64,000 nucleotides of DNA from Deinococcales bacterium (lineage in GTDB: Bacteria; Deinococcota; Deinococci; Deinococcales; JAAFIG01), in the NCBI GenBank assembly GCA_031414595.1, contig JANNVX010000098.1, positions 1 through 64,000 on the forward strand. Direction: 5' to 3'. Numbering within the stretch: the first letter of the stretch is position 1; each line of letters starts with the position of its first letter. The position numbers and the translations under genes are program-made. The notes below the pieces were generated by a model that did no database searches, had not been told where the DNA came from, and saw only the letters and a list, made by a program, of their open reading frames with translations. This document shows positions 1-64,000 of the stretch, piece after piece.

Positions 1-546
1 GTGGTACTTGGTTGGGTTTTTTAAGAAATCCACGACTTCGGATAATTCTTCTTTGGCTTCATCGCAACCCGCGACTTCTTTGAAGGTGGTGCTTGGTTTT
101 TCGACTTGTTTAGCTCGAGACTTGCCAAAGCTCATTGCTCCGTCAGACCCGCCACGCATTCCGCGAATCATAAACCACAAAAACACCCCTAAAATCAGAA
201 TCGGCACGATGTTTAATAAAATCGCCAACCAACCCAGATTGCCAATTTCTCGCACTGTGACTTCGGGAATACCCTGTTCGACCAAATAACTGGGTTTTGC
301 CCAATTGTCTTCGGAGGTGGTACTGGTGCGGCTCTTTTTGCCATCACGCAAGGTGTACTCGAGTTCGATTAAATTGTTGCTGGCGCGTCCAATCACCACA
401 CTGCTGACGGCTTTGGCTTTAACACTGGCAGCAAAAACACTGATTTCGGGGTCAGCCGCCGATGTGTTTGAACGCAAATTAACACTGATAAGCAACACCA
501 GTGCCAAAGCGATCAACAACACAACCCAAATGTTCGGGCGTTTCAT
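1..546 (-). CDS. ftsH: ATP-dependent zinc metalloprotease FtsH, N-terminal part (runs off window start)
   Basis: Manual translation from ATG at 546: MKRPNIWVVLL..., two TM segments, then AMSFGKSRAK...TTFKEVAGCDEAKEELSEVVDFLKNP, the FtsH AAA-domain entry. TATGCT lies 7 nt upstream of the ATG. Confidence 0.93.
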   Translation of the reverse strand, partial: MKRPNIWVVLLIALALVLLISVNLRSNTSAADPEISVFAASVKAKAVSSVVIGRASNNLIELEYTLRDGKKSRTSTTSEDNWAKPSYLVEQGIPEVTVREIGNLGWLAILLNIVPILILGVFLWFMIRGMRGGSDGAMSFGKSRAKQVEKPSTTFKEVAGCDEAKEELSEVVDFLKNPTKYH

Positions 547-608
547 AGCCCTTAGCATACTGCTTGCGGTGAGGTGCGGATGTACATGAAGCACCCAAAG
601 ATAGTTAC

Positions 609-674
609 TGGCTCGAGTACAATTCAATCATTGGCTCGAGGTACAATACAAGACTTGGCTCGAGTACAATACAA
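609..674 (+). repeat. Three imperfect tandem copies (23-24 bp period) of TGGCTCGAG(G)TACAAT(T/A)CAA
   Basis: Copies start at 609, 632 and 656. Each contains CTCGAG and a TACAAT -10 box; the last box is 7 nt before ATG 678. Confidence 0.9.
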
Positions 675-677
675 TCC

Positions 678-2108
678 ATGAAAACCCGTTCATTGTTTCC
701 AGCCAATTTCTTATGGGGTACGGCAACGGCTGCTTATCAAATCGAAGGGGCAGCTTTTGAAGATGGTAAAGGCATTTCGATTTGGGATACCTTTGCCCAC
801 CGTAAAAATAAGGTTTTGAATAACGATACTGCTGATGTTGCTTGCGACCATTACCATCTTTACCGCGACGATGTGCGCCTGATGCAGCAACTTGGTGCAA
901 ATGCTTACCGTTTTAGTGTCGCTTGGTCTCGAGTTCAACCCGAAGGTAAGGGTAAGCCCAACCAGAAAGGACTTGAATTTTACGATAAACTTATAGACAG
1001 GTTACTCGAGGCTGGAATTGCGCCGTGGCTGACGCTATACCATTGGGATTTACCGCAAGCCTTAGAAGATAAACGCGATACCAACGGACATGGCGGTTGG
1101 GCAAATCGGGACACGACGTTGCGCTTTGCCGAGTATGCCCTTCTTATCTCGAGCCAATTTGGTTCTCGAGTTTCCGGCATCATGACCTTAAACGAACCGC
1201 TTGTCTTTACAATGCTTGGGCATGTGACAGGTCAGCACGCCCCCGGACACACCGACCTCAGTTTGGCATTTCGCGTGGCGCACCATGCGCTGGTGGCACA
1301 TGGTCTGGCTGTCCGTGCAATCCGTGAAGCCAGCAACACCCCTGTTGGCATTGCCTTATCCATGAGTTACATAGAAGCGGCGACTGACTCGAGCGCCGAC
1401 CAGTTTGCGGCGCAGTCTTTGGATGCCCTGATGAACCGACTTTTTGCCGACCCGATTTTTGGTAAATCCTATCCTTCAGAACTCGAGATGTTTCTACCAG
1501 CCTTGCCCGAAGGTTTCCAAGATGATTTACCCAGCATTGCCCAACCAATAGACTTTCTGGGCATCAATTATTACCAGCGACAGGTGGTTCGCGCTCCAAA
1601 AAGTAATACTCCAGCCGAAGGTATCACGGCTTTACTCCAATTTGCGGGAATGCCTGTGGAAATTATTCCCGACCACGCCAGAGGCAACCCTGTGACTGGT
1701 TTTGGCTGGGAAGTCTACCCAAAAGGCTTATACCGACAACTCGAGAAAGTTCATTTGGATTACGCACCAAAACGCATTTTTATCACCGAGAATGGCTCGA
1801 GCTACCCCGATGTCATGCAGGAAAATGGCACAGTCCACGACCCCGAACGCACCCATTACTTACAAGCTCACCTGCTCGAGTGCGCCAAGTTAATCCAAAG
1901 CGGCGTACCCTTGCATGGCTATTTTTACTGGTCTCTGATGGATAATTTTGAATGGGCAGAAGGGTTTGAAAAACGCTTTGGTTTGTACCATGTGGATTTT
2001 GCCACCCAAAAACGCAGCTTAAAGAGCAGTGGTGCATGGTACAGAGACTTTATTGCTGGCATCCACGAAATCCCAGACTCTGGGCAAGCTGACGATGATT
2101 GTATTTAG
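678..2108 (+). CDS. GH1 family beta-glucosidase
   Basis: FLWGTATAAYQIEGA N-terminal signature, TLNEP acid/base motif, ITENG nucleophile motif, WSLMDNFEW. Confidence 0.95.
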   Translation: MKTRSLFPANFLWGTATAAYQIEGAAFEDGKGISIWDTFAHRKNKVLNNDTADVACDHYHLYRDDVRLMQQLGANAYRFSVAWSRVQPEGKGKPNQKGLEFYDKLIDRLLEAGIAPWLTLYHWDLPQALEDKRDTNGHGGWANRDTTLRFAEYALLISSQFGSRVSGIMTLNEPLVFTMLGHVTGQHAPGHTDLSLAFRVAHHALVAHGLAVRAIREASNTPVGIALSMSYIEAATDSSADQFAAQSLDALMNRLFADPIFGKSYPSELEMFLPALPEGFQDDLPSIAQPIDFLGINYYQRQVVRAPKSNTPAEGITALLQFAGMPVEIIPDHARGNPVTGFGWEVYPKGLYRQLEKVHLDYAPKRIFITENGSSYPDVMQENGTVHDPERTHYLQAHLLECAKLIQSGVPLHGYFYWSLMDNFEWAEGFEKRFGLYHVDFATQKRSLKSSGAWYRDFIAGIHEIPDSGQADDDCI

Positions 2109-2262
2109 TTGTGCTACTCGAGGTGACAACACACAAATAAAGAAATCGTTGCTCTTGGCGCTTTCTTAGGTTTATGCTGTCTAAGACTGATTATTTTCAG
2201 GTTAAATAGCCAAATGTCTCTTTAGTAACTGCAAACAAAACCTATCCCTAGAAGAATGGCAA

Positions 2263-2379
2263 AGTTATTGAGGGAGTAGCCACCTCGCGTCTTCGGGGTT
2301 TGCGTGGTCGTCATTACGAACCGCTGTTTTCTTGGGGAAAACACGTTCCGGCGCGCATAAAAGAGCGAGACTCATAAGG
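2263..2379 (+). ncRNA. yybP-ykoY manganese riboswitch
   Basis: Conserved blocks GGGAGTAGC (2272), GTCATTACG and GCGAGAC, with terminal pairing TTATTGAG/CTCATAA, directly upstream of a TerC/Alx gene (its typical context). Confidence 0.85.
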
Positions 2380-2393
2380 AAAAGGGGTTTCTT

Positions 2394-3392
2394 ATGGAAA
2401 ACGCTATTGCCAATATTGTTGTGCCACTCTGGGTTTGGGTGGCGTTTTTAGCTGGTGTGCTGGCGGTGCTGGCACTTGATTTAGGGGTTTTTAATCGTCA
2501 AGCCCACGTGGTGACAGCTAAAGAAGCTGCCATCTGGACAACTGTTTGGGTGACACTGGGTTTAGCCTTTGCGGCGGTTATTTTTGTCTGGCAAGGACAA
2601 CAAAAAGGCTTTGAATGGCTGACTGGTTATGTGGTCGAGTACAGCCTAGCGGTGGATAACATCTTTGTTTTTGTGTTGGTTTTTGGTTATTTCAAAGTCC
2701 CGCCGCAGTACCGTCACCGTGTCTTGTTCTGGGGCATTTTAGGGGCGCTGATTATGCGTGGCGCAATGATTGGCTTAGGTTCTGCCCTGATTAAAGAATT
2801 CCACTGGATTTTAATTGTCTTTGGTGTTTTTTTGCTTTACACGGGTATTAAAATGCTAACTCAAAAAGAATCAGAAGCCCATGTGGATATGGACAAAAAC
2901 CCCGCCATTAAACTCGCCAAGCGCTTCTTCAAGGTTTCTGACTCTTACGATGGACAAAAATTCTTTACCGTGCAGAATGGGGTTCGGATGGCAACCCCAC
3001 TGTTTTTGGTACTGGTCTTTATCGAATTCACCGACCTGATTTTTGCAGTGGATAGCATCCCTGCGATTTTTGCGATCACCACCGACCCATTTATTGTCTT
3101 CACCAGTAATGTTATGGCAATTCTAGGCTTACGCAGCTTGTACTTCTTGCTTGCCGATGTCGTGGACAGATTTGTGTACTTAAAAACTGGTTTGGCTGTT
3201 ATTCTCAGCTTCGTGGGCGTGAAACTGCTGATGCCGGATGTTTCTAAATGGATTCTTGGCGAAAGCATTAAAATCCCCACCGCCGTATCACTTGGAGTCA
3301 TCGTCAGTATTCTTGCCATCAGTGTGATTGCCAGTTTAATCAAAACCGCCAAACGCCCAGAAGACTTTGAGAAAAAACCTGATGTAACTTAA
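2394..3392 (+). CDS. TerC/Alx family Mn-homeostasis membrane protein
   Basis: GYVVEYSLAVDNIFVF, RHRVLFWGILGALIMR, DLIFAVDSIPAIFAIT and ILGLRSLYFLL motifs. Confidence 0.95.
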   Translation: MENAIANIVVPLWVWVAFLAGVLAVLALDLGVFNRQAHVVTAKEAAIWTTVWVTLGLAFAAVIFVWQGQQKGFEWLTGYVVEYSLAVDNIFVFVLVFGYFKVPPQYRHRVLFWGILGALIMRGAMIGLGSALIKEFHWILIVFGVFLLYTGIKMLTQKESEAHVDMDKNPAIKLAKRFFKVSDSYDGQKFFTVQNGVRMATPLFLVLVFIEFTDLIFAVDSIPAIFAITTDPFIVFTSNVMAILGLRSLYFLLADVVDRFVYLKTGLAVILSFVGVKLLMPDVSKWILGESIKIPTAVSLGVIVSILAISVIASLIKTAKRPEDFEKKPDVT

Positions 3393-3417
3393 ATTGTCGC
3401 GCCGTAAAATAAAGCCA

Positions 3418-5115
3418 ATGAAACGATTTCTTGCTTTGTTGGCCCTGACCTCGAGTGCCTATGCCACACCGATTTTGCTAAATGACTTACCACTTGACCC
3501 GCCGCTTGAAACTCGAGCCGATTTATTCAAGTCTGATAACCCACTGGATGAATATGTGCCTCTCAGTCTCCTCGAGCGTTTTGGGGTGGTGGTTGCCACC
3601 TCGAGTCTGGATGGGAAATTGCGAATGCAAACCCTAGAAACACTCGAGACTGAAGAAACAAGTCTTAAATCTCAACTCGAATGGCAGCCCGAAAAAGGTT
3701 GGGTGGATTTAAGCGGCGAAGTGCTTAAGGGTTGGAATGCTCCTATTCTCAAGGAAAACACGGTTTTTGTACCGATTAAATGCTTACAGCCACTTGGTTT
3801 TGTGCTTAATGTCCTCGAGACGGGGATTCAAATTCGCAGCGAAAGTAATTCTTTACCCGCTATGGGCTTAAATCAGATTCTCGAGATAAAAAGCTCTAAA
3901 GGACGTTCTAGCCGTGTGACCCTAGCTTTAGCGCGAAATGCCGAATTTTTTGTCTTGGAGAAAACCGCTTCTAAATTCCGTGTAAAACTCTTGAACACAG
4001 CCACCCAACCACGTTTTCAAGCGGTCGGTTCGGAGAGTTTGTCTCGAGTTCGGGTCTTAAAAAGCGGCAACGATGCGCTTTTAGAAGCCGAAATTCCCAG
4101 TAACTCGAGGCTCGAGGTCAGTGCCAATGGCAAAGAATTGTATGTGGATAGTTCGGATTTAGCGTCCCCGATTCCTTTGGTCGGTACAGTGCCTAGTGGC
4201 GTGACCTACAACATCATTCCCGTTGGGTCAAGCAAACTGCATTTGGTACGGCTAGACCCCAGTAAGTACCGCCCCGAGGTGCTGACTGCCCCGTGGGGTG
4301 GGGCAAAACCCCTGCTCGAGTTTGCAAATGGGGCGGTTGCTGCCGTCAATGGTGGTTACTTTGACCCTGCCAGTATGCAGGCAGTGGATTTACTGTTTAA
4401 TGGCTCACTCCAAGCCTACTCCAGAGGCAACCGTGCCACAATTGGGTTTTTGGACAGCAGCACAATTTTTGGAATTCCCAAAGCCAGAATGATTCTAACT
4501 TTAGGCACAACTGTTGCCAATATCAATCAGATTCGCCCTACGCCGCACCCGCAGAATTTAACTTTTTTTATGGGCGATGGTTTTGTTCCTGTGGGTGGTT
4601 TGGGATACACCACGTTTATTGTTGCCAACGGCAAAATTCTCGAGCGGCACGATCAGGCGCTTATCCCCAAAGTTGGGCAATTCAGTGTCACCTTTAATCC
4701 AAAAAACAATCCAAGTTTTGAACGAAAAACTGGCGACTCAGCCACACTTGGTTTAACTTGGGGCGACCCAACTTGGGAAAATGTGACTGGCGCATTGGCG
4801 GCTGGACCGCGTTTAATTGCGGCTGGGGCTTTTGCGGTGAGTCCTCAAGCCGAGGGGTTTGACGCAAGTGGCGAAATTTGGCGACCCACTCGCCAAATTG
4901 GAATCGGCATAGATAACCAAAATAATTATGTGTTAGCCATGCTTGAGTTTGCATCACCCGAAGATTTTGCCAAGGCGTTACTGGCACAAGGCTTGCGAGA
5001 AGCCATTCGTTTAGACAGTGGCACAAGCGCTCAGATGGTCTTGGCTGGTGGTGCAGTCGGTGGGCGTATCGGACGAGCCGTGCCGAATGCCATCGTCTTT
5101 AAGGCTCGAGAATAA
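3418..5115 (+). CDS. Secreted phosphodiester glycosidase (NAGPA-like) family protein
   Basis: Signal peptide MKRFLALLALTSSAYA; VNGGYF, ALAAGPRLI, PTRQIGIG and AIRLDSGTS motifs. Start moved to ATG 3418 because TAAAAT lies 7 nt upstream. Confidence 0.75.
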   Translation: MKRFLALLALTSSAYATPILLNDLPLDPPLETRADLFKSDNPLDEYVPLSLLERFGVVVATSSLDGKLRMQTLETLETEETSLKSQLEWQPEKGWVDLSGEVLKGWNAPILKENTVFVPIKCLQPLGFVLNVLETGIQIRSESNSLPAMGLNQILEIKSSKGRSSRVTLALARNAEFFVLEKTASKFRVKLLNTATQPRFQAVGSESLSRVRVLKSGNDALLEAEIPSNSRLEVSANGKELYVDSSDLASPIPLVGTVPSGVTYNIIPVGSSKLHLVRLDPSKYRPEVLTAPWGGAKPLLEFANGAVAAVNGGYFDPASMQAVDLLFNGSLQAYSRGNRATIGFLDSSTIFGIPKARMILTLGTTVANINQIRPTPHPQNLTFFMGDGFVPVGGLGYTTFIVANGKILERHDQALIPKVGQFSVTFNPKNNPSFERKTGDSATLGLTWGDPTWENVTGALAAGPRLIAAGAFAVSPQAEGFDASGEIWRPTRQIGIGIDNQNNYVLAMLEFASPEDFAKALLAQGLREAIRLDSGTSAQMVLAGGAVGGRIGRAVPNAIVFKARE

Positions 5116-5125
5116 ACGGTTTATG

Positions 5126-5153
5126 TCTCGAGGTTAGAAGCCTAACCTCGAGA
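5126..5153. repeat. Perfect 12-bp inverted repeat TCTCGAGGTTAG-aagc-CTAACCTCGAGA
   Basis: Read directly. It lies just after the NAGPA-like stop, at the left edge of the AT-rich module. Confidence 0.85.
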
Positions 5154-5306
5154 ACCAATCTATTTGGTGATTGGGAAAAGCCAAACAAGATACCACTGCG
5201 AATTCGGGATGTTGACAGTGGTGCGGATGGCTTTTTGTATGTTCTGACCGATGAAAGTAATGAGTAATTGCTGCGTTTGACACCTTAATTCTCGAGCTAC
5301 TGCGCT

Positions 5307-5975
5307 GTGATGGATACAAGACTCATTGAAAATTTGGATTTCTCAAAATCTTGTAAGATACACGCAATTATGGATAACCAAGGTTCAATTTCTCCAATTG
5401 CATTAGATGAACGAATTCTTGGTTTCCTCGAGCTTTTAGAAAAACCTCAAAAGGATTCAACGAGTTTACTTCGCACTCGAGTTTCTGGTTTTGAACGAGC
5501 CGAACAATTAGCCCTTCAGATAGCACGCAAACACAGTTTTCAAGAAGGTTTACAGGAGTTACTAGAAGCCTTACAAATTTCACGGCATCCAAAAACCCAA
5601 AAAGCATTGCACGACTTACTGCACGAAAATATTACCCCATCAGAACTGAGTTTGGTTTTGGAGCTCAGAACAATTTGGAGAGAATATCCTGAGTTTAGTG
5701 TCGCTATTGCCAGTGTTTTTAGTACAGGCTCAGCCCGACGAGAGCATCTTTCATATCGTTTGGCGCTTCGCTTGATACGCCATTTTTCGTATTTTCCTAG
5801 TTGCGATGATGTTATTTTTTTAGTTCAAGATTCGCTCCAGCTTTGGCGTGATGATGAAGATTTACTGCGTAGATTTAAGGTGTTTCAGGATTACTTATCG
5901 TTTTCGGTCGCTAACCCAGAATTACTGACGCTTGAACTCGAGGTTATGAAAAGCCAAGGACAAAACCATGACTGA
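5307..5975 (+). CDS. Hypothetical helical protein coupled to the SNF2-like gene
   Basis: 222-aa ORF whose end overlaps the ATG at 5968. No family recognised. Confidence 0.7.
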   Translation: MMDTRLIENLDFSKSCKIHAIMDNQGSISPIALDERILGFLELLEKPQKDSTSLLRTRVSGFERAEQLALQIARKHSFQEGLQELLEALQISRHPKTQKALHDLLHENITPSELSLVLELRTIWREYPEFSVAIASVFSTGSARREHLSYRLALRLIRHFSYFPSCDDVIFLVQDSLQLWRDDEDLLRRFKVFQDYLSFSVANPELLTLELEVMKSQGQNHD

Positions 5976-8790
5976 AACAACTTTTGATGCTGGAAGACCT
6001 TATGCTCCTATACCTGGCGCTCCTGTTTGCGAAAAAATCTCTGGAAATACAGGTTTCGTAGAATCCACACGCATGACTGAACAAGGTATTCAGGTGCGTG
6101 TTATTTGGGGGCAAAAACAGTCAGAATCTTGGCATAGACTTGATGCCTTAAAAAGTGCGCTTCAAATAGGCAACGAAGTTCGTGAAGTACCATACTTGAG
6201 TAATAGTGTACCAATGGGTTTAGGCACGGTTATTGCAAGCCGTGATTTAGGTGGTACTCAACAATTTTTAGTTGAGTTTTGGCAACGAAATGAGCGCCTT
6301 TGGCTACCTTGGCAAAATCTACGTTTTTTTAACAGTGCAAGCCAACGATTCAAAACCCAACAAATGGCAGCTTCCGATAACACTGAGCGTTTTAGACTAC
6401 GCGCCCTCTCTCATGCCTTGGAACAATGGAATTTAAGTACCGGTGCATTAGAAACAATGGATATTGACCCACTGCCACACCAACTATATTTAGTGGATCG
6501 GATACTCTCGAGTGGAAACCTAAACTGGATGATCGCTGATGACGTGGGTCTAGGTAAAACGATAGAAGTCGGTTTACTGATTTCTGCCTTAAAACGACGA
6601 GGTATGAAACGATTTTTATTGGTCGTTCCAGCAGGACTTACCCCACAATGGAAAGAAGAAATGCGAGAACGTTTTGGCTTGGATGATTTCCTAATTTATG
6701 GGCGTGATTTCAAAACCGAAAGAAGCGAAGATTGGCGAAGATACGATGCCGTTATTGCCAGTATGGATCGCTTAAAATCCGAATCTCATCTCGAGAATAT
6801 TCTAAAAGCAGCGCCATGGGATGTGATTATTTTTGATGAAGCCCATAGGTTAACTCGTTCTCAGTATGGTGAAAAATTCTCGAGCAGTGAGCGTTTTCGA
6901 CTTGCTGCCAGTTTACGCCCTAGAACCGATGCAATGCTGCTTTTAACAGGCACACCACATCAGGGGAAACAAGATCGTTTTACAGCACTACTTGAACTTT
7001 TACGTCCGAAGGAACAACAAGCCATCAGGCGCATCAGTATTGCCCCTGAATTTTTGAGAAACATCATTATTCGCAATCGAAAAGCCGATGTGACTGATGC
7101 CGATGGAAATTTTGTTTTCAAAGGAAAAGTCACTCGTACTATTGCTGTCCCAAGCAGTGATTTAGAACGTCAGTTTGACGAGCAGCTACGGCACTATTTA
7201 CTCGAGGGTTACAACGCAGGACGACAAGGTGGCAATTTAGGGCGTGCCATTGGCTTTGTAATGACCATTTACCGCAAACTAGCTGCATCGAGCTTATATG
7301 CTATTTTGACTGCCCTCAAGAAACGGCGTGAACGTTTACTGCAAGAATCTAAGGAAGTCTCGACCGAAGATGATGAAGGTGATATGCGTTTTGAAGGCGA
7401 ACAAGACGAACGCCAAGCACAATTTTCCCCAGCCAAAGCCTTTTTCGATGGTGAGTTGGCACGGCTTGATGTCTTAATCTCTTTAGGGAACGCGCTTTTG
7501 CCGTTAGATTCAAGACTACGATTATTTATGGAAACCATGTTGAAATCGGTTTTGACAAAAAATCCAGACCGACGAGTTCTGATTTTCTCGGAATACAAAA
7601 CAACTCAGCAATATCTCGAGAAGGCTTTAGCTGCCCAATTTGGTTTGGATAAAGTACATACCATTCATGGCGGTAAAACCATTGACCAGCGCCGCGAAGC
7701 AATGCAGCTTTTCGAGGAACAAGGACAATTTCTTGTTTCTACCGAAGCTGGCGGCGAAGGCTTAAATTTGCAGCGTCGCTGTCATACCATGATTAACTTT
7801 GATTTACCTTGGAATCCAATGCGTTTAGTGCAAAGGGTAGGGCGTTTATACCGTTATGGTCAGCAACAAACCGTTTTGGTTTTTAATATGCAAAGTCCGC
7901 ACAGTTTAGATGATGAAATTCTAGGCATGATGTATGAACGATTATTCGCCGTTGCAAAAGACATGGTGACTGTCGGCGACGAGTTCCGACGAGAACAATT
8001 AGAAGATGATATTTTGGGCGAATTATGCGAAGCCCTCGAAATCGAAACCATACTCGAGGATGCCTTACAGCATGATATTCAACGTAGCCAAGAGCGCATA
8101 GATGAAGCGCTTAGAAAAGCTAAAGAAGGCGCAGGACTACAACGCGATTTACTCAAATACGCTTCTCGTTATGACCACACTTTAGACAGTGATAGATTAC
8201 AATTAACCTCTAAACACCTTAAAGCCTTTACTGAAGGGATGTTCAAAGCTCTCGAGTATCAATTTGAAGTGGTGGACAAAGGACGCAGTTGGCTACTAAG
8301 TTTATCACCAGAAGATGCCCGAAAATTGGGATTAAAAACTAAGACTCGAGTCACGACCGAGCGAGAGGTTAAAGCACTAAAGCCAGAAGCTCATTTGCTC
8401 GATGCACAAAGCTCATTACTTAAATTTCTATTGGAAGAGGCTCGAGATATAAAATTTGGCGGATTGGTTGCCAATGTTGCTGGCTTACCTAACCAAGCTG
8501 TCATCAATGCTTTGGTACGCTGGCAGAATGAGCGGGGTGTCTTAATGCGCCAAGAATATACTGCCCTATGTGTTTCAGAAGATGGCACAGTTCAAATTAA
8601 CCCACCAGAATTTAAGGCATGGCTGCTCGAGCCAAAAGCAGGAAGTGCAAAACTACACCAGCAAAGCACAGTCCTTTTGGAAATTGCACAAAAAACCTTA
8701 GATAGCAGGTTGCAAGACCTGAGTCAAGGCGATTTATACCCTTCAGGACGTTGGATTTTTAGTGCAGCATGGATAGACGATTCAATCTAA
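5968..8790 (+). CDS. SNF2/RapA-like SF2 helicase-ATPase
   Basis: [18 protein letters not shown] (Walker A), IIFDEAH (DEAH box), [19 protein letters not shown] and [21 protein letters not shown]. Confidence 0.93.
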
Positions 8791-10965
8791 GAAATCGCGT
8801 AATTTTCGAGTACGCCCCTCACTATACTTCAGCTTACCTATTGCTTTTTTTTCGATTTGGCGGATACGCTCTCGAGTTACATTAAAATGCTGTCCTACTT
8901 CTTCTAATGTATACTCAAATCCGTCAATCATACCCATACGAAGTTTCAATACCATTGCATCCCGCTCAGGGATTCCCCTTAATGCAGTATTCAGACTTTC
9001 AGTAAGAGCATTACTCATGGCTATTTCAAGAGGTATTTCATTGTTTCCGAAATCCCAATTTGTATCATTTTGAAGTATCTCAAGTGAAAAAGGCTTTTGT
9101 GAAACTTCAAGTGTTTTTTCAACCTTGTCTATGTCCCAATCTAACCCCATTTCTTCTACAATCTCTGACACAGTAGGCTCTCGAGACAATTCTTGTTGTA
9201 ACTGTCGTACAGTACGATTGAGATTATTAATTGTTTCAACCTTGTGGACAGGGATACGAATAGTACGCGCTTGGTCGGCAATTGCACGGTTAATTGCTTG
9301 CCTTATCCACCATGTTGCATAAGTGCTAAATTTATGACCCCGTTCGTATTCAAATTTTTCTGTGGCAGTCATCAAACCTTGATTACCTACTTGGATTAAA
9401 TCCATAAAATCCATTCCGCGCCCGACAAAGCGTTTGGCAATACTGACTACTAAACGTAAGTTTGCTTCAATAAGATGCTGCTGTGCTGCTTGACCATCAC
9501 ATACAAAGGTTTTTAAGTTATATTTTTCTTTGGGGTCAGTTACTTCTAACTCAAGCCTTGCTTTTGCCTTTTGCCCCCGCTCAAATCGCATCGCCAACTC
9601 AGTTTCTTGTTTTCGAGTAAGTAAGGCTACTGAACCAACATCCCTCATGTATAAATCAAGCGGATTGACCAGAATTGGATCGGAAATACGGAGTTGTTGA
9701 ATTTTTTCTTCAATGTCTGAGTAATCATTCATTGATGGCTCATTCTCAAAATCTTCTTCGGTTGGTTCTGTCATCTCGAGTCCGAGACTAAAATCATCAT
9801 CTAACTCGAGAACATTCAAATCCGAGTTTATATCGTCAAAATCAATTTCGTCGTCGTCTAAATCCTCGATAAAAATGCTCTCAGATTGCAGGTACTGCAT
9901 CAGGTCATCGAACTCGTCGATTTCGTCTGGATTTAAGCCCAGTTCGCGCAACGCCTTACCAAGTGCATTGGCAGCATCGGCATTGTTCAGCATCCCATCT
10001 TTTTTGCCGCGTCTGACCAAATCTTTAATCGCATCAGTATCTACCCAAGCGCGTTTTTTGCCGCTTGGGACTTTACCCGCTTCAGATTTTTCTTGGTCTG
10101 ACTTGGCAGCAACTTTGGTGACTGGTTTGGCTTCAACATTTTCGTTATTTTCGATTTCTAAATCTAGGTCATGCCCATCTGATCTTTCTAAAGCAAGTTC
10201 TTCTGGTAATGAACTCTTAAAACCTGTTTCTTGTAATTTAATCAATTGCTCGGTAACAAACTGATTCTCTAAATACGAATAGCTCTCGAGTTGTGGTACT
10301 TGAGCGCGTAATGCCTCTCGAAGCTCAGTTTCTGACCAATTGGTACAACCAAAATACCAGCCTTGTGTGGTGTAGATATTCTCGAAAATTGGGTAGCAAT
10401 GAGCCAAATCATAGGCATCAATACGCAAAACTGCTGCCAAATCATCAAGTAAAATAAACTCTTTTTGATTGTTAAGATAAGTTCGGGCTTCCAGAATATG
10501 TAGACGGCTAGGTTCGTAAATAACCCAAGTATCATTTTCCAAAAGCTGTACTTTGACATTTTTATGATTTAGCAATGCCCATAAAGTTATTAAATCATTC
10601 CAATCATTAACGCTAGTATCTAAGAAATTTAGCCTGATGGTAGAAACTCCTGCACGATTCAAATCCGCACTTATGGATTCAAACAATAACCATCGGTGAG
10701 ATTGATTTATTAAAATAATTTTTGCCTCAGCCATATCATTCTTAACGACATTTTCAGCAACTCGAATACGTTGGACAGGCTTTTCGGCAGTATTGTCTAG
10801 CCATCGGCTTTCTACTAATTTTTTTACAAGAGTTACCGAAAAATCACCCAATACAGTGTCATATAAAATGTCAACATCAAGAGTCTTTACTTGCAATTGA
10901 AGTCTCTGAACAGAAAAAGACCATAATTGTGTACTGACCGTACTCAAGTAGGATTCTTGACTCAT
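8782..10965 (-). CDS. Divergent RpoD/SigA-like sigma-70 factor with long N-terminal extension
   Basis: Region 2 [14 protein letters not shown]...[30 protein letters not shown]; region 4.2 [20 protein letters not shown]; Thermus/Deinococcus-like tail [10 protein letters not shown]; about 300 aa precede region 1.1. Confidence 0.88.
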
Positions 10966-11092
10966 ATATTTACTTGTGTAAAATTATAACAGGTCAATGT
11001 CGCTCTTTCGTCGCACATAGTATAAATTGCAATTTATTAATAAATTATATGCTATCAAGTAACTCATATTTTCTAGCAACATTTAGCTAGGT

Positions 11093-11635
11093 TTAGAACT
11101 CGAGTCCATCGTAAACTTGTGCGAGCGTTAAAGTTGCCCCAATACAAGGAATGTCAATTTCACCATTTTCTTCAAGAGTTTCTACTATCCAAACTTCACC
11201 TTGGCGTTTATAAACCACGACCAGCTTCGTGTGCTGCTCAACCAAAACATACCGTTCTACACTTGGTATTCGGGTATACTCACTGAGTTTTTTGTGACTG
11301 TCGGTATCGGCAGTGCTTGCCGAAATCACCTCGAGCAGAAAACAGGGGGCATCCTCGAGTCGAGGGTCATTGTTATCAAGGCAGTTAATCATAATGTCCG
11401 GGTAGCGATAACGGGTACTCGAGACATGCAACTGTATGGTTTTAGTCTGAAAGCGGCAGCCCTTGGCTCTGGTCAGTGGGGCTAAAGCAAGGGTGATGTT
11501 CAAAACAATTTCTTCATGGCGTTTACTTTCCCCTGCCATGGCGTGGAGTTCGCCATCCACATATTCATGGCGAATTTCAGCGTATTGTTCTTGTTCTAAG
11601 TATGTTTCTACGGTCTGGTTCTCGAGGACAGTCAT
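11093..11635 (-). CDS. Uma2 (DUF820) family endonuclease
   Basis: RHEYVDGELHAMAG, YRYPDIM, LLEVISAST and K..EY..IPS...YVLV. Leaderless TAGACT 6 nt upstream. Confidence 0.9.
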   Translation of the reverse strand: MTVLENQTVETYLEQEQYAEIRHEYVDGELHAMAGESKRHEEIVLNITLALAPLTRAKGCRFQTKTIQLHVSSTRYRYPDIMINCLDNNDPRLEDAPCFLLEVISASTADTDSHKKLSEYTRIPSVERYVLVEQHTKLVVVYKRQGEVWIVETLEENGEIDIPCIGATLTLAQVYDGLEF

Positions 11636-11665
11636 AGAATAAGTCTAGCAGAATTTTCAAACCAT

Positions 11666-11695
11666 AAAAAAGCGCGAAGATAAAACTCTTCGCGC
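11666..11695 (-). terminator. Intrinsic terminator of rpsA
   Basis: GCGCGAAGA/TCTTCGCGC stem followed by a T-run on the minus strand. Confidence 0.8.
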
Positions 11696-11710
11696 CTTTC
11701 TTTACAAAAT

Positions 11711-13366
11711 TTACTCGCCTGTCTTATCGTCTTTTTTGCCACCCAAGCCAAATTGGGCAAACAAGTCAGCATAGACATCACCAAGTTTAGTGGTGACTTT
11801 ACCGCCACCGGCATCGGCGTTGGCAAGGTTGCTCGAGTTGCTGCTGTAGTCGTAATCAAAATCACGCTTTTTGCCGCCACGGGCGCTGCCAAAGTTATTG
11901 GATTTATTGCGTTGTTGTTGTTGGTCTGGTGCGCTGCTTCCAACTGGGGCATTGTTTGCGCCAGGTAGAGCGCGTTTACGGCTTAAGCTGGCGCGTTGGT
12001 CCACTGGGTCTATGTTCAAGACCACAGCTTCTACTTCGTCGCCTTTTTTGAACAGTTCAGAAGCATTGGTGACGCGCTCATTGGCAAGTTCAGAAATGTG
12101 GATTAAGCCTTCAATGCCATCTTCAATTTCGATAAACACACCAAAATCGGTTAAGCCCGTGACCTTACCTTTGACTGGTGTCCCCGGTGGGTACTTGGCT
12201 GGTAAGGCACTCCAAGGGTCTGGGGTGGTTTGACGCATACCAAGGCTAATGCGGCGGTCTTTGGTATCCATGCGTAAGACAACAGCTTCTACTTCGTCGC
12301 CTTCTTTGAGGACTTCGTTTGGATGACGAACTCGTTTTGTCCAGCTAAGCTCAGAGACATGAATCAGTCCCTCGAGACCAGATTCAAGTTCAACAAAAGC
12401 ACCAAAATTGGTCAGGTTGGTGACTTTGCCGCTAACCCGTTGTCCAATCGTGAATTTTTCCATGGCGGCAGTCCACGGGTCTTGCATCAGGGCTTTCATG
12501 GATAAGTTAATGCGGTCACGGTCGTTGTCTACGTCCATGACTTGAACTTTAACGGCTTCGCCGAGTTTAACCACTTCTTTTGGGTGTCCAAAACGAGCAA
12601 AAGTCAGTTCTGAACGGTGAACCAAGCCGTCTACGCCACCCAAGGAAACAAACACACCAAAGTCGGTGATTTCAACAACTTTGCCCTCGAGAATGCTGCC
12701 AGGAGCAAGGCGTTCGATGGTCTCGAGTTTGGCTTTGTTCTTTTGTTCTTCGATGATCGCACGGCGTGAAATAATCACGCGGTTACGCTTACGGTTCAAT
12801 TCAATTAAACGAACTTCAAGTGGTTGATTGACAAATGGGGTCAGGTCGTTAATGCGGCGCACATCGAGTTGACTGGCGGGCAAGAATGCACGCACCCCTT
12901 CGATATTGGCAACCAAACCGCCCTTGACCTGTTCTTCGATATGCACCGTGATGCTGATTGCATCTTTTACGGCTTGCTCGAGTTTGCGCCAGCCACGGTC
13001 TTGCTCTGCCCGTTTTTTGCTGAGGATAATCACACCATTGGCAATGTCGCTGCGGACAACATAGGCATCTAACTTATCGCCTGGTTTGAATTGCTCTTGG
13101 GCTTGTTCTAAGGTTAAAGCATCTTCGGACAATTGATTGAGCGGAATGATTCCTTCAATTTTTGCACCGACATCTACGCTAACGCCTTCGCTGCCAACAA
13201 AGACCACTGTTCCGGCAACCACATCGCCTCGGTTCAGTTCTGAAACGCGATTTTCTTCTGAAGCAATCACGTCCTCCATGGTCATGGCTGGGTATTCTTC
13301 TGCTGCTTGTACTACTGGTATAATTGGGGCTGCTTCTGCAACCACGTTGTGAGCCGTGTCTTCCAT
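11711..13366 (-). CDS. rpsA: 30S ribosomal protein S1
   Basis: Five S1 repeats ([14 protein letters not shown]...[29 protein letters not shown]); GGAGG SD upstream. Confidence 0.96.
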
Positions 13367-13520
13367 TGACGAATTCCTCCTAAGGATTCATGGCACTCCC
13401 TCAGAGGTTTCTGTAGAGAACGCAACCTTCTTAGTCTACTGTAAGGCGGCAATGTTGTAAAGGGCAAAAATCATGTATGGGACTCATCTGCATGGCAGCG
13501 CTTCTGGGTCGGGAATATTC

Positions 13521-13550
13521 AAAAAAAAGATGGGAACCCCATCTTTTTTT
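13521..13550. terminator. Intrinsic terminator (symmetric A/T tails)
   Basis: A8-GATGGG-aac-CCCATC-T7, immediately after the stop at 13554. Confidence 0.8.
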
Positions 13551-13553
13551 ACT

Positions 13554-14471
13554 CTATCGCAGCAACTTGGTAAATTCATTTAACAATAATGGCTCTGAAA
13601 TCGGACCGATAATCAAACTATCTGGGCGTAAATCGTAACGTACCACTCGAGCAATACTGCTTTTTTTCAGCAAGCTCATGATTTTATCGCGGCGGGTGCT
13701 TGGCGTGTTGGCGCTGAATAAAACCAACCCAATATTGGCGCGTTGTAGTGGCAGCGACTCGAGTGAAATCAGGTCAAGGTTAGAATTCTTAGTCGTACCA
13801 ACCACCTCAAAGCCCAAGCTCGTCAGTTGTTGTCCAGCGTCGGATTGTAGACCTGCACGAAATACGGCAGCATTGGTGACAAGAAAGATATTCATGCGTT
13901 TGCCCTTTGCCAAAACCCCCTGTAGCAATGTCTTGTTGATGCTGGCGGTACGATTTAAGTTGCGTTTGACTTCAGTCGCTTGCCGTTGCCGACTTGTGGC
14001 AAGCGCCACTGCTTCAAGCGCACGGTTAGCAGCCCCAACTTTCGAGAAGTTAAAAGCGATGATTGGTGCAATGTCATCCAGAGTCTGAAAGAGGTCATTA
14101 GAACGTGCGTCATAAACAATCAAATCGGGCTTTAGGGATGTGATCATCTCAAATGAAGGTTTAGTGGAAGAGCCAACAAAGACTGGTTGCCCTTTGGTGT
14201 ATTTAGCATAGATTAGGGGATACTTGACTTGTTGACCAACTTCTGAATTTTCTGGAACATAGGGCGACACAGCCCCGTAACCGACTGGCTGTATTCCCAG
14301 CACCAAAGCCACCTCCAATGCAGTTGGTCCAAGCACCAAAATCCGTTTGGGACGACTTAAAATACGCGTTTCGCCAATTTCATGCTTAACCACAACAGGA
14401 AATCCAGACTGCGCTACTACCACAACACAAACGGCTAAACTTGAAATGGCTACCAGTGTGAAAAATTTCAT
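13554..14471 (-). CDS. Iron-siderophore-type ABC transporter substrate-binding protein
   Basis: Signal peptide MKFFTLVAISS; FPVVVKHEIGET...PKRILVLG, LGIQPVG and PSFEMITSLKPDLIV. The real start is likely ATG 14471 (TATAGT 7 nt upstream), not 15017. Confidence 0.85.
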   Translation of the reverse strand: MKFFTLVAISSLAVCVVVVAQSGFPVVVKHEIGETRILSRPKRILVLGPTALEVALVLGIQPVGYGAVSPYVPENSEVGQQVKYPLIYAKYTKGQPVFVGSSTKPSFEMITSLKPDLIVYDARSNDLFQTLDDIAPIIAFNFSKVGAANRALEAVALATSRQRQATEVKRNLNRTASINKTLLQGVLAKGKRMNIFLVTNAAVFRAGLQSDAGQQLTSLGFEVVGTTKNSNLDLISLESLPLQRANIGLVLFSANTPSTRRDKIMSLLKKSSIARVVRYDLRPDSLIIGPISEPLLLNEFTKLLR

Positions 14472-14529
14472 ATTTGACACTATACTCCGTGTTTCCGCTA
14501 CCCTTGCTGGGCATGAACCAACCCAGTCA

Positions 14530-14621
14530 CACCAAACTCGAGAACTCCATCTTGCAAACCTCTCCAATACCCAGAGTAAAAAATAGGTTGCTCCTATTCT
14601 CGAGCGGCGATAATTAGACAT
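14530..14621 (-). pseudogene. Possible remnant of a REP-associated tyrosine transposase (RAYT)
   Basis: The ATG at 14621 reads MSNYRRSRIGATYF, then FTL after one frameshift, like typical RAYT N-termini. An adjacent hairpin has a GTAC foot. Confidence 0.45.
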
Positions 14622-14645
14622 GGTGTAGTTTAGCGGGTGTGGTTG

Positions 14646-14669
14646 GTGTGGGTAAAGCCCACACTGTAC
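14646..14669 (-). repeat. REP-like hairpin GTAC-A-GTGTGGG-cttta-CCCACAC
   Basis: 7-bp stem with a GTAC tetranucleotide at its foot, upstream of the RAYT-like fragment. Confidence 0.5.
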
Positions 14670-14688
14670 GGCAGCGCTTATGGGTCGA

Positions 14689-14739
14689 GAATAATGAACC
14701 ATGCAGCATTGGGAATAATGAACCATGCAGCATTGGGAA
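14689..14739 (+). repeat. Perfect 24-bp tandem duplication GAATAATGAACCATGCAGCATTGG
   Basis: Copies at 14689 and 14713, plus a partial third. Confidence 0.9.
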
Positions 14740-14843
14740 CACAAACCATTGCCAGAGCCAAGTTGATATGATACACTCCCCAAGTTTGACCCCTTCGAGG
14801 GTATTTTATTGACCCAAAAACGGGTTCTTAGTGAGGAAGTATT

Positions 14844-15083
14844 ATGGCAAAGACTTGTGCAATCAGTGGTAAATCGAGCATCGTTATTAACTCCGTAACC
14901 CGTCGCGGTAAAGCCAAAGCCCAAGGCGGTGTCGGTAAGAAAACCACTGGCATTTCTAAGGTGCGTAAGTACGCTAATCTGCAAAAGAAAGTGGTTATGG
15001 TGGGTGGCGAAAAACAAACCATGTGGCTTTCAACCCGTGCGATGCGTAAGCTGCCTACCAATTGGATGGTTGTTGGTAAGTAA
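14844..15083 (+). CDS. rpmB: 50S ribosomal protein L28
   Basis: MAKTCAISGK...RRGKAKAQGGVGKKTTGISK...ANLQ; GAGG SD upstream. Confidence 0.95.
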   Translation: MAKTCAISGKSSIVINSVTRRGKAKAQGGVGKKTTGISKVRKYANLQKKVVMVGGEKQTMWLSTRAMRKLPTNWMVVGK

Positions 15084-15096
15084 ATCTCGAGCCAAG

Positions 15097-15128
15097 AAAG
15101 ACGAGGCATTCAAGCCTCGTTTTTGTTT
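15097..15128. terminator. Intrinsic terminator between convergent genes
   Basis: ACGAGGC/GCCTCGT stem plus T-run. Confidence 0.75.
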
Positions 15129-15834
15129 ATGGGGTTCGCTGCGTGGGCGTTGAATTATTACGCAAACGACGGGTTGGGGTGCTTGGTTTATTCTTATCTT
15201 CTTCAGTTACTACAGGTTCGGGTGGCGGCGGTGGGGCAGGCACTGGAATAATTCGCACGGCTTCGTTGCCAACCCCATCCAATGCCCTGACGCTGATGGT
15301 TCTTGCCCTCGAGCGGCGCACCACTCGGTAAAATTGGACTTCTGAACCGGGCGAGACATTCATTGGTTCGCCGTTCATAAAAACGGTTTGCACTTTGCGG
15401 TTGTCTCTGGCTTCACCACGAATAATAATTGAATCTATTTGTGATTCTACCGCCTGAATTTCAATGATTGGTTTTTTGGTGTCCACAGTCACCGAAATGG
15501 CTCGAGTACCGGCGTTGCGCGAAGCATCTACCGCCCGAAGTTCGTATTTTAGTGCATTGTTTTCGATTTTATTAGCCGCAAACTTAAAACGCACAATTTT
15601 ACGTCCGTACTGATTGGCAAATTCGCCTTTGGCGAGTAAATCGGTTTTGCCGTTGATTGTCAGTTTAATAATGCCTTTGTCATCCCAAGCATAGCCTTCG
15701 ATGGTGACACTCGAGTTTGGCGTAATGTCTGATTTGGGGCGTACAATCACAATTTGCGGTGCAAATTGGTCGAGTTCTCGAGAACACCCAATTAGGGTGA
15801 ATGAGAGGAGTAATAATGCCAGTAGGTAACGCAC
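15127..15834 (-). CDS. Lipoprotein with two Ig-like beta domains
   Basis: Lipobox LIGC; repeated G.A.D...I..L.ING and RA.D..(G/R)N patterns; Pro-rich tail. GTG start at 15834 with TAAACT 6 nt upstream. Confidence 0.75.
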   Translation of the reverse strand: MRYLLALLLLSFTLIGCSRELDQFAPQIVIVRPKSDITPNSSVTIEGYAWDDKGIIKLTINGKTDLLAKGEFANQYGRKIVRFKFAANKIENNALKYELRAVDASRNAGTRAISVTVDTKKPIIEIQAVESQIDSIIIRGEARDNRKVQTVFMNGEPMNVSPGSEVQFYRVVRRSRARTISVRALDGVGNEAVRIIPVPAPPPPPEPVVTEEDKNKPSTPTRRLRNNSTPTQRTP

Positions 15835-15868
15835 ACCCAAAGTTTAGCAACAAAGCATGAGATGTGGC

Positions 15869-15928
15869 TCACAAATCAGCTTGACTCGAGTAATCACAAA
15901 TCAGCTTGACTCGAGTCATCACAAATCA
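15869..15928. repeat. 25-bp tandem repeat TCACAAATCAGCTTGACTCGAGT(A/C)A, about 2.4 copies
   Basis: Copies at 15869, 15894 and partial 15919. It reiterates the MFS stop-codon region and contains the palindrome TGACTCGAGTCA. Confidence 0.9.
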
Positions 15929-17205
15929 CGGCGCAAACGAGCCGCCGCCATAAAGGTACAAGCATAGAGCGTGGCACTGACGATAAAAACAGGCAAGTAA
16001 CTTAAACGGTCTGCCATCCAACCGCCAATAATCGGCGTAAAGACGGCAATACCAACCAAGGTGTTACTTGTGCCAATCCATTTGCCGCGAAGTTCAGGTG
16101 GGGCTAAAGATAGAATATAATTGGCATTACCAAGCATGATGCCGGTATTCCCAACCGCTTGACAAATAAAAACCAGTGCAAAGAAAATCCCAGCCCCTTT
16201 TGGCATCATAAAGGCTAAAAGCGGCGCAGCTAAACTAAACCCAAGGGCAATCCGAATGATTCGTCTCGAGCCGTACTGCCTTGCGACCCGTGTCCAAATG
16301 GTATTTGATAGCGGGGCGATAATCCCCACGGCGATTAGGAATGTACCGATAGCTTCTTTACCGACCACCACATTTCTAAGGGCATGAGCCGTAAAAAACG
16401 CATCGCCAATTGTGGCGGTAGCAAATAAAACGCGGTATAAGACAAAAGAACGAAAATCTGGGCTTGAAGCGAGGGTTTGTGGAATTGCCAGTAAATCATC
16501 CCAGATATTGGTGGCTTTGGGTTGCACAGGGTTGTCTGGTGGTTCGTCGGACAAGCCAAAAAAGTAATAACCAAAACTAAAGGTAATCCCGCCCAAAGCA
16601 AAAATTAGGGTGTAATCCCACGGAAAAACCAGACTCGAGCCGAGGATGGCTCGGATGATAAAGCCCGCCCCTAAAGCCAGTAAACCGCCCCATAGGTTAC
16701 GAGTCCCAAAGAATCTTGGGCGGTCTTTAGCGGGAATGGTTTTTCCGACACTCTCGAGCCACGGTAAGCCGCTCACCCCACTGGCTAGGCTGTTGGCGAT
16801 TAAAGCCAGTAAAAAGGCTACAAGCAAGAACTGCGGCATCGAAGCAAAAACAATCGTAGATAAAACAATCGTAGCCAAGGCTGTCGAGCGAACCAAACTG
16901 GCTGCACGGTAGACATCTACTTTTTTGGGAATATGGCGCACCGCCGCACTGACAAAGATTTGCGGTAGTAACCACCCACCCACGGCAATGGCGGGCAGCA
17001 AACCAATCACCCAATTGGGCGCAGCTAAAGCAGCCGCAAAACTGGTCAGGACAATTCCGGGGTTTAAGAAACTGTCGCCCATCGAGCAGAACCAGCCGTT
17101 TAAGACCCCAGCCGCATAAGAACGCGACCACAAAAAACGTTTCTCTAAGCCTTGCAGTACAGGTTCAAAGACACCCGCAGGTGGTCTGGAGGAAGAATCA
17201 GACAC
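15919..17205 (-). CDS. MFS transporter
   Basis: About 12 hydrophobic segments; GKTIPAKDRPRFFG and APPELRGKWIG MFS-type loops. Leaderless TATGCT 6 nt before GTG. Confidence 0.85.
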   Translation of the reverse strand: MSDSSSRPPAGVFEPVLQGLEKRFLWSRSYAAGVLNGWFCSMGDSFLNPGIVLTSFAAALAAPNWVIGLLPAIAVGGWLLPQIFVSAAVRHIPKKVDVYRAASLVRSTALATIVLSTIVFASMPQFLLVAFLLALIANSLASGVSGLPWLESVGKTIPAKDRPRFFGTRNLWGGLLALGAGFIIRAILGSSLVFPWDYTLIFALGGITFSFGYYFFGLSDEPPDNPVQPKATNIWDDLLAIPQTLASSPDFRSFVLYRVLFATATIGDAFFTAHALRNVVVGKEAIGTFLIAVGIIAPLSNTIWTRVARQYGSRRIIRIALGFSLAAPLLAFMMPKGAGIFFALVFICQAVGNTGIMLGNANYILSLAPPELRGKWIGTSNTLVGIAVFTPIIGGWMADRLSYLPVFIVSATLYACTFMAAARLRRDL

Positions 17206-17290
17206 CCCAAAAGCATACGCCCAATATGGCTACTACTGCTTGGGTAACAAGCTGCTACCTGCTTGGGTGACAAAAACGGTAGAATCAAAA

Positions 17291-17845
17291 ATGATGAAAG
17301 AAGATTACACAACCGAACTCGAGCAAGGTGTGACTCCAACCAGACTCGCAGAAATCGCAGGCACAACCGCCAGTGCAGTCCGCACGTTTGAGCAATTGGG
17401 GCTGCTCGAGCCGCAAATAGTCGAGAGCAAAAAAAGATTTGATGCCTTTGCCTTAGAACGCTTAGAGCAAATTCTCACCCTGCAAACCGAAGGCTTAAAA
17501 CTCGATGCGATTCTCAAACGATTTGGCGTAGACCCAAAAACAGCCGCCGATAAAATGCGGGCAGAACTCGAGGCACTAAAAGCCAATCTCGATGCCAGTC
17601 GCGCCAAAATCCAAGAACTCAGTCAGCAATCACGGGCAGTCACCCGAGCCAATGAGTTTTTGATGACCAAAAAAGAACTTGCCGAACTCGAGCAGTTGCG
17701 CCAAAGCAATTTACGCCGAGCGCTGCTAGTCGAGCAAAAAGCCAAAGCCATTAAAATGCAGCTTGAGTACCGCAATGCCAGCATGAGTATTACTCGAGTG
17801 GATTTGCCCCAAGCCAAACGCAAACCCAAGCAGCGCCTAAATTAA
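17291..17845 (+). CDS. MerR-family HTH protein with long coiled coil
   Basis: TPTRLAEIAGTTASAVRTFEQLGLLEP...I..LQTEGLKLDAI, followed by a heptad-rich C-terminus. Confidence 0.75.
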   Translation: MMKEDYTTELEQGVTPTRLAEIAGTTASAVRTFEQLGLLEPQIVESKKRFDAFALERLEQILTLQTEGLKLDAILKRFGVDPKTAADKMRAELEALKANLDASRAKIQELSQQSRAVTRANEFLMTKKELAELEQLRQSNLRRALLVEQKAKAIKMQLEYRNASMSITRVDLPQAKRKPKQRLN

Positions 17846-17881
17846 CCCGTAGACTGTCCCTAGGGCGTGTATACTTAAGAC

Positions 17882-18295
17882 GTGCTTGCCCTGATTTGCC
17901 GAACCGACAAAGCCCGTTTTGTGCTGTCCGCCGAACACGTCTCGAGAATCCTGACGGCTGCCACTTGGTTGCCCATCGAGGGCTTATCTGGCGGTATAGT
18001 TGGTGTGCTGAATGTGGCAGGGGCAAATTTGGCGGTGGTTGACCCGCGTGGGCGTTTGGCTCAAGCCCCCGTTGTGCTTAGTTTGGAGCATCATTTTGTT
18101 GAAATAACCCACCCTAGGCGGTTTCTACTGTGGGTGGATGCGGTCGAAGAATCGCTTGAAATTGCGGCTTCACAAATCGAAAAAATCAATACCAGTGCTG
18201 GCTCGGTAGCTTCACAATTGGTACGTTTTGCCGATGAAACCTTGCCGTTAATCAGCCCAGAGGTTTTTGACCCTGGCGAGCTAATTCGGGCTTAA
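17882..18295 (+). CDS. cheW: CheW-like coupling protein
   Basis: GIVGVLNVAG..LAVVD.RGRL and LLWVDAVEE motifs. Leaderless TATACT 6 nt before GTG. Confidence 0.8.
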   Translation: MLALICRTDKARFVLSAEHVSRILTAATWLPIEGLSGGIVGVLNVAGANLAVVDPRGRLAQAPVVLSLEHHFVEITHPRRFLLWVDAVEESLEIAASQIEKINTSAGSVASQLVRFADETLPLISPEVFDPGELIRA

Positions 18296-18297
18296 CA

Positions 18298-19683
18298 ATG
18301 GAAGCCCTTGAATCACGTTTATTAAAAATCATTGAAAATGCCACGGGCTTACGCTTAAAAAGTAATCAAGTTACCCAGAGTCATGCGTCTTTATTGCAAC
18401 TCAGTTTAGAGCGCAACCAAGAACCTTTAGAAACGCTTGCATGGCTCGAGTCTGAACCACTTATACTCGAGCGTTTTGCAGCCCAATTTACGATTCCAGA
18501 GACACATTTTCACCGTATTCAACCACAGATGCAGGTGCTGCGAAAGCGCGTCTTACCAAGTCTATTTCAGTCACGTTTACCGCGTCGGGCATGGCGTTTC
18601 TGGTCGGCTGGGTGCAGCAGTGGAGAAGAAGTCTATACCCTGATTATTCTGGCACTCGAGTTCTTAAACGAACAACCTTGGCAACTCGAGGTCTTAGGCA
18701 CAGACTTAAACCCCGTTATTCTTGAACGAGCCAAAGCTGCGCTGTACAACGAATGGTCTTTTCGGGATACACCGATGTTGTGGCGTGAACACTGGTTTAG
18801 CCAACAAGCCGATACTTGGCAACTGAATGAAAAAGTGCGCCAATATGCCCGCTTTGAACTGCTGAATTTAATTGCCGATGCTTGGGCAGTACCATCAGAA
18901 ATGGATTTAATTTTATGCCGCAATGTCACGATTTATTTTTCTAATCGCACGGCGCAAAAAATCTATGAACGCCTTGCGGCTCGGCTCAGTATGGGCGGCT
19001 GGTTAGTCTTAGGACCTTCTGACCCACCTCCGACTCGGCAGACTTTAGAAAAAGCCAATTTACAACCTGTTTTTGAAGATGGCGCAATTATTTGGCAACG
19101 GGTCTCTCAAGCCGAACTGACCCCACATTTGGCTCGAGTCCCGTGGCTTGAAGAAGGCACAGCCACAAAACACCCAAGTTTAGAGTTTATGCCGCGTCCC
19201 AGTAAAACCCCAAGTTTGGAATTTATGCCTCGGGTCAGCAAAACCCCAAGTTTGGAATTCAAGCCCAAGCAACCGACCCTCGAGATTCCACGTCGCCCAC
19301 CAACCAAAGAAACACCGCCAGCCAACGCCACTGTTGAACTGCCACCTTATGAACCACCAATAGACCCAAACAGCCCTCCACCAGTTGTTCATAGTCAAAA
19401 CAGCCAAACCTTAGAAGGGCTTAATTATCTCGAGCAGAACAAACCACAAGCTGCCCTAGAGGTCTTACGCCGAGCCGCTTACCTAGAACCCAACGACCCT
19501 GTGACCCAATTTGCACTGGCTCGAGCCTGCCTGATGCTTGGTGATAAAAAACGCGCCCAAACTGCGCTGCGCCAATCGAGGCGTTTAATTGCTTCACTGC
19601 CAGATGATGCGCTTCTATCGCTCGAGACCACAGTCAAGGATTTGCACCGCGCCTTAACTGCTCTTGCCAATCAATTGCGTTAA
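18298..19683 (+). CDS. cheR: CheR-family methyltransferase with C-terminal TPR (WspC-like architecture)
   Basis: TIPETHFHR, RFWSAGCSSGEEVYT, LGTDLN, DLILCRNVTIYF; TPR segment LRRAAYLEPND. Confidence 0.88.
   Translation: MEALESRLLKIIENATGLRLKSNQVTQSHASLLQLSLERNQEPLETLAWLESEPLILERFAAQFTIPETHFHRIQPQMQVLRKRVLPSLFQSRLPRRAWRFWSAGCSSGEEVYTLIILALEFLNEQPWQLEVLGTDLNPVILERAKAALYNEWSFRDTPMLWREHWFSQQADTWQLNEKVRQYARFELLNLIADAWAVPSEMDLILCRNVTIYFSNRTAQKIYERLAARLSMGGWLVLGPSDPPPTRQTLEKANLQPVFEDGAIIWQRVSQAELTPHLARVPWLEEGTATKHPSLEFMPRPSKTPSLEFMPRVSKTPSLEFKPKQPTLEIPRRPPTKETPPANATVELPPYEPPIDPNSPPPVVHSQNSQTLEGLNYLEQNKPQAALEVLRRAAYLEPNDPVTQFALARACLMLGDKKRAQTALRQSRRLIASLPDDALLSLETTVKDLHRALTALANQLR
19168..19266 (+). 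repeat. In-frame 36-bp repeat x3 encoding K(H/T)PSLEF(M/K)P
   Basis: Units start at 19168, 19204 and 19240 in the CheR-TPR linker. Confidence 0.85.
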
Positions 19684-19732
19684 ATGATTCTCACATTCCA
19701 ATTCTGTTTACATCGTATTCTAAACTTAATTT

Positions 19733-20035
19733 ATGAATAGAATTACATTGAAGTTTCCCCGCCCACTGCCCTCGTTTGACTCGAAAGGCAAAGAAAAACC
19801 CATGCCTTATTTTGATTGGGATGGCTTATTTGAGGAACTTCGCAACACCTTAGAACCAAGATTAACCGATAATCTAGGTGAAATTGAACTCGAGCTTGAA
19901 CTGGCAAACAGCGCCGATATTCGTGTGACTGGTAATTATATGGGCATGAAAACTGTACAGGTACGCGAAATGGTCTCGGAAATGCTTGGCGAAGCCATGG
20001 AAGGAATAGACACCACCGCTTACGCAGTCCAATAA
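19733..20035 (+). CDS. Hypothetical protein
   Basis: 100-aa ORF with TAAACT 6 nt before the ATG. Confidence 0.7.
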   Translation: MNRITLKFPRPLPSFDSKGKEKPMPYFDWDGLFEELRNTLEPRLTDNLGEIELELELANSADIRVTGNYMGMKTVQVREMVSEMLGEAMEGIDTTAYAVQ

Positions 20036-20040
20036 AAACA

Positions 20041-20084
20041 TGTTCTGACAACTCGAGACCATGTGTTCTTGGCACTCGAGACCA
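20041..20084 (+). repeat. Imperfect tandem duplication, 23-bp period (TGTTCT....ACTCGAGACCA)
   Basis: Copies at 20041 and 20064, each containing CTCGAG. Confidence 0.75.
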
Positions 20085-20104
20085 GATTGGTTTAGAATGG
20101 GTAC

Positions 20105-20176
20105 ATGAATGCGCCAATGCAAAAACCAAATCTACGCATTGCGCTGCTGATTGCTCGAAAACCACTGCGCGGCTAA
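20105..20176 (+). CDS. Candidate leaderless 23-aa uORF upstream of lysS
   Basis: TAGAAT (20093-20098), 6 nt, then ATG; translates MNAPMQKPNLRIALLIARKPLRG. Confidence 0.4.
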   Translation: MNAPMQKPNLRIALLIARKPLRG

Positions 20177-20258
20177 GTGCTGCGCCTGAACCCATGTCCA
20201 TTTGCGCTGCTCGAGACCTTTTTACGAGCCACATTCGACAAATGTTTTAAGGAGTTTT

Positions 20259-21740
20259 ATGTCCGAAATCCATGAACAAACCGCGTCACGCCTGAATAAC
20301 CTTGCTGCCCTCGAGAAAGCTGGTTTTGCCCGTTTCCCATACACGTATAACCAAACGCATTCGGCGGCTGGTCTGCACGCCGACCATCCTGTTCCGCTTG
20401 AACCCAGTCTGGAATGGACTGAGGAAAAAGTCAGTCTGGCAGGGCGAATTATTTCTTGGCGTGATACTGGAAAACTGATTTTTGCCGATTTACAAGATCA
20501 GTCTGGCAGAATTCAACTGTTTATCTCCAAGAATGCTGTACCGCAATTTGATGCCGCTAAATTTATTGACCTAGGCGATATTCTTGGCATTACTGGGCAT
20601 CTGATGACCACCAAGACGGGAATGCTTTCGGTCAAAGTGACTGGTTTTACGCCGCTCGTGAAGTCGTTACATCCTCTGCCAAGCGATTATTATGGCTTAG
20701 CCGATAAGGAGTTGCGTTACCGTCGCCGCTACTTAGATTTAATTGTTTCACCAGACTCGAGAAAGGTGTTTTTGACCCGCAGTAAAATTGTGCGTTTTAT
20801 CCGTAATTTTTTGGATGCCAAGAGCTTCATTGAAGTCGAAGGTCCAACCCTGCAAGCCATCGCGGGTGGCACAGAAGCCAAACCATTTGTGACCCATCAC
20901 AATGCGCTTAGTCATGATTTTTCGTTGCGAATTGCCCTCGAGTTACACCTAAAGCGCCTTTTGGTTGGTGGCTTTGAACGGGTTTATGAAATTGGCAGGG
21001 TTTATCGCAACGAAGGCATAGACCAAACCCACAATCCAGAATTTACAATGCTCGAGTTATATCAAGCCTACACCGATTACGAAGGAATTATGCAGTTGGT
21101 CGAAGAACTTTTTTCACATCTTGCACTTGATATTTTAAGCAGTACCGATGTGCCTTACGAAGACAAAACCCTGAATTTTGCTGCCCCTTTTGCTCGTCTC
21201 GAGTATCTCCCAGCGTTGCAAGAACATGTTCCAGACCTCGATTTTGACCCACTCGAGTTGGATAAGCTGCGGGGTTTTTGTGATGCCAAGTACCCACAAT
21301 GGAAAGCTGTTCCAGATTACAAGCTGCTCGATAAGTTATTTGGCATGTATGTCGAACCACTGATTCATAACCCCACTTTTGTGATTCATCATCCAGTCGT
21401 CATTAGTCCACTTGCCAAACCGCACCGCAGTTTAACTGGCGTAACCGAACGTTTTGAGCTTTTTGCCAGTGGTTTTGAACTTGCCAATGCTTTTTCGGAA
21501 CTCAACGATGCCTTTGACCAACGCGCCCGCTTTGAAGCCCAAACCGCCAGACGCAGCGCAGGTGACGACGAAGCCCCAGAACAAGACGAGGATTTCCTGC
21601 TTGCCCTCGAGTACGGAATGCCACCTGCCGGCGGGCTAGGTATTGGGATTGACCGCCTTGTGATGCTTTTAACCAACCAAACCAGTATTCGTGATGTGCT
21701 GTTGTTCCCACTGCTAAAACCAGAGCGCCTAGAAAGTTAA
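20259..21740 (+). CDS. lysS: Lysine--tRNA ligase (class II)
   Basis: [41 protein letters not shown] and [24 protein letters not shown] before ATG 20259. Confidence 0.97.
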
Positions 21741-21817
21741 GCACAACAAACGATTTAGGGGCTATACTGTGTTATTCCAAACCCACTCGAGTTTCTCGAG
21801 AATCCACGGAGGTTAGT

Positions 21818-23056
21818 ATGCCCATTTTCACTTACCGAGTCCGCGATGCCGCAGGAAAAATTATTTTGTCCACCATGGAAGCTGATAGCTCCAAGATGGT
21901 ACGTGATAAACTGCGCGAAAAGAATTTGTTAATCGTTTCAATCACCGAACCCAAAACAGGTATTAACCAAGATTTGCAATTACCGGGTTTCTTAAACGAA
22001 GAAAACCAAACCCCCGGCTTAAAACCTGTAGCAATTTTTGCGCGTCAAATGGCAACCATGATTGATGCTGGTTTGCCATTGGTGCAGTCCCTAACCATTT
22101 TGCAACGCCAGTCTGAACATAAGGGCTTAAAGAAAATTCTGCGAGATATTCGCCAGACTGTTGAAAGCGGTATTCCTTTTTCGGATGCTTTGATCAAATA
22201 CCCAAATGTTTTTGACCGTCTTTTTATAAACTTGGTAAGGGCTGGCGAGGTCTCTGGTACGCTTGACACGGTGCTTGACCGAGTGGCGATTTTCAAAGAA
22301 AAAGACTTGGCTTTGCGTGGCAAAATTCGTGGTGCGCTGACTTACCCGACCATCGTTTTGGTTTTTGCGCTTGGCATTACCTATTTTTTGTTGACCACGA
22401 TTGTGCCACAGTTTGCGAGAATGATCAAAGAAATTAACCCCAATGCGAACCTACCAGCATTAACAATTTTCTTAGATAATGTTTCACAGTTTTTGATGAA
22501 CCAAACTTGGCTTTTAGGCTTAATTATTGGTGCTTTAGCTGTAGCTTACCATTATTATTACAAAACTGACCAAGGTCGGCATGTGATTGATCGCTTCAAA
22601 ATGAAAGCCCCTGTCTTTGGCAATCTCATCTCCAAGGCTTCGCTGGCATCATTCTCGAGAACCTTGTCTTTGCTGATTAAAAGTGGTGTAAATATCATCG
22701 AATCTCTCGATATTGTTCGTGGTACATCGAATAACGCCATTGTTGAAGATGCTTTAACAAACGCCAAAAACGCAGTCATGCAGGGTGAACAGATGTCGCA
22801 GCCAATGGCAGCTGCCACCGATGTCTTTCCGCCCATGGTTGTTTCAATGGTCGCCATTGGTGAAGAAACCGGTGGTTTGGACACGATGCTTGATAAGGTC
22901 GCCGATTACTACGAGCGTGAAGTAGATGAAGCCGTGGATCAATTAACAGCTGCCATCGAACCGATTATGATTATTTTTCTCGGTGCGATTGTTGGTGTGA
23001 TTGTGGCTGGTATGTTCTTACCGATGTTTGCTTTGATTGGTGAGTTGTCCAAATAA
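21818..23056 (+). CDS. pilC: Type IV pilus assembly platform protein PilC (GspF family)
   Basis: FARQMATMIDAGLPL, RAGEVSGTLD, ALTYP, IGEETGGLD and AIEPIMI. Confidence 0.93.
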   Translation: MPIFTYRVRDAAGKIILSTMEADSSKMVRDKLREKNLLIVSITEPKTGINQDLQLPGFLNEENQTPGLKPVAIFARQMATMIDAGLPLVQSLTILQRQSEHKGLKKILRDIRQTVESGIPFSDALIKYPNVFDRLFINLVRAGEVSGTLDTVLDRVAIFKEKDLALRGKIRGALTYPTIVLVFALGITYFLLTTIVPQFARMIKEINPNANLPALTIFLDNVSQFLMNQTWLLGLIIGALAVAYHYYYKTDQGRHVIDRFKMKAPVFGNLISKASLASFSRTLSLLIKSGVNIIESLDIVRGTSNNAIVEDALTNAKNAVMQGEQMSQPMAAATDVFPPMVVSMVAIGEETGGLDTMLDKVADYYEREVDEAVDQLTAAIEPIMIIFLGAIVGVIVAGMFLPMFALIGELSK

Positions 23057-23067
23057 ACAGATTTCCC

Positions 23068-23104
23068 AAATACTCAACGCCATATTTCTGGTGTTGAGTA
23101 TTTT
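23068..23104 (+). terminator. Probable terminator after pilC
   Basis: AAATACTCAAC/GTTGAGTATTT inverted repeat followed by T residues. Confidence 0.65.
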
Positions 23105-23121
23105 CTTGAAAAAGGATTTTT

Positions 23122-24069
23122 ATGGCAAATAATCAATTTCTCGAGTACGCTTTTTTTAAGGAAAACATTGTGCGGTTTGAAGAAGCCAATGTTTCTGTGG
23201 CAACCTTGGCTTTGCAATACGGTTTGTCTTGCTTTGGTGGGATTCGTGGGTACTGCGGCGATGATGGGGCGGTCAGTATTTTTAGATTACCTGAGCATAT
23301 GCTTCGCTTCTCGAGAAGTGCTGGTTTACTAAAAATTAAGTTGCCCGGCGATGTGGCTTACTTGCAAAATGCGGTGATTGAACTCACCAAGAAGAACGCC
23401 CCCAATACCGATTGTTACTACCGTCCATTTGCCTATAAATCTGACCTGAGCCTAGGTCCAAGTATTGGTCACGCTGGTGGTGGCTTTAGTGTCTATATGA
23501 TGAACCTTGGTAATTACTTTGGGGAAGACCGTCCGTTGCGTTTGATGGTCTCGAGTTGGCGGCGTGTGGTGGACAATGCCATCCCCGCCCGAGGCAAAAT
23601 CGGTGGGGCATATGTCAATAGCTCAATCGCCAAAGACGAAGCCCAGATTAATGGCTATGACGATGCAATCATGATGAACGAACGCGGTAAAATCGCTGAA
23701 GCCAGTGCTGCCAATCTTTTTATGGTGCGTGATGGTGTCTTGATTACCGCTCCAATTACGGCAGATGTTCTCGAGGGGATTACACGGCGCAGTATCATAG
23801 AACTTGCCCATTATTTAGAGATTCCAGTTTTGGAGCGCGAAATTGACCGCTCAGAATTGTACTTAGCCGATGAGATTTTCTTGTCCGGCACGGCTGCCCA
23901 AGTTGCGCCAGTCGGCGAAGTGGACAAACGCCAAGTTGGTGATGTGAACCGTCCAATCACCACTAAACTCAGGGCAACTTTTGAGGACGTGGTACGTGGG
24001 CGTAACCCAGCTTTTTCGCATTGGCTGACGCGAGTTGAAATTGGCAAAGCATTGGCAGTGAGCCATTAA
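23122..24069 (+). CDS. ilvE: Branched-chain amino acid aminotransferase
   Basis: ALQYGLSCFGGIR, RGKIGGAYVNS, AEASAANLF and LEGITRRS. Confidence 0.92.
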   Translation: MANNQFLEYAFFKENIVRFEEANVSVATLALQYGLSCFGGIRGYCGDDGAVSIFRLPEHMLRFSRSAGLLKIKLPGDVAYLQNAVIELTKKNAPNTDCYYRPFAYKSDLSLGPSIGHAGGGFSVYMMNLGNYFGEDRPLRLMVSSWRRVVDNAIPARGKIGGAYVNSSIAKDEAQINGYDDAIMMNERGKIAEASAANLFMVRDGVLITAPITADVLEGITRRSIIELAHYLEIPVLEREIDRSELYLADEIFLSGTAAQVAPVGEVDKRQVGDVNRPITTKLRATFEDVVRGRNPAFSHWLTRVEIGKALAVSH

Positions 24070-24080
24070 ACCCAGACATC

Positions 24081-24113
24081 AAAACCAGAAGCATTGTGCC
24101 TCTGGTTTTTTTT
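24081..24113 (+). terminator. Intrinsic terminator after ilvE
   Basis: AAAACCAGA/TCTGGTTTT stem plus T-run. Confidence 0.8.
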
Positions 24114-24150
24114 CACAGACACGAGTCATCTTCTCGAGTAAACTGCTGAC

Positions 24151-24603
24151 ATGAAACCCTTACGAATTTTACTGGCACTGCTTGCCTTCTCGAGTTTAAG
24201 TGTGGTGGCGCAAACCGTAGCCGAGTTACTGATTGTCACCAGTATCATCGGTACGCTCGACAGTTCGGTGCGTTTACCATCGGGGTCTTATCAAGTCCTA
24301 AACCCAACTTTAACGGGTCAATTCGCCGATTTACTCGGGGCAGACAAAGCCAAGTATGAGGGGTACACCTTGTATTTAGCTAAGGGTTTAGCCAGTAAAT
24401 TAGCTGATGCTTACATTGCTAATCTGGCAACGGGTTTTGCCGCCGCAGGCTACTTTGAAAACTCGAGGCTGCCCGTAGCTGCACCAGCAGGTGAAACCCG
24501 CACTCGGATTGAGTATGAAAATTTTGATAATGGCAAGCGTTTAATGGTTTTTACATTGCGTAGAAGTGACAGCTTTTATTACCTTGTAGCAAAGAAAAAA
24601 TAG
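24151..24603 (+). CDS. Secreted hypothetical protein
   Basis: Signal peptide; TAAACT 6 nt before the ATG. Confidence 0.7.
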   Translation: MKPLRILLALLAFSSLSVVAQTVAELLIVTSIIGTLDSSVRLPSGSYQVLNPTLTGQFADLLGADKAKYEGYTLYLAKGLASKLADAYIANLATGFAAAGYFENSRLPVAAPAGETRTRIEYENFDNGKRLMVFTLRRSDSFYYLVAKKK

Positions 24604-24604
24604 C

Positions 24605-25420
24605 TTAACTCGGCTCGAGCAGCGCGTCGTAATCGTTGAAGTCCCCTCCTGCGTCTTCAGGGTCTTCGAGGTCATCCCAGAGTGGTTTGGTGAAATCGCC
24701 TACTCGAGATAAAAAACCAAGTAAGACACGGTTGAATTCATTGGGTTTCTCGAGTGGTGTGTTATGCCCAGCCCCAGTAATCGTCACCAGTACCCCAAGT
24801 CCGGGTTTGACCCATTCAACAATTTCGTGGCTATAACGCATCGGGGTCAGCACGTCATCTGTGCCAACCAAAACCAATACTGGTGATTCAATCGCCCTGA
24901 GCATTTTTCGCTTATCTCCAAAGTTCAGCACATATAAAAGGTTGGCTTTTAATACCTCGAGCGGGATGCTTTCGGCTCGAGCCAAAGCTGCTGCCAAGCG
25001 CTCTTTACTTTGAATCAAAAAATCTGCCCCAAATAACCAAGGCACGGCTACGGTGTACGCCAGTTTTGAGCCACCAACTTCAAGCGCTGATAAAACACTG
25101 CGAATCTTGGTCTCGAGTGGAATATCAAGCCGTGCCAGACTATCCACCAGCGTTAATGACAAAATTTTTTCTGGGTGCATTCCTGCAAACACAAGCGCTA
25201 AGACACCACCGCCACTGTGTCCGACCAAATGAATTTTCTCGAGTTGTGGTTGTTCTATGAAAACGAGCAATTCTTCAAGGTGTGTTTCCAATGTTCCAAT
25301 TGGTGAACGGTCATACCGCAAGACTTGAAACTGAGCCGATAAGACCTCAAAAGTAGCATCCCAAGAACTCGAGTCGTTCAATTCGCCATGCAGTAAGACA
25401 ACGGTTTGGGTTAAAGCCAT
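24605..25420 (-). CDS. Alpha/beta hydrolase
   Basis: VLLHG, LVGHSGGG nucleophile elbow, G.DD.LTP and GAGH. Leaderless TACACT box. Confidence 0.88.
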   Translation of the reverse strand: MALTQTVVLLHGELNDSSSWDATFEVLSAQFQVLRYDRSPIGTLETHLEELLVFIEQPQLEKIHLVGHSGGGVLALVFAGMHPEKILSLTLVDSLARLDIPLETKIRSVLSALEVGGSKLAYTVAVPWLFGADFLIQSKERLAAALARAESIPLEVLKANLLYVLNFGDKRKMLRAIESPVLVLVGTDDVLTPMRYSHEIVEWVKPGLGVLVTITGAGHNTPLEKPNEFNRVLLGFLSRVGDFTKPLWDDLEDPEDAGGDFNDYDALLEPS

Positions 25421-25631
25421 AGCTCGAGTGTACCGCGAAAGGGCAGAGGCAAAAACCTTTCGCCTTTTTACAGTAACAAAACTTGGGCATGGTACAAGTT
25501 GCGGCTGAGTATAATTTTATGTCATGGTCGAATCTACCTCGAATTGCAAACTAATACACCAAGCGTCACAGAGTGGTTTTTCTGCCCTAACCAATACCCA
25601 ATTGGGCTTTGAATAGAGCATAATGCAGAGT

Positions 25632-27155
25632 ATGGAACAAATTGTTTTAGCCAACATCATCACCTTAAATTCCGTGCAACCTCGAGCCGAAGCGGTCTTG
25701 GTTTCTAACCGATTGGTGCGGTTTGTCGGTTCTCGAGAAGACTGCCTTGCGATTGCACCCAAAGCCGAAATTCTGGATTACACGGACACATTTCTCACAC
25801 CCGGACTGACCGATGCCCATATTCACTTAACGGGGTACGGATTTTCGTTAGCCTCACTGGATTTATCCGCCTGTCAGACCCTCCAAGAAGGCTTAGCGTT
25901 AATTGCCACTCGAGCAGGTGGTACAGATTGGCTGCAAGGTGGCGGGATGTTCCCCAATCGTTGGAGTGAAAGCACCTACCCGACCGCCGCCGACCTAGAT
26001 GCTGTTGCCCCAAATCAACCAGTCTTTATTCGCTCGAGGGACGGGCATAGCGCTTGGGTCAATTCCAAAGCGCTCGAGTTGGCTGGAGTTCACACGGGTA
26101 CACCAGACCCTGAAGGCGGACGGATTATACGCGACGCAAACGGCAACCCAAGCGGAATGTTCCTCGAGCCAAATGCCATGAATTTAGTGCGCCGTGCCAT
26201 TCCCGCCGCGACACTCGAGGAATGCGTGACCGCCACAAAACGTGCTTGCGCTCAACTCGAAGCGTGGGGCTACACCAGTGTTCACACCATGGCACTCGAG
26301 CCAGCCATGAGTTTACGGGCAATTCAAGAACTCGAGCAACGCCAAGAACTGCCTTTGCAAGTCTGGAGCAGTATTCCCCATGCGGATTTAGAAGCTGTAG
26401 AAGCCACAGGATTACGCGGCGGCACAGGCGATTTGGTCAAGATTTGCGGCATTAAATTCTTTGCCGATGGCGCACTCGGTTCGCGCACTGCTTGGATGTT
26501 CGAGCCGTACCTTGACACAACCGAAACTGGTGTGATTGCCGACCCGCCAGAACTGATTCTCGAGCGGGGTCGTCGCGCCCTCGAGATGGGATTCACCCCA
26601 GTGGTTCATGCGATAGGCGATAGGGCAAACCATGAAGTGCTGAATGTTCTCGAGAAATTAAAACCTTTGGCAGATGCAAGGGGCGTGCGTTTGCGGCTTG
26701 AACACGCCCAGCACCTCTCCCCTGCTGATATTGCCAGATTTGGGAAACTCGGTATTGTTGCTAGTGTCCAAGCGATTCATTTGGTAGATGATGCCGTACC
26801 CGTTTTTGGCTTACTTGGCGAGACTCGAGCTAAAACTACCTACCCATTCAGAACTTTACTCGAGACTGGTGCAACGCTGGCGCTTGGTTCAGATGCCAGT
26901 GTCGCCACACCAGAACCAACCCTTGGACTCGAGGCAGCCGTGAAGCGTTTGGGCTTAGATGGCAAACCGTTTATGAGTGAGCAATGCTTAACGCCACTCG
27001 AAGCACTCAAGGGATACACGATTGGGGCTGCCAAAGCTGCTGGCTGGGAAAAGTGGTATGGGCAAGTTAAAATAGGGTATAAAGCTGATTTTACGATGTG
27101 GGGAACTGACCCGAGTCTCGAGTTAGCCAAGCCGATACGGGCGTTACGAATTTGA
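25632..27155 (+). CDS. Amidohydrolase (YtcJ-like, amidohydrolase-3)
   Basis: PGLTDAHIH, DGHSAWVNSKAL, KFFADGALGSRTA, HAIGDRA, RLEHAQ and GSDA. Confidence 0.9.
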   Translation: MEQIVLANIITLNSVQPRAEAVLVSNRLVRFVGSREDCLAIAPKAEILDYTDTFLTPGLTDAHIHLTGYGFSLASLDLSACQTLQEGLALIATRAGGTDWLQGGGMFPNRWSESTYPTAADLDAVAPNQPVFIRSRDGHSAWVNSKALELAGVHTGTPDPEGGRIIRDANGNPSGMFLEPNAMNLVRRAIPAATLEECVTATKRACAQLEAWGYTSVHTMALEPAMSLRAIQELEQRQELPLQVWSSIPHADLEAVEATGLRGGTGDLVKICGIKFFADGALGSRTAWMFEPYLDTTETGVIADPPELILERGRRALEMGFTPVVHAIGDRANHEVLNVLEKLKPLADARGVRLRLEHAQHLSPADIARFGKLGIVASVQAIHLVDDAVPVFGLLGETRAKTTYPFRTLLETGATLALGSDASVATPEPTLGLEAAVKRLGLDGKPFMSEQCLTPLEALKGYTIGAAKAAGWEKWYGQVKIGYKADFTMWGTDPSLELAKPIRALRI

Positions 27156-27211
27156 ATTCTGGTCTTTCTTACGCGTCAAGCTCAGGCTCGAGTAGGCTAA
27201 GTAAAACTTGA

Positions 27212-27874
27212 TTAGATTTTTTGAGAAAAATCAAAATTGGCATAGATTTCTCGATTAGCTGCTTCGTCAAAAAGGTCTGTAGTGTTGATAATTGAAATCG
27301 GACCAAATTCTTCAATGAATTTTCGAGCATTTTCAACAACTGACACTTTACAATCAAAAAAAGTATTTTCATGTTCATCCCCAGAAATAAAACCAAGGTC
27401 TGTACGCTTGATAATTTGGTCTTTTAGGTAGCCCGCGATTTCTCTTTCTTCAAGAATTTCTAACCAAACTCGCTCATTTGTTTGTACGATCTGGACATTT
27501 CCGATTTTTGGATCAATCCAGTTAGGATACTTTTCTTTTAAGCGATGAAAAATGCTGATTGCACTAAAACCAGATTCTGTAGAGTCAAATTTAGAACCAC
27601 TTAGTTCAATAAGAAGGTTAATAGCTTCCAGTAAAGGGTAGTGGAAAAATTCCCTATTTTTATTCACGCGATAATCTACTAATCGGGCGTGCATTTCTGC
27701 CTCAAGACCTTCATGATCGTTTGAAAAAACTTCAAAAGCTACTTCAAACGGAGTGGGTACACCTGTTGCAAAAAGCTTTCTCGCTCGAGCCTGACTATCA
27801 CGAATTGTGCGACCAATTTTTACCATCCCAGCTAAGGAGGAGTTAATTAGAATGTATACATATCCGTGTGTCAT
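27212..27874 (-). CDS. T5orf172/GIY-YIG domain protein
   Basis: GYVYILIN..LAGMVKIGRT...RARKLFATGVPTPF...LEAEMH..L..YRVNKNREFF; AT-rich. Confidence 0.85.
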   Translation of the reverse strand: MTHGYVYILINSSLAGMVKIGRTIRDSQARARKLFATGVPTPFEVAFEVFSNDHEGLEAEMHARLVDYRVNKNREFFHYPLLEAINLLIELSGSKFDSTESGFSAISIFHRLKEKYPNWIDPKIGNVQIVQTNERVWLEILEEREIAGYLKDQIIKRTDLGFISGDEHENTFFDCKVSVVENARKFIEEFGPISIINTTDLFDEAANREIYANFDFSQKI

Positions 27875-27904
27875 TATTAGATACCAATTCACATTATCTA
27901 GTTA

Positions 27905-28111
27905 TCAAAACTCGAGTTCAACTGTTCTAGGCGTATTATCTCGAGCCAAAACATCTTTTATAAGTTCATCTAATCGCAAAGAAACAGCCATTGAAAATGT
28001 ACGAAATTCCTGTCCTTCTGGTGAACGTCTGATTCGGGCTGGTACGCTATGCACAACAAAAACTACGCCTTCTGGAGTATTGGTTTGAAAATCTATTTTC
28101 GTTTCAATCAT
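27905..28111 (-). CDS. Small hypothetical protein (YgiT/antitoxin-like fold possible)
   Basis: 68-aa ORF with AAGGA SD; V.VVHSVPA...G.EF pattern. Confidence 0.5.
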   Translation of the reverse strand: MIETKIDFQTNTPEGVVFVVHSVPARIRRSPEGQEFRTFSMAVSLRLDELIKDVLARDNTPRTVELEF

Positions 28112-28143
28112 CCTTAACCCATCTCGAGCCTGTGCTTATGCCA

Positions 28144-28377
28144 TTAGTCTACCGCATTTTGTACTGGACTGACTAAAACAAATTTTTTACGCCATGCTTT
28201 CCCACTGCCAATGTCCGAGCCTTTGAGTAATGGGTAGAGGTGCGTCTTCTCGAGTTCGATAATTTCGCCCAGTCCAGTTTCCGCTCCAGCCTTTTCGATC
28301 ACTCGAGCGTATTGCAATCGCCATTGCAAGGTATTGGAAATGGTTAAATACTCTTGTTCTGGTTTGAGAATCAGCAT
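28144..28377 (-). pseudogene. Possible fragment of an N6-adenine DNA methyltransferase C-terminal region
   Basis: GLGEIIELEKTHLYPLLKGSDIG...KKFVLV resembles the L.PLL.G.DI segment of TaqI/Eco57I-type methylases. No catalytic motifs are present. Confidence 0.35.
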
Positions 28378-28451
28378 TTTGCAAAGACTTGCGCTTCAAG
28401 ACATCATGATTCTATTTTTGGGAAGGGTTTTGAATCAAGGGAGCATCAACC

Positions 28452-29192
28452 ATGAATGATTTTATCGTAAAAACAAATGTGGCATATGGTCTCGAGACGA
28501 CTCGAGCGCACCTACTTGACATCATGCGTCCAGACTTGAGTACCGCCCTACCTGTAGTGATTCATTTTCATGGGGGTGGCTGGCATATGTTTGGTAAGCA
28601 CCCACCCGAAACCGAATTTCTTGCCCATACAGGTTTTTGTGTGGTCAGTGCCAATTATCGCTATGCCCAAGAAGCATTTTTTCCTGCTCAGTTTGAAGAT
28701 GCCAAAGCCGTGGTGCGATTCCTGCGTGCAAATGCCACTCAATTCAACATTGACCCAACTCGAGTCTACGCTTGGGGAATTTCGGCAGGAGCGCACATTG
28801 CAGCACTGCTTGGCTCGGATGTCCCCAGTAATCTGAAAGCCGTGGCTTGTATTTGCCCACCAACCGATTTGAGTAACGCAGTAGATTGGGCGCTCGAGTA
28901 TGCGGATACAGCTTTTGGGTTTTTGCTTGATGCAAGGGCGGATACACACCCAGAACTTGCCAGAGCCGCCAGCCCATTACACCAAGTCTCGAGCCAGTCT
29001 GCGCCAACTTTAATTGTGCATGGGGCATTGGATACACTTGTGCCGATTGCCCAAGCCAAGGCTTTAGAGGCTGCCTTTGATCAAGCAGGTGTACAAAGTC
29101 GTTTGGTGGTGATTCCCGAGGGCGACCATTTTATTAACGAAACCCACATGCCACTCATTCAAGCAGAAATCCTCGAGTTTTTTAGACCCTGA
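28452..29192 (+). CDS. Alpha/beta hydrolase (esterase/lipase, HGGG type)
   Basis: HFHGGGW, WGISAGAH, IVHG..D.LVP and EGDH. Confidence 0.9.
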   Translation: MNDFIVKTNVAYGLETTRAHLLDIMRPDLSTALPVVIHFHGGGWHMFGKHPPETEFLAHTGFCVVSANYRYAQEAFFPAQFEDAKAVVRFLRANATQFNIDPTRVYAWGISAGAHIAALLGSDVPSNLKAVACICPPTDLSNAVDWALEYADTAFGFLLDARADTHPELARAASPLHQVSSQSAPTLIVHGALDTLVPIAQAKALEAAFDQAGVQSRLVVIPEGDHFINETHMPLIQAEILEFFRP

Positions 29193-29303
29193 TGCCCTTG
29201 CGCCAACCCTCGAGATGCACCGTGACCATAAAACGCATCACAATCTCGAGAATGTGGTGTTAGCGAAAAGTCGGACTGGAATCTGGCGAGGATTGGTGTT
29301 ACA

Positions 29304-30710
29304 TCAGTTGAGGGTTCTCGAGATTGTGCCACTTGGCGCAATTAACTGCCTTGCTCGGTCAATGTAGCCTTCTAAGGTAATTGCCCATTCGTCGGCGGCA
29401 TCCAAATGCGGCAAGGCAAGGCTGGCATGGTGCAGAATTCGCTCTGGGGAACGCCAACCAAGTTGCACCAAGGTATCGGCGGTCATCTGATTGGCAATCA
29501 CCCAATCACGGCTGGCTTCGGTTGCGTGTTCTAATGCCCGGGCATAATGATCCAGTGCGTCGTCTAAGCGGTAATACTCGTAGGCAATGTTTGCCAGTAA
29601 TAAACTGGCGGGAACAATGGCATCCATCTCGAGGGCGATTCGGGCTTGGCGTTCAGCGCTGTCAAATTCTCCAAGGCGGTACTCGAGTTCGGCAAGGTCG
29701 GCGTGAAGCTCGGCTTTATGTGGATAGCTCGGTTCAAGTAAAGCACGGCTTAAACTGTGGCGCGATTCATCAGGTAAACCCGCATCCATTTGGGCTAAAC
29801 CAAGTTCATGCAGGGCAAAACCCCTATCAGGTTCTTCGGATAAAGTAACGGCTCGTTCAAAGGCTGGTATTGCCAAAGTCCAATCTTCTAAGGCGGCTAG
29901 ACTTTGCGCCATCACTAACGCCACTGGAAAACTGGCTTCGCCAACACTGGTCTCGAGTTGCACCGCTAACTCAGAGCGCTCCTTGGCTAAACGCGGATTC
30001 TCGAGCATCAGGTGCGCTCTGGCTTCAAGGTGCAAACGGGCGGCAGCATCAAGCGGGGTTTCTAAGCCTAGAACTGCTGCGTGGCTTTCTTTTAGGGCAA
30101 TCAGGGCTTCGTGCGGTTCTTCTAAGTCGAGTAGCATCGCGGCTTTATCTTGTAACAATGCAGCTTTGTCCGAACCACTCGCCCCTTGCGCTGCATGATG
30201 ATAGGCAAGGCTGGCATCACGCCAACGCCCAAGTTCTTCTAACGCCCCACCGCGCCAAGACCACGCCCGCCATTGCAAAAACACAGGTAAATCGGAGACC
30301 GACTCGAGAACACTTAAACCGAGTTCAGATTCACCAAGGGCAATTAAGGCACTGCCCGCATAGAACCGCGCCACACTGCTGCCACTAGCGGCGGCTCGAG
30401 CCGCTTGGATGGCTTTGAGACGTGGTTCATCGGAACTTGGAAACTCTTCAAAAGTAAAAGCAAAACGATTGGCATTTAGTGCCAAAAACAAGGCATCTGA
30501 CTTTAATTCTGGATTATAAAAAACCGCTTGGTCAAGACTGGTGGCTAGACCATCCATCCCACCGACACCGAACAAGGCATAAACAGATGCCAACTCGAGC
30601 GCCAAAGCAGCTTGCTGGCGTGGGTCATGGGAACGCTGTAAAGCAGCTTGAAGCAACGAAAAAGCCGTTTCAAAATCATTGTGTTCTAAAGCCAGACTGA
30701 CTTCGTTCAT
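29304..30710 (-). CDS. TPR-repeat protein
   Basis: Ala/Leu-rich helical repeats such as G.ALEELGRW.DA..AY and LA.IAYEYYRLDDAL.HY..A. Confidence 0.8.
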   Translation of the reverse strand: MNEVSLALEHNDFETAFSLLQAALQRSHDPRQQAALALELASVYALFGVGGMDGLATSLDQAVFYNPELKSDALFLALNANRFAFTFEEFPSSDEPRLKAIQAARAAASGSSVARFYAGSALIALGESELGLSVLESVSDLPVFLQWRAWSWRGGALEELGRWRDASLAYHHAAQGASGSDKAALLQDKAAMLLDLEEPHEALIALKESHAAVLGLETPLDAAARLHLEARAHLMLENPRLAKERSELAVQLETSVGEASFPVALVMAQSLAALEDWTLAIPAFERAVTLSEEPDRGFALHELGLAQMDAGLPDESRHSLSRALLEPSYPHKAELHADLAELEYRLGEFDSAERQARIALEMDAIVPASLLLANIAYEYYRLDDALDHYARALEHATEASRDWVIANQMTADTLVQLGWRSPERILHHASLALPHLDAADEWAITLEGYIDRARQLIAPSGTISRTLN

Positions 30711-30733
30711 GCGAGCCAGAGAATACCAAGTTC

Positions 30734-30782
30734 TCGAGGGAAAGTGATACCGACCTTTCGAGGAAGAGTGATACCGACCTTT
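30734..30782. repeat. 24-bp-period tandem duplication (TCGAGG...AGTGATACCGACCTTT)
   Basis: A 16-nt exact core at 30743 and 30767. Confidence 0.85.
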
Positions 30783-30811
30783 GCTAAAACACTTCTGACC
30801 TAGGGATGCAA

Positions 30812-31486
30812 CTAAGTTTGGTCGAGTTCTAAGCGCACCACAGGTTTAGGAATTTGTTGCACCCGAGCATAGTACGAACCCATTAAACGCCACATCACAA
30901 TCATTAAGCCAGCAAATGGCAACAACAACCACTCGAGACCCGTGTTGCCACCCGCACCAAGCAACAAAAAGTTAAAAACCGTGTGCATTAAAGCCGCCAG
31001 CAACCAGCCGCGCCTGAGCAGAAAACGCCCGGTGCTAAAACGCCGTAAACTCATGGCGTAGCCCCAAGCGCCAGCAAAAAGAATATGCCCAAGCGTAGAA
31101 ATCGGACCGCGAACCAAAATTAAACTTGCGCCATGCTCGAGTAAATAAAAGGCATTCTCGAGCGTCGCAAAACCAAGCGCGGCAGCCGTGGCATAAATCA
31201 AACCATCTATCGGTTCATCAAATTCATGGCGTTTAGCCACCGATAAAGCCGCTAGTAATTTACAACCTTCTTCAATAATCCCGACAAACAAAAACATCGC
31301 TGTTACCCCGAAAGCACTCGAGATTCCAAGCTCTAAGAGTGCGGCTGGAATGACCATTGCCATGCCCCAAGCAAAGGTTCGCAGCAGTAACCAAGTTGGT
31401 TCAGGGTTATAGTCACGGCGTGCAAAGAACCAAAACCAGAACAAGGCTGGCGCAAGAGCCAAGGCAAACAGGGCTGCAAAGTTCAT
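30812..31486 (-). CDS. PrsW-family intramembrane metalloprotease
   Basis: EP..LL, IIEEGCK, DGLIYATAAALGFATLENAFY, GHILF and HTVFN. Confidence 0.9.
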   Translation of the reverse strand: MNFAALFALALAPALFWFWFFARRDYNPEPTWLLLRTFAWGMAMVIPAALLELGISSAFGVTAMFLFVGIIEEGCKLLAALSVAKRHEFDEPIDGLIYATAAALGFATLENAFYLLEHGASLILVRGPISTLGHILFAGAWGYAMSLRRFSTGRFLLRRGWLLAALMHTVFNFLLLGAGGNTGLEWLLLPFAGLMIVMWRLMGSYYARVQQIPKPVVRLELDQT

Positions 31487-31580
31487 ATTCTTGCCTCGAG
31501 TCTCACATGGCGCAGTCTACTACCAAGTTGAAATCAAAAACAGAACCGCCGAAAAACTGCTATGCTACTTTGGGGATGTT

Positions 31581-31778
31581 GTGACTAAAAATAAACAAGC
31601 CAAGAAAGTCATTGCCAAATTGCGAGAAAGGATTGCCGAACATGAATCTAAACTTCAAAACCAACCAAACAGCCGAGATTCCACGCACTGGCAAACCGAA
31701 ATTGACGCGTGGCAAGAAACCATCGCTCGGCGTGAAAAGCGACTTCCAAAAAAGCAACGAAGCAATTCTCGAGACTAG
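31581..31778 (+). CDS. Small basic coiled-coil protein
   Basis: GTG start; KKVIAKLRERIAEHESKL...HWQTEIDAWQETIARREKRL. Confidence 0.55.
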   Translation: MTKNKQAKKVIAKLRERIAEHESKLQNQPNSRDSTHWQTEIDAWQETIARREKRLPKKQRSNSRD

Positions 31779-31965
31779 CTCAGCCTTGTGGCAAGAGTTA
31801 TTCACAGAATTTGAGGCACTGCAAAAATACTATGTTTTGGCTCAGTCCTCGAGTTGGGAAGATGCAAAGGCGAGCGACCTTCATGCAGAACTACTGACTT
31901 CACTATCGCATATTGCAGTGCATAGCCAAACCCTTTTTGATAGCGAAATGGATGCCCTCGAGTAA
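31732..31965 (+). CDS. Small acidic helical protein overlapping the upstream gene (start uncertain)
   Basis: Open frame to 31965 (..LWQELFTEFEALQ...AELLTSLSHIAVHS..), followed by a terminator. Confidence 0.45.
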   Translation: MKSDFQKSNEAILETSSALWQELFTEFEALQKYYVLAQSSSWEDAKASDLHAELLTSLSHIAVHSQTLFDSEMDALE

Positions 31966-31999
31966 TTAAAAGCCCTTGTTCGAGTAGAGGCTTTTAATT
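31964..31999. terminator. Bidirectional terminator
   Basis: AATTAAAAGCC/GGCTTTTAATT inverted repeat between convergent genes. Confidence 0.75.
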
Positions 32000-33334
32000 T
32001 CTAACAACGATTTGTTGAAGACGAGGACGTTGAAGAAGTATTTCTGGGGATTGGATTGGTTGGGGACTGCTTATGGTATCTAAGCCCTGCACCACCCGCA
32101 CTGCCTTCTCGAGCATGATGTCCCGCGCACTGGTCTCGAGCGCATCGTAATCCTCGGGTTGTACAAAATTAGGGGTGACTTTAGGGGGCAAAGCAGCACC
32201 GTTTAAGTCCAAAGTGCGAACTGTGGTGATCGTCAGACCACTGCCATCGAGTAAAGGAAAAGTCAGTGTGCCAGTGTTGAGGATGCCGTAAGTTGGTTCG
32301 CCAATAATTGCGCCACGTTTAGCACTTTGCAGTAAGGCTGGGGTAATTTCGGCACAACTGGCACTTTGTTTATCCACCAGCACCGCTACATTGCCTGTAA
32401 AATTAGCCACTTCAGAGACCGAAGCTCGAGCGCCCGTTGAACCAGTCACCACGCCATTGTTATAGACATATTGCTCACGCTTGGTTTTGCCTTCAAAGAT
32501 TACGCCAGTTCGTCCCATCAATGCCCCAGACACACTGAGGCAATTGGTGGCAGCCCCACCCGCGTTACTGCGAAGGTCAAGCACCAGACTTTTTGCGCCG
32601 TTTTTAATCGCTTGGTTAATCAGTTTGTGGGTCTGGTCAGCCACTTGCGGTGGTACATAATCTGGAATCCGAATCACTGCCACGCTTAAAGGAACACCGA
32701 CTGGTTTTTGCAGACTCGGTAAGCGCGGCACAGTTGCCAGTTTACCTATGGCTTTGATTTCGCGGTTTTGCCCAGCCCGCCGCACGGTCATGCTAAATTC
32801 ACGACCACTGCGAACTTCGTCGCGTAACGCCAAACTGCTTTGGTCGTCGCCAACAGGTAAGGGCTTACCGTTCAGTGCCACAATCATGTCGCCTCGAGTT
32901 AAACCGACGCTTTCGGCTGCCATATTTGGTGCAACATCGGTGATTAAGCGCCCGTTACTTTTTGTGCGGTAAACACTGACAATCCCCAGAACTGGGAAAC
33001 TTCCACCTTGTCCAGTGCGAGCGCGTTGTGATTCGGTAAATTGGGCGGGATTCTCAAAAAAAGTATGCGGGTCTTCGAGTTGGTCAAGCATTTTAGCGAT
33101 AATCGGATGCGCCACACTGCCCGCACACGCCGAACCAAGACTCGAGCAGGCTTTTTGCAAGTCGCTTCTGCCTGCGGCGAGTACATTATTTAACTTCTCG
33201 AGTGAAAAACCATAGTATTGCTCGAGTAAAAGCGAACTGGTCTGCTCAAAAACCTGTTCCGCCAGACTGTTTCCTTTCGGGGCTGGAGCGCAAGCTGATA
33301 ATGCCAGAAGACCAATCAGAGCCATTCTTTTCAT
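31994..33334 (-). CDS. S41 family (CtpA-like) peptidase lipoprotein with PDZ domain
   Basis: Lipobox LSAC; LEDPHT, GD.IVALNG, LVLDLRSNAGG, SASCAE and IGEPTYG. ATG 33334 with TAGGCT 7 nt upstream. Confidence 0.88.
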   Translation of the reverse strand: MKRMALIGLLALSACAPAPKGNSLAEQVFEQTSSLLLEQYYGFSLEKLNNVLAAGRSDLQKACSSLGSACAGSVAHPIIAKMLDQLEDPHTFFENPAQFTESQRARTGQGGSFPVLGIVSVYRTKSNGRLITDVAPNMAAESVGLTRGDMIVALNGKPLPVGDDQSSLALRDEVRSGREFSMTVRRAGQNREIKAIGKLATVPRLPSLQKPVGVPLSVAVIRIPDYVPPQVADQTHKLINQAIKNGAKSLVLDLRSNAGGAATNCLSVSGALMGRTGVIFEGKTKREQYVYNNGVVTGSTGARASVSEVANFTGNVAVLVDKQSASCAEITPALLQSAKRGAIIGEPTYGILNTGTLTFPLLDGSGLTITTVRTLDLNGAALPPKVTPNFVQPEDYDALETSARDIMLEKAVRVVQGLDTISSPQPIQSPEILLQRPRLQQIVVRN

Positions 33335-33385
33335 ACTCGGTAGCCTAGCAGATTTTGTAACGCCACTGGTGCTATTGTAGTTGGT

Positions 33386-34105
33386 ATGTACCAAAAAGAC
33401 CTTCGGGCGCTTGACGCACTCGAGTTACTGCCGCGTGTGATTCATGATGCCGATGAAGTCGTTCCAACTTTTAAGGCACTGAATGCCGAGTTAAGTGGAC
33501 CACTTTGGGCAGAAGCCCCAGCCAATTGGCTGGGCAGGGTCACAGCTAGGGCAGAAGATGCCCTTGGCAGCATTTACCTTGTGCCGCCGTTTAAGATGAA
33601 ACGCTTGATGCCCTTAATGCGCCAAATGCAGGAATACGGTGTGATTGCCGCAGGGATTGACTTTGCAATGCTCGAGAATGCCGCCGAGACCCGCCCACGT
33701 AGCGCCGCCGAATTGGGCGAACTGAAAGCCGCCGCCGGCGTGCCTTTTGTGATTGCGGGAATCCTTGACCCACGCGATGCTGAATTGGTAGCCGAAGCGG
33801 GGGCAGATGCGATTATTGGTTGCTCGAGCCTGAGCAGTATTATTGGTGGTCCGAGTCTGCCAAGTTTGGTGGCTGACATCCGCGATGCCATCGGCGACAC
33901 GCTGCTTTTTGCTCGCGGCGGTTTACGCAGTGGTTCGGATGTGTTGCGCTACATTGCGCTTGGTGCGGATGCAGTGGTTGTCCCCGGTAGCCTCAATCCA
34001 CACCGGATTCTCGAGGAGTTTGTGCAAGGAATGCGCTGGAGTGGCTGCTCGAGCCTCGCTGAAATCAATTACGACCTGATTTTTCAACCGATGTTTACCG
34101 ATTGA
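33386..34105 (+). CDS. Short FMN-dependent alpha-hydroxy-acid dehydrogenase-like protein
   Basis: LLPRV, P.VIAGILDPRDA..VAEAGADAI and GGLRSGSDVLRYIALGADAV. Confidence 0.65.
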   Translation: MYQKDLRALDALELLPRVIHDADEVVPTFKALNAELSGPLWAEAPANWLGRVTARAEDALGSIYLVPPFKMKRLMPLMRQMQEYGVIAAGIDFAMLENAAETRPRSAAELGELKAAAGVPFVIAGILDPRDAELVAEAGADAIIGCSSLSSIIGGPSLPSLVADIRDAIGDTLLFARGGLRSGSDVLRYIALGADAVVVPGSLNPHRILEEFVQGMRWSGCSSLAEINYDLIFQPMFTD

Positions 34106-34269
34106 GTTGCAGATTTTGACTTTATCGTTTTTTCTGATAACACCGTAATTGCACCTGACTTGTATGTGACGTGAGTTTTCACCCAAGATATTGTATGCTG
34201 CATCCTACAGGGGGTAAACCTTTCTTAGTGCATAAGGGTGAATCTTCCTCATCACAAATGGTATTTTGA

Positions 34270-36036
34270 ATGCAGACTTTTTCCCAATATGCCGCAACTC
34301 GTTTGCTGCTTGAGCATCCGGCTCGAGCGCAAGTCTTTGGTGGCATTGCCTTAAAAACAGGTAACATCCAAACTTTTGCAGGTATTGATTTGATTACTGG
34401 GATGCCAGTCTTTATTTACACCATGCCCGAAAAACCCAGTGCGATTGCCGAGGTCTACAGCGAGCATATTCCCAGTGTTCTTGAAATCGGCTTTGAGCAT
34501 GAGCTTGGTTTTGTGATTACCAGCAGCGCCCCGGGCTACAACCCAATTAAACCCATTTTGACCAAACAACGTCTTGAATGGTTGGTTCGTGCCAGCAGTC
34601 GCGCCTTAGCCGATGCCCACAGCGTTGGGCTAACCCATGGCAATCTTGAACCAAGTCATTTTTTTGCTTGCGGCGACCATCTGTTGATCGAGGGTTGGGG
34701 TTTACCTTGGGGTAAAGCCAATCCCGATTATCAAGCCCCAGAAACCAACATCAGTCTTGCTACTGACATGTTTGCTTGGGCAAGAAGCATCACCATGTTT
34801 GGCAAAGGCAAACCGCGTTTAATGCTCGAGGGTGAATTTGGGCGTTTAATTGGTCATTGCCTGAACCCACGTCCAAGCGAGCGTCCAACTGCCCAAGAAT
34901 TGGTTTTGGCACTCGAGCAAGTGCTGCCACCACGCCAACCAACCCATCCAGACATTGTAGAAACTGCCTTGGAATTATCAGCCACCGAATTCTTAGAAAC
35001 CGAAACCAACACCAGCAATCCAATTAAGCGCACCAAAGCCCTGAAAATTCCCGAAAAAGTGCTACCTCAAGCCGAACCAAGTCTTAAGCCCAGCAAGCCA
35101 GAATTACCAACGCTCCATGTCCCAGAGTTGCCAACGCTCCATGTCCCAGAATTACCACAACCAGAGCGCACGCCCGAAGCGGTTTTTGTGCAAACCAGCC
35201 CAGAACACGAATCAGATTTGGATTCCCCAGAAGCCAAATTAGACGCTATTGAAGCCGAACTATCCTTAAAAACAACCGAGCCTGAATGGGTCAAACCAGA
35301 ACTTGAGTCTCAGCCCGAACCAGAACCAAAACTCGAGCCACAACCAGAACTCGAGCCACAACCACAACCAGAACTCCAGCCCGAACCAGAAGAAGCCCAA
35401 GCCCTCGAGCCAGCCCGAACCGAATTACCACTAGAACTCGAGCCTAAAGCCAACCTAAGCCACCCAGAAATACCAGCCCAACTCAGTGAACCCGAACACC
35501 TCGCGGCTGACGAACCCGATGTCCAACTGCCAATTCGTCCCTCGAGCCGTATCAATGATGATTCTGACGCAGATGCACCACGCCCAGCCATTCGTATTGG
35601 TTTTGATGAAGAAGACCAAAGTTGGCGCAGTGTCGTCACACCCAAAAAATCACCACCCAAAGTAGGGCGTTTGATTATTATCGCAGTGCTTATTGGGGCT
35701 TTAATTGTGATTGGTGGCATTCTGCTCAGTCAACCCAGACCTCCAAATAATCCCAATCCGCAGCCTTTAGCGGTTCAAGGCGACACTTCAAGTGGCAGTG
35801 TGGTGCAATTTGTGATACCGGGTAACACCACCATTAAAGGGCGTTTGATTATTGTTAGCGCCCCCCAAGAAAGCCAACTGGCAGTTGGGGCATTGCTGGC
35901 AACTGTGCCGGGTCCTGTAGCCTTTCCAGTGGCTGGAGAATACAAAGTTCGGATTGAAATACCAAAGTACGCCCCAAGCGAAGTGCTGGTGCGCGTACCT
36001 CAAGAAACCCAAGTCACCCTTGAATTACCACGTTAG
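34270..36036 (+). CDS. Membrane-anchored Ser/Thr kinase-like (probable pseudokinase) protein with Pro/Glu-rich linker
   Basis: ALADAHSVGLTHGNLEP, YQAPE, TDMFAW and CLNPRPSERPTAQEL; acidic repeats; one TM segment; small C-terminal beta domain. Confidence 0.7.
   Translation: MQTFSQYAATRLLLEHPARAQVFGGIALKTGNIQTFAGIDLITGMPVFIYTMPEKPSAIAEVYSEHIPSVLEIGFEHELGFVITSSAPGYNPIKPILTKQRLEWLVRASSRALADAHSVGLTHGNLEPSHFFACGDHLLIEGWGLPWGKANPDYQAPETNISLATDMFAWARSITMFGKGKPRLMLEGEFGRLIGHCLNPRPSERPTAQELVLALEQVLPPRQPTHPDIVETALELSATEFLETETNTSNPIKRTKALKIPEKVLPQAEPSLKPSKPELPTLHVPELPTLHVPELPQPERTPEAVFVQTSPEHESDLDSPEAKLDAIEAELSLKTTEPEWVKPELESQPEPEPKLEPQPELEPQPQPELQPEPEEAQALEPARTELPLELEPKANLSHPEIPAQLSEPEHLAADEPDVQLPIRPSSRINDDSDADAPRPAIRIGFDEEDQSWRSVVTPKKSPPKVGRLIIIAVLIGALIVIGGILLSQPRPPNNPNPQPLAVQGDTSSGSVVQFVIPGNTTIKGRLIIVSAPQESQLAVGALLATVPGPVAFPVAGEYKVRIEIPKYAPSEVLVRVPQETQVTLELPR
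35098..35157 (+). repeat. In-frame 24-bp repeat encoding PELPTLHV, about 2.5 copies
   Basis: Units at 35098, 35122 and partial 35146; EPQPEL-type repeats follow near 35310-35390. Confidence 0.85.
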
Positions 36037-36054
36037 GCTCGAGTGGGCTAAGAT

Positions 36055-36663
36055 TTACTCGAGACTGTTTAAGGATTCAACCAATTGATAGACCAAAGTC
36101 ACAGGATTATGTTCGGCGGGTGAATTGGAGACATGGTTCTGCTCGAGTTTTTTAGCGTTTCTAATGGCGATACTTTGTAAAGATAAAAGTGTTCCGTACA
36201 TATTGAGATCGTTTTTTTGATACTCAGTTCCAAGGTATTTGCTCAGTTCTTTTTTGTAACTTGTACGTGATGAAGGGGTATCGGAATACCGAAAATGCAA
36301 AAGATACCAAAGTTCAAATGCCTCGTTGCTGTAGGCAACCTTGATGTTTTTGGCTCGAGCTTTTTGAATAGCGGTATTAAATTGCTCAGATGTAAAACTA
36401 TCCTTATCAAATACGCACCAAGCCTCGTCATACACGGCATAATCATCTAATTTACACAATCTGGCAGCATATTCGACAATACTTTTGGTATTCATACCTG
36501 TCCCTAAAACCAGAAACTCTTCTACTCTTGCACCTCTGCGAAAAGCCTCAAAATAGTTTTTTTCTGTTTTTTCACCTTCACAAAAGATTAAATACGTTGT
36601 TCTTGTTGACTTAAAGGGTTCTTTGCGCCCTCGAGAAAATTTGGCTTTTGCGTGTCGAGCCAT
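36055..36663 (-). CDS. rloB: RloB family protein
   Basis: YLIFCEGEKTEKNYF, WCVFDKD, AYSNEAFELWYLLHF and NP.T.VY.LVE.L. Confidence 0.9.
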   Translation of the reverse strand: MARHAKAKFSRGRKEPFKSTRTTYLIFCEGEKTEKNYFEAFRRGARVEEFLVLGTGMNTKSIVEYAARLCKLDDYAVYDEAWCVFDKDSFTSEQFNTAIQKARAKNIKVAYSNEAFELWYLLHFRYSDTPSSRTSYKKELSKYLGTEYQKNDLNMYGTLLSLQSIAIRNAKKLEQNHVSNSPAEHNPVTLVYQLVESLNSLE

Positions 36664-36664
36664 A

Positions 36665-37951
36665 TCAGAACCTCAAATTCCCAAGGTATGGAATTGCTCC
36701 GTATTTACCAATCAGATAGTTTTTTTCGTACAACTCGTCGGTACGGACATTTTTACCTTGAGGCTTGAAATCATAAAGCGAATACATCTGGGTTGCGCCC
36801 AATTTATCTTTTTCGGCAAACCAAATTTGGTCACGCCTAAACAACTCTGAGGTCAGCAAATTCGTATCATGAGTTGTAAAAATAAGCTGTGAGCAATGTC
36901 CAGAACCAGTGTTCGAGTGAAACATTTTAATAAGTGCAGTTGTTAGTAAGGGGTGGAGTTTTGCGTCAAGTTCATCAATAATAAAAATCCTTTGATTTTC
37001 TAAGCCCTCGAGAAAAGCAGGAGCAAAATTAAATAATTTTTTTGTTCCTTCAGATTCATATTCGGATAAGTCAACCATCTCAGAACCAATTAAGTTACCA
37101 TCCGATGAAAATTTGTTGTGTTGCGTAATTGCCTGATAAATTGGTAAGTCTTTGACTCCCCCACGCATTTCACGTGGGAATCCACTAAAAAATATGCGAT
37201 CTCTGCGTTCTGAATCCAACCTTATTTCCACAGTAATATCCTGAATTGAAAGGTCTAATTCCTTTATAAAATCACTCACTTTTTTTCTTACTGCTTCATC
37301 TGTGATTGCTTGAGCGGCTAATAAACTTTGGGCTTGGTCAGCAGTGCCATCTAAAATTTGAATGCCCCTAAACCAATTGATAATGAGTCTCGAGATTTCT
37401 CCGTTAAATTGTGCAACTGTTGCCAAGAATAAGGCATTTTCTCGAGTCTTATCTGCTATATTTTCGCCTTCAGTGAATTTCTTTTTAATGTCGAATTTCA
37501 GTTCATTTCTCTCAAATAAGCAATTTTCTCTTGAAGCGCTTTTGACATAAAGCCATTCTTCAATCACTTTTTTGTTGGTAACGCTAAAGCCATAGCGATA
37601 AGTATTCTTGTCCGACGCAAAAAAAATAATTTCAAACGATGATGGTCTTTCCCCAAAACCTTCAATAAAACGAAATGTTGAGACATCAATGTTGTCGCCT
37701 ATTTGCATTGCCGAGGAACGCAAAACAAAATTTCGCATAAAACGAAGCGCTTGTACAAAATTGCTTTTTCCGCTTGCATTTGCGCCGTATAAAATAGCAG
37801 ATTTTAGTAATTTTGTGTTTGGTATCTCAAACTGATTTTCAATATCAACAGACATTTTTTTAGCCCGTTTTGAGGTGGGGGCTGCTTCCATTGAAAAATT
37901 GATTTCATTGGCAATGGAACGAAAATTACCAACAGTAAATTGAATGAGCAT
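36665..37951 (-). CDS. RloA-like AAA/ABC ATPase (AAA_21/AbiEii type)
   Basis: F.VGNFRSI, LYGANASGKSN, ESEGTKK, IDELDAKLHP, QLIFTTH, RRDQIWF and YLIGKYGAIP. Confidence 0.9.
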   Translation of the reverse strand: MLIQFTVGNFRSIANEINFSMEAAPTSKRAKKMSVDIENQFEIPNTKLLKSAILYGANASGKSNFVQALRFMRNFVLRSSAMQIGDNIDVSTFRFIEGFGERPSSFEIIFFASDKNTYRYGFSVTNKKVIEEWLYVKSASRENCLFERNELKFDIKKKFTEGENIADKTRENALFLATVAQFNGEISRLIINWFRGIQILDGTADQAQSLLAAQAITDEAVRKKVSDFIKELDLSIQDITVEIRLDSERRDRIFFSGFPREMRGGVKDLPIYQAITQHNKFSSDGNLIGSEMVDLSEYESEGTKKLFNFAPAFLEGLENQRIFIIDELDAKLHPLLTTALIKMFHSNTGSGHCSQLIFTTHDTNLLTSELFRRDQIWFAEKDKLGATQMYSLYDFKPQGKNVRTDELYEKNYLIGKYGAIPYLGNLRF

Positions 37952-37971
37952 AATTTCACCTACTTAATCGA

Positions 37972-37998
37972 GTTTTTGGTGAAATTTTCACCAAAAAC
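37972..37998. promoter_or_regulatory. Perfect 13-bp-arm palindrome, candidate operator of rloAB
   Basis: GTTTTTGGTGAAA-T-TTTCACCAAAAAC, between a minus-strand TATGAT box and the SD/ATG at 37951. Confidence 0.6.
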
Positions 37999-38075
37999 AG
38001 TGTATCATAATTTTGGCATCATATATGCGCTTGAAGTTTGCAAATGTCAAAGCATGGTTGTCTTATACTGAACCG

Positions 38076-38453
38076 ATGATTGAATTCTTTGACCCACCAG
38101 AAACTGGCTCGAGCCGTCCTTTTAGTCGTGCCACTCGAGCCGCCGGGCTGGTGTTTGTCTCTGGTCAGGCAGCCCCTCATGACCTTGCCCTAGGCATTGA
38201 CCGTGGCGCAACTGCCACCGACGAAGTGCGTAACGCCCTAGAACTGCTTAAACAAATTCTCATCAAAGCTGGATCAAAACTCGAGCAAGTGGTGCAGGTC
38301 ACAATGCTGCTGACCAACCCAGATGATTACGAGGAGTGCAACCAAGAGTACGTCAAACATTTTCCTGCTGGTTTACCAGCCCGTCATACGGTTCGCTTTG
38401 GTGTGCCAACTCAGGCACGGGTTGCTTTTTCTTGTATTGCGGTTGCGGATTGA
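38076..38453 (+). CDS. RidA/YjgF family protein
   Basis: PFSRA...GLVFVSGQ, NQEY.KHF...LPAR and CIA. TATACT 6 nt before ATG 38076. Confidence 0.88.
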   Translation: MIEFFDPPETGSSRPFSRATRAAGLVFVSGQAAPHDLALGIDRGATATDEVRNALELLKQILIKAGSKLEQVVQVTMLLTNPDDYEECNQEYVKHFPAGLPARHTVRFGVPTQARVAFSCIAVAD

Positions 38454-38511
38454 GTACAGTTTTCTACCCTCCCAATTGTTATACTAAACTCCCAATCTTT
38501 GAGGTCTGCTG

Positions 38512-39342
38512 ATGAGTGTCTTACCGCGTTTGAATCGTTTACTGGCTGCCGATGGCAAGTGCTTTGATGTGGCGATTGACCACGGTTTTTTTGGTGAGCT
38601 TAGTTTTTTGCCCAGTATCGAAAATATGCAAAAAGCGGTGCAAACGGTGGTTGGGGCTGCGCCAGATGTGGTGCAACTGAGCCTTGGTCAAGCGCGGCAT
38701 TTACAGCATATCAAAGGCTCAAAAAAACCTGCGCTGGCACTGCGAACCGATGTGGCTAATGTCTACGGCTCGAGTTTGCCGAGTCTGCTTTTTTCGGAAA
38801 TTATCGAATCGCCACTCGAGCAGGCGCTGCGTTTAGATGCAGCCTGTATTGTGGTGAATTTGTTGATGCTGCCAAATCAACCCGAGTTGCACCGTGCCTG
38901 TATCAAAAATATTTTGCGCTTAAAACCAGAAGCCGAACGTTTTGGAATGCCTCTGATGATTGAACCGCTTGTGATGCAGGACAACAGCTTAAAAGGTGGC
39001 TACATGGTGGATGGAACACTCGAGAAGATTCTGCCACTGGTGCGTCAGGCAGTTGAGCTTGGGGCGGACATCATCAAAGCCGACCCCTGCGATAACATCC
39101 TCGAGTATCATAAAGTGATTGAAATGGCTGGCGGGATTCCGGTCTTGGTGCGTGGTGGTGGAAAAGTCCCCGATACAGTCATTCTCGAGCGAACTTACGG
39201 GCTAATACAGCAAGGCGCTTCGGGGATTGTGTACGGGCGCAATGTGATTCAGCACCTAAATCCTGCGGGAATTACACGGGCGTTAATGGCTGTGGTGCAT
39301 GATGGGGCAACACCGAGCATGGCTTTGGAGATGATGGTGTGA
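38512..39342 (+). CDS. Class I aldolase (DhnA/LsrF family)
   Basis: VAIDHG, GMPLMIEP, AVELGADIIKA, PVLVRGG and GIVYGRNV. Confidence 0.88.
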   Translation: MSVLPRLNRLLAADGKCFDVAIDHGFFGELSFLPSIENMQKAVQTVVGAAPDVVQLSLGQARHLQHIKGSKKPALALRTDVANVYGSSLPSLLFSEIIESPLEQALRLDAACIVVNLLMLPNQPELHRACIKNILRLKPEAERFGMPLMIEPLVMQDNSLKGGYMVDGTLEKILPLVRQAVELGADIIKADPCDNILEYHKVIEMAGGIPVLVRGGGKVPDTVILERTYGLIQQGASGIVYGRNVIQHLNPAGITRALMAVVHDGATPSMALEMMV

Positions 39343-40469
39343 AAACCCTGCGTTTTGGAATTATCGGTTGTGGCTTAATGGGGCGCGAATTTGCTACGGC
39401 GGCGGCTCGTTGGGCGCATCTGCTAAATATGAAGGTTAAACCCGAAATCGTGGCGGTCTGCGACTCAAACCCAAACTTGATGGACTGGTTTAGTGATCAT
39501 TTTTCTGGTGTACAGCAAGTCAGCACCGACTACAAGGATTTACTCGAGAATCCAAATATAGATGCGATTTATTGTGCTGTGCCGCATAATCTGCACGGTG
39601 CGTTGTACCAGCAGATTATTAAAAGTGGTAAGCATTTATTAGGCGAAAAACCTTTTGGGATTGACCAAGCTGACAACACCGCGATTCTTGAAGCCATGCA
39701 AGCCAATCCAGATGTTTTGGTGCGTTGCTCGAGTGAGTTTGTGTTTTATCCAGCCGTACAAAAAATTGTTCAGTTGGCACAAGAAAACCGCTTTGGGCGG
39801 ATTCTCGAGGTCGAAGCTGGTTTTTGGCACAGTTCAGACCTTGACCCAAACAAAGCCATCAATTGGAAACGCATGGTTGCGATCAACGGCGAGTATGGTG
39901 TGATGGGCGACCTTGGTTTTCATGTGCTGCACCTTCCGGCGCGGCTTGGTTGGATTCCCAAAGATGTTCGAGCGGTTCTAAGTAACATCATCACCACGCG
40001 CCCAGACGCAAAAGGCAATACTGTACCCTGCGAGACTTGGGACAACGCCCATTTACTAACTCGAGTCGAAATGCCAGATTACGAATTTCCAATGCAGTTA
40101 AGCATGAAACGGATTGCGCCGGGTGAAACCAACACTTGGTTTATTCGGGTCATGGGAACAAATTTAAGTGCTGAATTTAGCACCAAACACCCAAAGACAC
40201 TGCGTACCTTACCGTATTCGACTGGTCAGGCTCAGGCTTGGCACGAACTCGATTTGGGTTACGAGGGTGCGTACCCGACAATCACTGGGCATATTTTTGA
40301 ATTTGGTTTTACCGACTCAATTTTACAAATGTGGGCGGCTTTTTGCGACGAAGCCATTGGGCAGACACCGCGTTTTCAGTGTGCTACACCCGAAGAAACC
40401 GCGCTCAGTCACCGGTTGTTCACGGCGGCGATTAAAAGCCAAAACACTGGGCAAACGGTTTTTTTATGA
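39339..40469 (+). CDS. Gfo/Idh/MocA family oxidoreductase
   Basis: FGIIGCGLMG, DAIYCAVPHNLH, GKHLLGEKP and GVMGDLGFH. Confidence 0.9.
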   Translation: MKTLRFGIIGCGLMGREFATAAARWAHLLNMKVKPEIVAVCDSNPNLMDWFSDHFSGVQQVSTDYKDLLENPNIDAIYCAVPHNLHGALYQQIIKSGKHLLGEKPFGIDQADNTAILEAMQANPDVLVRCSSEFVFYPAVQKIVQLAQENRFGRILEVEAGFWHSSDLDPNKAINWKRMVAINGEYGVMGDLGFHVLHLPARLGWIPKDVRAVLSNIITTRPDAKGNTVPCETWDNAHLLTRVEMPDYEFPMQLSMKRIAPGETNTWFIRVMGTNLSAEFSTKHPKTLRTLPYSTGQAQAWHELDLGYEGAYPTITGHIFEFGFTDSILQMWAAFCDEAIGQTPRFQCATPEETALSHRLFTAAIKSQNTGQTVFL

Positions 40470-41443
40470 TTCAAGTTATCAGCATGGGTATTGTGGTCGC
40501 CGATTGTGTGGCGCAACCCGTGGTACGTCCACCACAAGCGGGGCGGCTCGAGTTGGTACAAAACATTGGGCTGTTTTCGGGTGGTTCTGCCGCCAGCACA
40601 GGCTACAGTCTGGCTCGTTTTGGGATTCAGGCAGCGGTGATTGGCAGAGTTGGCAACGATGGTTTTGCCGATTTTTTGTTAAATGAAGCCAAGCGCCACG
40701 GCGCAGATTCAAGCGGCATGATTCGGGACAAGACCAGTGCAACCTCGGCAACTTTAGTGACCGTAGATTCCGAGGGCGAGCGTACTTTCCTGCATTCAAT
40801 CGGTGCAAATGCCAATCTAAGTGCTTTGGATGTGCCTCTCGAGAACCTAAAAAATCAAGGCGCAAGGCTTTTGCATCTGGCGGGTTTTTTTGCGCTTCCC
40901 AGTTTAGAAGGAACAGATGGCACTCCAACCCAAGAGCTATTTGCTCGAGCCACCGCATTAGGGTACATCACCTCATTAGATTGTGTTTGGGATGCCACAG
41001 GGCGTTGGCGACAACTGATGGCTAAAGTGCTGCCGCAAACCGATATTTTCTGCCCCAGTATTGACGAAGCCCGTGCAATTGTGGGCTTAGCTCAAAATAC
41101 CTCGCCGCTAGAAGTTGCCCAAGGTCTGTTTGAGCTTGGGGTGCGCCGCGTGGTGTCCTTAAAAATGGGTCAACAAGGCTCATTTATTTTAACTCGAGAT
41201 GGTCAAGCAGACCTGATTCCAATTGTTCCAACCACTGTTTTGGACGGTACTGGCTCTGGGGATGCGTTTATCGCTGGGTTTTTAGCCGCCTACTTACGCG
41301 GCGAGGACTGGCTGACTTGTGGGCGCATCGGCAATGTGGCAGGGGCAATGTGTGTGCGTGGCGTGGGAGCAATGACGGGTATGGGCGACTGGCAAGAAGC
41401 CCTCGAGATGGCAAGGTATTTTCAGACCAGTAACACGAGATAA
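40466..41443 (+). CDS. PfkB family carbohydrate kinase
   Basis: GGSAA, IGRVGNDGF, LKMGQQG and DGTGSGDAFIAG. Confidence 0.9.
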   Translation: MIQVISMGIVVADCVAQPVVRPPQAGRLELVQNIGLFSGGSAASTGYSLARFGIQAAVIGRVGNDGFADFLLNEAKRHGADSSGMIRDKTSATSATLVTVDSEGERTFLHSIGANANLSALDVPLENLKNQGARLLHLAGFFALPSLEGTDGTPTQELFARATALGYITSLDCVWDATGRWRQLMAKVLPQTDIFCPSIDEARAIVGLAQNTSPLEVAQGLFELGVRRVVSLKMGQQGSFILTRDGQADLIPIVPTTVLDGTGSGDAFIAGFLAAYLRGEDWLTCGRIGNVAGAMCVRGVGAMTGMGDWQEALEMARYFQTSNTR

Positions 41444-41464
41444 ATTGTAACCAGTATGTCAGGC

Positions 41465-41809
41465 TCATGCTTTGACCTTCTTTTTGACTTGGCGATTGGC
41501 GGCAGCCACTGCGCCCATGATCCAAGGCTGTAGTGCCTCCCAATCCTCGAGGATGTCTTCTGGGGCGCGGTAATAACTCATGCTAATACTTTTGTGAGCG
41601 GTTTGGTAAGTGAACGGCTCGAGGTTGGCGTTTTTGAACATACCAATGTTTTCGGTGTCGGTTTTTAAGTACAGCACATCCTCGGCAATTAAACCAATCA
41701 TGCGGTCTTGGGTGTACACCCCCCAACCGCCGAACATGCTTTTGCAACGCGCTTTGATTGGGGTTAGGGTTTCTTCGATGAATTGCACAAAAGCGGGTTT
41801 GGTTTTCAT
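41465..41809 (-). CDS. TfoX/Sxy N-terminal domain protein
   Basis: KSMFGGWGVY...IGLIAEDVLYLK, PFTY and MSYY..P. Confidence 0.85.
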   Translation of the reverse strand: MKTKPAFVQFIEETLTPIKARCKSMFGGWGVYTQDRMIGLIAEDVLYLKTDTENIGMFKNANLEPFTYQTAHKSISMSYYRAPEDILEDWEALQPWIMGAVAAANRQVKKKVKA

Positions 41810-42165
41810 GTTAGCCCAGCTTCTTTGAATTTCTCAAAACCCTTGGCAGTTAAGTTCTCGAGTTCGGCTTGTACATCTGGCTCAGGTTTTTTGAAGTTAA
41901 AGCAGGATTTTCCCTGCATTCGTTTTTTTAGGGCTTCTGAGATGCCCTCGAGTAATTCTGGGTAAACATAAACCGCCATCAGGTGATACGAAACATAATT
42001 TTTTTTGATTTGTACACTGCCAAAGAAACTTTGGTAGCCATCTTTTCGGGTTTGATGAAAATTGAGGTAATAGTATTCGGGTTGGTCATGAATCAAGACC
42101 AGTTCAGCTTGGTACTTTTGCAAAATTGTTTTGAGGCTTTGGAAAACACTTTGAAAATCGTCCAT
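41806..42165 (-). CDS. DUF1801-like small protein
   Basis: FFGSVQIKKNYVSYHLM.VY..P...L.KRMQGKSCFNFKK. Confidence 0.65.
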   Translation of the reverse strand: MDDFQSVFQSLKTILQKYQAELVLIHDQPEYYYLNFHQTRKDGYQSFFGSVQIKKNYVSYHLMAVYVYPELLEGISEALKKRMQGKSCFNFKKPEPDVQAELENLTAKGFEKFKEAGLT

Positions 42166-42333
42166 GTTGCTCCTTATTGGTTGGGTTTTGAGGATGAAGA
42201 ACTCCGTTTTGATGGTTAAATTTTATTCCTAATTACGTTAAAAAACAAGTCTATATTAAAAGTTTTGATATGGGCATGGTTATATAAATACAAAAAATGC
42301 GTTCAGGATACATTTTTGCACTATAGTGGAGTC

Positions 42334-42367
42334 GTCTAACGCTTGTGTGACGCTAATCGTATATGCT
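42334..42367 (+). promoter_or_regulatory. Direct repeats at 11-bp spacing (GTCTAACGC/GTGTGACGC) plus -10 box TATGCT
   Basis: Repeats at 42334 and 42345; TATGCT at 42362. Same geometry as upstream of the paralog. Confidence 0.65.
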
Positions 42368-42434
42368 TTGAGTGATTCAAGTTACACTTCGAGTTTTTTT
42401 GCACTTAACCCTATGTTCAATAAGGAGCATCAGC

Positions 42435-44810
42435 ATGAAATTTCCATTTGTACTCATTCCATTACTCGCCATCACTTTGGTTGCCTGTCCGCTAACTATC
42501 GGTGATTTACCTGCTACACCCTCAAATTTTGTGGTCTCGAGTGGCACGGCTACAGGACTAAACTTATCGTGGAATTTGGTTTCTGGGGCAACCAGTTATG
42601 TCTTAGAGCGCGGTATTGCGGCGGGTGCTAAAACCCAGATTGCCACGCCAAATGCCACAACCAACACCTATGCCGATACTGGTTTAACCACTGGTACAAC
42701 CTATAGTTATGCCTTAAAAGCCGTCAATGCCAAAGGCTCGAGTCCAACCCCTGCGTTGGTGTCGGGTACGCCGCTTGGGGCGGGTACTGACCCAGACAGT
42801 GATGGTGTCTCGAGTACCGATGAATTGGCAGGTTGGGATGTGAAAATTTCTCAGGGTGGGGTGCAGCTCTCGACCCGTAAAGTCACCTCGAACCCTAGTA
42901 AGTCCGATACTGACGATGATGGCTTAAGCGACAATCAAGAACGCACCCGTTTCCTTGATCCAAAATCAGACGATACCGATGCAGACGGCTTAAAAGATGC
43001 TGATGAAGTCAACACTTGGGTCAGCAATGCCGCCGATGTAGACACGGATAAAGACTCCGAAGGCAATTCTGGACTGTTTGATGGCAATGAGCTTGCCACT
43101 TACGGCACTTCGCCAGTCTTGGCAGACACTGATGGTGATGGACTGAGCGACCACCAAGAAACGATTGTTTTGGCTTCTAAGCCATTGATTGCCAATACCC
43201 CACGTTTTGAATTGTCTTTTGCTTCTGCCCCAAGCATCAGCTTAAACATCGTTAATACCGCGACTCAAACTGTGGAAGCCACCAAATCCTCGAGTTTAAG
43301 TCTTGGTACAAGCTCGAGTAACAGCAGCACCGACACCAACACCGAACGTTTTAGTGCCGAGATTAGTGCCACAGTTGGGATCGAAGCCGAAGCCAGCTTA
43401 ACAGGAGGTGTGACCGCTTCTGCCAGCGTGACTGCTACGGCGGGTTATGGCACCGAAAATACCAAGAGTTTTACATCTGAATCCAGCCAAAATACCCAAA
43501 AAACCTCCGAGGAAGCCCAAACCTTGGGTTCTGCCACAGGCAAGCAGATTTCTGGGGCAAAAATGACGGTTGGTTTTAAGGTTTCTAACACAGGTAAAGC
43601 TGGATTTAAGTTGTCTGGCTTGAATATCTCGGTGCTGCGCCGTGATACCGAAAACCCAACCAAATTTATTTTAGTTGGCAACATGACCACCTTGGCAAAC
43701 CTGACTTTGGGAGTCAATGAAACTTCTGGTACATTAGCTGCGACTTACGATTTTACCAATTCTGATGATGCGATTGCGGTCATGCGAAACCCCGCCAATC
43801 TGCGTTTTGAACTGGCTGGCTACGATATTTTAGATGCTGATAACCGCAGCTTTAAGTTCCAGAACGACACCACCAACGGACAAACTGCTTATGTGGTGAT
43901 TGATTATGGCAACGGCAACACCGTCCGCCAGCGCGTAGCCACCAATGTTGAACGGGTCAACGGAAAAATTGTTGGTATTAAACTTGGCAAAGCCTTAAAA
44001 GACACCCTTGGTTTGACCTATACCACCTTGACCGACTCCAAGACCAACTTAAAAGTAATCAGTGGTATTAAAGAAGAAAAAACAGGTACGGTTGTGACCA
44101 GTAAAACAGTCGCCGACCCTAAGTCGGTCTGGGTCACAGTTGGATCAAATGACTTAAATATGAATGGGGTCAATGTAGACGATATTCTGATTAAAGCAGG
44201 TTCTGAAGTGCGTTTTATGCTGATTCGAGATGCAGATTCAGATGGTTTACTCGAGAGCGAAGAGTATTACTTAGGAACATCAGACACCGTAAAAGACTCC
44301 GATGCAGATGGCATAGATGACTTTAGCGAAGTGCGAATTGGTTGGTTTATTACGGTTAAAGGTGTCTCGAGACAAGTCTTCCCGAACCCCAAAGCCGTAG
44401 ACAGTGACGGCGACAAATTAACCGACAGCCAAGAAAAGACCAAAGGTACAAACCCGCTCAACCCAGATACCGATGGTGACAACATCACCGATGATTTGGA
44501 CACCGACTCAACTACGCCAGCTACAGCCCCAGTCATCAAGTCATTTGGTGCGGGGGTAATCAATATTCAAGCAAGGTTGGTTATCGCAGTTGCCAATATC
44601 ACCAACCCAAACCTAAAGAACACCGTCATTAACTGGGGTGATAGCAGTGCCAACACCGTCTTAACAGGCAATGCAGCCCTGGCTGTTCAAGTCACCCACA
44701 CTTACCCCCAAGGCGGTGTAGCCTACCAAATTACCATCACCACGTCGGATATTGGTACACCAGCAAAAACAGCTACTGCCAGCGCAATCGTTGGTATTCC
44801 ACTATTCTAG
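42435..44810 (+). CDS. Lipoprotein with FN3, Ca-binding DxDxDG repeats, protective-antigen/binary-toxin-B-like core and PKD-like C-terminus
   Basis: TAAGGAG SD; lipobox LVAC; FN3 (LSWN...YVLER...YADTGL...YSY); D.D.DG repeats; PLIANTP; Ser/Thr-rich alternating hairpin; KVSNTG; TAYVVIDYG...RQRVA; INWGD. Confidence 0.72.
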   Translation: MKFPFVLIPLLAITLVACPLTIGDLPATPSNFVVSSGTATGLNLSWNLVSGATSYVLERGIAAGAKTQIATPNATTNTYADTGLTTGTTYSYALKAVNAKGSSPTPALVSGTPLGAGTDPDSDGVSSTDELAGWDVKISQGGVQLSTRKVTSNPSKSDTDDDGLSDNQERTRFLDPKSDDTDADGLKDADEVNTWVSNAADVDTDKDSEGNSGLFDGNELATYGTSPVLADTDGDGLSDHQETIVLASKPLIANTPRFELSFASAPSISLNIVNTATQTVEATKSSSLSLGTSSSNSSTDTNTERFSAEISATVGIEAEASLTGGVTASASVTATAGYGTENTKSFTSESSQNTQKTSEEAQTLGSATGKQISGAKMTVGFKVSNTGKAGFKLSGLNISVLRRDTENPTKFILVGNMTTLANLTLGVNETSGTLAATYDFTNSDDAIAVMRNPANLRFELAGYDILDADNRSFKFQNDTTNGQTAYVVIDYGNGNTVRQRVATNVERVNGKIVGIKLGKALKDTLGLTYTTLTDSKTNLKVISGIKEEKTGTVVTSKTVADPKSVWVTVGSNDLNMNGVNVDDILIKAGSEVRFMLIRDADSDGLLESEEYYLGTSDTVKDSDADGIDDFSEVRIGWFITVKGVSRQVFPNPKAVDSDGDKLTDSQEKTKGTNPLNPDTDGDNITDDLDTDSTTPATAPVIKSFGAGVINIQARLVIAVANITNPNLKNTVINWGDSSANTVLTGNAALAVQVTHTYPQGGVAYQITITTSDIGTPAKTATASAIVGIPLF

Positions 44811-44828
44811 GCTGCTTTTTCCACAGAC

Positions 44829-44867
44829 AAAACACCCTGCACTGTTCTCGAGTGCAGGGTGTTTTTT
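44829..44867 (+). terminator. Intrinsic terminator with CTCGAG at the loop
   Basis: AAAACACCCTGCACT-gttctcg-AGTGCAGGGTGTTTT plus T-run. Confidence 0.85.
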
Positions 44868-44914
44868 ATTGGCTTGGCGCGTCTTAAAAATATGTGTTAG
44901 GCAACCATTATGCC

Positions 44915-44972
44915 GTGTGACGCACCCGTGTGACGCTTGTCTAACTCTGGTGTGACGCTCGTCAGGTAATCT
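44915..44972 (+). promoter_or_regulatory. GTGTGACGC direct repeats plus -10 box TAATCT
   Basis: Repeats at 44915, 44928, 44939 (GTCTAACTC) and 44950; TAATCT at 44967. Confidence 0.65.
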
Positions 44973-45026
44973 ACAAGCGTATCAATTATTTTTTCGGCAA
45001 ACGCCCTATAGTTAAGGAGAATCAGC

Positions 45027-48000
45027 ATGAAAAGTCTATTTAAGTTTCAGTTCTTACTCTTTCCGTTGTTGGCAGCCACTTTGGTCGCTTGCCCGCCTCC
45101 ACCCGTTGTTGGCGATTTGCCTGCTACACCCACCAACTTTGCAGTCTCGAGTACCACCGCCACCAGCATTAGTTTGGCATGGACAGCCGTCACTGGGGCA
45201 ACCAGTTATGTCTTAGAGCGCGGTATTGCGGCTGGTGCAAAAGCCCAGATTGCCACGCCAAGTGGCAGCACCTACACCGACTCTGGTTTGACCACTGGCA
45301 CAAATTATAGTTATGCCTTAAAAGCCGTCAATGCCAAAGGACCCAGTGCCACAGCCGCTTTGGTGTCTGGTGTGCCACTTGCACCGGGCGCAGACCCAGA
45401 TGGCGATGGGGTCTCGAGTGCCGACGAGTTGGCTGGTTGGGATGTGGTGATTTCAAGGGGTGGCACACAGCTTTCTACCCGTAAAGTCACTTCTGACCCG
45501 AGCAAAGCCGATACCGATAGCGATGGTCTGACTGACGGACAAGAACGCAGCCGATTTATAGACCCGAACACCGATGATACAGATGCTGACTTACTTAAAG
45601 ATGCCGATGAAGTGAACATTTGGGTCAGTAATCCAGCCGATGTGGATACCGATAATGACTCCACAGGTAATTCTGGATTGTTTGATGGGAACGAATTAGC
45701 CACCTATAAAACCTCACCGACTTTAGCTGACACAGACGGCGACTTTTTTAATGACTTTCAAGAAGCCATTACACTGGGTAATGAATTTAAGCCCTTGATT
45801 GCCAATACCCCACGTTTTGAACTTGAATTTGCTTCCGCCCCAAGCATCAGCTTAAATATCGTTACAACCGACGGTAGCGAAGCTGCGAAAACCAGATCTT
45901 CAAGCCTTGCACTTGGTACAACTAGCAGCAAAAGCAGCACCGACACCAATACCGAACGCTTTAGTGCAGAAGTCAGTGTGACTGTAGGTGTTGAAGCCAA
46001 AGCTGGTTTGGATGGAGGGGTGACCGCCTCCTCAAGTGTGACAGCCACCGCAGGGTACGGAACAGAAAATACCAAGAGTTTCACCAGCGAATCTGGTCGT
46101 TCAACCCAACAAACTGCCGAAGAAGCTCGCACTTTAAGTACAACCCAAGGGAAGCAAATCGGTGGTGGAACAATGACCGTTGGTTTTAAGGTCAAGAACA
46201 CAGGCGATATTACCTTTACCCTGACTAATCTGGCGATTTCGGTTTTGCGTCGTGACCCCAACGATTCAACCAAATACAAATTTGTTGGTTCAATGACCCC
46301 AAACTTGGGTTCTGGCACGCCTCCAAGCCTGACTTTAGGCAAAGGTGTGACTTCCGGTGCATTAGGCGCAACCCTATCTTTTACCGATGCCAGCGAATTA
46401 CTCGAGATTATGCGAAACCCAGCCGATTTGCGTTTTGAATTGGCAGGCTATGACTTAAAAGACGGCAACGACAAGAACTTTGCTTTCCAAAACGATTTTA
46501 CCAACGGGCAAACGGCTCAAATTGTGGTGGATTACGGCAATGGCAATGTCGTGCGTCAGCGCGTGGCAACCAATGTTGAACGGGTGGCTGGAACAATCGT
46601 TGGTGTGAAACTCGGTAAAGCCCTGAACGACATTCTGGGTTTACCCTTCACCACAATTGCCGATTCTGTAACAGGTTTTAAGGTCATTAACGGTATTACT
46701 GATAAAAAAGCAGGTCAGATGATTAGCTCCAAAACTGTGGCTGATCCTAAATCGCTTTGGGTTGTGATTGGCTCGAATGGCTTAGCCATGACTGGAGTCA
46801 ATGTAGACGATATTCTGGTTAAATCTGGAACAGAAGTTCGTTTAATGCTGGCAAGGGATGTTGATGGTGATAAGTTACTCGAGAACGAAGAGTATTTCTA
46901 TGAAACCTCGGATTCAAATCCAGATAGCGATGGCGACACGATTACTGATTTTGATGAAGTACGCACGGGTTGGAATGTCCAAGTGATTGGTAAGCCGGTC
47001 AAGAAAGTTTATGCCAATCCAAAAGCAGTGGATTCTGACACGGATAGCCTGACAGATTTACAAGAAAAAACCGCAGGCACAAATCCGCTCCTCAATGACA
47101 CTGACTCCGATGGTACATTGGATGCAGCCGATACAGACCCGCTCAATCCAGCGACTAATCCAATCATCACTGGTTTTGATGTGACTGTAGCTGGTAAAAC
47201 CGCCACACTGGTTGCCACGGTTGCCAATCCAAGCCTGAAAGATTCAGTCATTAACTGGGGTGACGGCACTGCTAACACCGTTTTAACAGGTAATCCAGCC
47301 AAAACCATTAGTGTGCAACATGTCTATGCCACAAGCGGTTTGTTTACTGTTACCCTAACTGCTTCAGACTCGAGCGCTCCAACGCCAAAAACAACAACAG
47401 TGACTAAGAATCTTGATATTAAAGACATTACCAGTAATTTACTGGCTTGGTTTAAGTTTAATGGTCCAACCAGCGGAACAACCATTAACGGTCCTGTTGT
47501 CAATACTGCCAACAGCAGTAGGAATGGCACAGCCGATGGCAGTGGTTGTGTCCTGACCGATACGGGAATTTTTAATCTGGTCAATACTGCCTACCGTTTT
47601 AACTTTAATGAGGGCGGCGCAGGATGCGGCAGTTCTCAGCATGGCAGTGTCACAGTACAAAACCTTGGTTTTTCCCAAGAATTTACCTTTAGTGCGTGGA
47701 TTAAACCCCAAGGCAACCTCGGAGATAACTGGATTATGGGTCAAGCTGATAACAACGGCAGTAATCCTTGGGCGCGTATGTTCATTGGTCAACTTGGCGA
47801 TCAAGCCAATAGTGGTACAGCCGTAGGCGTTAGTGGAAAAGTTTCTTTCTTACTACCACGTGCGAGCAACACCAGTATTCTAATCACTGACCCAACAACG
47901 ATTAGCCTAGATACTTGGTATCACTATGCGGTGACAGTATCAAAGTCTGGTGCAACAACCACAGTCAAACTGTACCGAAATGGTGGTCTGGTAAATACCG

Positions 48001-48188
48001 TCAGTAAAGACTTTACTTACACTGCTCCTAACACGACAGGTTCATTCTTGGTCGGCAATGGTCAGCAAGGCGCAGGTAGTGGCTCTGGAAGCAATATCTA
48101 TCGCGGAGTCATAGACAATTTGCGTGTCTATGGTCGAGCCTTAGCTGCTAACGAAGTGGTAGCCGTTAAAGACGCTCCAGAAAACTAA
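45027..48188 (+). CDS. Paralogous PA/binary-toxin-B-like lipoprotein with extra C-terminal LamG/ConA-like domain
   Basis: Co-linear with the upstream paralog (LVAC, FN3, DxDxDG, PLIANTPRFEL, NWGDG PKD), then LLAWFKFN...FTFSAWIKP...WYHYAVT...KLYRNG...GVIDNLRVYGRAL. Confidence 0.75.
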   Translation: MKSLFKFQFLLFPLLAATLVACPPPPVVGDLPATPTNFAVSSTTATSISLAWTAVTGATSYVLERGIAAGAKAQIATPSGSTYTDSGLTTGTNYSYALKAVNAKGPSATAALVSGVPLAPGADPDGDGVSSADELAGWDVVISRGGTQLSTRKVTSDPSKADTDSDGLTDGQERSRFIDPNTDDTDADLLKDADEVNIWVSNPADVDTDNDSTGNSGLFDGNELATYKTSPTLADTDGDFFNDFQEAITLGNEFKPLIANTPRFELEFASAPSISLNIVTTDGSEAAKTRSSSLALGTTSSKSSTDTNTERFSAEVSVTVGVEAKAGLDGGVTASSSVTATAGYGTENTKSFTSESGRSTQQTAEEARTLSTTQGKQIGGGTMTVGFKVKNTGDITFTLTNLAISVLRRDPNDSTKYKFVGSMTPNLGSGTPPSLTLGKGVTSGALGATLSFTDASELLEIMRNPADLRFELAGYDLKDGNDKNFAFQNDFTNGQTAQIVVDYGNGNVVRQRVATNVERVAGTIVGVKLGKALNDILGLPFTTIADSVTGFKVINGITDKKAGQMISSKTVADPKSLWVVIGSNGLAMTGVNVDDILVKSGTEVRLMLARDVDGDKLLENEEYFYETSDSNPDSDGDTITDFDEVRTGWNVQVIGKPVKKVYANPKAVDSDTDSLTDLQEKTAGTNPLLNDTDSDGTLDAADTDPLNPATNPIITGFDVTVAGKTATLVATVANPSLKDSVINWGDGTANTVLTGNPAKTISVQHVYATSGLFTVTLTASDSSAPTPKTTTVTKNLDIKDITSNLLAWFKFNGPTSGTTINGPVVNTANSSRNGTADGSGCVLTDTGIFNLVNTAYRFNFNEGGAGCGSSQHGSVTVQNLGFSQEFTFSAWIKPQGNLGDNWIMGQADNNGSNPWARMFIGQLGDQANSGTAVGVSGKVSFLLPRASNTSILITDPTTISLDTWYHYAVTVSKSGATTTVKLYRNGGLVNTVSKDFTYTAPNTTGSFLVGNGQQGAGSGSGSNIYRGVIDNLRVYGRALAANEVVAVKDAPEN

Positions 48189-48193
48189 GCAAT

Positions 48194-48236
48194 AAAAAAT
48201 CACCCCGCACTCGAGAACAGTGCGGGGTGATTTTTA
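48194..48236. terminator. Bidirectional terminator; inverted near-copy of the 44833-44861 hairpin
   Basis: AAAAATCACCCCGCACT-cgagaac-AGTGCGGGGTGATTTTT. Confidence 0.85.
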
Positions 48237-48239
48237 TAC

Positions 48240-49166
48240 TTACGGCAAGTTATTTAAGGCACTCTGCACACTCGAGACTAAATCCGAAGCGTTGCTTGCA
48301 GCACCCAAAGTTAAATACAAATTCAGGCTCAGTAAAAACAATTTGGTGTTGTGGCGTTTAGCCAGTCCAGCCGTATCAAACCAAATATCGTTCCAAGAAC
48401 CAAATGGCGCAGGGGCAACAACTTTACCAATGTACTCAGACCACTCGGTTACATTAAACATGCCTCGCGCTAGAACTGCAATCACGACCCTTGCCAGTCT
48501 TTCATCTTCGCCAAACGCATACGAAGTCTCGGTATTTGGTGCAACTTTACTTCGCACTGCCTCGAGAATTCGGGTCATGTCGGCTTTCTCGAGGTGCTTA
48601 GAACTGGCAAGCCGAAATAAAACATCCGCGCCGTGTGCCACGCCATGCACATACCCAAACTGTTTATCAAATCCACGCAGGTCTTGTTCATTGGTTAGGT
48701 ACGTCACGCCCGCCTCAAGCAAGGCTTTGACATCCCTTACCTCGAGATACGGTGTGAGATTATCTTGACGTATCAGTTCTGATAAAATTAAAGCACTAAA
48801 GGTACGCCTGAACGCCGAATCCGTGCCGCGCTCACCAATCCCCATTTTTAAGTTTGGGGTAAGTGTGGCAATCATGCGTTTAAGAGCATCGGCTTTAAGC
48901 ACACCGCGCCGTATCCAACGTGACAGAATTTCAAAACCATAAGTATCACGCAGTTCTGAATCTGGCGAAGCAAGGCATTCCATCAGCACAGTCGTGACTT
49001 CATCAGCCGTAAAATTACTTGGCGCAGCGTAATTATTTTGGACAATCCCGCGAAAAAAGGTTTTATTCATCGCTCCCTTTGGACAAGCAGCATCTGTTTG
49101 TCCAGCCACTCGAGTCAGACCAAAACCAAGCACCATCAGCAGTGCTAACGCCGTTACTTTGAACAT
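48240..49166 (-). CDS. DUF2785 family protein with signal peptide
   Basis: L.SPD.ELRD, F.RTFSALIL, E.DLRGF....GYVHGVAHGADVL and GEDERLA. Confidence 0.75.
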   Translation of the reverse strand: MFKVTALALLMVLGFGLTRVAGQTDAACPKGAMNKTFFRGIVQNNYAAPSNFTADEVTTVLMECLASPDSELRDTYGFEILSRWIRRGVLKADALKRMIATLTPNLKMGIGERGTDSAFRRTFSALILSELIRQDNLTPYLEVRDVKALLEAGVTYLTNEQDLRGFDKQFGYVHGVAHGADVLFRLASSKHLEKADMTRILEAVRSKVAPNTETSYAFGEDERLARVVIAVLARGMFNVTEWSEYIGKVVAPAPFGSWNDIWFDTAGLAKRHNTKLFLLSLNLYLTLGAASNASDLVSSVQSALNNLP

Positions 49167-49272
49167 TTGAACCTCCGATTTTTGGCGCTCGAGCCGCCTG
49201 TATTTAGCTTGCGCCTAGGTTCACTCAAAACCAAGAGCATTTTTTGAGCGGATGTTCACGCATAATGTAAGT

Positions 49273-49887
49273 ATGAAAGTTCAACGACTCGAGCAAGTTG
49301 GTGCAGCTAAGCTGTTGCTGTCTCGGAAAGCCCAAGCAGTTTTGCGCCCATTCTTGAATGCCGAATTGACTGTTGGAGAAGCAGCCAAAATAATTGGTTT
49401 GCCAATCAATTCTGTGGCGTACTGGGTGAATAAACTCTTAAAAAACCAAATTCTAAAGGTCGTACAACCACAACCTTTGGTCACATACCAAGCATCGGCT
49501 AATGCTTTTTTTGTACCATTTTCTTTGGCAGGCAAAGAAAGTATGCAATCGTTGTATGCCAGTATTCAAGCCCCAGTTCTCGAGCTTTTCCATGCCAGCA
49601 TTGCCGAGGTGATGAACGACGCTAACGGAGACTGGGGGGTGTGCATCAGTACCTATGACCAAAGTATCATCCTAACAATAGTAGATGAAGCCAGAGGTGG
49701 TATCAGCCTTAACTCGAGACGACCCGACACTCCCGCTACCGTCAACTTATGGGGGTTTCTGCACTTGGACTTTGAAGATGCCAAAACCATGCAGCACGAG
49801 TTAATCGAGGTCTACCAAAAGTACCTACAAAAAAGTGGCGCTCAGAGGTACTTACTGCGCTTAGGTAATGTTCCTGTTAAATCGTGA
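49273..49887 (+). CDS. ArsR-like HTH protein of the Deinococcota type
   Basis: LRPFL..ELTVGEAAK.IG...NSVAYWV.KL...IL.V. CATAAT 6 nt before ATG 49273. Confidence 0.7.
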   Translation: MKVQRLEQVGAAKLLLSRKAQAVLRPFLNAELTVGEAAKIIGLPINSVAYWVNKLLKNQILKVVQPQPLVTYQASANAFFVPFSLAGKESMQSLYASIQAPVLELFHASIAEVMNDANGDWGVCISTYDQSIILTIVDEARGGISLNSRRPDTPATVNLWGFLHLDFEDAKTMQHELIEVYQKYLQKSGAQRYLLRLGNVPVKS

Positions 49888-49936
49888 CCCTCGGGAAAAT
49901 CCTGTTTTCTCGAGCCTTGGCTGCTAAGATAATCCG

Positions 49937-50776
49937 ATGAACAAACTCCACCTCGAGATTAACTACAGCAGTTTACTCAACTTACCCGAAACCTCGAGTG
50001 GCTACAGAAAAACTGATGCCGAACGCCTAACCATGATTACCGAAAAAGGCTACACAGGCGTACAAGGCGGCGACCCAAACCTGATTCGGGCGGCGGGACT
50101 TCGCTTTACTGAATCTGGCAGTGTGCGAAAACACAGCGATGCCGATGCTGTGGCTCGAGCCGCCGTTATTTCCAAAGCCGAAGCGGTCACAGTCCACGTT
50201 GGTACAGGTTTTGAAGACGACCTGCAAATGGATGCCTTGTTACGCGCCATTCTCGATGCAACCCAAAAACACCAAATCCCAATGTACATCGAAACCCACC
50301 GCGCTACGATTACCCAAGATGCTTGGCGCACGGTGCAAGCTGCCAAGGTATTCCCAGAACTGCGCTTTAATCTTGATTTTAGCCATTGGTACACTGGTCT
50401 TGAGTGGGTCTATGGCGATATGGAAGCCAAACTCGAGTTTATTGCCCCAGTGCTTGACCGTGTGCGCTACATTCATGCCCGAATAGGCGACAGCGGCAGT
50501 ATTCAAGTTGGCTTGAATACCCCCGATATGGAGCGCCACATTGCCGTTTTTGAAAGCGTTTGGACTCGAGCCATGCAAGGGTTTTTAAGTACGGCTGAAT
50601 CATCCGAAGTGCTTTCGTTTGTCCCAGAATTGCTGCATTCCAGCATCGGTTATGCTCGAGTGTTCCCAGACGCAAGTGGTGCGTATGTTGAGGAATCAGA
50701 CCGGTGGCTCGAGTCTTGGCAACTTGCCCAGATTGGCAAGAAGTGCTTTTCTAATGTTGTAAAAACCATGATTTGA
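49937..50776 (+). CDS. Xylose-isomerase-like TIM barrel (sugar phosphate isomerase/epimerase family)
   Basis: IETHRATITQD, DFSHW, IHARIG and PEL. Leaderless TAAGAT box. Confidence 0.75.
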   Translation: MNKLHLEINYSSLLNLPETSSGYRKTDAERLTMITEKGYTGVQGGDPNLIRAAGLRFTESGSVRKHSDADAVARAAVISKAEAVTVHVGTGFEDDLQMDALLRAILDATQKHQIPMYIETHRATITQDAWRTVQAAKVFPELRFNLDFSHWYTGLEWVYGDMEAKLEFIAPVLDRVRYIHARIGDSGSIQVGLNTPDMERHIAVFESVWTRAMQGFLSTAESSEVLSFVPELLHSSIGYARVFPDASGAYVEESDRWLESWQLAQIGKKCFSNVVKTMI

Positions 50777-50842
50777 TTCTGATTTATTGGGCAAATCAAA
50801 GAAGAAAAAAGAGCCGATTTAAGGTAGGATACTGGCGTTATC

Positions 50843-52183
50843 ATGGAAAGTATTCGCTTTATAGATTTATTCGCTGGAATTGGTGGGATTCGCCTTGGCT
50901 TTGAGCAAGCAGCAAATGCCTTGGGCTTAAAGACTAAATGTGTACTGACCTCCGAAATCAAAGCCCCTGCTATCCAAACGTATCAACAAAATTTTCCTCA
51001 AGAATTTATCCAAGGCGATATTACGCAAATTGCGGCTGAAAACATTCCAGATTTTGATTTTTTACTGGCTGGGTTTCCATGTCAGCCGTTTAGCAGCGCA
51101 GGGCAACGCCTAGGATTCTTGGACACTCGAGGCACGCTGTTTTTTGAAATAGAGCGCATTCTTGAAGCCAAAAAACCAACGGGTTTTCTGCTCGAAAATG
51201 TTGAGGGATTGGTTGCCCATGACCAAGGGCGCACCCTAAAAACCATTCTGGCTGTTCTCGAGAAGCTAGGGTATCAGGTCACTTGGAAAGTTCTTAATGC
51301 TCTTGATTTTGGCATACCTCAAGAACGCAAACGCATTTTTATCCTCGGACATCAGCAACAGGCTGTTCCCCTCGAGTTTGAAGCGCTGCCATTAACCCGT
51401 CTTGGTGATTTACTCGAGACCAATTTGCCTGTACTCGATTCGGCATTTACCCGCAAGGTCTTTAGACATTACAAACCCGAAGATTTATTTGGTAAAAGCA
51501 TCAAAGATAAACGCGGCGGAGCGGACAATATCCACAGTTGGGACTTGGAACTCAAAGGTGATGTTTCGCCCCATCAAAAGCGCCTCCTCGAGACTTTGCT
51601 CCGAGAACGCCGTAAGCGCCACTGGGCAATTAAAAAAGGGATTACTTGGATGGATGGAATGCCTTTGACATGTGAAGAAATTTCAACTTTTTTCTATGCC
51701 CAAGGGTTATTTGACCAATTTAATCTTCAAGAATTACTCGATGACCTTGTACAAAAAGGTTATCTCGAGTTTGAGCATCCGAAAGACCTTGTAAAAATTG
51801 GTGCTGTACAAAAACGCCAACCGCGCACAGACTTAGAAAAAGGGTATAACATTGTGGTTGGTAAACTCAGTTTTGAAATCAATAAAATCCTTGACCCAAA
51901 TGGTATTTGTCCAACGCTTGTCGCCACCGACATGAGCCGAATTGCTGTTTTAGATACCAAAGGTTTAAGGCGCTTAACGATTAGGGAAGGACTGCGCTTG
52001 AATGGTTTCCCAGACTCTTACCAAATGACTGTTCCCGAAAACGTTAGCTGTGATTTACTTGGGAATTCTGTGGCTGTCCCAGTGGTCAAAGCCATTACAG
52101 AGCGTTTAATTTCGCCAATTCTGCGTATGCCTATCCAGCCGAGTCAATACTCGTTTGCAAATGTGCTGCATAGTTTTGACTGA
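50843..52183 (+). CDS. C5-cytosine DNA methyltransferase (M.NgoBV/M.NlaIV-like)
   Basis: DLFAGIGG, AGFPCQPFS, LLENVEGL, PQERKRI and LGNSV; variable region GKSIKDKRGG..NIHSWD. Confidence 0.92.
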   Translation: MESIRFIDLFAGIGGIRLGFEQAANALGLKTKCVLTSEIKAPAIQTYQQNFPQEFIQGDITQIAAENIPDFDFLLAGFPCQPFSSAGQRLGFLDTRGTLFFEIERILEAKKPTGFLLENVEGLVAHDQGRTLKTILAVLEKLGYQVTWKVLNALDFGIPQERKRIFILGHQQQAVPLEFEALPLTRLGDLLETNLPVLDSAFTRKVFRHYKPEDLFGKSIKDKRGGADNIHSWDLELKGDVSPHQKRLLETLLRERRKRHWAIKKGITWMDGMPLTCEEISTFFYAQGLFDQFNLQELLDDLVQKGYLEFEHPKDLVKIGAVQKRQPRTDLEKGYNIVVGKLSFEINKILDPNGICPTLVATDMSRIAVLDTKGLRRLTIREGLRLNGFPDSYQMTVPENVSCDLLGNSVAVPVVKAITERLISPILRMPIQPSQYSFANVLHSFD

Positions 52184-52829
52184 CTTCTAAAAACCACTTC
52201 TCGGCATAGTCTGAACCGTGCGTTTGCACCAACGTTTCTTTGATTGCTTCTAAAAAAACTTCTCTCGAGTTAAACGCTGGTGTCACTTTTTTGGCTTGTG
52301 AAAACCATAAAATCGGGCGCAAGTTGACTATTTTTTGCTGTTTTTCTTGTACACGAATTGGTCTTGTGGAACTTGTGCCGCTAATTTCCCAAATTTTCTT
52401 TAACCAAAAGTCAGTCACTTTGAGGACACCATCCTCGAGACTGTATGCAAAAATCAGGTAGTCGGCATTTAATCGGTAGGCGTTGGTTCGCAATGAACGT
52501 GTATAGGCATCAAAATTTGCAGTGTCAAAATTTGGACTTGCACTTGCATCAAAGACTTTAATCTCGAGTAAGTTTTCTTTATTTGAAGTTGGGTCAAGCA
52601 AAAAGTCAGGGAATTCTTGAGTATTGATTTTCTGACGATAAAAAATGTTTTTATTCTGCAACCAAAGTCCAAACCATTCCTGCAATAAGTTCCCGACCGA
52701 ACTTTTATCTTTGACCAAAAGCGTAATTCCAGCAAAAAAGACTTCGATACGACCTGTTTGGGCTTGTAGATTCTCGGATTTTAGCAAGTCAAAAATTTGT
52801 TGTGCAGTCAGATTTTGCGGCGAACTCAT
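52131..52829 (-). CDS. Type II restriction endonuclease, NgoBV-like
   Basis: VGNLLQEW, QEFPDF, LLEIKVF...SPNFD.ANF.AY, ADYLIFAY and WLKKIWEI; convergent with and overlapping the MTase. Confidence 0.8.
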   Translation of the reverse strand: MSSPQNLTAQQIFDLLKSENLQAQTGRIEVFFAGITLLVKDKSSVGNLLQEWFGLWLQNKNIFYRQKINTQEFPDFLLDPTSNKENLLEIKVFDASASPNFDTANFDAYTRSLRTNAYRLNADYLIFAYSLEDGVLKVTDFWLKKIWEISGTSSTRPIRVQEKQQKIVNLRPILWFSQAKKVTPAFNSREVFLEAIKETLVQTHGSDYAEKWFLEVSQNYAAHLQTSIDSAG

Positions 52830-52893
52830 GGCGTAGCTTAACACTGTGGCTCTATTTGTACTCGAGCCGCTAGATTTTGCGCCTCAAGTGTTC

Positions 52894-52915
52894 TACAATT
52901 TGTACTTAGTACAAA
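52894..52915 (+). promoter_or_regulatory. -10 box TACAAT overlapped by palindrome TTGTACTTAGTACAA (FadR/TetR-type operator)
   Basis: Arms TTTGTACT/AGTACAAA are perfect and lie directly upstream of the beta-oxidation operon. They fit the Thermus FadR consensus as I recall it (TTRNACYNRGTNYAA). Confidence 0.7.
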
Positions 52916-52944
52916 AATCCCCACTTCACCTTAAGGAGTCAATC

Positions 52945-55212
52945 ATGAAGATTCGTAAAGCCGCCGTCGTCGGCTCTGGCACAATGGGCGCTGCTGTCGC
53001 CGCTCACCTCGCAAATGCTGGTATTCCCGTGCTGCTCTTAGATATTGCTGGTTCTGGCGCGGATAAAAATGAAATTGTCAAAAAAGGTTTGGAACGAGCC
53101 TTAAAAGCCAAGCCCGCCGCTTTTATGCACCCCAAAGCCGCGCAACTCATCACCCTCGGTAATCTCGAGGATGACATTGCTAAATTAACCGGTGTGGACT
53201 GGATTTTTGAAGCAATTCTCGAGCGTTTGGATGTCAAACAAGATTTCTGGGCTAAAGTCGAAGCGACAGGCACAAAAGCAATTGTCAGCAGCAACTCGAG
53301 CGGTATTCCAATGCACTTGCAAATTCAAGACCGAAGTCTCGAGTTCAAGCAGCGTTTTGTTGGCACACACTTTTTTAATCCACCGCGTTACTTAAAACTG
53401 CTCGAGGTGATTCCCACCCCAGACACAAAACCAGAAGTAATAGCTGCCGTCTCTGAATTTGGCGATAAAGTCCTAGGCAAAGGCGTGGTTGTTGCCAAAG
53501 ATGTCCCCGGATTTATTGCCAACCGAATTGGTGTCTGGGGCATGACCCATACCGTCCGCGATGCCGTCGAACTTGGCTTGCGCCCCGATGAAGTGGATGC
53601 CTACCTTGGAACACTGATGGGACGCGCCACCAGTGCCAGTTTTCGCACCAACGACCTGAGCGGTTTGGACATCGGTTTGATGGTCGCTAAAAACCTCGGC
53701 GCGAGTACCGAATTTGATTACACCCCAGCGCCTATTCTCGAGAAACTGGTGGAAATGGGACGGCTAGGCGAAAAAACGGGCGAAGGCTTTTTTAAGCGCA
53801 TCAAAGGTAAAGACGGAAAAAGCGTTATTTTAACGCTAGATTACGAAACACTCGAGTACAAAGATAATGGTCGGGTGCGTGTCCCCGATGAAATTCGCGC
53901 TTTGCCAAGTGCGGTGGCTCGAATCAAAGCCCTCCTGAAACTCGAGAACAACGTTGGTGAGTTGGTGCGGCGCAATGTCTACGGTCTAATCTGGTTTGCC
54001 GCTAAGAATATCCCCGCTTGTGCCGATACGGTTGTAGAAGTAGACAACGCCCTAAAATGGGGCTTCAACTGGGAAATCGGAGCGTTTGACTTGGCAGATG
54101 CACTCGGACACGACACCGTAATTGCTGGAATTAAGGCGCTGGGCTTGGATGTACCGCCGCTTCTCGAGCAAGGCAAACCGTTCTACGCCGAAGGTGCAGT
54201 CCAAAAAAGCGGTTTGATTGTGCTGCGCGATATTAAACGCGACTCGAGCAAGATTATGAAAACCATGCAAGGGGCTTCGCTGGTGGACATTGGTGATGGT
54301 GTGGCGCTGCTCGAGTTTCACAGCAAAGCCAATTCGCTGGGTGAAGATGCGGTGCGAATGATGGCGTTTGCCCAAAATGCGGTACAAGAAAACTTTGTCG
54401 GGTTGGTGGTCGGTAATCAAGGCGATAATTTTAGTGCTGGCGCGAACCTTGCGCTGCTGCTGATGCAAGCCCAAGAAGGCGAATTTGACGAGATTGACAT
54501 GGGCATTCGTCAATTCCAACGCTTCACAACCAGTATGCGCTACAGCCCATTCCCAACCGTTTCTGCGCCGTTTGGACTGACCCTTGGCGGTGGTTGCGAG
54601 CTATCCTTGTACGCCGACCATGTGCAAGCCCACAGCGAACTTTACATGGGCTTAGTCGAGGCTGGCGTGGGTTTAATTCCTGGTGGTGGTGGTACAACCG
54701 AAATGCTGGCACGCTTTTCCGAAGCATTGTTGCCCAATGAAGACCCGTTTAGTGCTGTCCGCAAAGCCTTTGAACAAATTGCCCTCGCCAAAACCAGCAC
54801 CTCAGGACTCGAGGCACGGGATTTAGGCTACTTAAAAAGGGGCGATGGCATCACCATGAACCGCGATAGGCTGCTGTCCGATGCCAAACAAAAGGTTCTC
54901 GAACTCGCCAAAGATTATGTGCAACCACAGCCTCGAGCCGAGATCATTGCCATGGGCGAAAGTGCCATTGCAAATATCAAAGTAGCGGTTCACGGCTTGC
55001 AACTGAGCCGTCAAGCCTCCGAACACGACGGAATTATTGCCATGCAGCTTGCTAAAATTCTGGCGGGTGGAAGCATGAACCGAGTTAGTAAGCAACCCGA
55101 ACAGCATTTTCTTGACCTCGAGCGTGAAGCATTTTTGTATTTGGTTGGCACACGCAAAACCCAAGAACGCATTGCTCACACCTTGAAAACTGGTAAACCA
55201 TTACGCAACTAA
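52945..55212 (+). CDS. fadN: 3-hydroxyacyl-CoA dehydrogenase/enoyl-CoA hydratase (FadN type)
   Basis: VVGSGTMG, SNSSG, GTHFFNPPRY, DVPGFIANR, NFSAGANL, LGGGCE and TGKPLRN; AAGGAG SD before ATG 52945. Confidence 0.92.
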   Translation: MKIRKAAVVGSGTMGAAVAAHLANAGIPVLLLDIAGSGADKNEIVKKGLERALKAKPAAFMHPKAAQLITLGNLEDDIAKLTGVDWIFEAILERLDVKQDFWAKVEATGTKAIVSSNSSGIPMHLQIQDRSLEFKQRFVGTHFFNPPRYLKLLEVIPTPDTKPEVIAAVSEFGDKVLGKGVVVAKDVPGFIANRIGVWGMTHTVRDAVELGLRPDEVDAYLGTLMGRATSASFRTNDLSGLDIGLMVAKNLGASTEFDYTPAPILEKLVEMGRLGEKTGEGFFKRIKGKDGKSVILTLDYETLEYKDNGRVRVPDEIRALPSAVARIKALLKLENNVGELVRRNVYGLIWFAAKNIPACADTVVEVDNALKWGFNWEIGAFDLADALGHDTVIAGIKALGLDVPPLLEQGKPFYAEGAVQKSGLIVLRDIKRDSSKIMKTMQGASLVDIGDGVALLEFHSKANSLGEDAVRMMAFAQNAVQENFVGLVVGNQGDNFSAGANLALLLMQAQEGEFDEIDMGIRQFQRFTTSMRYSPFPTVSAPFGLTLGGGCELSLYADHVQAHSELYMGLVEAGVGLIPGGGGTTEMLARFSEALLPNEDPFSAVRKAFEQIALAKTSTSGLEARDLGYLKRGDGITMNRDRLLSDAKQKVLELAKDYVQPQPRAEIIAMGESAIANIKVAVHGLQLSRQASEHDGIIAMQLAKILAGGSMNRVSKQPEQHFLDLEREAFLYLVGTRKTQERIAHTLKTGKPLRN

Positions 55213-55213
55213 T

Positions 55214-55278
55214 CCGTAGGGGCGAGGTTTCTTGATTCTAAACACGCACCTACGGGCAGAATCGCTCGTCTCGCCCTG
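55214..55278. repeat. REP/MITE-like nested inverted repeat
   Basis: CCGTAGG/CCTACGG (55214, 55249) and GGGCGAG/CTCGCCC (55220, 55270); begins with GTAGGGGCGAG. Confidence 0.5.
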
Positions 55279-55337
55279 CCCACCGCCCAAGCATCGGCAG
55301 CACACCAGTTACGCCCGAGGATAGAAACGAGAAATTT

Positions 55338-55664
55338 ATGCCAGAAGAAATCAGAGTTATTCGTTTTCGTTGCCCTCACCTTAAAGAAGATGTTGAACTG
55401 ACCCAAGAACGCGCAGACCACATTGCACTTCAACACCCAGATTTTTTTCCAACTTATGCACAACGTATTCCAGAAACACTACTCGAGCCAGATTTAATTC
55501 GCCAAGACCCACACAGACCAGATTGTCAGCATTTCATTAAGTTTTATGGAAATCTAAACGCACTTATCGCCGTGATTATCACCACAGAACGAAATTTCAT
55601 TACTACCGCGTACAATACCCGAAGAGTTCCGCAAGGAGGTGTTCTATGGACAAAAAAACCGTAA
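55338..55664 (+). CDS. Putative RelE/BECR-fold (PBECR2-like) ribonuclease toxin
   Basis: V.LT.ER..HI...HP, I.ETL..PD.I..D and FITTAY; overlaps the next gene. Confidence 0.55.
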   Translation: MPEEIRVIRFRCPHLKEDVELTQERADHIALQHPDFFPTYAQRIPETLLEPDLIRQDPHRPDCQHFIKFYGNLNALIAVIITTERNFITTAYNTRRVPQGGVLWTKKP

Positions 55665-55981
55665 CCGTCTCATACGACAAAACCAGCGACACATTGGCAT
55701 TTGACCTTGTGCCACGCAATGCTACACAAATCAGTGACCATATGACTGATGAAATCCTAGGGCGTTTTAACAGCCACACAAATGAACTCGAGAACATAGA
55801 TGTACAAGGTTTTATGGCTCGGCTCGAGCAAGGGCAACGTTTGGTTTTACCGTTGGTGTTTAGTAATATTACAAGTCTCGAGGATGCCGAAGATATAGCG
55901 ATTTTTGAGGAGCGTAGAAACGAAGAACACATTCCTTGGGAAACCATAAAAAAGGAATTGGTTGCCAGTGGGCGTTTGTAA
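55646..55981 (+). CDS. DUF2283-like putative antitoxin with C-terminal acidic tail
   Basis: VTVSYDKTSDTLAF...ILGRF...ELENIDV; tail EDAEDIAIFEERRNEEHIPWE.IK.EL; AAGGAGG SD. Confidence 0.55.
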   Translation: MDKKTVTVSYDKTSDTLAFDLVPRNATQISDHMTDEILGRFNSHTNELENIDVQGFMARLEQGQRLVLPLVFSNITSLEDAEDIAIFEERRNEEHIPWETIKKELVASGRL

Positions 55982-55982
55982 T

Positions 55983-56213
55983 ATGGAAAAAGTAAATATC
56001 CAATTTGATACAGAAGGCGACATTCTTTACGTCGAATTCTGCAAACCCTACAAAGGACAAGGTTCAACCGAAATAGCGGGCGGTGTGGTTGCCAGAACCC
56101 ATCCAATTACTGGAAGAATCGAAAGCCTCGAGATTATGGATTTAAGTGCTAGACAGGGCAAACTCGAGTTACCAATGATTGTTGAACCCCTCGAGATGGC
56201 AGCCGCAGATTAA
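55983..56213 (+). CDS. DUF2283 family protein
   Basis: IQFDTEGDILYV.F...STEI..GVVAR..P.TG.IESLEI. Confidence 0.7.
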   Translation: MEKVNIQFDTEGDILYVEFCKPYKGQGSTEIAGGVVARTHPITGRIESLEIMDLSARQGKLELPMIVEPLEMAAAD

Positions 56214-56225
56214 AAAAGGATTTTT

Positions 56226-56927
56226 GTGTTTTCTGTAGAAGAATATAAAATTGCACTGCAACAACCTCTGAGTGAGACTCAGATTCAGATGCTGTCTCTG
56301 AATTATGCCGCCCCTGATATGGCAATTACTGGTATTCAAATGGCTCGAGGCATGGGCTGGGGGAATTTTGGCGCTGCCAATATGCACTACGGAAAACTTG
56401 GTAGATTAATTGCAAAGAGAATAGGGAAACAAATTGAACCTGCTTCTGATGGGGAAGTTTATCCGTTAAATGTACTGGCAGAATTTGTGGGTGGTGCTGG
56501 TCATCTCGAATGGTGGTTGTGGGAAAACCTCGCAGTTGCTCTTGAGGAACTTGAGTTGGTTGATTTTGGGAGTAACATTTTCCCTGAAGATGTGTCTCGA
56601 GAAGAATCTTTATTAGAAGGGACAACTTATACAGTAACAGTTAATGTTTTTGAGCGAAATCCAATTGCTCGGAAAATTTGTATTGAACATCATGGTTCAT
56701 CCTGTTCTATTTGCCAATTTAATTTTGGTGAAGCATATTCCAACATGGAAGGATTTATTCATGTTCATCATTTGCGTCTCCTGAGTGAAATAAGAGAAGA
56801 ATACATAATTGATCCAATAAAAGATTTGCGTCCAGTATGCCCAAATTGTCATGCGGTAATTCACTCTAAACGTCCAGCTTATTCAATTGAAGAAGTTAGG
56901 GCAATGCTGAAAAGAGGTTCTCTATGA
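56226..56927 (+). CDS. HNH endonuclease (McrA-like C-terminus)
   Basis: [22 protein letters not shown]...FIHVHH...[14 protein letters not shown]; stop overlaps the fadA ATG (ATGA). Confidence 0.88.
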
Positions 56928-58099
56928 ATGAAGCTGTTATCGTTTCCGCCGTCCGCACCGCCGTTGGTCGTGGCTTAAAAGGCACACTGTCGAATACTCG
57001 AGCCGATGATCTTGCGGCTATTGTCCTTAAAGAATCCGTCTCGAGGGCGGGTGTAGACCCAAACCTCATTGAGGATGTTTACCTTGGTTGTGCCATGCCT
57101 GAAGGTTCGCAAGGGCTTAATTTTGCGCGTCTCTCGAGTTTACATGCTGGTCTGCCCGATTCGGTTCCGGGTGTGACGATTAATCGTTTTTGTGCGGCTG
57201 GTTTGGATGCGATTGCTTTTGCAGCGCATTCGATTCGAGCTGGTATGTATGAGTGTATTGTGGCTGGTGGGGCGGAAAGCATGAGTTTAGTGCCGATGTC
57301 TGGTTTTGCGTTCTCCGCTAATAATGCTTTGGTGGACTCGAGACCCGGTGCGTATATCAGCATGGGTCATACTGCTGAGAATGTCGCGGAGAAGTACGGT
57401 GTGAATCGTGCAGATATGGATCAGTTTGCGCTTGAGTCGCATCAGAAAGCGGCGGCGGCGATGGATGCTGGTAAGTTCAAAGACGAAATCGTGCCTGTGC
57501 CTGTTCGGGTGGATAAGCTCAAAGGTACAAAAACCATTTCGAGCGAAATGATGTTTGATACTGATGAACTGCTGCGCCGTGATACGACCCTCGAGGGGCT
57601 TGGGAAGCTGCGTGGTGCGTTCAAAGAGGGCGGTGGGGTTACGGCTGGTAACTCGAGTCCGTTTTCGGATGGTGCGGCGGCGGCTGTTTTGATGAGTGCG
57701 GCTCGAGCTTCTGACCTTGGTTTGAAACCCTTGGCGCGTTTTGTCAGTTTTGCTAGTGTTGGTGTTGCACCTGAAATCATGGGAATTGGTCCAATTGCTG
57801 CGATTCCTAAAGCCTTGAAACTAGCAGGTCTCGAGCTAAAAGACATAGACCTCTTTGAACTGAACGAGGCTTTTGCAGCTCAAGCGCTGGCGGTGGCTCG
57901 AGAAATCGGGATTGATATGAATAAACTTAATGTCAATGGTGGTGCGATTGCGCTGGGGCATCCGCTTGGTTGTACTGGTGCGAAATTAACCACGACTTTA
58001 ATTAACGAACTTCGTCGGCGTGGTGGGCGGTACGGCATGGTGACGATGTGTGTTGGTGGTGGGCAGGGTGCAGCAGGTATTTTTGAATTGCTGAATTGA
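56924..58099 (+). CDS. fadA: Acetyl-CoA C-acyltransferase (thiolase)
   Basis: [27 protein letters not shown] and TMCVGGGQG. Confidence 0.95.
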
Positions 58100-58182
58100 T
58101 TTACGACAGCCCTCCTCTTGCGGTGAGGCACAAATTTTCGCAATCCAACTAAATCAAGAAAAACGTGTGCAACGCAAAAAAA

Positions 58183-58315
58183 TCCTCCCCTGTCGTTAGA
58201 CAGTTGGGAGGTGGCACGAGTGCAACGAGTGACGGAGGGGTCTGCAACGCGGAAACGCTGTGCAAGACCCCTCCGACGCGCTTCGCTTGCCACCTCCCCT
58301 GCTTCGCGGGGAGGA
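58183..58315. repeat. 133-bp nested palindromic element (RIME/MITE-like)
   Basis: Nested arm pairs TCCTCCCC/GGGGAGGA, GGGAGGTGGCA/TGCCACCTCCC and CGGAGGGGTCT/AGACCCCTCCG. Confidence 0.8.
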
Positions 58316-58440
58316 CAAAAACCTAGTGCCTAGTCATGAACTAGAAAATCTAGTTTGCCGTCAAGCATAGTAGGGACAAATTAGTTGAAACATATGCCCT
58401 TTTGGTCGCTCAGCTTTTCTTTTTGCGTTATGCTGCTGCC

Positions 58441-59631
58441 ATGACTCGAGTGATACTGATGGTGGCTTTGCTGGTTTTTTCGGTGACGGCTTTTTCGCAG
58501 TCTCAGATTGGCAAACCTGACTCGAGTCTTGGCAATAACGGCACGACCCAAGCTGGGATTTGTGGCTTACAGACCATGCTAGATTTCCCAGACCGAAGTG
58601 TATTGCTGGTCAAGCAATCTCAAAAAACGCTGACGCTCTTAAAACTGACTCGAGCAGGCAAATGGGACACCAGTTTTGCGAATCAGGCGGTGCTGCGCTT
58701 GCCCGATTGGGATGTGCGGTACACCCAAACGGTTCAACAAAATAATTCGGATGTCCTGCTGGTTGGTGTATCCGACTACCAAGATTTTGACAGAGACTTT
58801 ATTCCATTGCGTTTGGTATTGGTCTCGGCGGCTGGAAAAGTAAAATTTCGGGTCAATTTGGATTTGCCGAGGCTCGATGGTGTTGCGGCGGCGGCTTGGG
58901 TTTGGTCTGGTCAGCGTTTATTGTTGGCATTTGGGGACGAAGCCAATCAAAGGGTTGTTTTTGTGCGCTACACCCTTTCAAATCGAGGTGAATTAGACCT
59001 TGACACCAGTTTTGCCACCCAAGGCTATGCTGAATTTAGCGTTATCACTCCAAAAATCCTCGAACTTCTGAGCGCCTTTGGTTCTGGAACGCCAGCCGTG
59101 ACAGCCTATGGTTTGGCGATGGATGCGGTTGGAAATTTTGCCCTGACCGGCGGAATTCAATTTAGAGGTCTACATTTATTTGTGGCTAAATTTAACAATG
59201 CTGGTTTTCTCGAGCCAAGTTTTAGTCAAGATGGTGTGGACATTGACGCTTATCCAAATGACATTGGTTCTTATCATTCTTTGCAAATTATGCCAAAAGG
59301 CGGTGTGGTTTTTGTTTCTGGCACGGATAATTCACCACAAGGCGATAAGCTCACTTGGTATGTAGATTGGTTTAACGAGCGAGGTGTGCGTGTGGATTCT
59401 CAGGGTCTTGACTCACTCGAGTCAGGGGATTTTTATGCCAAGACCTATCCAACAGGCGAGGTTATTTTTTTGGATGAACAAAAAGTAATGCTCCACACAC
59501 CAAACAACAAACCGCGTTGGCTGGCGGCAATCCCAGCCAAACTCGAGGATTTTAGTCTCACCACCGACAAAAAACTCTTGCTTGGTTATTGCCAAAAAAA
59601 TCAATTGCTGATTCGCCGTATCACTTTTTAG
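58441..59631 (+). CDS. Secreted beta-propeller-like protein with delta-60-type repeats
   Basis: Signal peptide; repeats GKPDSSLG.NG, GKWDTSFA, LDTSFA..G and G.LEPSF..DG. TATGCT 6 nt before ATG 58441. Confidence 0.65.
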   Translation: MTRVILMVALLVFSVTAFSQSQIGKPDSSLGNNGTTQAGICGLQTMLDFPDRSVLLVKQSQKTLTLLKLTRAGKWDTSFANQAVLRLPDWDVRYTQTVQQNNSDVLLVGVSDYQDFDRDFIPLRLVLVSAAGKVKFRVNLDLPRLDGVAAAAWVWSGQRLLLAFGDEANQRVVFVRYTLSNRGELDLDTSFATQGYAEFSVITPKILELLSAFGSGTPAVTAYGLAMDAVGNFALTGGIQFRGLHLFVAKFNNAGFLEPSFSQDGVDIDAYPNDIGSYHSLQIMPKGGVVFVSGTDNSPQGDKLTWYVDWFNERGVRVDSQGLDSLESGDFYAKTYPTGEVIFLDEQKVMLHTPNNKPRWLAAIPAKLEDFSLTTDKKLLLGYCQKNQLLIRRITF

Positions 59632-59645
59632 CGTAAACTGTCTCC

Positions 59646-60620
59646 ATGACCCTTGCAAGCACCGACCTTTGGCTCGAGCGTAATTCTGGAATGCCGTTTG
59701 ATTTGTCTTGGCTCGAGGAAACCCGTGTCAATAAAAGCGCCGTCGAGCGCCGTGCCGCCACCATCGGCACACGCCGCAGCGTCAAAAAAGAATTCCAAGC
59801 GGCGTGGTTGCTGCGTGCCATTACCCTGATTGACCTGACCACACTTTCTGGCGATGATACAGACACCAATGTGCAGCGCCTTTGCGCCAAAGCCCGTAAT
59901 CCTGTGCGCCAAGATATTCTCGAGTCCTTGGGCGCAAGTGCTTTGGGCATTACCACGGGCGCAATTTGTGTCTACCATCCGTTTGTTAAAACTGCCGTTA
60001 AAGCCCTTGAGGGCAGTGGAGTCCCAGTCGCAGCCGTCAGTACCGCCTTTCCAGCAGGGCTTGCCCCAATGAAAACCCGTCTCGAGGAAGTGCGGGCGAG
60101 TGTATCTGATGGTGCAAGCGAAATTGACATGGTGATTACTCGAGGGCTGGTGCTTGGCAATAAATGGGAAGCGCTACATGACGAAGTGCGCCAAGTCCGC
60201 GAGGCTTGTGGTAACTCGAGACTAAAGGTAATTCTGGCAACGGGTGAACTTGGCAGCCTGACCAATGTGGCAAGGGCAAGCCTGACCGCAATGATGGCAG
60301 GGGCAGACTTTATTAAAACCAGTACAGGCAAAGAAAGCGTCAATGCCACCCTCCCCGTGACCTTGGTGATGGTGCGGCAAATTAGGGCGTACCTCGAGCG
60401 CACGGGCTACCGCGTTGGCTACAAACCCGCCGGCGGGATTCGCACTGCCAAAAATTCCCTCGAGTATCTGTTTTTAATGCGTGATGAACTTGGTCTGCCG
60501 TGGTGTGAATCGCACTTATTTAGGTTTGGGGCAAGTGGACTTTTAACCGACATCGAGCGTCAACTCGAGCATTATGTGACGGGTGCGTACTCGAGTGCCA
60601 AGCGTCACGCCATGCCTTAA
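59646..60620 (+). CDS. deoC: Deoxyribose-phosphate aldolase (long form)
   Basis: IDLTTLSGDDT, GASEIDMVI, LKVILATGEL, GADFIKTSTGK, KPAGGIR and FRFGASGLL. Confidence 0.94.
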   Translation: MTLASTDLWLERNSGMPFDLSWLEETRVNKSAVERRAATIGTRRSVKKEFQAAWLLRAITLIDLTTLSGDDTDTNVQRLCAKARNPVRQDILESLGASALGITTGAICVYHPFVKTAVKALEGSGVPVAAVSTAFPAGLAPMKTRLEEVRASVSDGASEIDMVITRGLVLGNKWEALHDEVRQVREACGNSRLKVILATGELGSLTNVARASLTAMMAGADFIKTSTGKESVNATLPVTLVMVRQIRAYLERTGYRVGYKPAGGIRTAKNSLEYLFLMRDELGLPWCESHLFRFGASGLLTDIERQLEHYVTGAYSSAKRHAMP

Positions 60621-60685
60621 AGAGCATAGACGAGAGGAAAAACTTTTACCTTTCGCCTTTTGACCTCCAATGTTATGCTCGTCTC

Positions 60686-61447
60686 ATGCCTTCACTTCGT
60701 GATTATCTCGAGACCTGCATAGACGCTGCTTACCTTGGTGGGAAACGCACTTTGGCGTACTTTAATACGGGTGTGGATGTAGAAACCAAAAGCAATGACA
60801 CACCTGTTACCATTGCCGACAAAGAAGCCGAGTTGGTCATTCGGGAGCGGATTAAACGCGATTATTCGGGTCACAGCATCATTGGCGAAGAAGGCGGCTT
60901 AGAGTCTGGCGATTCCGAAATGCGCTGGATTATTGACCCGCTCGATGGCACAAAATCCTTTATTCGGGGTGTACCACTGTACGGCACATTGGTTGCCCTC
61001 GAGATTGCAGGAGTGGCTAGTGTTGGCGCGGTGTACTTGCCAGTCCAGAACGAAATGTTGTATGCCGCCAAGGGCATGGGGGCGTTTTTGAATGGGCGGG
61101 TGGCTCGAGTGTCAACAACCAAAAAACTCGAGGAGGCAACGCTTTTAACCACCAGTTCGGAATCATGTCGCAAACGGGGTTCGCAATACGATGCTCTAGC
61201 TTCTCGAGTGCAATTAACCCGTGGTTGGGGCGATTGCTTCGGCTATGTGCTACTTGCAACAGGCAGAGCCGATATTATGCTTGATGCTGGCATGAACGTC
61301 TGGGATTGTGCGCCTCTGCTACCGATTCTCGAGGAGGCTGGCGGGCATTTTACGACTTGGGCGGGAGTGCCAACCATTCACGGCTCGGATGCGGTGGGGA
61401 CGAACGATGGGCTGCATAGCCAAGTTCTCGAACTATTGGCGGGTTAA
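60686..61447 (+). CDS. hisN: Histidinol-phosphatase, inositol monophosphatase family
   Basis: TPVTIAD..AE, IGEE, WIIDPLDGTKSF.RG, GWGDCFGY and WD.A. Confidence 0.8.
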   Translation: MPSLRDYLETCIDAAYLGGKRTLAYFNTGVDVETKSNDTPVTIADKEAELVIRERIKRDYSGHSIIGEEGGLESGDSEMRWIIDPLDGTKSFIRGVPLYGTLVALEIAGVASVGAVYLPVQNEMLYAAKGMGAFLNGRVARVSTTKKLEEATLLTTSSESCRKRGSQYDALASRVQLTRGWGDCFGYVLLATGRADIMLDAGMNVWDCAPLLPILEEAGGHFTTWAGVPTIHGSDAVGTNDGLHSQVLELLAG

Positions 61448-61912
61448 TATCACCCAATCAAAACTAAATTCGTGTTTTTCGTCTGTGCCATGATGAATTC
61501 TCGAGACTTCTTGCCACTCGAGCGGGTTGTATTTTGGGAAAAACGCATCGGCATTTTCAACTTGCGTATTGACTAAAGTCAGGTACATTGTTGAAGCAAG
61601 CGGCAGTGCTAAAGTGTAAATCTCACCGCCACCAATCACCATTAAATTTGGCTCGAGGGCAAGCGCTTGTTCTAAACCATGTACGATTTCAATACCATCG
61701 GCTGTAAAACTTGGGTCCCTTGTCAGAACGATGTTATGGCGTTTGGGTAAGGCTCGTCCGATGCTCAAAAAAGTTTTGCGCCCCATCAGCACAGTTTTTT
61801 CTAAAGTTACGCGCTTAAAGTATTTCAGGTCATCGGGCAAATACCAAGGCATGGCGTTCCCAAAGCCAATTGCATGGTTTGAATCTATGGCAGCAATCAT
61901 CTCGAGGCTCAT
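61433..61912 (-). CDS. folA: Dihydrofolate reductase
   Basis: [28 protein letters not shown] and IGGGEIY. Confidence 0.95.
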
Positions 61913-62703
61913 ACAGCCACCGTTGCTTTAATCCGTGGGTGTGGGTCGTAATTCTCGAGAACAATGTCTTCAAGTCCGAAGGCAAATAAATCCTCGACAT
62001 TGGGGTTCAAGCGCACGTTTGGTGAAGCCCGGACTTCTCGAGCAAGTTGGGTTTGGACTTGTTCAAAGTGATTGTTATAAATATGGGCATCGCCAAAAGT
62101 ATGAATAAATTCGCCAAGCTCGAGCTTACAAACATGGGCAATCATTTGGGTTAAAAGCGCGTAAGAAGCAATGTTAAACGGCACACCCAAAAAGGCATCG
62201 GCACTGCGTTGGTACAATTGACATGATAATTTATTGTTCGCCACATAAAACTGAAACATTGTATGGCAGGGTAAAAGCGCCATGTCGGGCAGGTCAGCCA
62301 CATTCCAAGCCGAAACAATTAAGCGCCTCGAGTCTGGATTCTTTTTGATTTCCTCGAGCAACCAGCTTATTTGGTCTATGGTTTGCCCGTCCTTAGCAGT
62401 CCACAAGCGCCACTGATGCCCGTAAATTGGTCCAAGCGAACCATCCGCCCTTGCCCACTCACGCCAGATGCTGATACCCATTTCTTCTAAAGTATTATTG
62501 TTGGTATCGCCCGTTAAAAACCAAAGTAGTTCGCCAACCACGCTTTTCCAATGAACTTTTTTGGTGGTCACAAGCGGAAAACCTTTTGCGAGGTCAAAAC
62601 GCATCTGATACCCAAAAACACTTTTTGTACCCGTGCCAGTGCGGTCAGCTTTGTCTGTTCCATGCTTGAGAATATGCCGTAAAAAATCATGATATTGCTG
62701 CAC
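61909..62703 (-). CDS. thyA: Thymidylate synthase
   Basis: [27 protein letters not shown] and [19 protein letters not shown] start at 62703 overlaps the galE stop. Confidence 0.96.
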
Positions 62704-63713
62704 TACCGCTCCCAGCCTTTGGGGTGGCTCGAATACCAACTGATTAAACTTTGCACATTCTGCTCGAGGCTACGCTTAGGTGTCCAACCCAGTAGTTTCT
62801 CGGCTTTGCGGTAATCGGCAACCATTCGGTCAGCTTCGCCAGTCCGACGGTTTGGGTCTGGTGCAACAGAAAAGTCCTTACCAGTCACTTGTTTGACCAT
62901 ATTGACAATCTCGAGGACGCTGTTGCCCGTGCCAGTGCCAAGATTAAAAATCTCAGTACGTTTTTCTCGCTGTAAAAATTGAAGCGCTGCTACATGGGCT
63001 TCACCTAAATCCACGACATTCACATAATCCCTTATTGGGCTGCCGTCTGGTGTGTCTACGGTCGCATAATTAAACGTAAAATCACGCAAGCCCATCGCGC
63101 CCAGCACGGCGTTTTGCATCAAATGAAAACTTGGGCGTTTAGAATCGCCTATTTGTCCATCATCGGTTGCACCACAGACATTAAAGTAACGCAATGCCAC
63201 ATACTCGAGAATACCCAGTTTGCTGTACCACGCCAGCATATCTTCACAGATTTTTTTACTTGCGCCGTAGACACTTTCGGGTTGAACGACTGGGTGCGCT
63301 TCGTCAAGCGGCAAATACTGGGCATTGCCATAGACAGTGCAACTGCTCGAGAATACCAATTGGCGCACCTTGGCGTGGTGCATGGCTTCGATGAGGCGTT
63401 GTGTACCAACGATGTTGTTGCTAAAATACTCAACAGGCTGGTGCATACTTTCGCCAACGTTTAAGAGCGCTGCAAAGTGCATGACTGCCGTAATTTGATG
63501 ACGGGTAAAAATCGTATTTAAGTCTGAGGTGGCAAGGTCAGCTTCCTCGAGAATCAAGCGCTTTTCACCATACCGATTTTGCAGCAACTCGAGTGGAGCG
63601 CGGTAGCCGCGCACAAAATTTTCCAAGCAGACCAAATCAAAGCCAGCTCTGAGCAGTAACTCGCTTGCTACCGAACCAATGTACCCACCAGCGCCAGTCA
63701 CTAGAATTTTCAT
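62703..63713 (-). CDS. galE: UDP-glucose 4-epimerase
   Basis: [45 protein letters not shown] and DGSPIRDY. Confidence 0.92.
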
Positions 63714-63717
63714 GGGT

Positions 63718-64000
63718 TTAGCGTACCACTTCAAAAACAAGGTGCGCTAATTCTTTGGCAAAAATACCTTTCCAAGCGGTCTGCACAGCATTTAACGACC
63801 CCGGCATGGCAAAAATCAAGCAACCCCCGCCGTGTGCCAGTCCGCCAGTTGCCCTAGATAACATTGCGGCTGCGCCAACTTCTTGGTACGAGAGCATCCT
63901 AAATAATTCACCAAAGCCCGGCATAGGTTTCTCGAGTAAACCTTCGATAATTGGAATGGTGTTATCACGCTTGGTGATTCCAGTGCCGCCAGTAGTGAAA
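63718..64000 (-). CDS. moaB: MoaB/Mog molybdenum cofactor biosynthesis protein, C-terminal part (runs off window end)
   Basis: [13 protein letters not shown]...[12 protein letters not shown]...AMLSRA...FAMPGS. Confidence 0.88.

Follow-up and report, generated by a model that had tools for sequence, protein, structure and literature searches.

The three-gene block described here comes from an uncultured relative of Deinococcus and lies in a window of 64,000 nt, the whole stretch of DNA that was analyzed. It comprises a small ORF and an SNF2 ATPase ORF, which overlap by 8 nt, and an ORF for a sigma-70 protein, referred to here as sigma-X, that converges on them from the opposite strand. The features of the block are as follows:

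5307-5975, forward strand: small partner ORF, 222 aa
5968-8790, forward strand: SNF2 ATPase ORF, 940 aa, its start overlapping the partner gene
8782-10965, reverse strand: sigma-X ORF, 727 aa
8782-8790: 9-nt overlap where the convergent SNF2 and sigma-X genes end
5291-11094: whole block, which one contig of a related sample lacks, probably marking an empty site (based on one contig record and low GC content)

The ORF coordinates and base composition bear out the initial sequence-only reading of this region, which had described these ORFs, their 9-nt convergent overlap and an AT-rich block: the GC content of the block is 41.4% versus 46.9% for the window (sliding-window median, 47.0%), the second lowest value among 292 sliding windows of equal length. 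No terminator-like site was found between the SNF2 and sigma-X genes, promoter-like sites were not enriched (11 observed versus 12.8 expected) and a search for terminal repeats of the block (5291-11094) found none. The neighbors of the block are GH1, TerC, NAGPA, Uma2, rpsA and a binding protein; these flanks consist of housekeeping genes, with the exception of the single Uma2 gene, and PADLOC returned no family match for the six neighbors other than Uma2/PDC-S03. Pfam and PADLOC scans agree with the earlier statement that the block has no methylase or nuclease, nor did they reveal any other effector, an absence that, like the housekeeping flanks, counts against the function proposed below.

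Several observations indicate that the block is gained and lost as one piece. Among the eight genomes of the genus, the partner (P0001) is present in two, G000 and G005, and the same two are the only ones with the whole N-terminal domain of sigma-X; G004 has just a 73-residue part of that domain, within a NUDIX fusion, and G001 has a piece of the SNF2 gene. A contig from sequencing run X8 joins position 5290 to position 11095, skipping 5804 nt with six other letters between, although this single record (depth 2.2, 67 letters on the shorter side) was placed at 80% likeness and is therefore weak. Purifying selection acts on each of the three genes, with dN/dS values of 0.07 for the partner (versus G005), 0.10 for the SNF2 ATPase and 0.32 for sigma-X. 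That the three genes form an accessory unit had been proposed from the sequence alone, and their joint recurrence in near relatives, their joint absence from most genomes of the genus and the contig without 5291-11094 support a real three-gene accessory module that is kept by selection. We consider the linkage of the three genes to be likely.

The 940-aa protein (P0002) contains the Pfam domains SNF2-rel_dom and Helicase_C and aligned to its family across 95-100% of its length. Motif I (GLGKT, residues 194-198) and the motif II residues D290, E291 and H293 are invariant across 12 homologs, among which the N- and C-terminal regions are likewise conserved. By profile its best solved relative is RapA (E = 1e-44), with no alignment of residues 1-127 to RapA, and its best PADLOC matches are BrxHI/BrxHII and DrmD (322 and 298 bits, respectively), the BrxHI match being partial (31-665 of 933 positions). 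The protein is, as judged by its sequence, a RapA/BrxH/DrmD-like SNF2 ATPase. Two Tudor-like beta units at its N-terminus are only a lead, as Pfam Tudor_RapA had no match at E ≤ 0.01 and a cluster of language-model look-alikes that includes Tudor_RapA families reached 0.88, under the 0.9 line of the tool.

Neither Pfam nor PADLOC has a model that matches the small partner protein. Its AF2 model is all-helical (pLDDT 84) and does not clearly resemble any solved fold (best Foldseek E 0.94; best VIA Z 5.5). The 222-aa ORF noted earlier was confirmed, but the length of its product has been revised, because more distant homologs are 201 aa long and start at the equivalent of Met22 (position 5370); with candidate starts at 5307/5310 or 5370, the protein would have 201-221 residues. 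P0001 covers the conserved helical domain of related partners, which in other lineages have a long variable arm, often of TPR type, and represents a minimal version of the partner that is conserved in its SNF2 family.

The wider distribution of the pair was examined in 80 metagenome loci encoding full-length SNF2 relatives (44-50% identity). A partner-domain ORF lies directly upstream of the SNF2 gene on the same strand in 77 of these loci, at a gap of -106 to +117 nt, and the three loci without it have less than 500 nt of contig upstream. P0001 and P0002 thus belong to an unnamed two-gene cassette of a partner and an SNF2 ATPase of ~940 aa. In 12 of the 49 loci that have at least 1.5 kb of DNA downstream, the gene directly 3' of the SNF2 gene encodes a type III-like methylase (PADLOC MTase_III, 474-496 bits), and nine loci also encode a ResIII protein of ~1045 aa; no methylase directly follows in the other 37. 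Neighbors such as hsdRMS, GmrSD, WYL or NERD-kinase genes occur at 33/80 loci, a raw count without a background rate. A SigA-like gene was found at none of the 80 loci. The expectation that the three genes would co-occur across genomes held widely for the partner and SNF2 genes, often near restriction-modification genes, and for the sigma gene among the closest SNF2 relatives only. The pair is not special to this module: it is a reduced version of a two-gene cassette that is widespread and resides largely among restriction-modification and defense genes, and since that cassette functions without a sigma factor outside this clade, sigma-X would not be needed for its core activity.

Two papers describe RapA-like SNF2 helicases as components of BREX type 3, DISARM and ARMADA (PMC12839542, PMC12458937) and the domain plan of BrxHII as parallel to that of RapA (PMC12839542). 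The relatives of our cassette, like these RapA-like defense helicases (BrxHII/BrxHI, DrmD and ArmA), are found beside methylases and ResIII. In contrast to BREX, DISARM and ARMADA, however, PglX/PglZ/BrxC/BrxL, DrmA/B/C and the YprA-like ArmC are all absent nearby, and the cassette has a conserved partner of its own that no PADLOC or Pfam model describes. As candidates for the ATPase itself, DISARM DrmD (NCBIfam NF038317) scored 319.4 bits against a cut-off of 610, with no drmA, drmB, methylase or drmC neighbor, and BREX BrxHI/BrxHII gave the partial BrxHI match, with no BREX gene such as pglX, pglZ, brxC or brxL among the neighbors. That the block is a decayed remnant of DISARM, of BREX type 2/3 or of an SNF2-assisted restriction-modification system resembling type III, from which methylase and nuclease were lost, would fit the identity of the top PADLOC matches and the methylase and ResIII genes that follow the pair at some loci. 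We nevertheless regard this as very improbable: the DrmD cut-off is far from reached, no drmA/B/C, pglX/Z, brxC/L or methylase gene lies within 5 kb upstream or 9 kb downstream of the block, most of the loci with downstream room have no directly following methylase, and the three genes, all intact, evolve under purifying selection. That the module is a fragment of DISARM, named at the outset as a case that would refute the proposed system, or of BREX finds no agreement in either family cut-offs or neighbors.

The third gene encodes a protein whose C-terminal part is a sigma factor and whose N-terminal part is of a different kind. Its features are as follows:

8785-9675, reverse strand: sigma regions 1.2 to 4 of sigma-X, from alignment with SigA
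9813-10150, reverse strand: region 1.1-like segment, residues about 272-384, from alignment and comparison with G005
10216-10965, reverse strand: N-terminal domain of sigma-X, residues 1-250, from hhalign, phmmer and a structural model

Pfam identified sigma-70 regions 1.2, 2, 3 and 4 (PF00140, PF04542, PF04539 and PF04545), all above their cut-offs, and residues 278-727 have 58% identity to the SigA of the same genome. Sigma-X scored 291.1 bits with RpoD_Cterm (TIGR02393), short of the cut-off of 354, versus 387.0 bits for the SigA encoded on contig C116. In a phylogenetic tree sigma-X nests within the SigA proteins of its family (f1) on a long branch (SH-aLRT 98), and its end branches measure 0.13-3.26 versus a median of 0.03. 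Within the genus, SigA core sequences share 98-99.7% identity, while sigma-X shares 41-76% identity with SigA. These comparisons show sigma-X, at the level of sequence, to be a fast-evolving duplicate of the family's own SigA that is under purifying selection. One stretch of sigma-X, [29 protein letters not shown], is identical to SigA and a second, [11 protein letters not shown], is kept; we take these to be the -10 and -35 DNA-contact segments. The stretch after SLE, presumably region 3.2 (the "finger"), is altered and seven residues shorter than in SigA; in G005, too, it differs from SigA and is shortened. The region 1.1-like segment is present in this copy of sigma-X and absent from the G005 ortholog and other sigma-X proteins; its nucleotide identity to sigA is 76%, which argues against both an assembly chimera and a very recent exchange.

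The group 2 (principal-like) sigma factors, such as RpoS, cyanobacterial SigB-E and Streptomyces HrdA-D, usually belong to the core genome. Sigma-X resembles them in being a duplicate of a primary sigma factor that has kept regions 1.2 to 4 and SigA-like promoter-contact stretches, but differs in its foreign N-domain, its accessory distribution (whole in 2/8 genomes of the genus), its very fast evolution and its tie to an SNF2 cassette. A further sigma-70 family protein, MzaA of the Mza anti-phage system (NCBIfam NF041931, 726 positions), is also long, with a large N-terminal extension, and is almost equal in length to the 727-aa sigma-X, but the sigma part alone aligns: sigma-X scored 297.3 bits against a cut-off of 800, over profile positions 459-715 only, and the host SigA scored higher, at 324.

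The rapid divergence of sigma-X bears on whether the module might maintain RNA polymerase and have no part in immunity, with a RapA-like recycling ATPase, a cofactor and a spare sigma factor acting under salt, desiccation or DNA damage. RapA/HepA, the RNA polymerase-associated Swi2/Snf2 ATPase of Escherichia coli (PDB 4S20, 6BOG), is similar in length to the ATPase described here and aligns with it over the ATPase core as well as some of the C-terminal region. Its place as closest solved relative, the weak Tudor_RapA look-alike lead and the lack of an effector nuclease would all suit such a role. However, the score with the RapA equivalog (NCBIfam NF003426) was 187.3 bits against a cut-off of 576, the best stretch being 121-348, and the wider family adjoins methylases, ResIII, hsdRMS and GmrSD. 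In addition, the ATPase differs from RapA in its obligate upstream partner gene and its patchy, accessory distribution, and evolution as fast as that of sigma-X would be unusual for a maintenance factor. RapA is not known to have an obligate upstream partner gene. Overall, we think a maintenance role rather unlikely.

The N-terminal domain of sigma-X has few relatives: phmmer found 14 proteins among 1.84 billion representatives (E 1e-4 to 1e-9). It is related to a group of unnamed proteins (P0142-P0149; loci in G268, G193 and G008), here termed sigma4-HTH + X, that are homologous to the N-terminal ~220 residues of sigma-X (hhalign probability 99.0%, E 3.3e-18, 203 columns). These proteins stand alone, are 270-660 aa long and have a region-4 HTH that is intact as well as an additional C-terminal part, whereas in sigma-X the HTH segment is decayed and a whole sigma factor follows. 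The N-domain is a decayed sigma-region-4-like segment followed by domain X, both homologous to those of the sigma4-HTH + X family, to which it therefore belongs. In its structural model (pLDDT 77.5), residues 155-211 weakly resemble the winged helices of MarR, IclR and NiaR (Z 4.4-4.9), and domain X probably contains a predicted winged helix. Three of the 11 sigma4-HTH + X loci examined, all in Deinococcota, lie inside defense loci:

Locus 1: adjoins PbeA/PbeC
Locus 2: in a row of SNF2, X, PIN, methylase and ResIII
Locus 3: between cas6e and cas1 (type I-E cas)

One further locus has Abi_2 two genes away, and the remaining seven have no defense-type neighbor: two adjoin alaS, two adjoin transport genes and three lie by other or unannotated genes.

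The adjacency of sigma-X and the SNF2 gene was read directly in this genome, in G005, where a 47-nt exact overlap between two contig ends bridges the junction, and in run X8 from another study, where a contig of 2304 nt (record 25) spans it. Four further linkage sets were deduced from contigs of equal size; the equal-size contigs and their proteins are as follows:

44923 nt: partner P0007, SNF2 P0133, sigma P0012
4386 nt: P0134, P0013
20735 nt: P0009, P0015, P0138
9501 nt: P0027, P0139 with P0140
53119 and 9807 nt: P0016/P0136 with P0150/P0141

Altogether, linkage to SNF2 was seen for six of the eight sequence clusters of sigma-X, and the other two could not be judged. Sigma-X is linked only to the closest SNF2 relatives (59-79% identity), and the sigma-linked lineages are probably all of one bacterial family, so that these repeats are not independent and the adjacency could be inherited. 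Sigma-X is a lineage-specific addition to the cassette in one uncultured family of Deinococcales.

Such inheritance is the basis of an alternative in which two independent units are adjacent by descent, the pair working alone and sigma-X serving as an ordinary group 2-style sigma factor of stress or stationary phase. The sigma-free wider cassette is consistent with this, as are the retained SigA-like promoter-recognition stretches, the convergent genes, which are not co-transcribed, and the seemingly single family of the sigma-linked lineages. On the other hand, the adjacency has outlasted considerable divergence (20-29% identity in the sigma N-domain and 41-76% in the sigma core, with 59-79% in SNF2), the SNF2 cassette and sigma-X are present or absent in the same genomes of the genus, and one contig lacks all three genes. 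Furthermore, relatives of the N-domain adjoin helicase-based defense genes in two other genomes, and a gene found in two of eight genomes is at odds with the usual core-genome status of group 2 sigma factors. We hold this alternative to be unlikely, if a serious one.

Taken together, the findings suggest a system, not described before, with RNA polymerase as its target, and we infer that the module works on that enzyme or in defense. Our preferred reading, to which we give a probability of about 45%, is that the three genes function as a single unit whose role is of the conflict type and is exerted through transcription. Sigma-X would compete with SigA for core RNA polymerase at ordinary promoters, with its N-terminal domain gating or sensing, and in this clade the partner-SNF2 motor may use sigma-X as a targeting or sensing arm. 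The motor would thereby remodel or evict complexes of RNA polymerase and DNA, most likely under attack by phage or mobile elements.

A more specific and doubtful version of this conflict-type unit is that sigma-X, as a SigA-like guard or decoy, would look like SigA to phage proteins that hijack or inhibit the host sigma factor or RNA polymerase and would evolve fast in an arms race with them. In this clade sigma-X would then replace the long sensor arm that the partner has in other lineages, and its being bound or displaced would lead the partner-SNF2 motor to strip RNA polymerase from DNA and stop transcription. If true, the module would represent a form of immunity in which the transcription machinery is itself under surveillance.

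The sequence-only reading had described three open reading frames in an AT-rich block, two of them convergent with a 9-nt overlap, and this layout was borne out in full. The genes are as follows:

5307-5975, + strand, P0001, the small helical partner protein
5968-8790, + strand, P0002, a RapA-like SNF2 ATPase of 940 aa
8782-10965, - strand, sigma-X, a SigA-derived sigma factor of 727 aa

The GC content of the block is 41.4%, as against 46.9% for the window, which makes it the second-lowest of 292 equal-length windows. The 9-nt overlap lies between the 3' ends of the SNF2 and sigma-X genes, and the partner and SNF2 genes overlap by 8 nt. The host genome (4.49 Mb, 94% complete) carries ordinary genes on both flanks of the block, identified by Pfam:

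left flank, GH1 glycosidase, TerC and NAGPA-domain protein
right flank, Uma2 gene, ribosomal protein S1 (rpsA) and binding protein

No terminal direct or inverted repeats were found bounding the block, and promoter-like sites within it showed no enrichment. The adjoining Uma2-family gene (11093-11635) matches the PADLOC candidate PDC-S03 with an E-value of 6.5e-22. The spacer to the left of the block (5186-5306) is 80% identical to a stretch of another contig of the genome (G000:C26:30790-30919). Read in frame, its end may resemble the C-terminal end of a sugar dehydrogenase-type gene, and the spacer is probably what remains of a gene after an insertion or a deletion.

A separate observation concerns the palindrome CTCGAG, of which there are 326 copies in the 64-kb window (5.1 per kb, with a median of 144 nt between copies); the second most frequent palindromic hexamer has 46 copies and GGCC has a single copy. 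The same abundance is seen in sampled loci of the family from genera g1, g5, g3, g4 and g2 (L001, L010, L101-L104, L125-L131), and was not seen in sampled loci of other families. CTCGAG is rarer in the three-gene block (3.27 per kb), with a single copy in the part encoding the sigma N-terminal domain.

The 940-aa protein has an SNF2/Helicase_C core by Pfam, and 4246 of 8000 scored proteins were related to it at E<=0.001; among the matches listed, from Proteobacteria and other groups, identity was 45-51% over 92-100% of the length. In 12 aligned members conservation extends beyond the motor to the regions N- and C-terminal to it, and motifs I (GLGKT) and II (DEAH) of the motor are invariant. 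A profile search of the ORFs at 80 metagenome loci encoding such SNF2 proteins placed the partner domain in the directly upstream ORF, on the same strand, in 77, with a gap from partner to SNF2 start of -106 to +117 nt; in the three misses the contig extends less than 500 nt upstream. The small protein and the SNF2 ATPase thus form a conserved, widespread two-gene cassette. The suggested check, whether homologues of the small protein co-occur with SNF2 and RpoD-like genes, came out positive for SNF2 but not for the sigma factor across these loci: a SigA-like gene was found at none of the 80, and the sigma link is an exception limited to the closest SNF2 relatives.

P0001 has no Pfam match and no PADLOC model matches it; a word-indexed search gave six relatives, a first metagenome scan with its alignment gave no match, and a scan of genome contigs returned only the contig of the genus-mate G005 and one weak match from Gemmatimonadaceae. 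Its AlphaFold model, built from 77 sequences, is all-helical (pLDDT 84) and has no clear solved relative, the best Foldseek match in the PDB having an E-value of 0.94 and the best VIA-wide Z of 5.5 corresponding to helical noise. Profiling the 80 loci with the small protein located the shared domain, of about 150 residues, near the C-terminus of partners that range from 157 to 928 aa, with TPR families matched in 11 of the 76 scanned. Deinococcus-like genomes of the same order encode a still longer partner (1025-1415 aa) beside an SNF2 protein 46-47% identical to that of the window. P0001 is thus a minimal partner with little beyond the conserved domain, and all partners seen in the sigma-linked clade are likewise short (201-221 aa).

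Neighbouring genes were clustered across the 80 loci and the recurrent clusters annotated. Directly after the SNF2 gene, 12 of the 49 loci with at least 1.5 kb of downstream sequence encode a type III-like methylase of about 930 aa (PADLOC MTase_III, 474-496 bits), and a ResIII protein of about 1045 aa is also present in nine loci. Other recurrent neighbours are type I hsdRMS, GmrSD, WYL regulators, NERD-kinase and RhuM. At least one such defence-type neighbour occurs in 33 of the 80 loci, a count made without a background rate, and this neighbourhood is context for the cassette, not proof of defence.

Comparison with named helicases upheld the description of the ATPase as RapA/SNF2-like, RapA being the closest solved structure by profile (E 1e-44), with an alignment that leaves out the first 127 residues and takes in the core and some of the C-terminal region. 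The curated cut-offs were not reached for RapA (187 vs. 576), for DISARM DrmD (319 vs. 610) or for DpdE, although the best named matches are BrxHI/BrxHII and DrmD. The possibility that the module is a fragment of a known system such as DISARM is not borne out, as the tests for DrmD and for BREX context failed, and those for primary RpoD and MzaA failed as well. BrxHII and ArmA are described in passages of two papers as RapA-like SNF2 helicases of defence systems (PMC12839542, PMC12458937), so a RapA-like plan alone is no argument for a role at RNA polymerase.

Pfam identifies sigma-70 regions 1.2, 2, 3 and 4 in the 727-aa protein, one of two long sigma-70 gene products of the genome. The other, of 577 aa on contig C116, scores 387 against the RpoD C-terminal model (cut-off 354) and is encoded among ordinary genes; it is the housekeeping SigA. 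Sigma-X scores 291, under the cut-off. Over residues 278-727 it shares 58% identity with this SigA. One stretch, [29 protein letters not shown], is identical in the two proteins and another, [11 protein letters not shown], is kept in sigma-X as in SigA; we take these to be the -10 and -35 DNA-contact segments. The stretch that we take to be region 3.2 is altered and seven residues shorter, both in the window genome and in G005.

Across their 312-residue core, SigA proteins share 98-99.7% identity in the genus and 91-95% in the family, whereas sigma-X proteins are 41-76% identical to this core. In a 31-row tree, from which the cut or partial rows L122, L137 and L142 and the rows L143/L146 (the same genes as P0003 and P0010) were omitted, seven sigma-X proteins nest within the SigA proteins of family f1 beside genera g1 and g3 (SH-aLRT 98), on end branches of 0.13-3.26 compared with a median of 0.03. 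On this tree a single origin of sigma-X is neither shown nor rejected (support 78). The dN/dS ratios against the G005 orthologues, calculated with a Nei-Gojobori script, are 0.07 for the partner, 0.10 for SNF2 and 0.32 for sigma-X, values that indicate purifying selection on all three genes. Synonymous divergence between the sigma-X genes of the window and G005 (L094) is a mosaic, rising from about 0.10 in the 5' part to 0.5-1.4 in regions 3-4 (window 8785-9240), a pattern suggestive of a recombinational exchange of the 3' part.

A region 1.1-like segment (window 9813-10150) occurs only in the sigma-X of the window; neither the G005 orthologue nor any other sigma-X protein has it. An assembly chimera was considered as its source and ruled out, as its DNA is only 76% identical to sigA, with many synonymous differences.

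Linkage of sigma-X to the cassette extends beyond the window. In G005 the cassette and sigma-X lie on two contigs that share 47 exact nt where the genes converge, the flanks being the same, and a 2304-nt contig from a sequencing run of another study (X8) bridges the 3' end of the SNF2 gene into sigma-X. In further relatives linkage was judged from cluster records that list contigs of equal size, not from their DNA:

44923 nt, P0007 (partner, 61% identical), P0133 (SNF2, 77%) and P0012 (sigma-X)
4386 nt, P0134 and P0013; little longer than a cut SNF2 and a cut sigma together
20735 nt, P0009, P0015 (61%) and P0138
9501 nt, P0027 (73%), P0139 and P0140
53119 and 9807 nt, P0016/P0136 (59%) and P0150/P0141

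Such equal sizes recur too often for chance. In all, sigma-X is tied to SNF2 in six of its eight sequence clusters; of the other two, P0147 matched none of the 120 listed SNF2 proteins, and the contig of P0011, at 3.6 kb, is too short for a judgement. The cassette and sigma-X are persistently linked in one clade, and as the sigma-linked lineages are probably all from one family, these repeats are not independent.

The three genes are jointly absent from most genus-mates. Among eight genomes of the genus, the partner and the whole sigma N-terminal domain were found in the same two, that of the window and G005. G004 has a 73-residue part of the sigma N-terminal domain joined to a NUDIX domain, G001 has an SNF2 fragment on a 1.9-kb contig, and in G006 and G007 (each 94% complete) these queries found none of the three genes. 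A contig of run X8 joins position 5290 to 11095, without exactly the three genes, and one of run X6 joins 5257 to 11687, without the block and the Uma2 gene; each is a single low-depth contig of 80% likeness, and the joins are suggestive of empty sites. In G003 and G006 the left (TerC, NAGPA) and right (Uma2, rpsA) flanks are on different contigs, and an empty site is unreadable there.

The N-terminal domain of sigma-X (residues 1-250) is rare. Searches with residues 1-280 gave five relatives by word index and 14 among 1.84 billion representatives. Twelve were new: four long sigma factors that share this N-terminal domain (P0138, P0139, P0141 and P0147), seven proteins of 270-504 aa in which the shared domain comes after a sigma region-4 HTH (residues ~45-95), and P0140, which has no Pfam match. 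Profile-profile comparison aligned the N-terminal domain to this sigma4-HTH+X family with 99.0% probability (E 3e-18, 203 columns), the region-4 HTH falling on sigma-X residues ~33-90, where the motif has decayed. Sigma-X is a SigA-derived, fast-evolving yet constrained sigma factor with a borrowed sigma4-like+X domain. The model of the domain (pLDDT 77.5) has no clear solved relative (best Foldseek E 0.02, to ESCRT-II winged helices; best VIA Z 6.4); residues 155-211 of the model have a weak winged-helix likeness (Z 4.4-4.9). The C-terminal part of sigma4-HTH+X proteins may resemble HARE-HTH; Pfam gave no HARE-HTH match at E<=0.001. In G004 a 421-aa ORF (L100:2376-3641) consists of a NUDIX domain, the last ~75 residues of the sigma N-terminal domain and a region 1.1-like segment, then a stop; the ORF represents a separate fusion or else a disrupted relative of sigma-X.

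Full-length sigma4-HTH+X proteins are encoded in 10 of 364 Deinococcota genomes (E<=1e-88), with three weaker matches, and 11 loci were examined. In G268 the gene immediately precedes PbeA, PbeC and a DndB-like gene, with a transposase beside. G193 has, on one strand (L114:751-12083), genes for SNF2 (986 aa), sigma4-HTH+X (661 aa), HTH, PIN, an N6/N4 methylase and ResIII; its SNF2 is of a different subfamily, 26% identical to that of the window, and the row resembles a type III-like restriction system that encloses SNF2 and a toxin-antitoxin pair. In G008, of the window's own family, the gene separates cas5/cas6e from cas1/cas2 in a type I-E CRISPR-Cas locus (L113:716-4884), which might be a place where a regulator is expected, and in G075 it lies two genes from an Abi_2 gene. 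The remaining seven of the 11 loci have no defence-type neighbour; two have alaS, two an MBL-rhodanese gene and an ABC-transporter binding-protein gene, and three other or unannotated genes. Domain X thus belongs to likely DNA-binding regulators, a minority of them embedded in helicase-based defence loci.

We propose that the partner, SNF2 and sigma-X would act together, that sigma-X would compete with SigA for core enzyme and ordinary promoters, and that in the sigma-linked clade it would stand in for the long variable arm lost by the partner. The main hint for the last step is that short partners occur with the sigma and long partners without it. Predicted complexes of P0001, SNF2 residues 1-165 and SNF2 residues 700-940 with the sigma N-terminal domain scored 0.14 against a mark of 0.32, and so speak neither for nor against binding. 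The role of the module may be defence. Its SNF2 is alike in kind to the RapA-like helicases of defence systems, and sigma-X to MzaA, a sigma-70 family protein named in an anti-phage system; that sigma-X is a guard or decoy sigma we consider improbable. Neither an SNF2-sigma module nor a SigA paralogue of this design appeared in the titles and abstract openings of the literature searched, a search outside which most subscription journals lay.

Known relatives of both RapA-like motors and primary sigma factors bind RNA polymerase. If the three genes work together, a single accessory, mobile unit would join a RapA-like motor to a copy of the primary sigma factor. Such a unit, if real, would help to answer what RapA-like SNF2 helicases in defence islands target, and for what reason proteins of the sigma-70 family, MzaA among them, occur in some defence loci. 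The analysis also brings out two uncharacterised families: the helical partner domain, universal in this SNF2 cassette, and the sigma4-HTH+X domain, found in Pbe, SNF2-methylase-ResIII and type I-E cas loci.

Follow-up and report, generated by a model that had tools for sequence, protein, structure and literature searches.

The B components PA, C2-II, Iota-b, CDTb and Vip1/Vpb1 make up the protective antigen (PA) family (Bacterial_Exotoxin_B, IPR003896; Pfam PF03495, PF17475 and PF17476), and PA-type pore formers are regarded as a family of the Bacillota. Vpb4 (Vip4) of Bacillus thuringiensis is described as a PA-family pore with neither an enzymatic A component nor a phi-clamp; no enzyme gene lies nearby, and it is proposed to kill through the pore alone (PMC13462110). 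BSAPs, the MACPF toxins of Bacteroidales, are lipoproteins of the cell surface that carry a receptor domain at the C terminus and are activated by cleavage of their N-terminal domain (PMC12853789; bioRxiv 10.64898/2026.08.05.742979). The CDCL lipoproteins form a large toxin-relative family in environmental bacteria. Many of them have a lipoprotein signal, and a short form without the C-terminal region adjoins a long form in one operon and a complex of both is reported (PMC7527733). Our literature search, limited in coverage, found no description of a lipoprotein branch of PA-type pore formers. Here, we analyzed such a candidate in a freshwater Deinococcales bacterium, using a 64,000-nucleotide stretch of its DNA (the window).

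Gene pair and domain architecture

The candidate consists of two adjacent genes whose products are both predicted lipoproteins with 66% identity to each other (Table 1). Two co-linear paralogs of 791 and 1053 aa, each with an LVAC lipobox, had been called in the original prediction, and we recovered both open reading frames at those positions, with the lipobox at the end of each signal peptide. The open frame of gene 1 reaches back to GTG 42372; given the Shine-Dalgarno sequence, its start was set at ATG 42435. The domain plan proposed earlier (FN3, DxDxDG blocks, a PKD-like domain and, in the second protein, LamG) was confirmed as FN3/TSP3/core/TSP3/PKD with a terminal Laminin_G_3 domain, and FN3 indeed occupies the place where PA carries PA14. 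In gene 1, Pfam matched TSP3_bac as well as fn3; its matches in gene 2 were fn3, PKD and Laminin_G_3. PKD was scored in gene 2 only, and the PKD-like end is the most divergent part between the two proteins (43% identity). No dibasic or furin-type cleavage site was found in the Pro/Ser/Gly linker before residue 115 of gene 1, and a terminator scan of the 216-bp gap between the genes listed no terminator-like site.

Table 1 Features of the gene pair (positions in the window; residues of the respective protein)
Feature	Position	Strand	Details
Shine-Dalgarno AAGGAG of gene 1	42422..42427	+	before ATG 42435; read from the sequence
Gene 1, short paralog	42435..44810	+	791 aa: FN3, TSP3, PA-like core, TSP3, PKD-like
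Gene 1 signal peptide and lipobox LVAC	42435..42488	+	Cys18
Gene 1 FN3 domain	42507..42776	+	in place of the PA14 pro-domain of PA; Pfam fn3 E 1.4e-6, residues 28-104; PDB FN3 matches
Gene 1 TSP3/DxDxDG calcium block I	42777..43178	+	residues 115-248; aligns with PA domain 1' (hhalign)
Gene 1 core	43179..44228	+	residues 249-598; 249-527 share profile-level homology with PA domain 2 and the beginning of domain 3
Gene 1 predicted amphipathic beta-hairpin	43344..43454	+	arms ~304-321 and ~326-340; turn LTGG 322-325
Gene 1 TSP3 block II	44229..44519	+	residues 599-695; Pfam TSP3_bac 656-677; invariant Asp columns
Gene 1 PKD-like C-terminal domain	44520..44807	+	residues 696-791
Gene 2, long paralog	45027..48188	+	1053 aa; plan of gene 1 plus LamG
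Gene 2 signal peptide and lipobox LVAC	45027..45092	+	Cys22
Gene 2 PA-like core	45789..46856	+	68% identical to gene 1 core
Gene 2 amphipathic hairpin region	45954..46067	+	residues ~310-347
Gene 2 PKD domain	47181..47402	+	Pfam PKD E 6.3e-6, residues 719-792
Gene 2 LamG-like (Laminin_G_3) C-terminal domain	47631..48158	+	Pfam E 1.9e-19, residues 869-1044; PDB LamG-type matches
Stem-loop	48195..48235	no strand	17-bp stem, T/A runs on either side; 3' of gene 2

The original prediction had looked to the Pfam Binary_toxB families for confirmation, which did not come. Binary_toxB_2 and Binary_toxB_3 (PF17475 and PF17476, for domains 2 and 3) matched neither of the two proteins at E up to 1, nor any of 78 relatives at E up to 0.5 or 0.01, and a six-frame search of the genome gave no match to PF17475. 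Binary_toxB (PF03495) reached just E 0.28 in gene 2, below the cut-off, with no match in gene 1. We dropped this model as evidence since it fires on TSP3-rich proteins: an unrelated TSP3-rich OmpA protein reaches 1e-14, so a match through the calcium domain is unspecific. The core (350 aa) was not recognised by any Pfam model, and no Pfam match to a MACPF or CDC domain was found in the two proteins. A phmmer search of gene 1 against PDB returned FN3 domains only. The ESM Atlas held no usable match for the core, and for a 98% identical protein (P0003) it returned only an FG-GAP/TSP3 cluster of the same family, at 0.81. The best NCBIfam matches, all very weak, were the gliding/cohesion lipoproteins CglD and MtsD, reached through TSP3 repeats.

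Homology of the core to protective antigen

Alignment of 61 family members against 25 natural PA/binary-toxin-B proteins with hhalign gave a match of 98.3% probability (E 1.6e-14, 325 columns), pairing residues 115-527 of gene 1 with residues 202-562 of the PA precursor. This region spans domain 1', the whole of domain 2 and the beginning of domain 3. The match persisted for the core without the TSP3 block (97.7%, E 2.4e-12, 249 columns), for a deeper core alignment of 226 sequences (97.8%, E 9.4e-13) and, in a split test, for the part without the Ser/Thr-rich sequence on its own (90.8%, E 1.2e-6, 143 columns). Against the real score of 93.6, controls reached at most 20.0 (15 global shuffles), at most 25.8 (10 local column shuffles) and 36.8 (reversed alignment). 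A profile search of PDB matched PA chains (E 2.5e-6), C2-II (2.7e-5) and Vip1Ac (3.7e-5), and the family HMM scored 27/27 PA-family proteins at 7.8-26.8 bits, with ~204 unrelated ORFs scoring no higher than 9.4 bits. A PA-like protein of Balneolaceae forms a bridge between the core family and the PA family (91.9%). At the level of profile-profile comparison, these results establish residues 115-527 as a remote homolog of PA domain 1' (with a putative calcium site), of domain 2 and of the beginning of domain 3, which bears out the PA-like core proposed originally, and homology of the core to PA is in our judgement very probable.

Six motif pairings with PA had been proposed, and hhalign reproduced five of them: DPDSDG..ELAGWDV with DRDNDG..EVEGYTV, KPLIANTP with HPLVAAYP, the Ser/Thr-rich hairpin, FKVSNTGKA with IRYVNTGTA, and TAYVVIDYG/RQRVA/KLGKAL with TARIIF/ERRIAA/TLKEAL, the last falling in the first part of PA domain 3 (PA 488-533). 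The sixth, DDILIKAGSEVRFMLIRD with DKIKLNAKMNILIRD, was dropped, as the tail after residue 527 gives a probability of 1.2%. Given that these last 70 core residues (528-598) show no likeness to the remainder of PA domain 3, the oligomerisation domain is just half accounted for. Within domain 1', the alignment pairs the DxDxDGxxxxxE..G[WY]xV motif and the subsequent SxPxK..SDxE stretch. D119, D121, D123 and E130, which together with G133 are near-invariant in the family alignment, fall on PA D177, D179, D181 and E188, which are calcium ligands in PA.

The order of elements is that of PA: a putative calcium-binding DxDxDG domain, PL[IV]AxxP, a long Ser/Thr-rich amphipathic hairpin, an NTG strand and then the beginning of domain 3. 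The proteins differ from PA in carrying FN3 for PA14, lacking a furin-type site, having additional TSP3 repeats inserted in block I relative to domain 1' as well as a second TSP3 block, and ending in PKD and LamG instead of domain 4; a conserved phi-clamp and an A partner are missing, and Pfam thresholds are not reached.

A predicted membrane hairpin without a conserved phi-clamp

The original prediction had placed a Ser/Thr-rich alternating segment at the site of the PA stem, and in the hhalign alignment an amphipathic hairpin does lie at the position of the PA 2beta2-2beta3 membrane hairpin. Column hydropathy over 226 sequences alternates at 306-322 and 326-338, and the strongest beta-amphipathic window falls inside the hairpin in 88 of these sequences (expected, 13%). 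The beta-amphipathic peak is modestly above within-protein shuffles, being reached by 13/200 and 16/200 of them. Of the 15 highest-ranked covarying pairs between the arms, 14 share one antiparallel register with its turn at 322-325, on a band picked after the data had been seen. L322 and V326 align with F313 and F314 at the tip of the PA hairpin. Conservation between the paralogs peaks in the hairpin (79%), as it does between orthologs, with zero nonsynonymous changes against an ortholog at dS 0.25, and its polar face is net negative (-3 in the query, -1.6 as the family mean). Judged from the aligned sequences, a beta-hairpin with strict alternation and covariation is retained across the family, and its tip is aligned with that of the PA hairpin.

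F427 of PA, the phi-clamp, aligns to A436 or, in the 226-sequence alignment, to D439 beside F440. Among 61 family members, column 440 holds Ile in 25, Leu in 18, Val in 10 and Phe in 6, and no conserved phi-clamp Phe was found.

Family distribution and gene neighbourhood

The core family comprises 834 clusters at 50% identity. Its distribution is patchy in Deinococcota (49/301 genomes, 20/55 genera), and it also occurs in records named Planctomycetes, Myxococcota and Gammaproteobacteria, not in Bacillota; source records call core proteins only "hypothetical", "LamG-like" or "fibronectin type III". Two archaeal contigs (L019, L020) were dropped from the family, having TSP3 repeats only and no core. 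A lipobox is present in 149/209 family proteins, which stem mostly from diderm phyla, in contrast to 0/25 among the soluble, secreted classical PA/binary-toxin-B proteins; calls among the 61 members numbered 39 by a PROSITE-like rule and 37 by another regex. The C-terminal domains, which had been predicted to be swappable, do differ across relatives, with propeller, beta-helix and lectin types. The core is under strong purifying selection (dN/dS 0.03), which acts on both paralogs.

The paralogs lie on one contig in three genomes, G001, G003 and G005, the second copy being cut by the contig end in G005. Paralog clusters also occur in G290 and on a metagenome contig with two or three homologs. 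In the 5.1 Mb of G013, a family relative with 50-53% identity, just one copy, of the long type, is present, and most other core-bearing genomes gave one match each. A related-locus search with a single protein returned 7 loci. As the original prediction held for this locus, no enzymatic A component was found among the neighbors, and a survey for cargo genes at 16 other loci likewise gave none; conserved partner or substrate genes were also absent across the surveyed loci. The ADP-ribosyltransferase family PF03496 was not found in the genome, which says little because the search gave no match in any control genome.

Discussion

We propose that both genes encode lipid-anchored, stand-alone relatives of pore-forming B components with variable C-terminal domains, a mechanism whose chances we consider evenly balanced. 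Pore formation by the two proteins is inferred from homology and the hairpin pattern only. After export, its lipid anchor would keep the protein on vesicles or the cell envelope, and its lipidated FN3 end may act like the PA pro-domain. A cut in the linker before residue 115 would free the protein and permit assembly of a ring, which would push the hairpins out into a beta-barrel in the target membrane, while target choice might fall to the PKD and LamG end, in whose place relatives have propeller, beta-helix or lectin domains. Given that a conserved phi-clamp and a partner enzyme are both missing, the weapon would be the pore alone, as proposed for Vpb4. It would serve in antagonism against grazers or neighboring microbes, in the manner of the BSAP and CDCL lipoprotein toxins.

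Vpb4 shows that an A partner is not obligatory for the family (PMC13462110). Vpb4 and the present proteins share the lack of a nearby enzyme gene and of a canonical Phe clamp and a variable multi-domain C-terminal end; Vpb4, however, clearly belongs to the family and has a PA14 pro-domain, and it is a soluble secreted protein of Bacillota with a neutral lumen, unlike the net negative hairpin face and lipidation seen here. The likeness to BSAPs concerns the way of working only, namely a lipid anchor in a diderm host, a variable C-terminal receptor domain and assembly that begins once a protease has taken off the N-terminal domain, the last two points being conjectural for the Deinococcales proteins. 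The MACPF fold is unrelated to the PA-like core, and for BSAPs a surface export signal and targets are known. CDCL lipoproteins resemble the present pair in having short and long forms side by side and differ in their CDC/MACPF fold.

Domains such as FN3, TSP3, PKD and LamG, and the TIG, Big_5, FG-GAP, RCC1 and beta-helix domains of relatives, are usual in adhesins; the lipid anchor suits a cell-surface protein, no Pfam toxin domain appeared at threshold, and CglD and MtsD were matched, very weakly, through TSP3 repeats. The proteins might be poreless surface adhesins or matrix proteins in which the PA-like core is a rigid calcium-stabilised module between Ig-like and lectin-like domains. We consider this unlikely, because all relatives of the core with a solved structure are beta-pore-forming toxins and the most conserved part of the proteins is a hairpin with membrane-type alternation throughout 226 sequences, which a mere spacer would not require. 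An oligomer that places its hairpins in the producer's own outer membrane as a channel for secretion or uptake, in the way of other barrels built from lipoproteins, would agree with the frequent lipobox in mostly diderm phyla and with the negative polar face, as in a selective channel. The patchy distribution, the lack of conserved partner or substrate genes and outward domains so variable that they suit target recognition better than housekeeping make such a role improbable.

Homology to translocating B components, and a Phe (F440, in DFT or SFT) near the F427 alignment site in the window proteins and four close relatives, would fit a classical B component with its enzymatic partner encoded elsewhere in the genome. 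This is very improbable given that the column is Ile, Leu or Val in 53/61 members, that none of the 17 loci has an A-like enzyme alongside and, weakly, that PF03496 was not found. The close spacing of the two genes on the same strand, their recurrence as pairs and clusters, and purifying selection on both copies would suit a two-component pore in which the long form binds the target and the short form fills the ring, like short and long CDCL lipoproteins. Homo-oligomers, however, must suffice in the family because G013 has a single copy and most other genomes one match, and we regard the two-part arrangement as doubtful. Equally doubtful is a broader reading, in which the proteins found a large, unrecognised lipoprotein branch of the PA superfamily in diderm environmental bacteria that serves as a two-part weapon in this genus, with the LamG-bearing long subunit docking on a target cell and short ones completing a hetero-oligomeric beta-barrel after the lipidated FN3 pro-domain is cut. 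If it were true, microbes would have fought with PA-type pores widely and since ancient times, and such pores would be no specialty of pathogens among the Bacillota.

Returning to the stand-alone reading, the core occurs in phyla other than the Bacillota; if its members are pores, the superfamily would be far more ancient and more broadly spread than assumed, and the larger share of it would be lipid-anchored and without an A partner. The swappable end domains would then form a natural library of targeting modules, and the core would join MACPF and CDC as the third fold used by lipoprotein pore-forming toxins in diderm bacteria.

The Ser/Thr-rich alternating insertion hairpin is also shared with aerolysin and ETX/MTX2 toxins, in a likeness of ~70-100 residues that is not significant. 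At this segment, a profile search of PDB gave weak matches to natterin-like protein (E 0.033), Cry23 (0.07) and epsilon toxin (0.09), and Pfam Aerolysin or ETX_MTX2 appeared in 3/39 relatives at a sub-threshold E of 0.014-0.05, limited to the hairpin. The PA alignment spans 249-325 columns at E 1e-12 to 1e-14. As to gene order, a solute-binding-protein gene lies between the two paralogs in G003, and the stem-loop behind gene 2 is, from its sequence, likely a two-way terminator.

Genetic organization of the pair

The reading frame of gene 1 is open from a GTG at 42372, and the ATG start taken in the original prediction (791 aa) was backed by a Shine-Dalgarno sequence ahead of it. No terminator-like site was found by scanning the 216-bp gap separating gene 1 and gene 2. 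Each encoded protein carries an N-terminal signal peptide that ends in LVAC, and the two are 66% identical to each other. Pfam recognized fn3 and TSP3_bac in the gene 1 protein and fn3, PKD and Laminin_G_3 in the gene 2 protein, while the core (about residues 249-598) matched no family in Pfam or NCBIfam. The copy number is two, with no others in the 4.49-Mb assembly (94% complete), a Deinococcales genome reconstructed from a metagenome. DNA of the window is present in freshwater sediment sequencing runs, which may be its source.

Features of the gene pair, its surroundings and a further pore-former relative in the same genome (window positions unless stated otherwise)
Feature	Position	Size or strand	Remark
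AbiL-type pair	36055-37951	- strand	abortive infection
DeoC-type aldolase, GFO/IDH/MocA oxidoreductase, PfkB kinase	38512-41443		sugar or inositol catabolism cluster, upstream of pair
TfoX_N gene	41465-41809		upstream of pair
Shine-Dalgarno AAGGAG	42422-42427		ahead of ATG 42435; read from sequence
Gene 1	42435-44810	791 aa, + strand	short paralog
Gene 2	45027-48188	1053 aa, + strand	long paralog
Stem-loop	48195-48235	17-bp	after gene 2; terminator scan
Type II restriction-modification pair	50843-52844		methyltransferase and endonuclease
PF01289 domain protein	G000:C71:12603-13478 (locus L043, ORF 910-3318, - strand)		domain behind N-terminal repeats

Relation of the core to protective antigen

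A likeness to anthrax protective antigen (PA) had been proposed for the core from sequence motifs. The curated models did not register it: Binary_toxB_2 and Binary_toxB_3 gave no match, and Binary_toxB reached only E 0.28, on gene 2. The last of these, a calcium-domain model, is unspecific, because it also matches a TSP3-rich OmpA protein at 1e-14. By curated-model criteria, the two proteins are not PA-family members.

Profile comparison gave a different result. A profile of 61 family members searched against PDB matched PA chains (E 2.5e-6), C2-II (2.7e-5) and Vip1Ac (3.7e-5), with a second matching stretch from PLIAxxP into domain 2. The family was then aligned by hhalign with 25 natural relatives of pagA, with a probability of 98.3% and E 1.6e-14 over 325 columns. 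This alignment pairs query residues 115-527 with PA precursor 202-562 (mature 173-533), so that domain 1' and the whole of domain 2 are covered, and domain 3 over its initial 45 residues. With the TSP3 block removed, the core still gave 97.7%, E 2.4e-12 and a score of 93.6 over 249 columns, against maxima of 20.0 for global column shuffles (n=15) and 25.8 for local ones (n=10), and 36.8 for the reversed alignment. A 226-sequence core alignment also matched the PA family (97.8%, E 9.4e-13), its 182 columns all lying past the hairpin. In split tests, the segment free of the Ser/Thr-rich part reached 90.8% by itself (E 1.2e-6, 143 columns), and the N-terminal segment 93.5%, but over just 15 columns around PLIAxxP.

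An HMM of the family core scored all 27 PA-family proteins at 7.8-26.8 bits, and about 204 unrelated ORFs at no more than 9.4 bits, the second at 1.6. A PA-like protein of Balneolaceae (Pfam Binary_toxB 1e-17, Binary_toxB_2 0.0027) matched the family profile at 91.9% and serves, by its profile matches, as a bridge between the family and PA proteins; a second distant PA-like protein, P0173, reached only 28%. Profile-profile statistics with shuffle and reversal controls thus upheld the proposed homology, and show at the sequence level that the core is homologous to the pore-forming module of PA. Five of the six motif pairings first drawn with PA stood. The sixth, in the tail, fell, since residues 520-600 of gene 1 have no significant likeness to the remainder of PA domain 3 (1.2%).

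A predicted amphipathic hairpin

The strongest beta-amphipathic window of each protein falls at the predicted hairpin (residues 303-322 in gene 1, 310-330 in gene 2). Within single proteins this peak is only modestly unusual, as 13 and 16 shuffles out of 200 reach it. Stronger evidence comes from the family. In 226 homologues the column means of hydropathy show strict alternation over 306-322 and 326-338, and the hairpin holds the top amphipathic window in 88 sequences, compared with 13% expected by length. Covariation (MI-APC, effective number 198) placed three arm-to-arm pairs within the top 40 of all pairs. Among the top 15 arm-to-arm pairs, 14 satisfy i+j = 642-650, which corresponds to a single antiparallel register turning at 322-325; this band holds 177 of the 483 possible pairs (hypergeometric P 5.7e-6, for a band picked post hoc and non-independent pairs). 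Independently of covariation, hhalign aligned L322 and V326 with PA F313 and F314, which form the tip of the loop that inserts into the membrane. The net charge of the polar face is -3 in the query protein and averages -1.6 in the family. These alignments show a conserved, covarying, predicted amphipathic hairpin at the position matching that of PA.

Differences from the classical PA family

A lipobox is found in 39 of 61 aligned family members and in 149 of 209 Met-starting family proteins, but in none of 25 classical PA-family proteins. Where the latter begin with PA14, the proteins here carry FN3 and their relatives TIG, Big_5, CarboxypepD_reg or chitobiase-type domains; in place of a furin-type activation site there is a linker without a dibasic site. 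The classical domain 4 gives way in this family to PKD, LamG, FG-GAP or RCC1 propellers, beta-helix, ricin lectin or Laminin_B. The 61 aligned members do not conserve the phi-clamp Phe. PA F427 aligns to A436 in one alignment and to D439, next to F440, in another, and column 440 is mostly Ile (25), Leu (18) or Val (10); the six sequences with Phe there are the two proteins of the pair and four close relatives. P0173 (Binary_toxB_3 E 1e-4), whose start looks PA14-like by eye, has an N-terminus resembling a lipobox (LAGC), so that lipidation may also exist in proteins close to the classical PA family.

Distribution and constraint

A core-only search of 1.84 billion representatives returned 834 clusters at E <=1e-3, 415 at 1e-10 and 33 at 1e-30, with Deinococcus radiopugnans, D. 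humi and MAGs of Planctomycetes, Myxococcota/Myxococcales and Gammaproteobacteria among the named sources. A homologue is also present in Deinococcus sp. D7000 (HLB42_18105). Only one plasmid record carried the core. It was present in 49 of 301 sampled Deinococcota genomes (40 of 260 of good quality) and in 20 of 55 genera. Of seven further genomes from the same genus, five hold near-full-length copies, G007 has FN3-level matches only and G002 has none. Compared with a 96%-identical ortholog, the overall dN/dS was 0.08, with values of 0.03 for the core, 0.16 for FN3 and 0.20 for PKD, and the hairpin had zero nonsynonymous changes at dS 0.25. Identity between the paralogs is highest in the hairpin half of the core (79%) and lowest in PKD (43%).

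Gene neighborhoods and alternative readings

No enzyme partner adjoins the pair in the window, where the neighbors comprise genes for sugar catabolism, TfoX_N and DUF2785 genes, and unknowns; the catabolic cluster and TfoX_N gene are not conserved beside homologues elsewhere. No enzyme partner was found at 16 further loci either (L014, L017, which is the same place as L028, thirteen other genome regions, and one plasmid, that of Deinococcus sp. D7000). A B component whose A partner is encoded far away is a very improbable reading. Hardly more credit goes to a channel in the producer's own envelope. An adhesin that forms no pore, to be weighed against the hairpin and the core homology, is the least improbable of the three, though still unlikely. 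Three PA hallmarks are missing, namely PA14, the phi-clamp and the A partner. Homology of the core to a PA-type pore former is supported by the controlled profile statistics. The pair is most aptly classed as a new lipoprotein variant, distantly related to the PA-type pore formers and itself a putative pore former.

The sole recurrent neighbor, in 5 of 16 clustered regions, was a BTAD-STAND NTPase-TPR (AfsR/SARP-like) regulator of about 850-1000 aa, often divergent. In several Deinococcota genomes a gene of this kind adjoins the homologue (L036, L037, L038, L039, L041 and L042, CP058535.1 265482-268397), and a TPR protein of similar size on the D7000 plasmid looks like the same regulator; no such gene adjoins the pair in the window. 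Another arrangement is seen in the same genus at L014 (JAYWGM010000066.1, 3423-10373), where a solute-binding-protein gene (SBP_bac_3) lies between a 1140-aa long paralog and the following 793-aa gene 1 ortholog. In a distant genus, L044 (G290:C13) has two core-bearing genes less than 5 kb apart (4144-7186 and 8281-12176), each followed by a short TSP3-only ORF that may be a frameshift split of a longer gene.

Proposed mode of action

In the mechanism judged likeliest, the proteins, as PA-type pore formers, would be exported and lipidated, and the lipidated FN3 end would take the role of the pro-domain, whose removal is critical for oligomerization in the PA family according to the introduction of the Vpb4 paper (PMC13462110). 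A cut in the Pro/Ser/Gly linker would free the protein and permit ring assembly, the C-terminal PKD and LamG end would bind the target, and the hairpins would build the barrel. With phi-clamp and A partner both lacking, damage would come from the pore alone, as described for Vpb4Aa2 (PMC13462110). For the BSAP MACPF toxins, a lipid anchor, a variable receptor domain at the C-terminus and activation by a protease are established (PMC12853789; bioRxiv 10.64898/2026.08.05.742979). Lipoproteins make up a large share of the CDC-like proteins, and short forms without the C-terminal region share operons with long forms (PMC7527733). The pair of 791 and 1053 aa closely parallels this arrangement. The genome of the window also codes for a secreted protein of 802 aa whose thiol-cytolysin (CDC-like) domain (PF01289, 112 bits, above cut-off) marks it as a second pore-former relative in the organism.

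Other systems in the window

GC content in the window is lowest (0.375 vs about 0.47) where the AbiL-type pair lies (AbiLi E 5.7e-99, AbiLii E 2.9e-29; Pfam AAA_21 and RloB), which suggests a recently acquired defense islet. The restriction-modification genes encode an NgoBV-type endonuclease (E 8.8e-51) and a C-5 cytosine methyltransferase (Pfam E 5.9e-87), and they converge and overlap.
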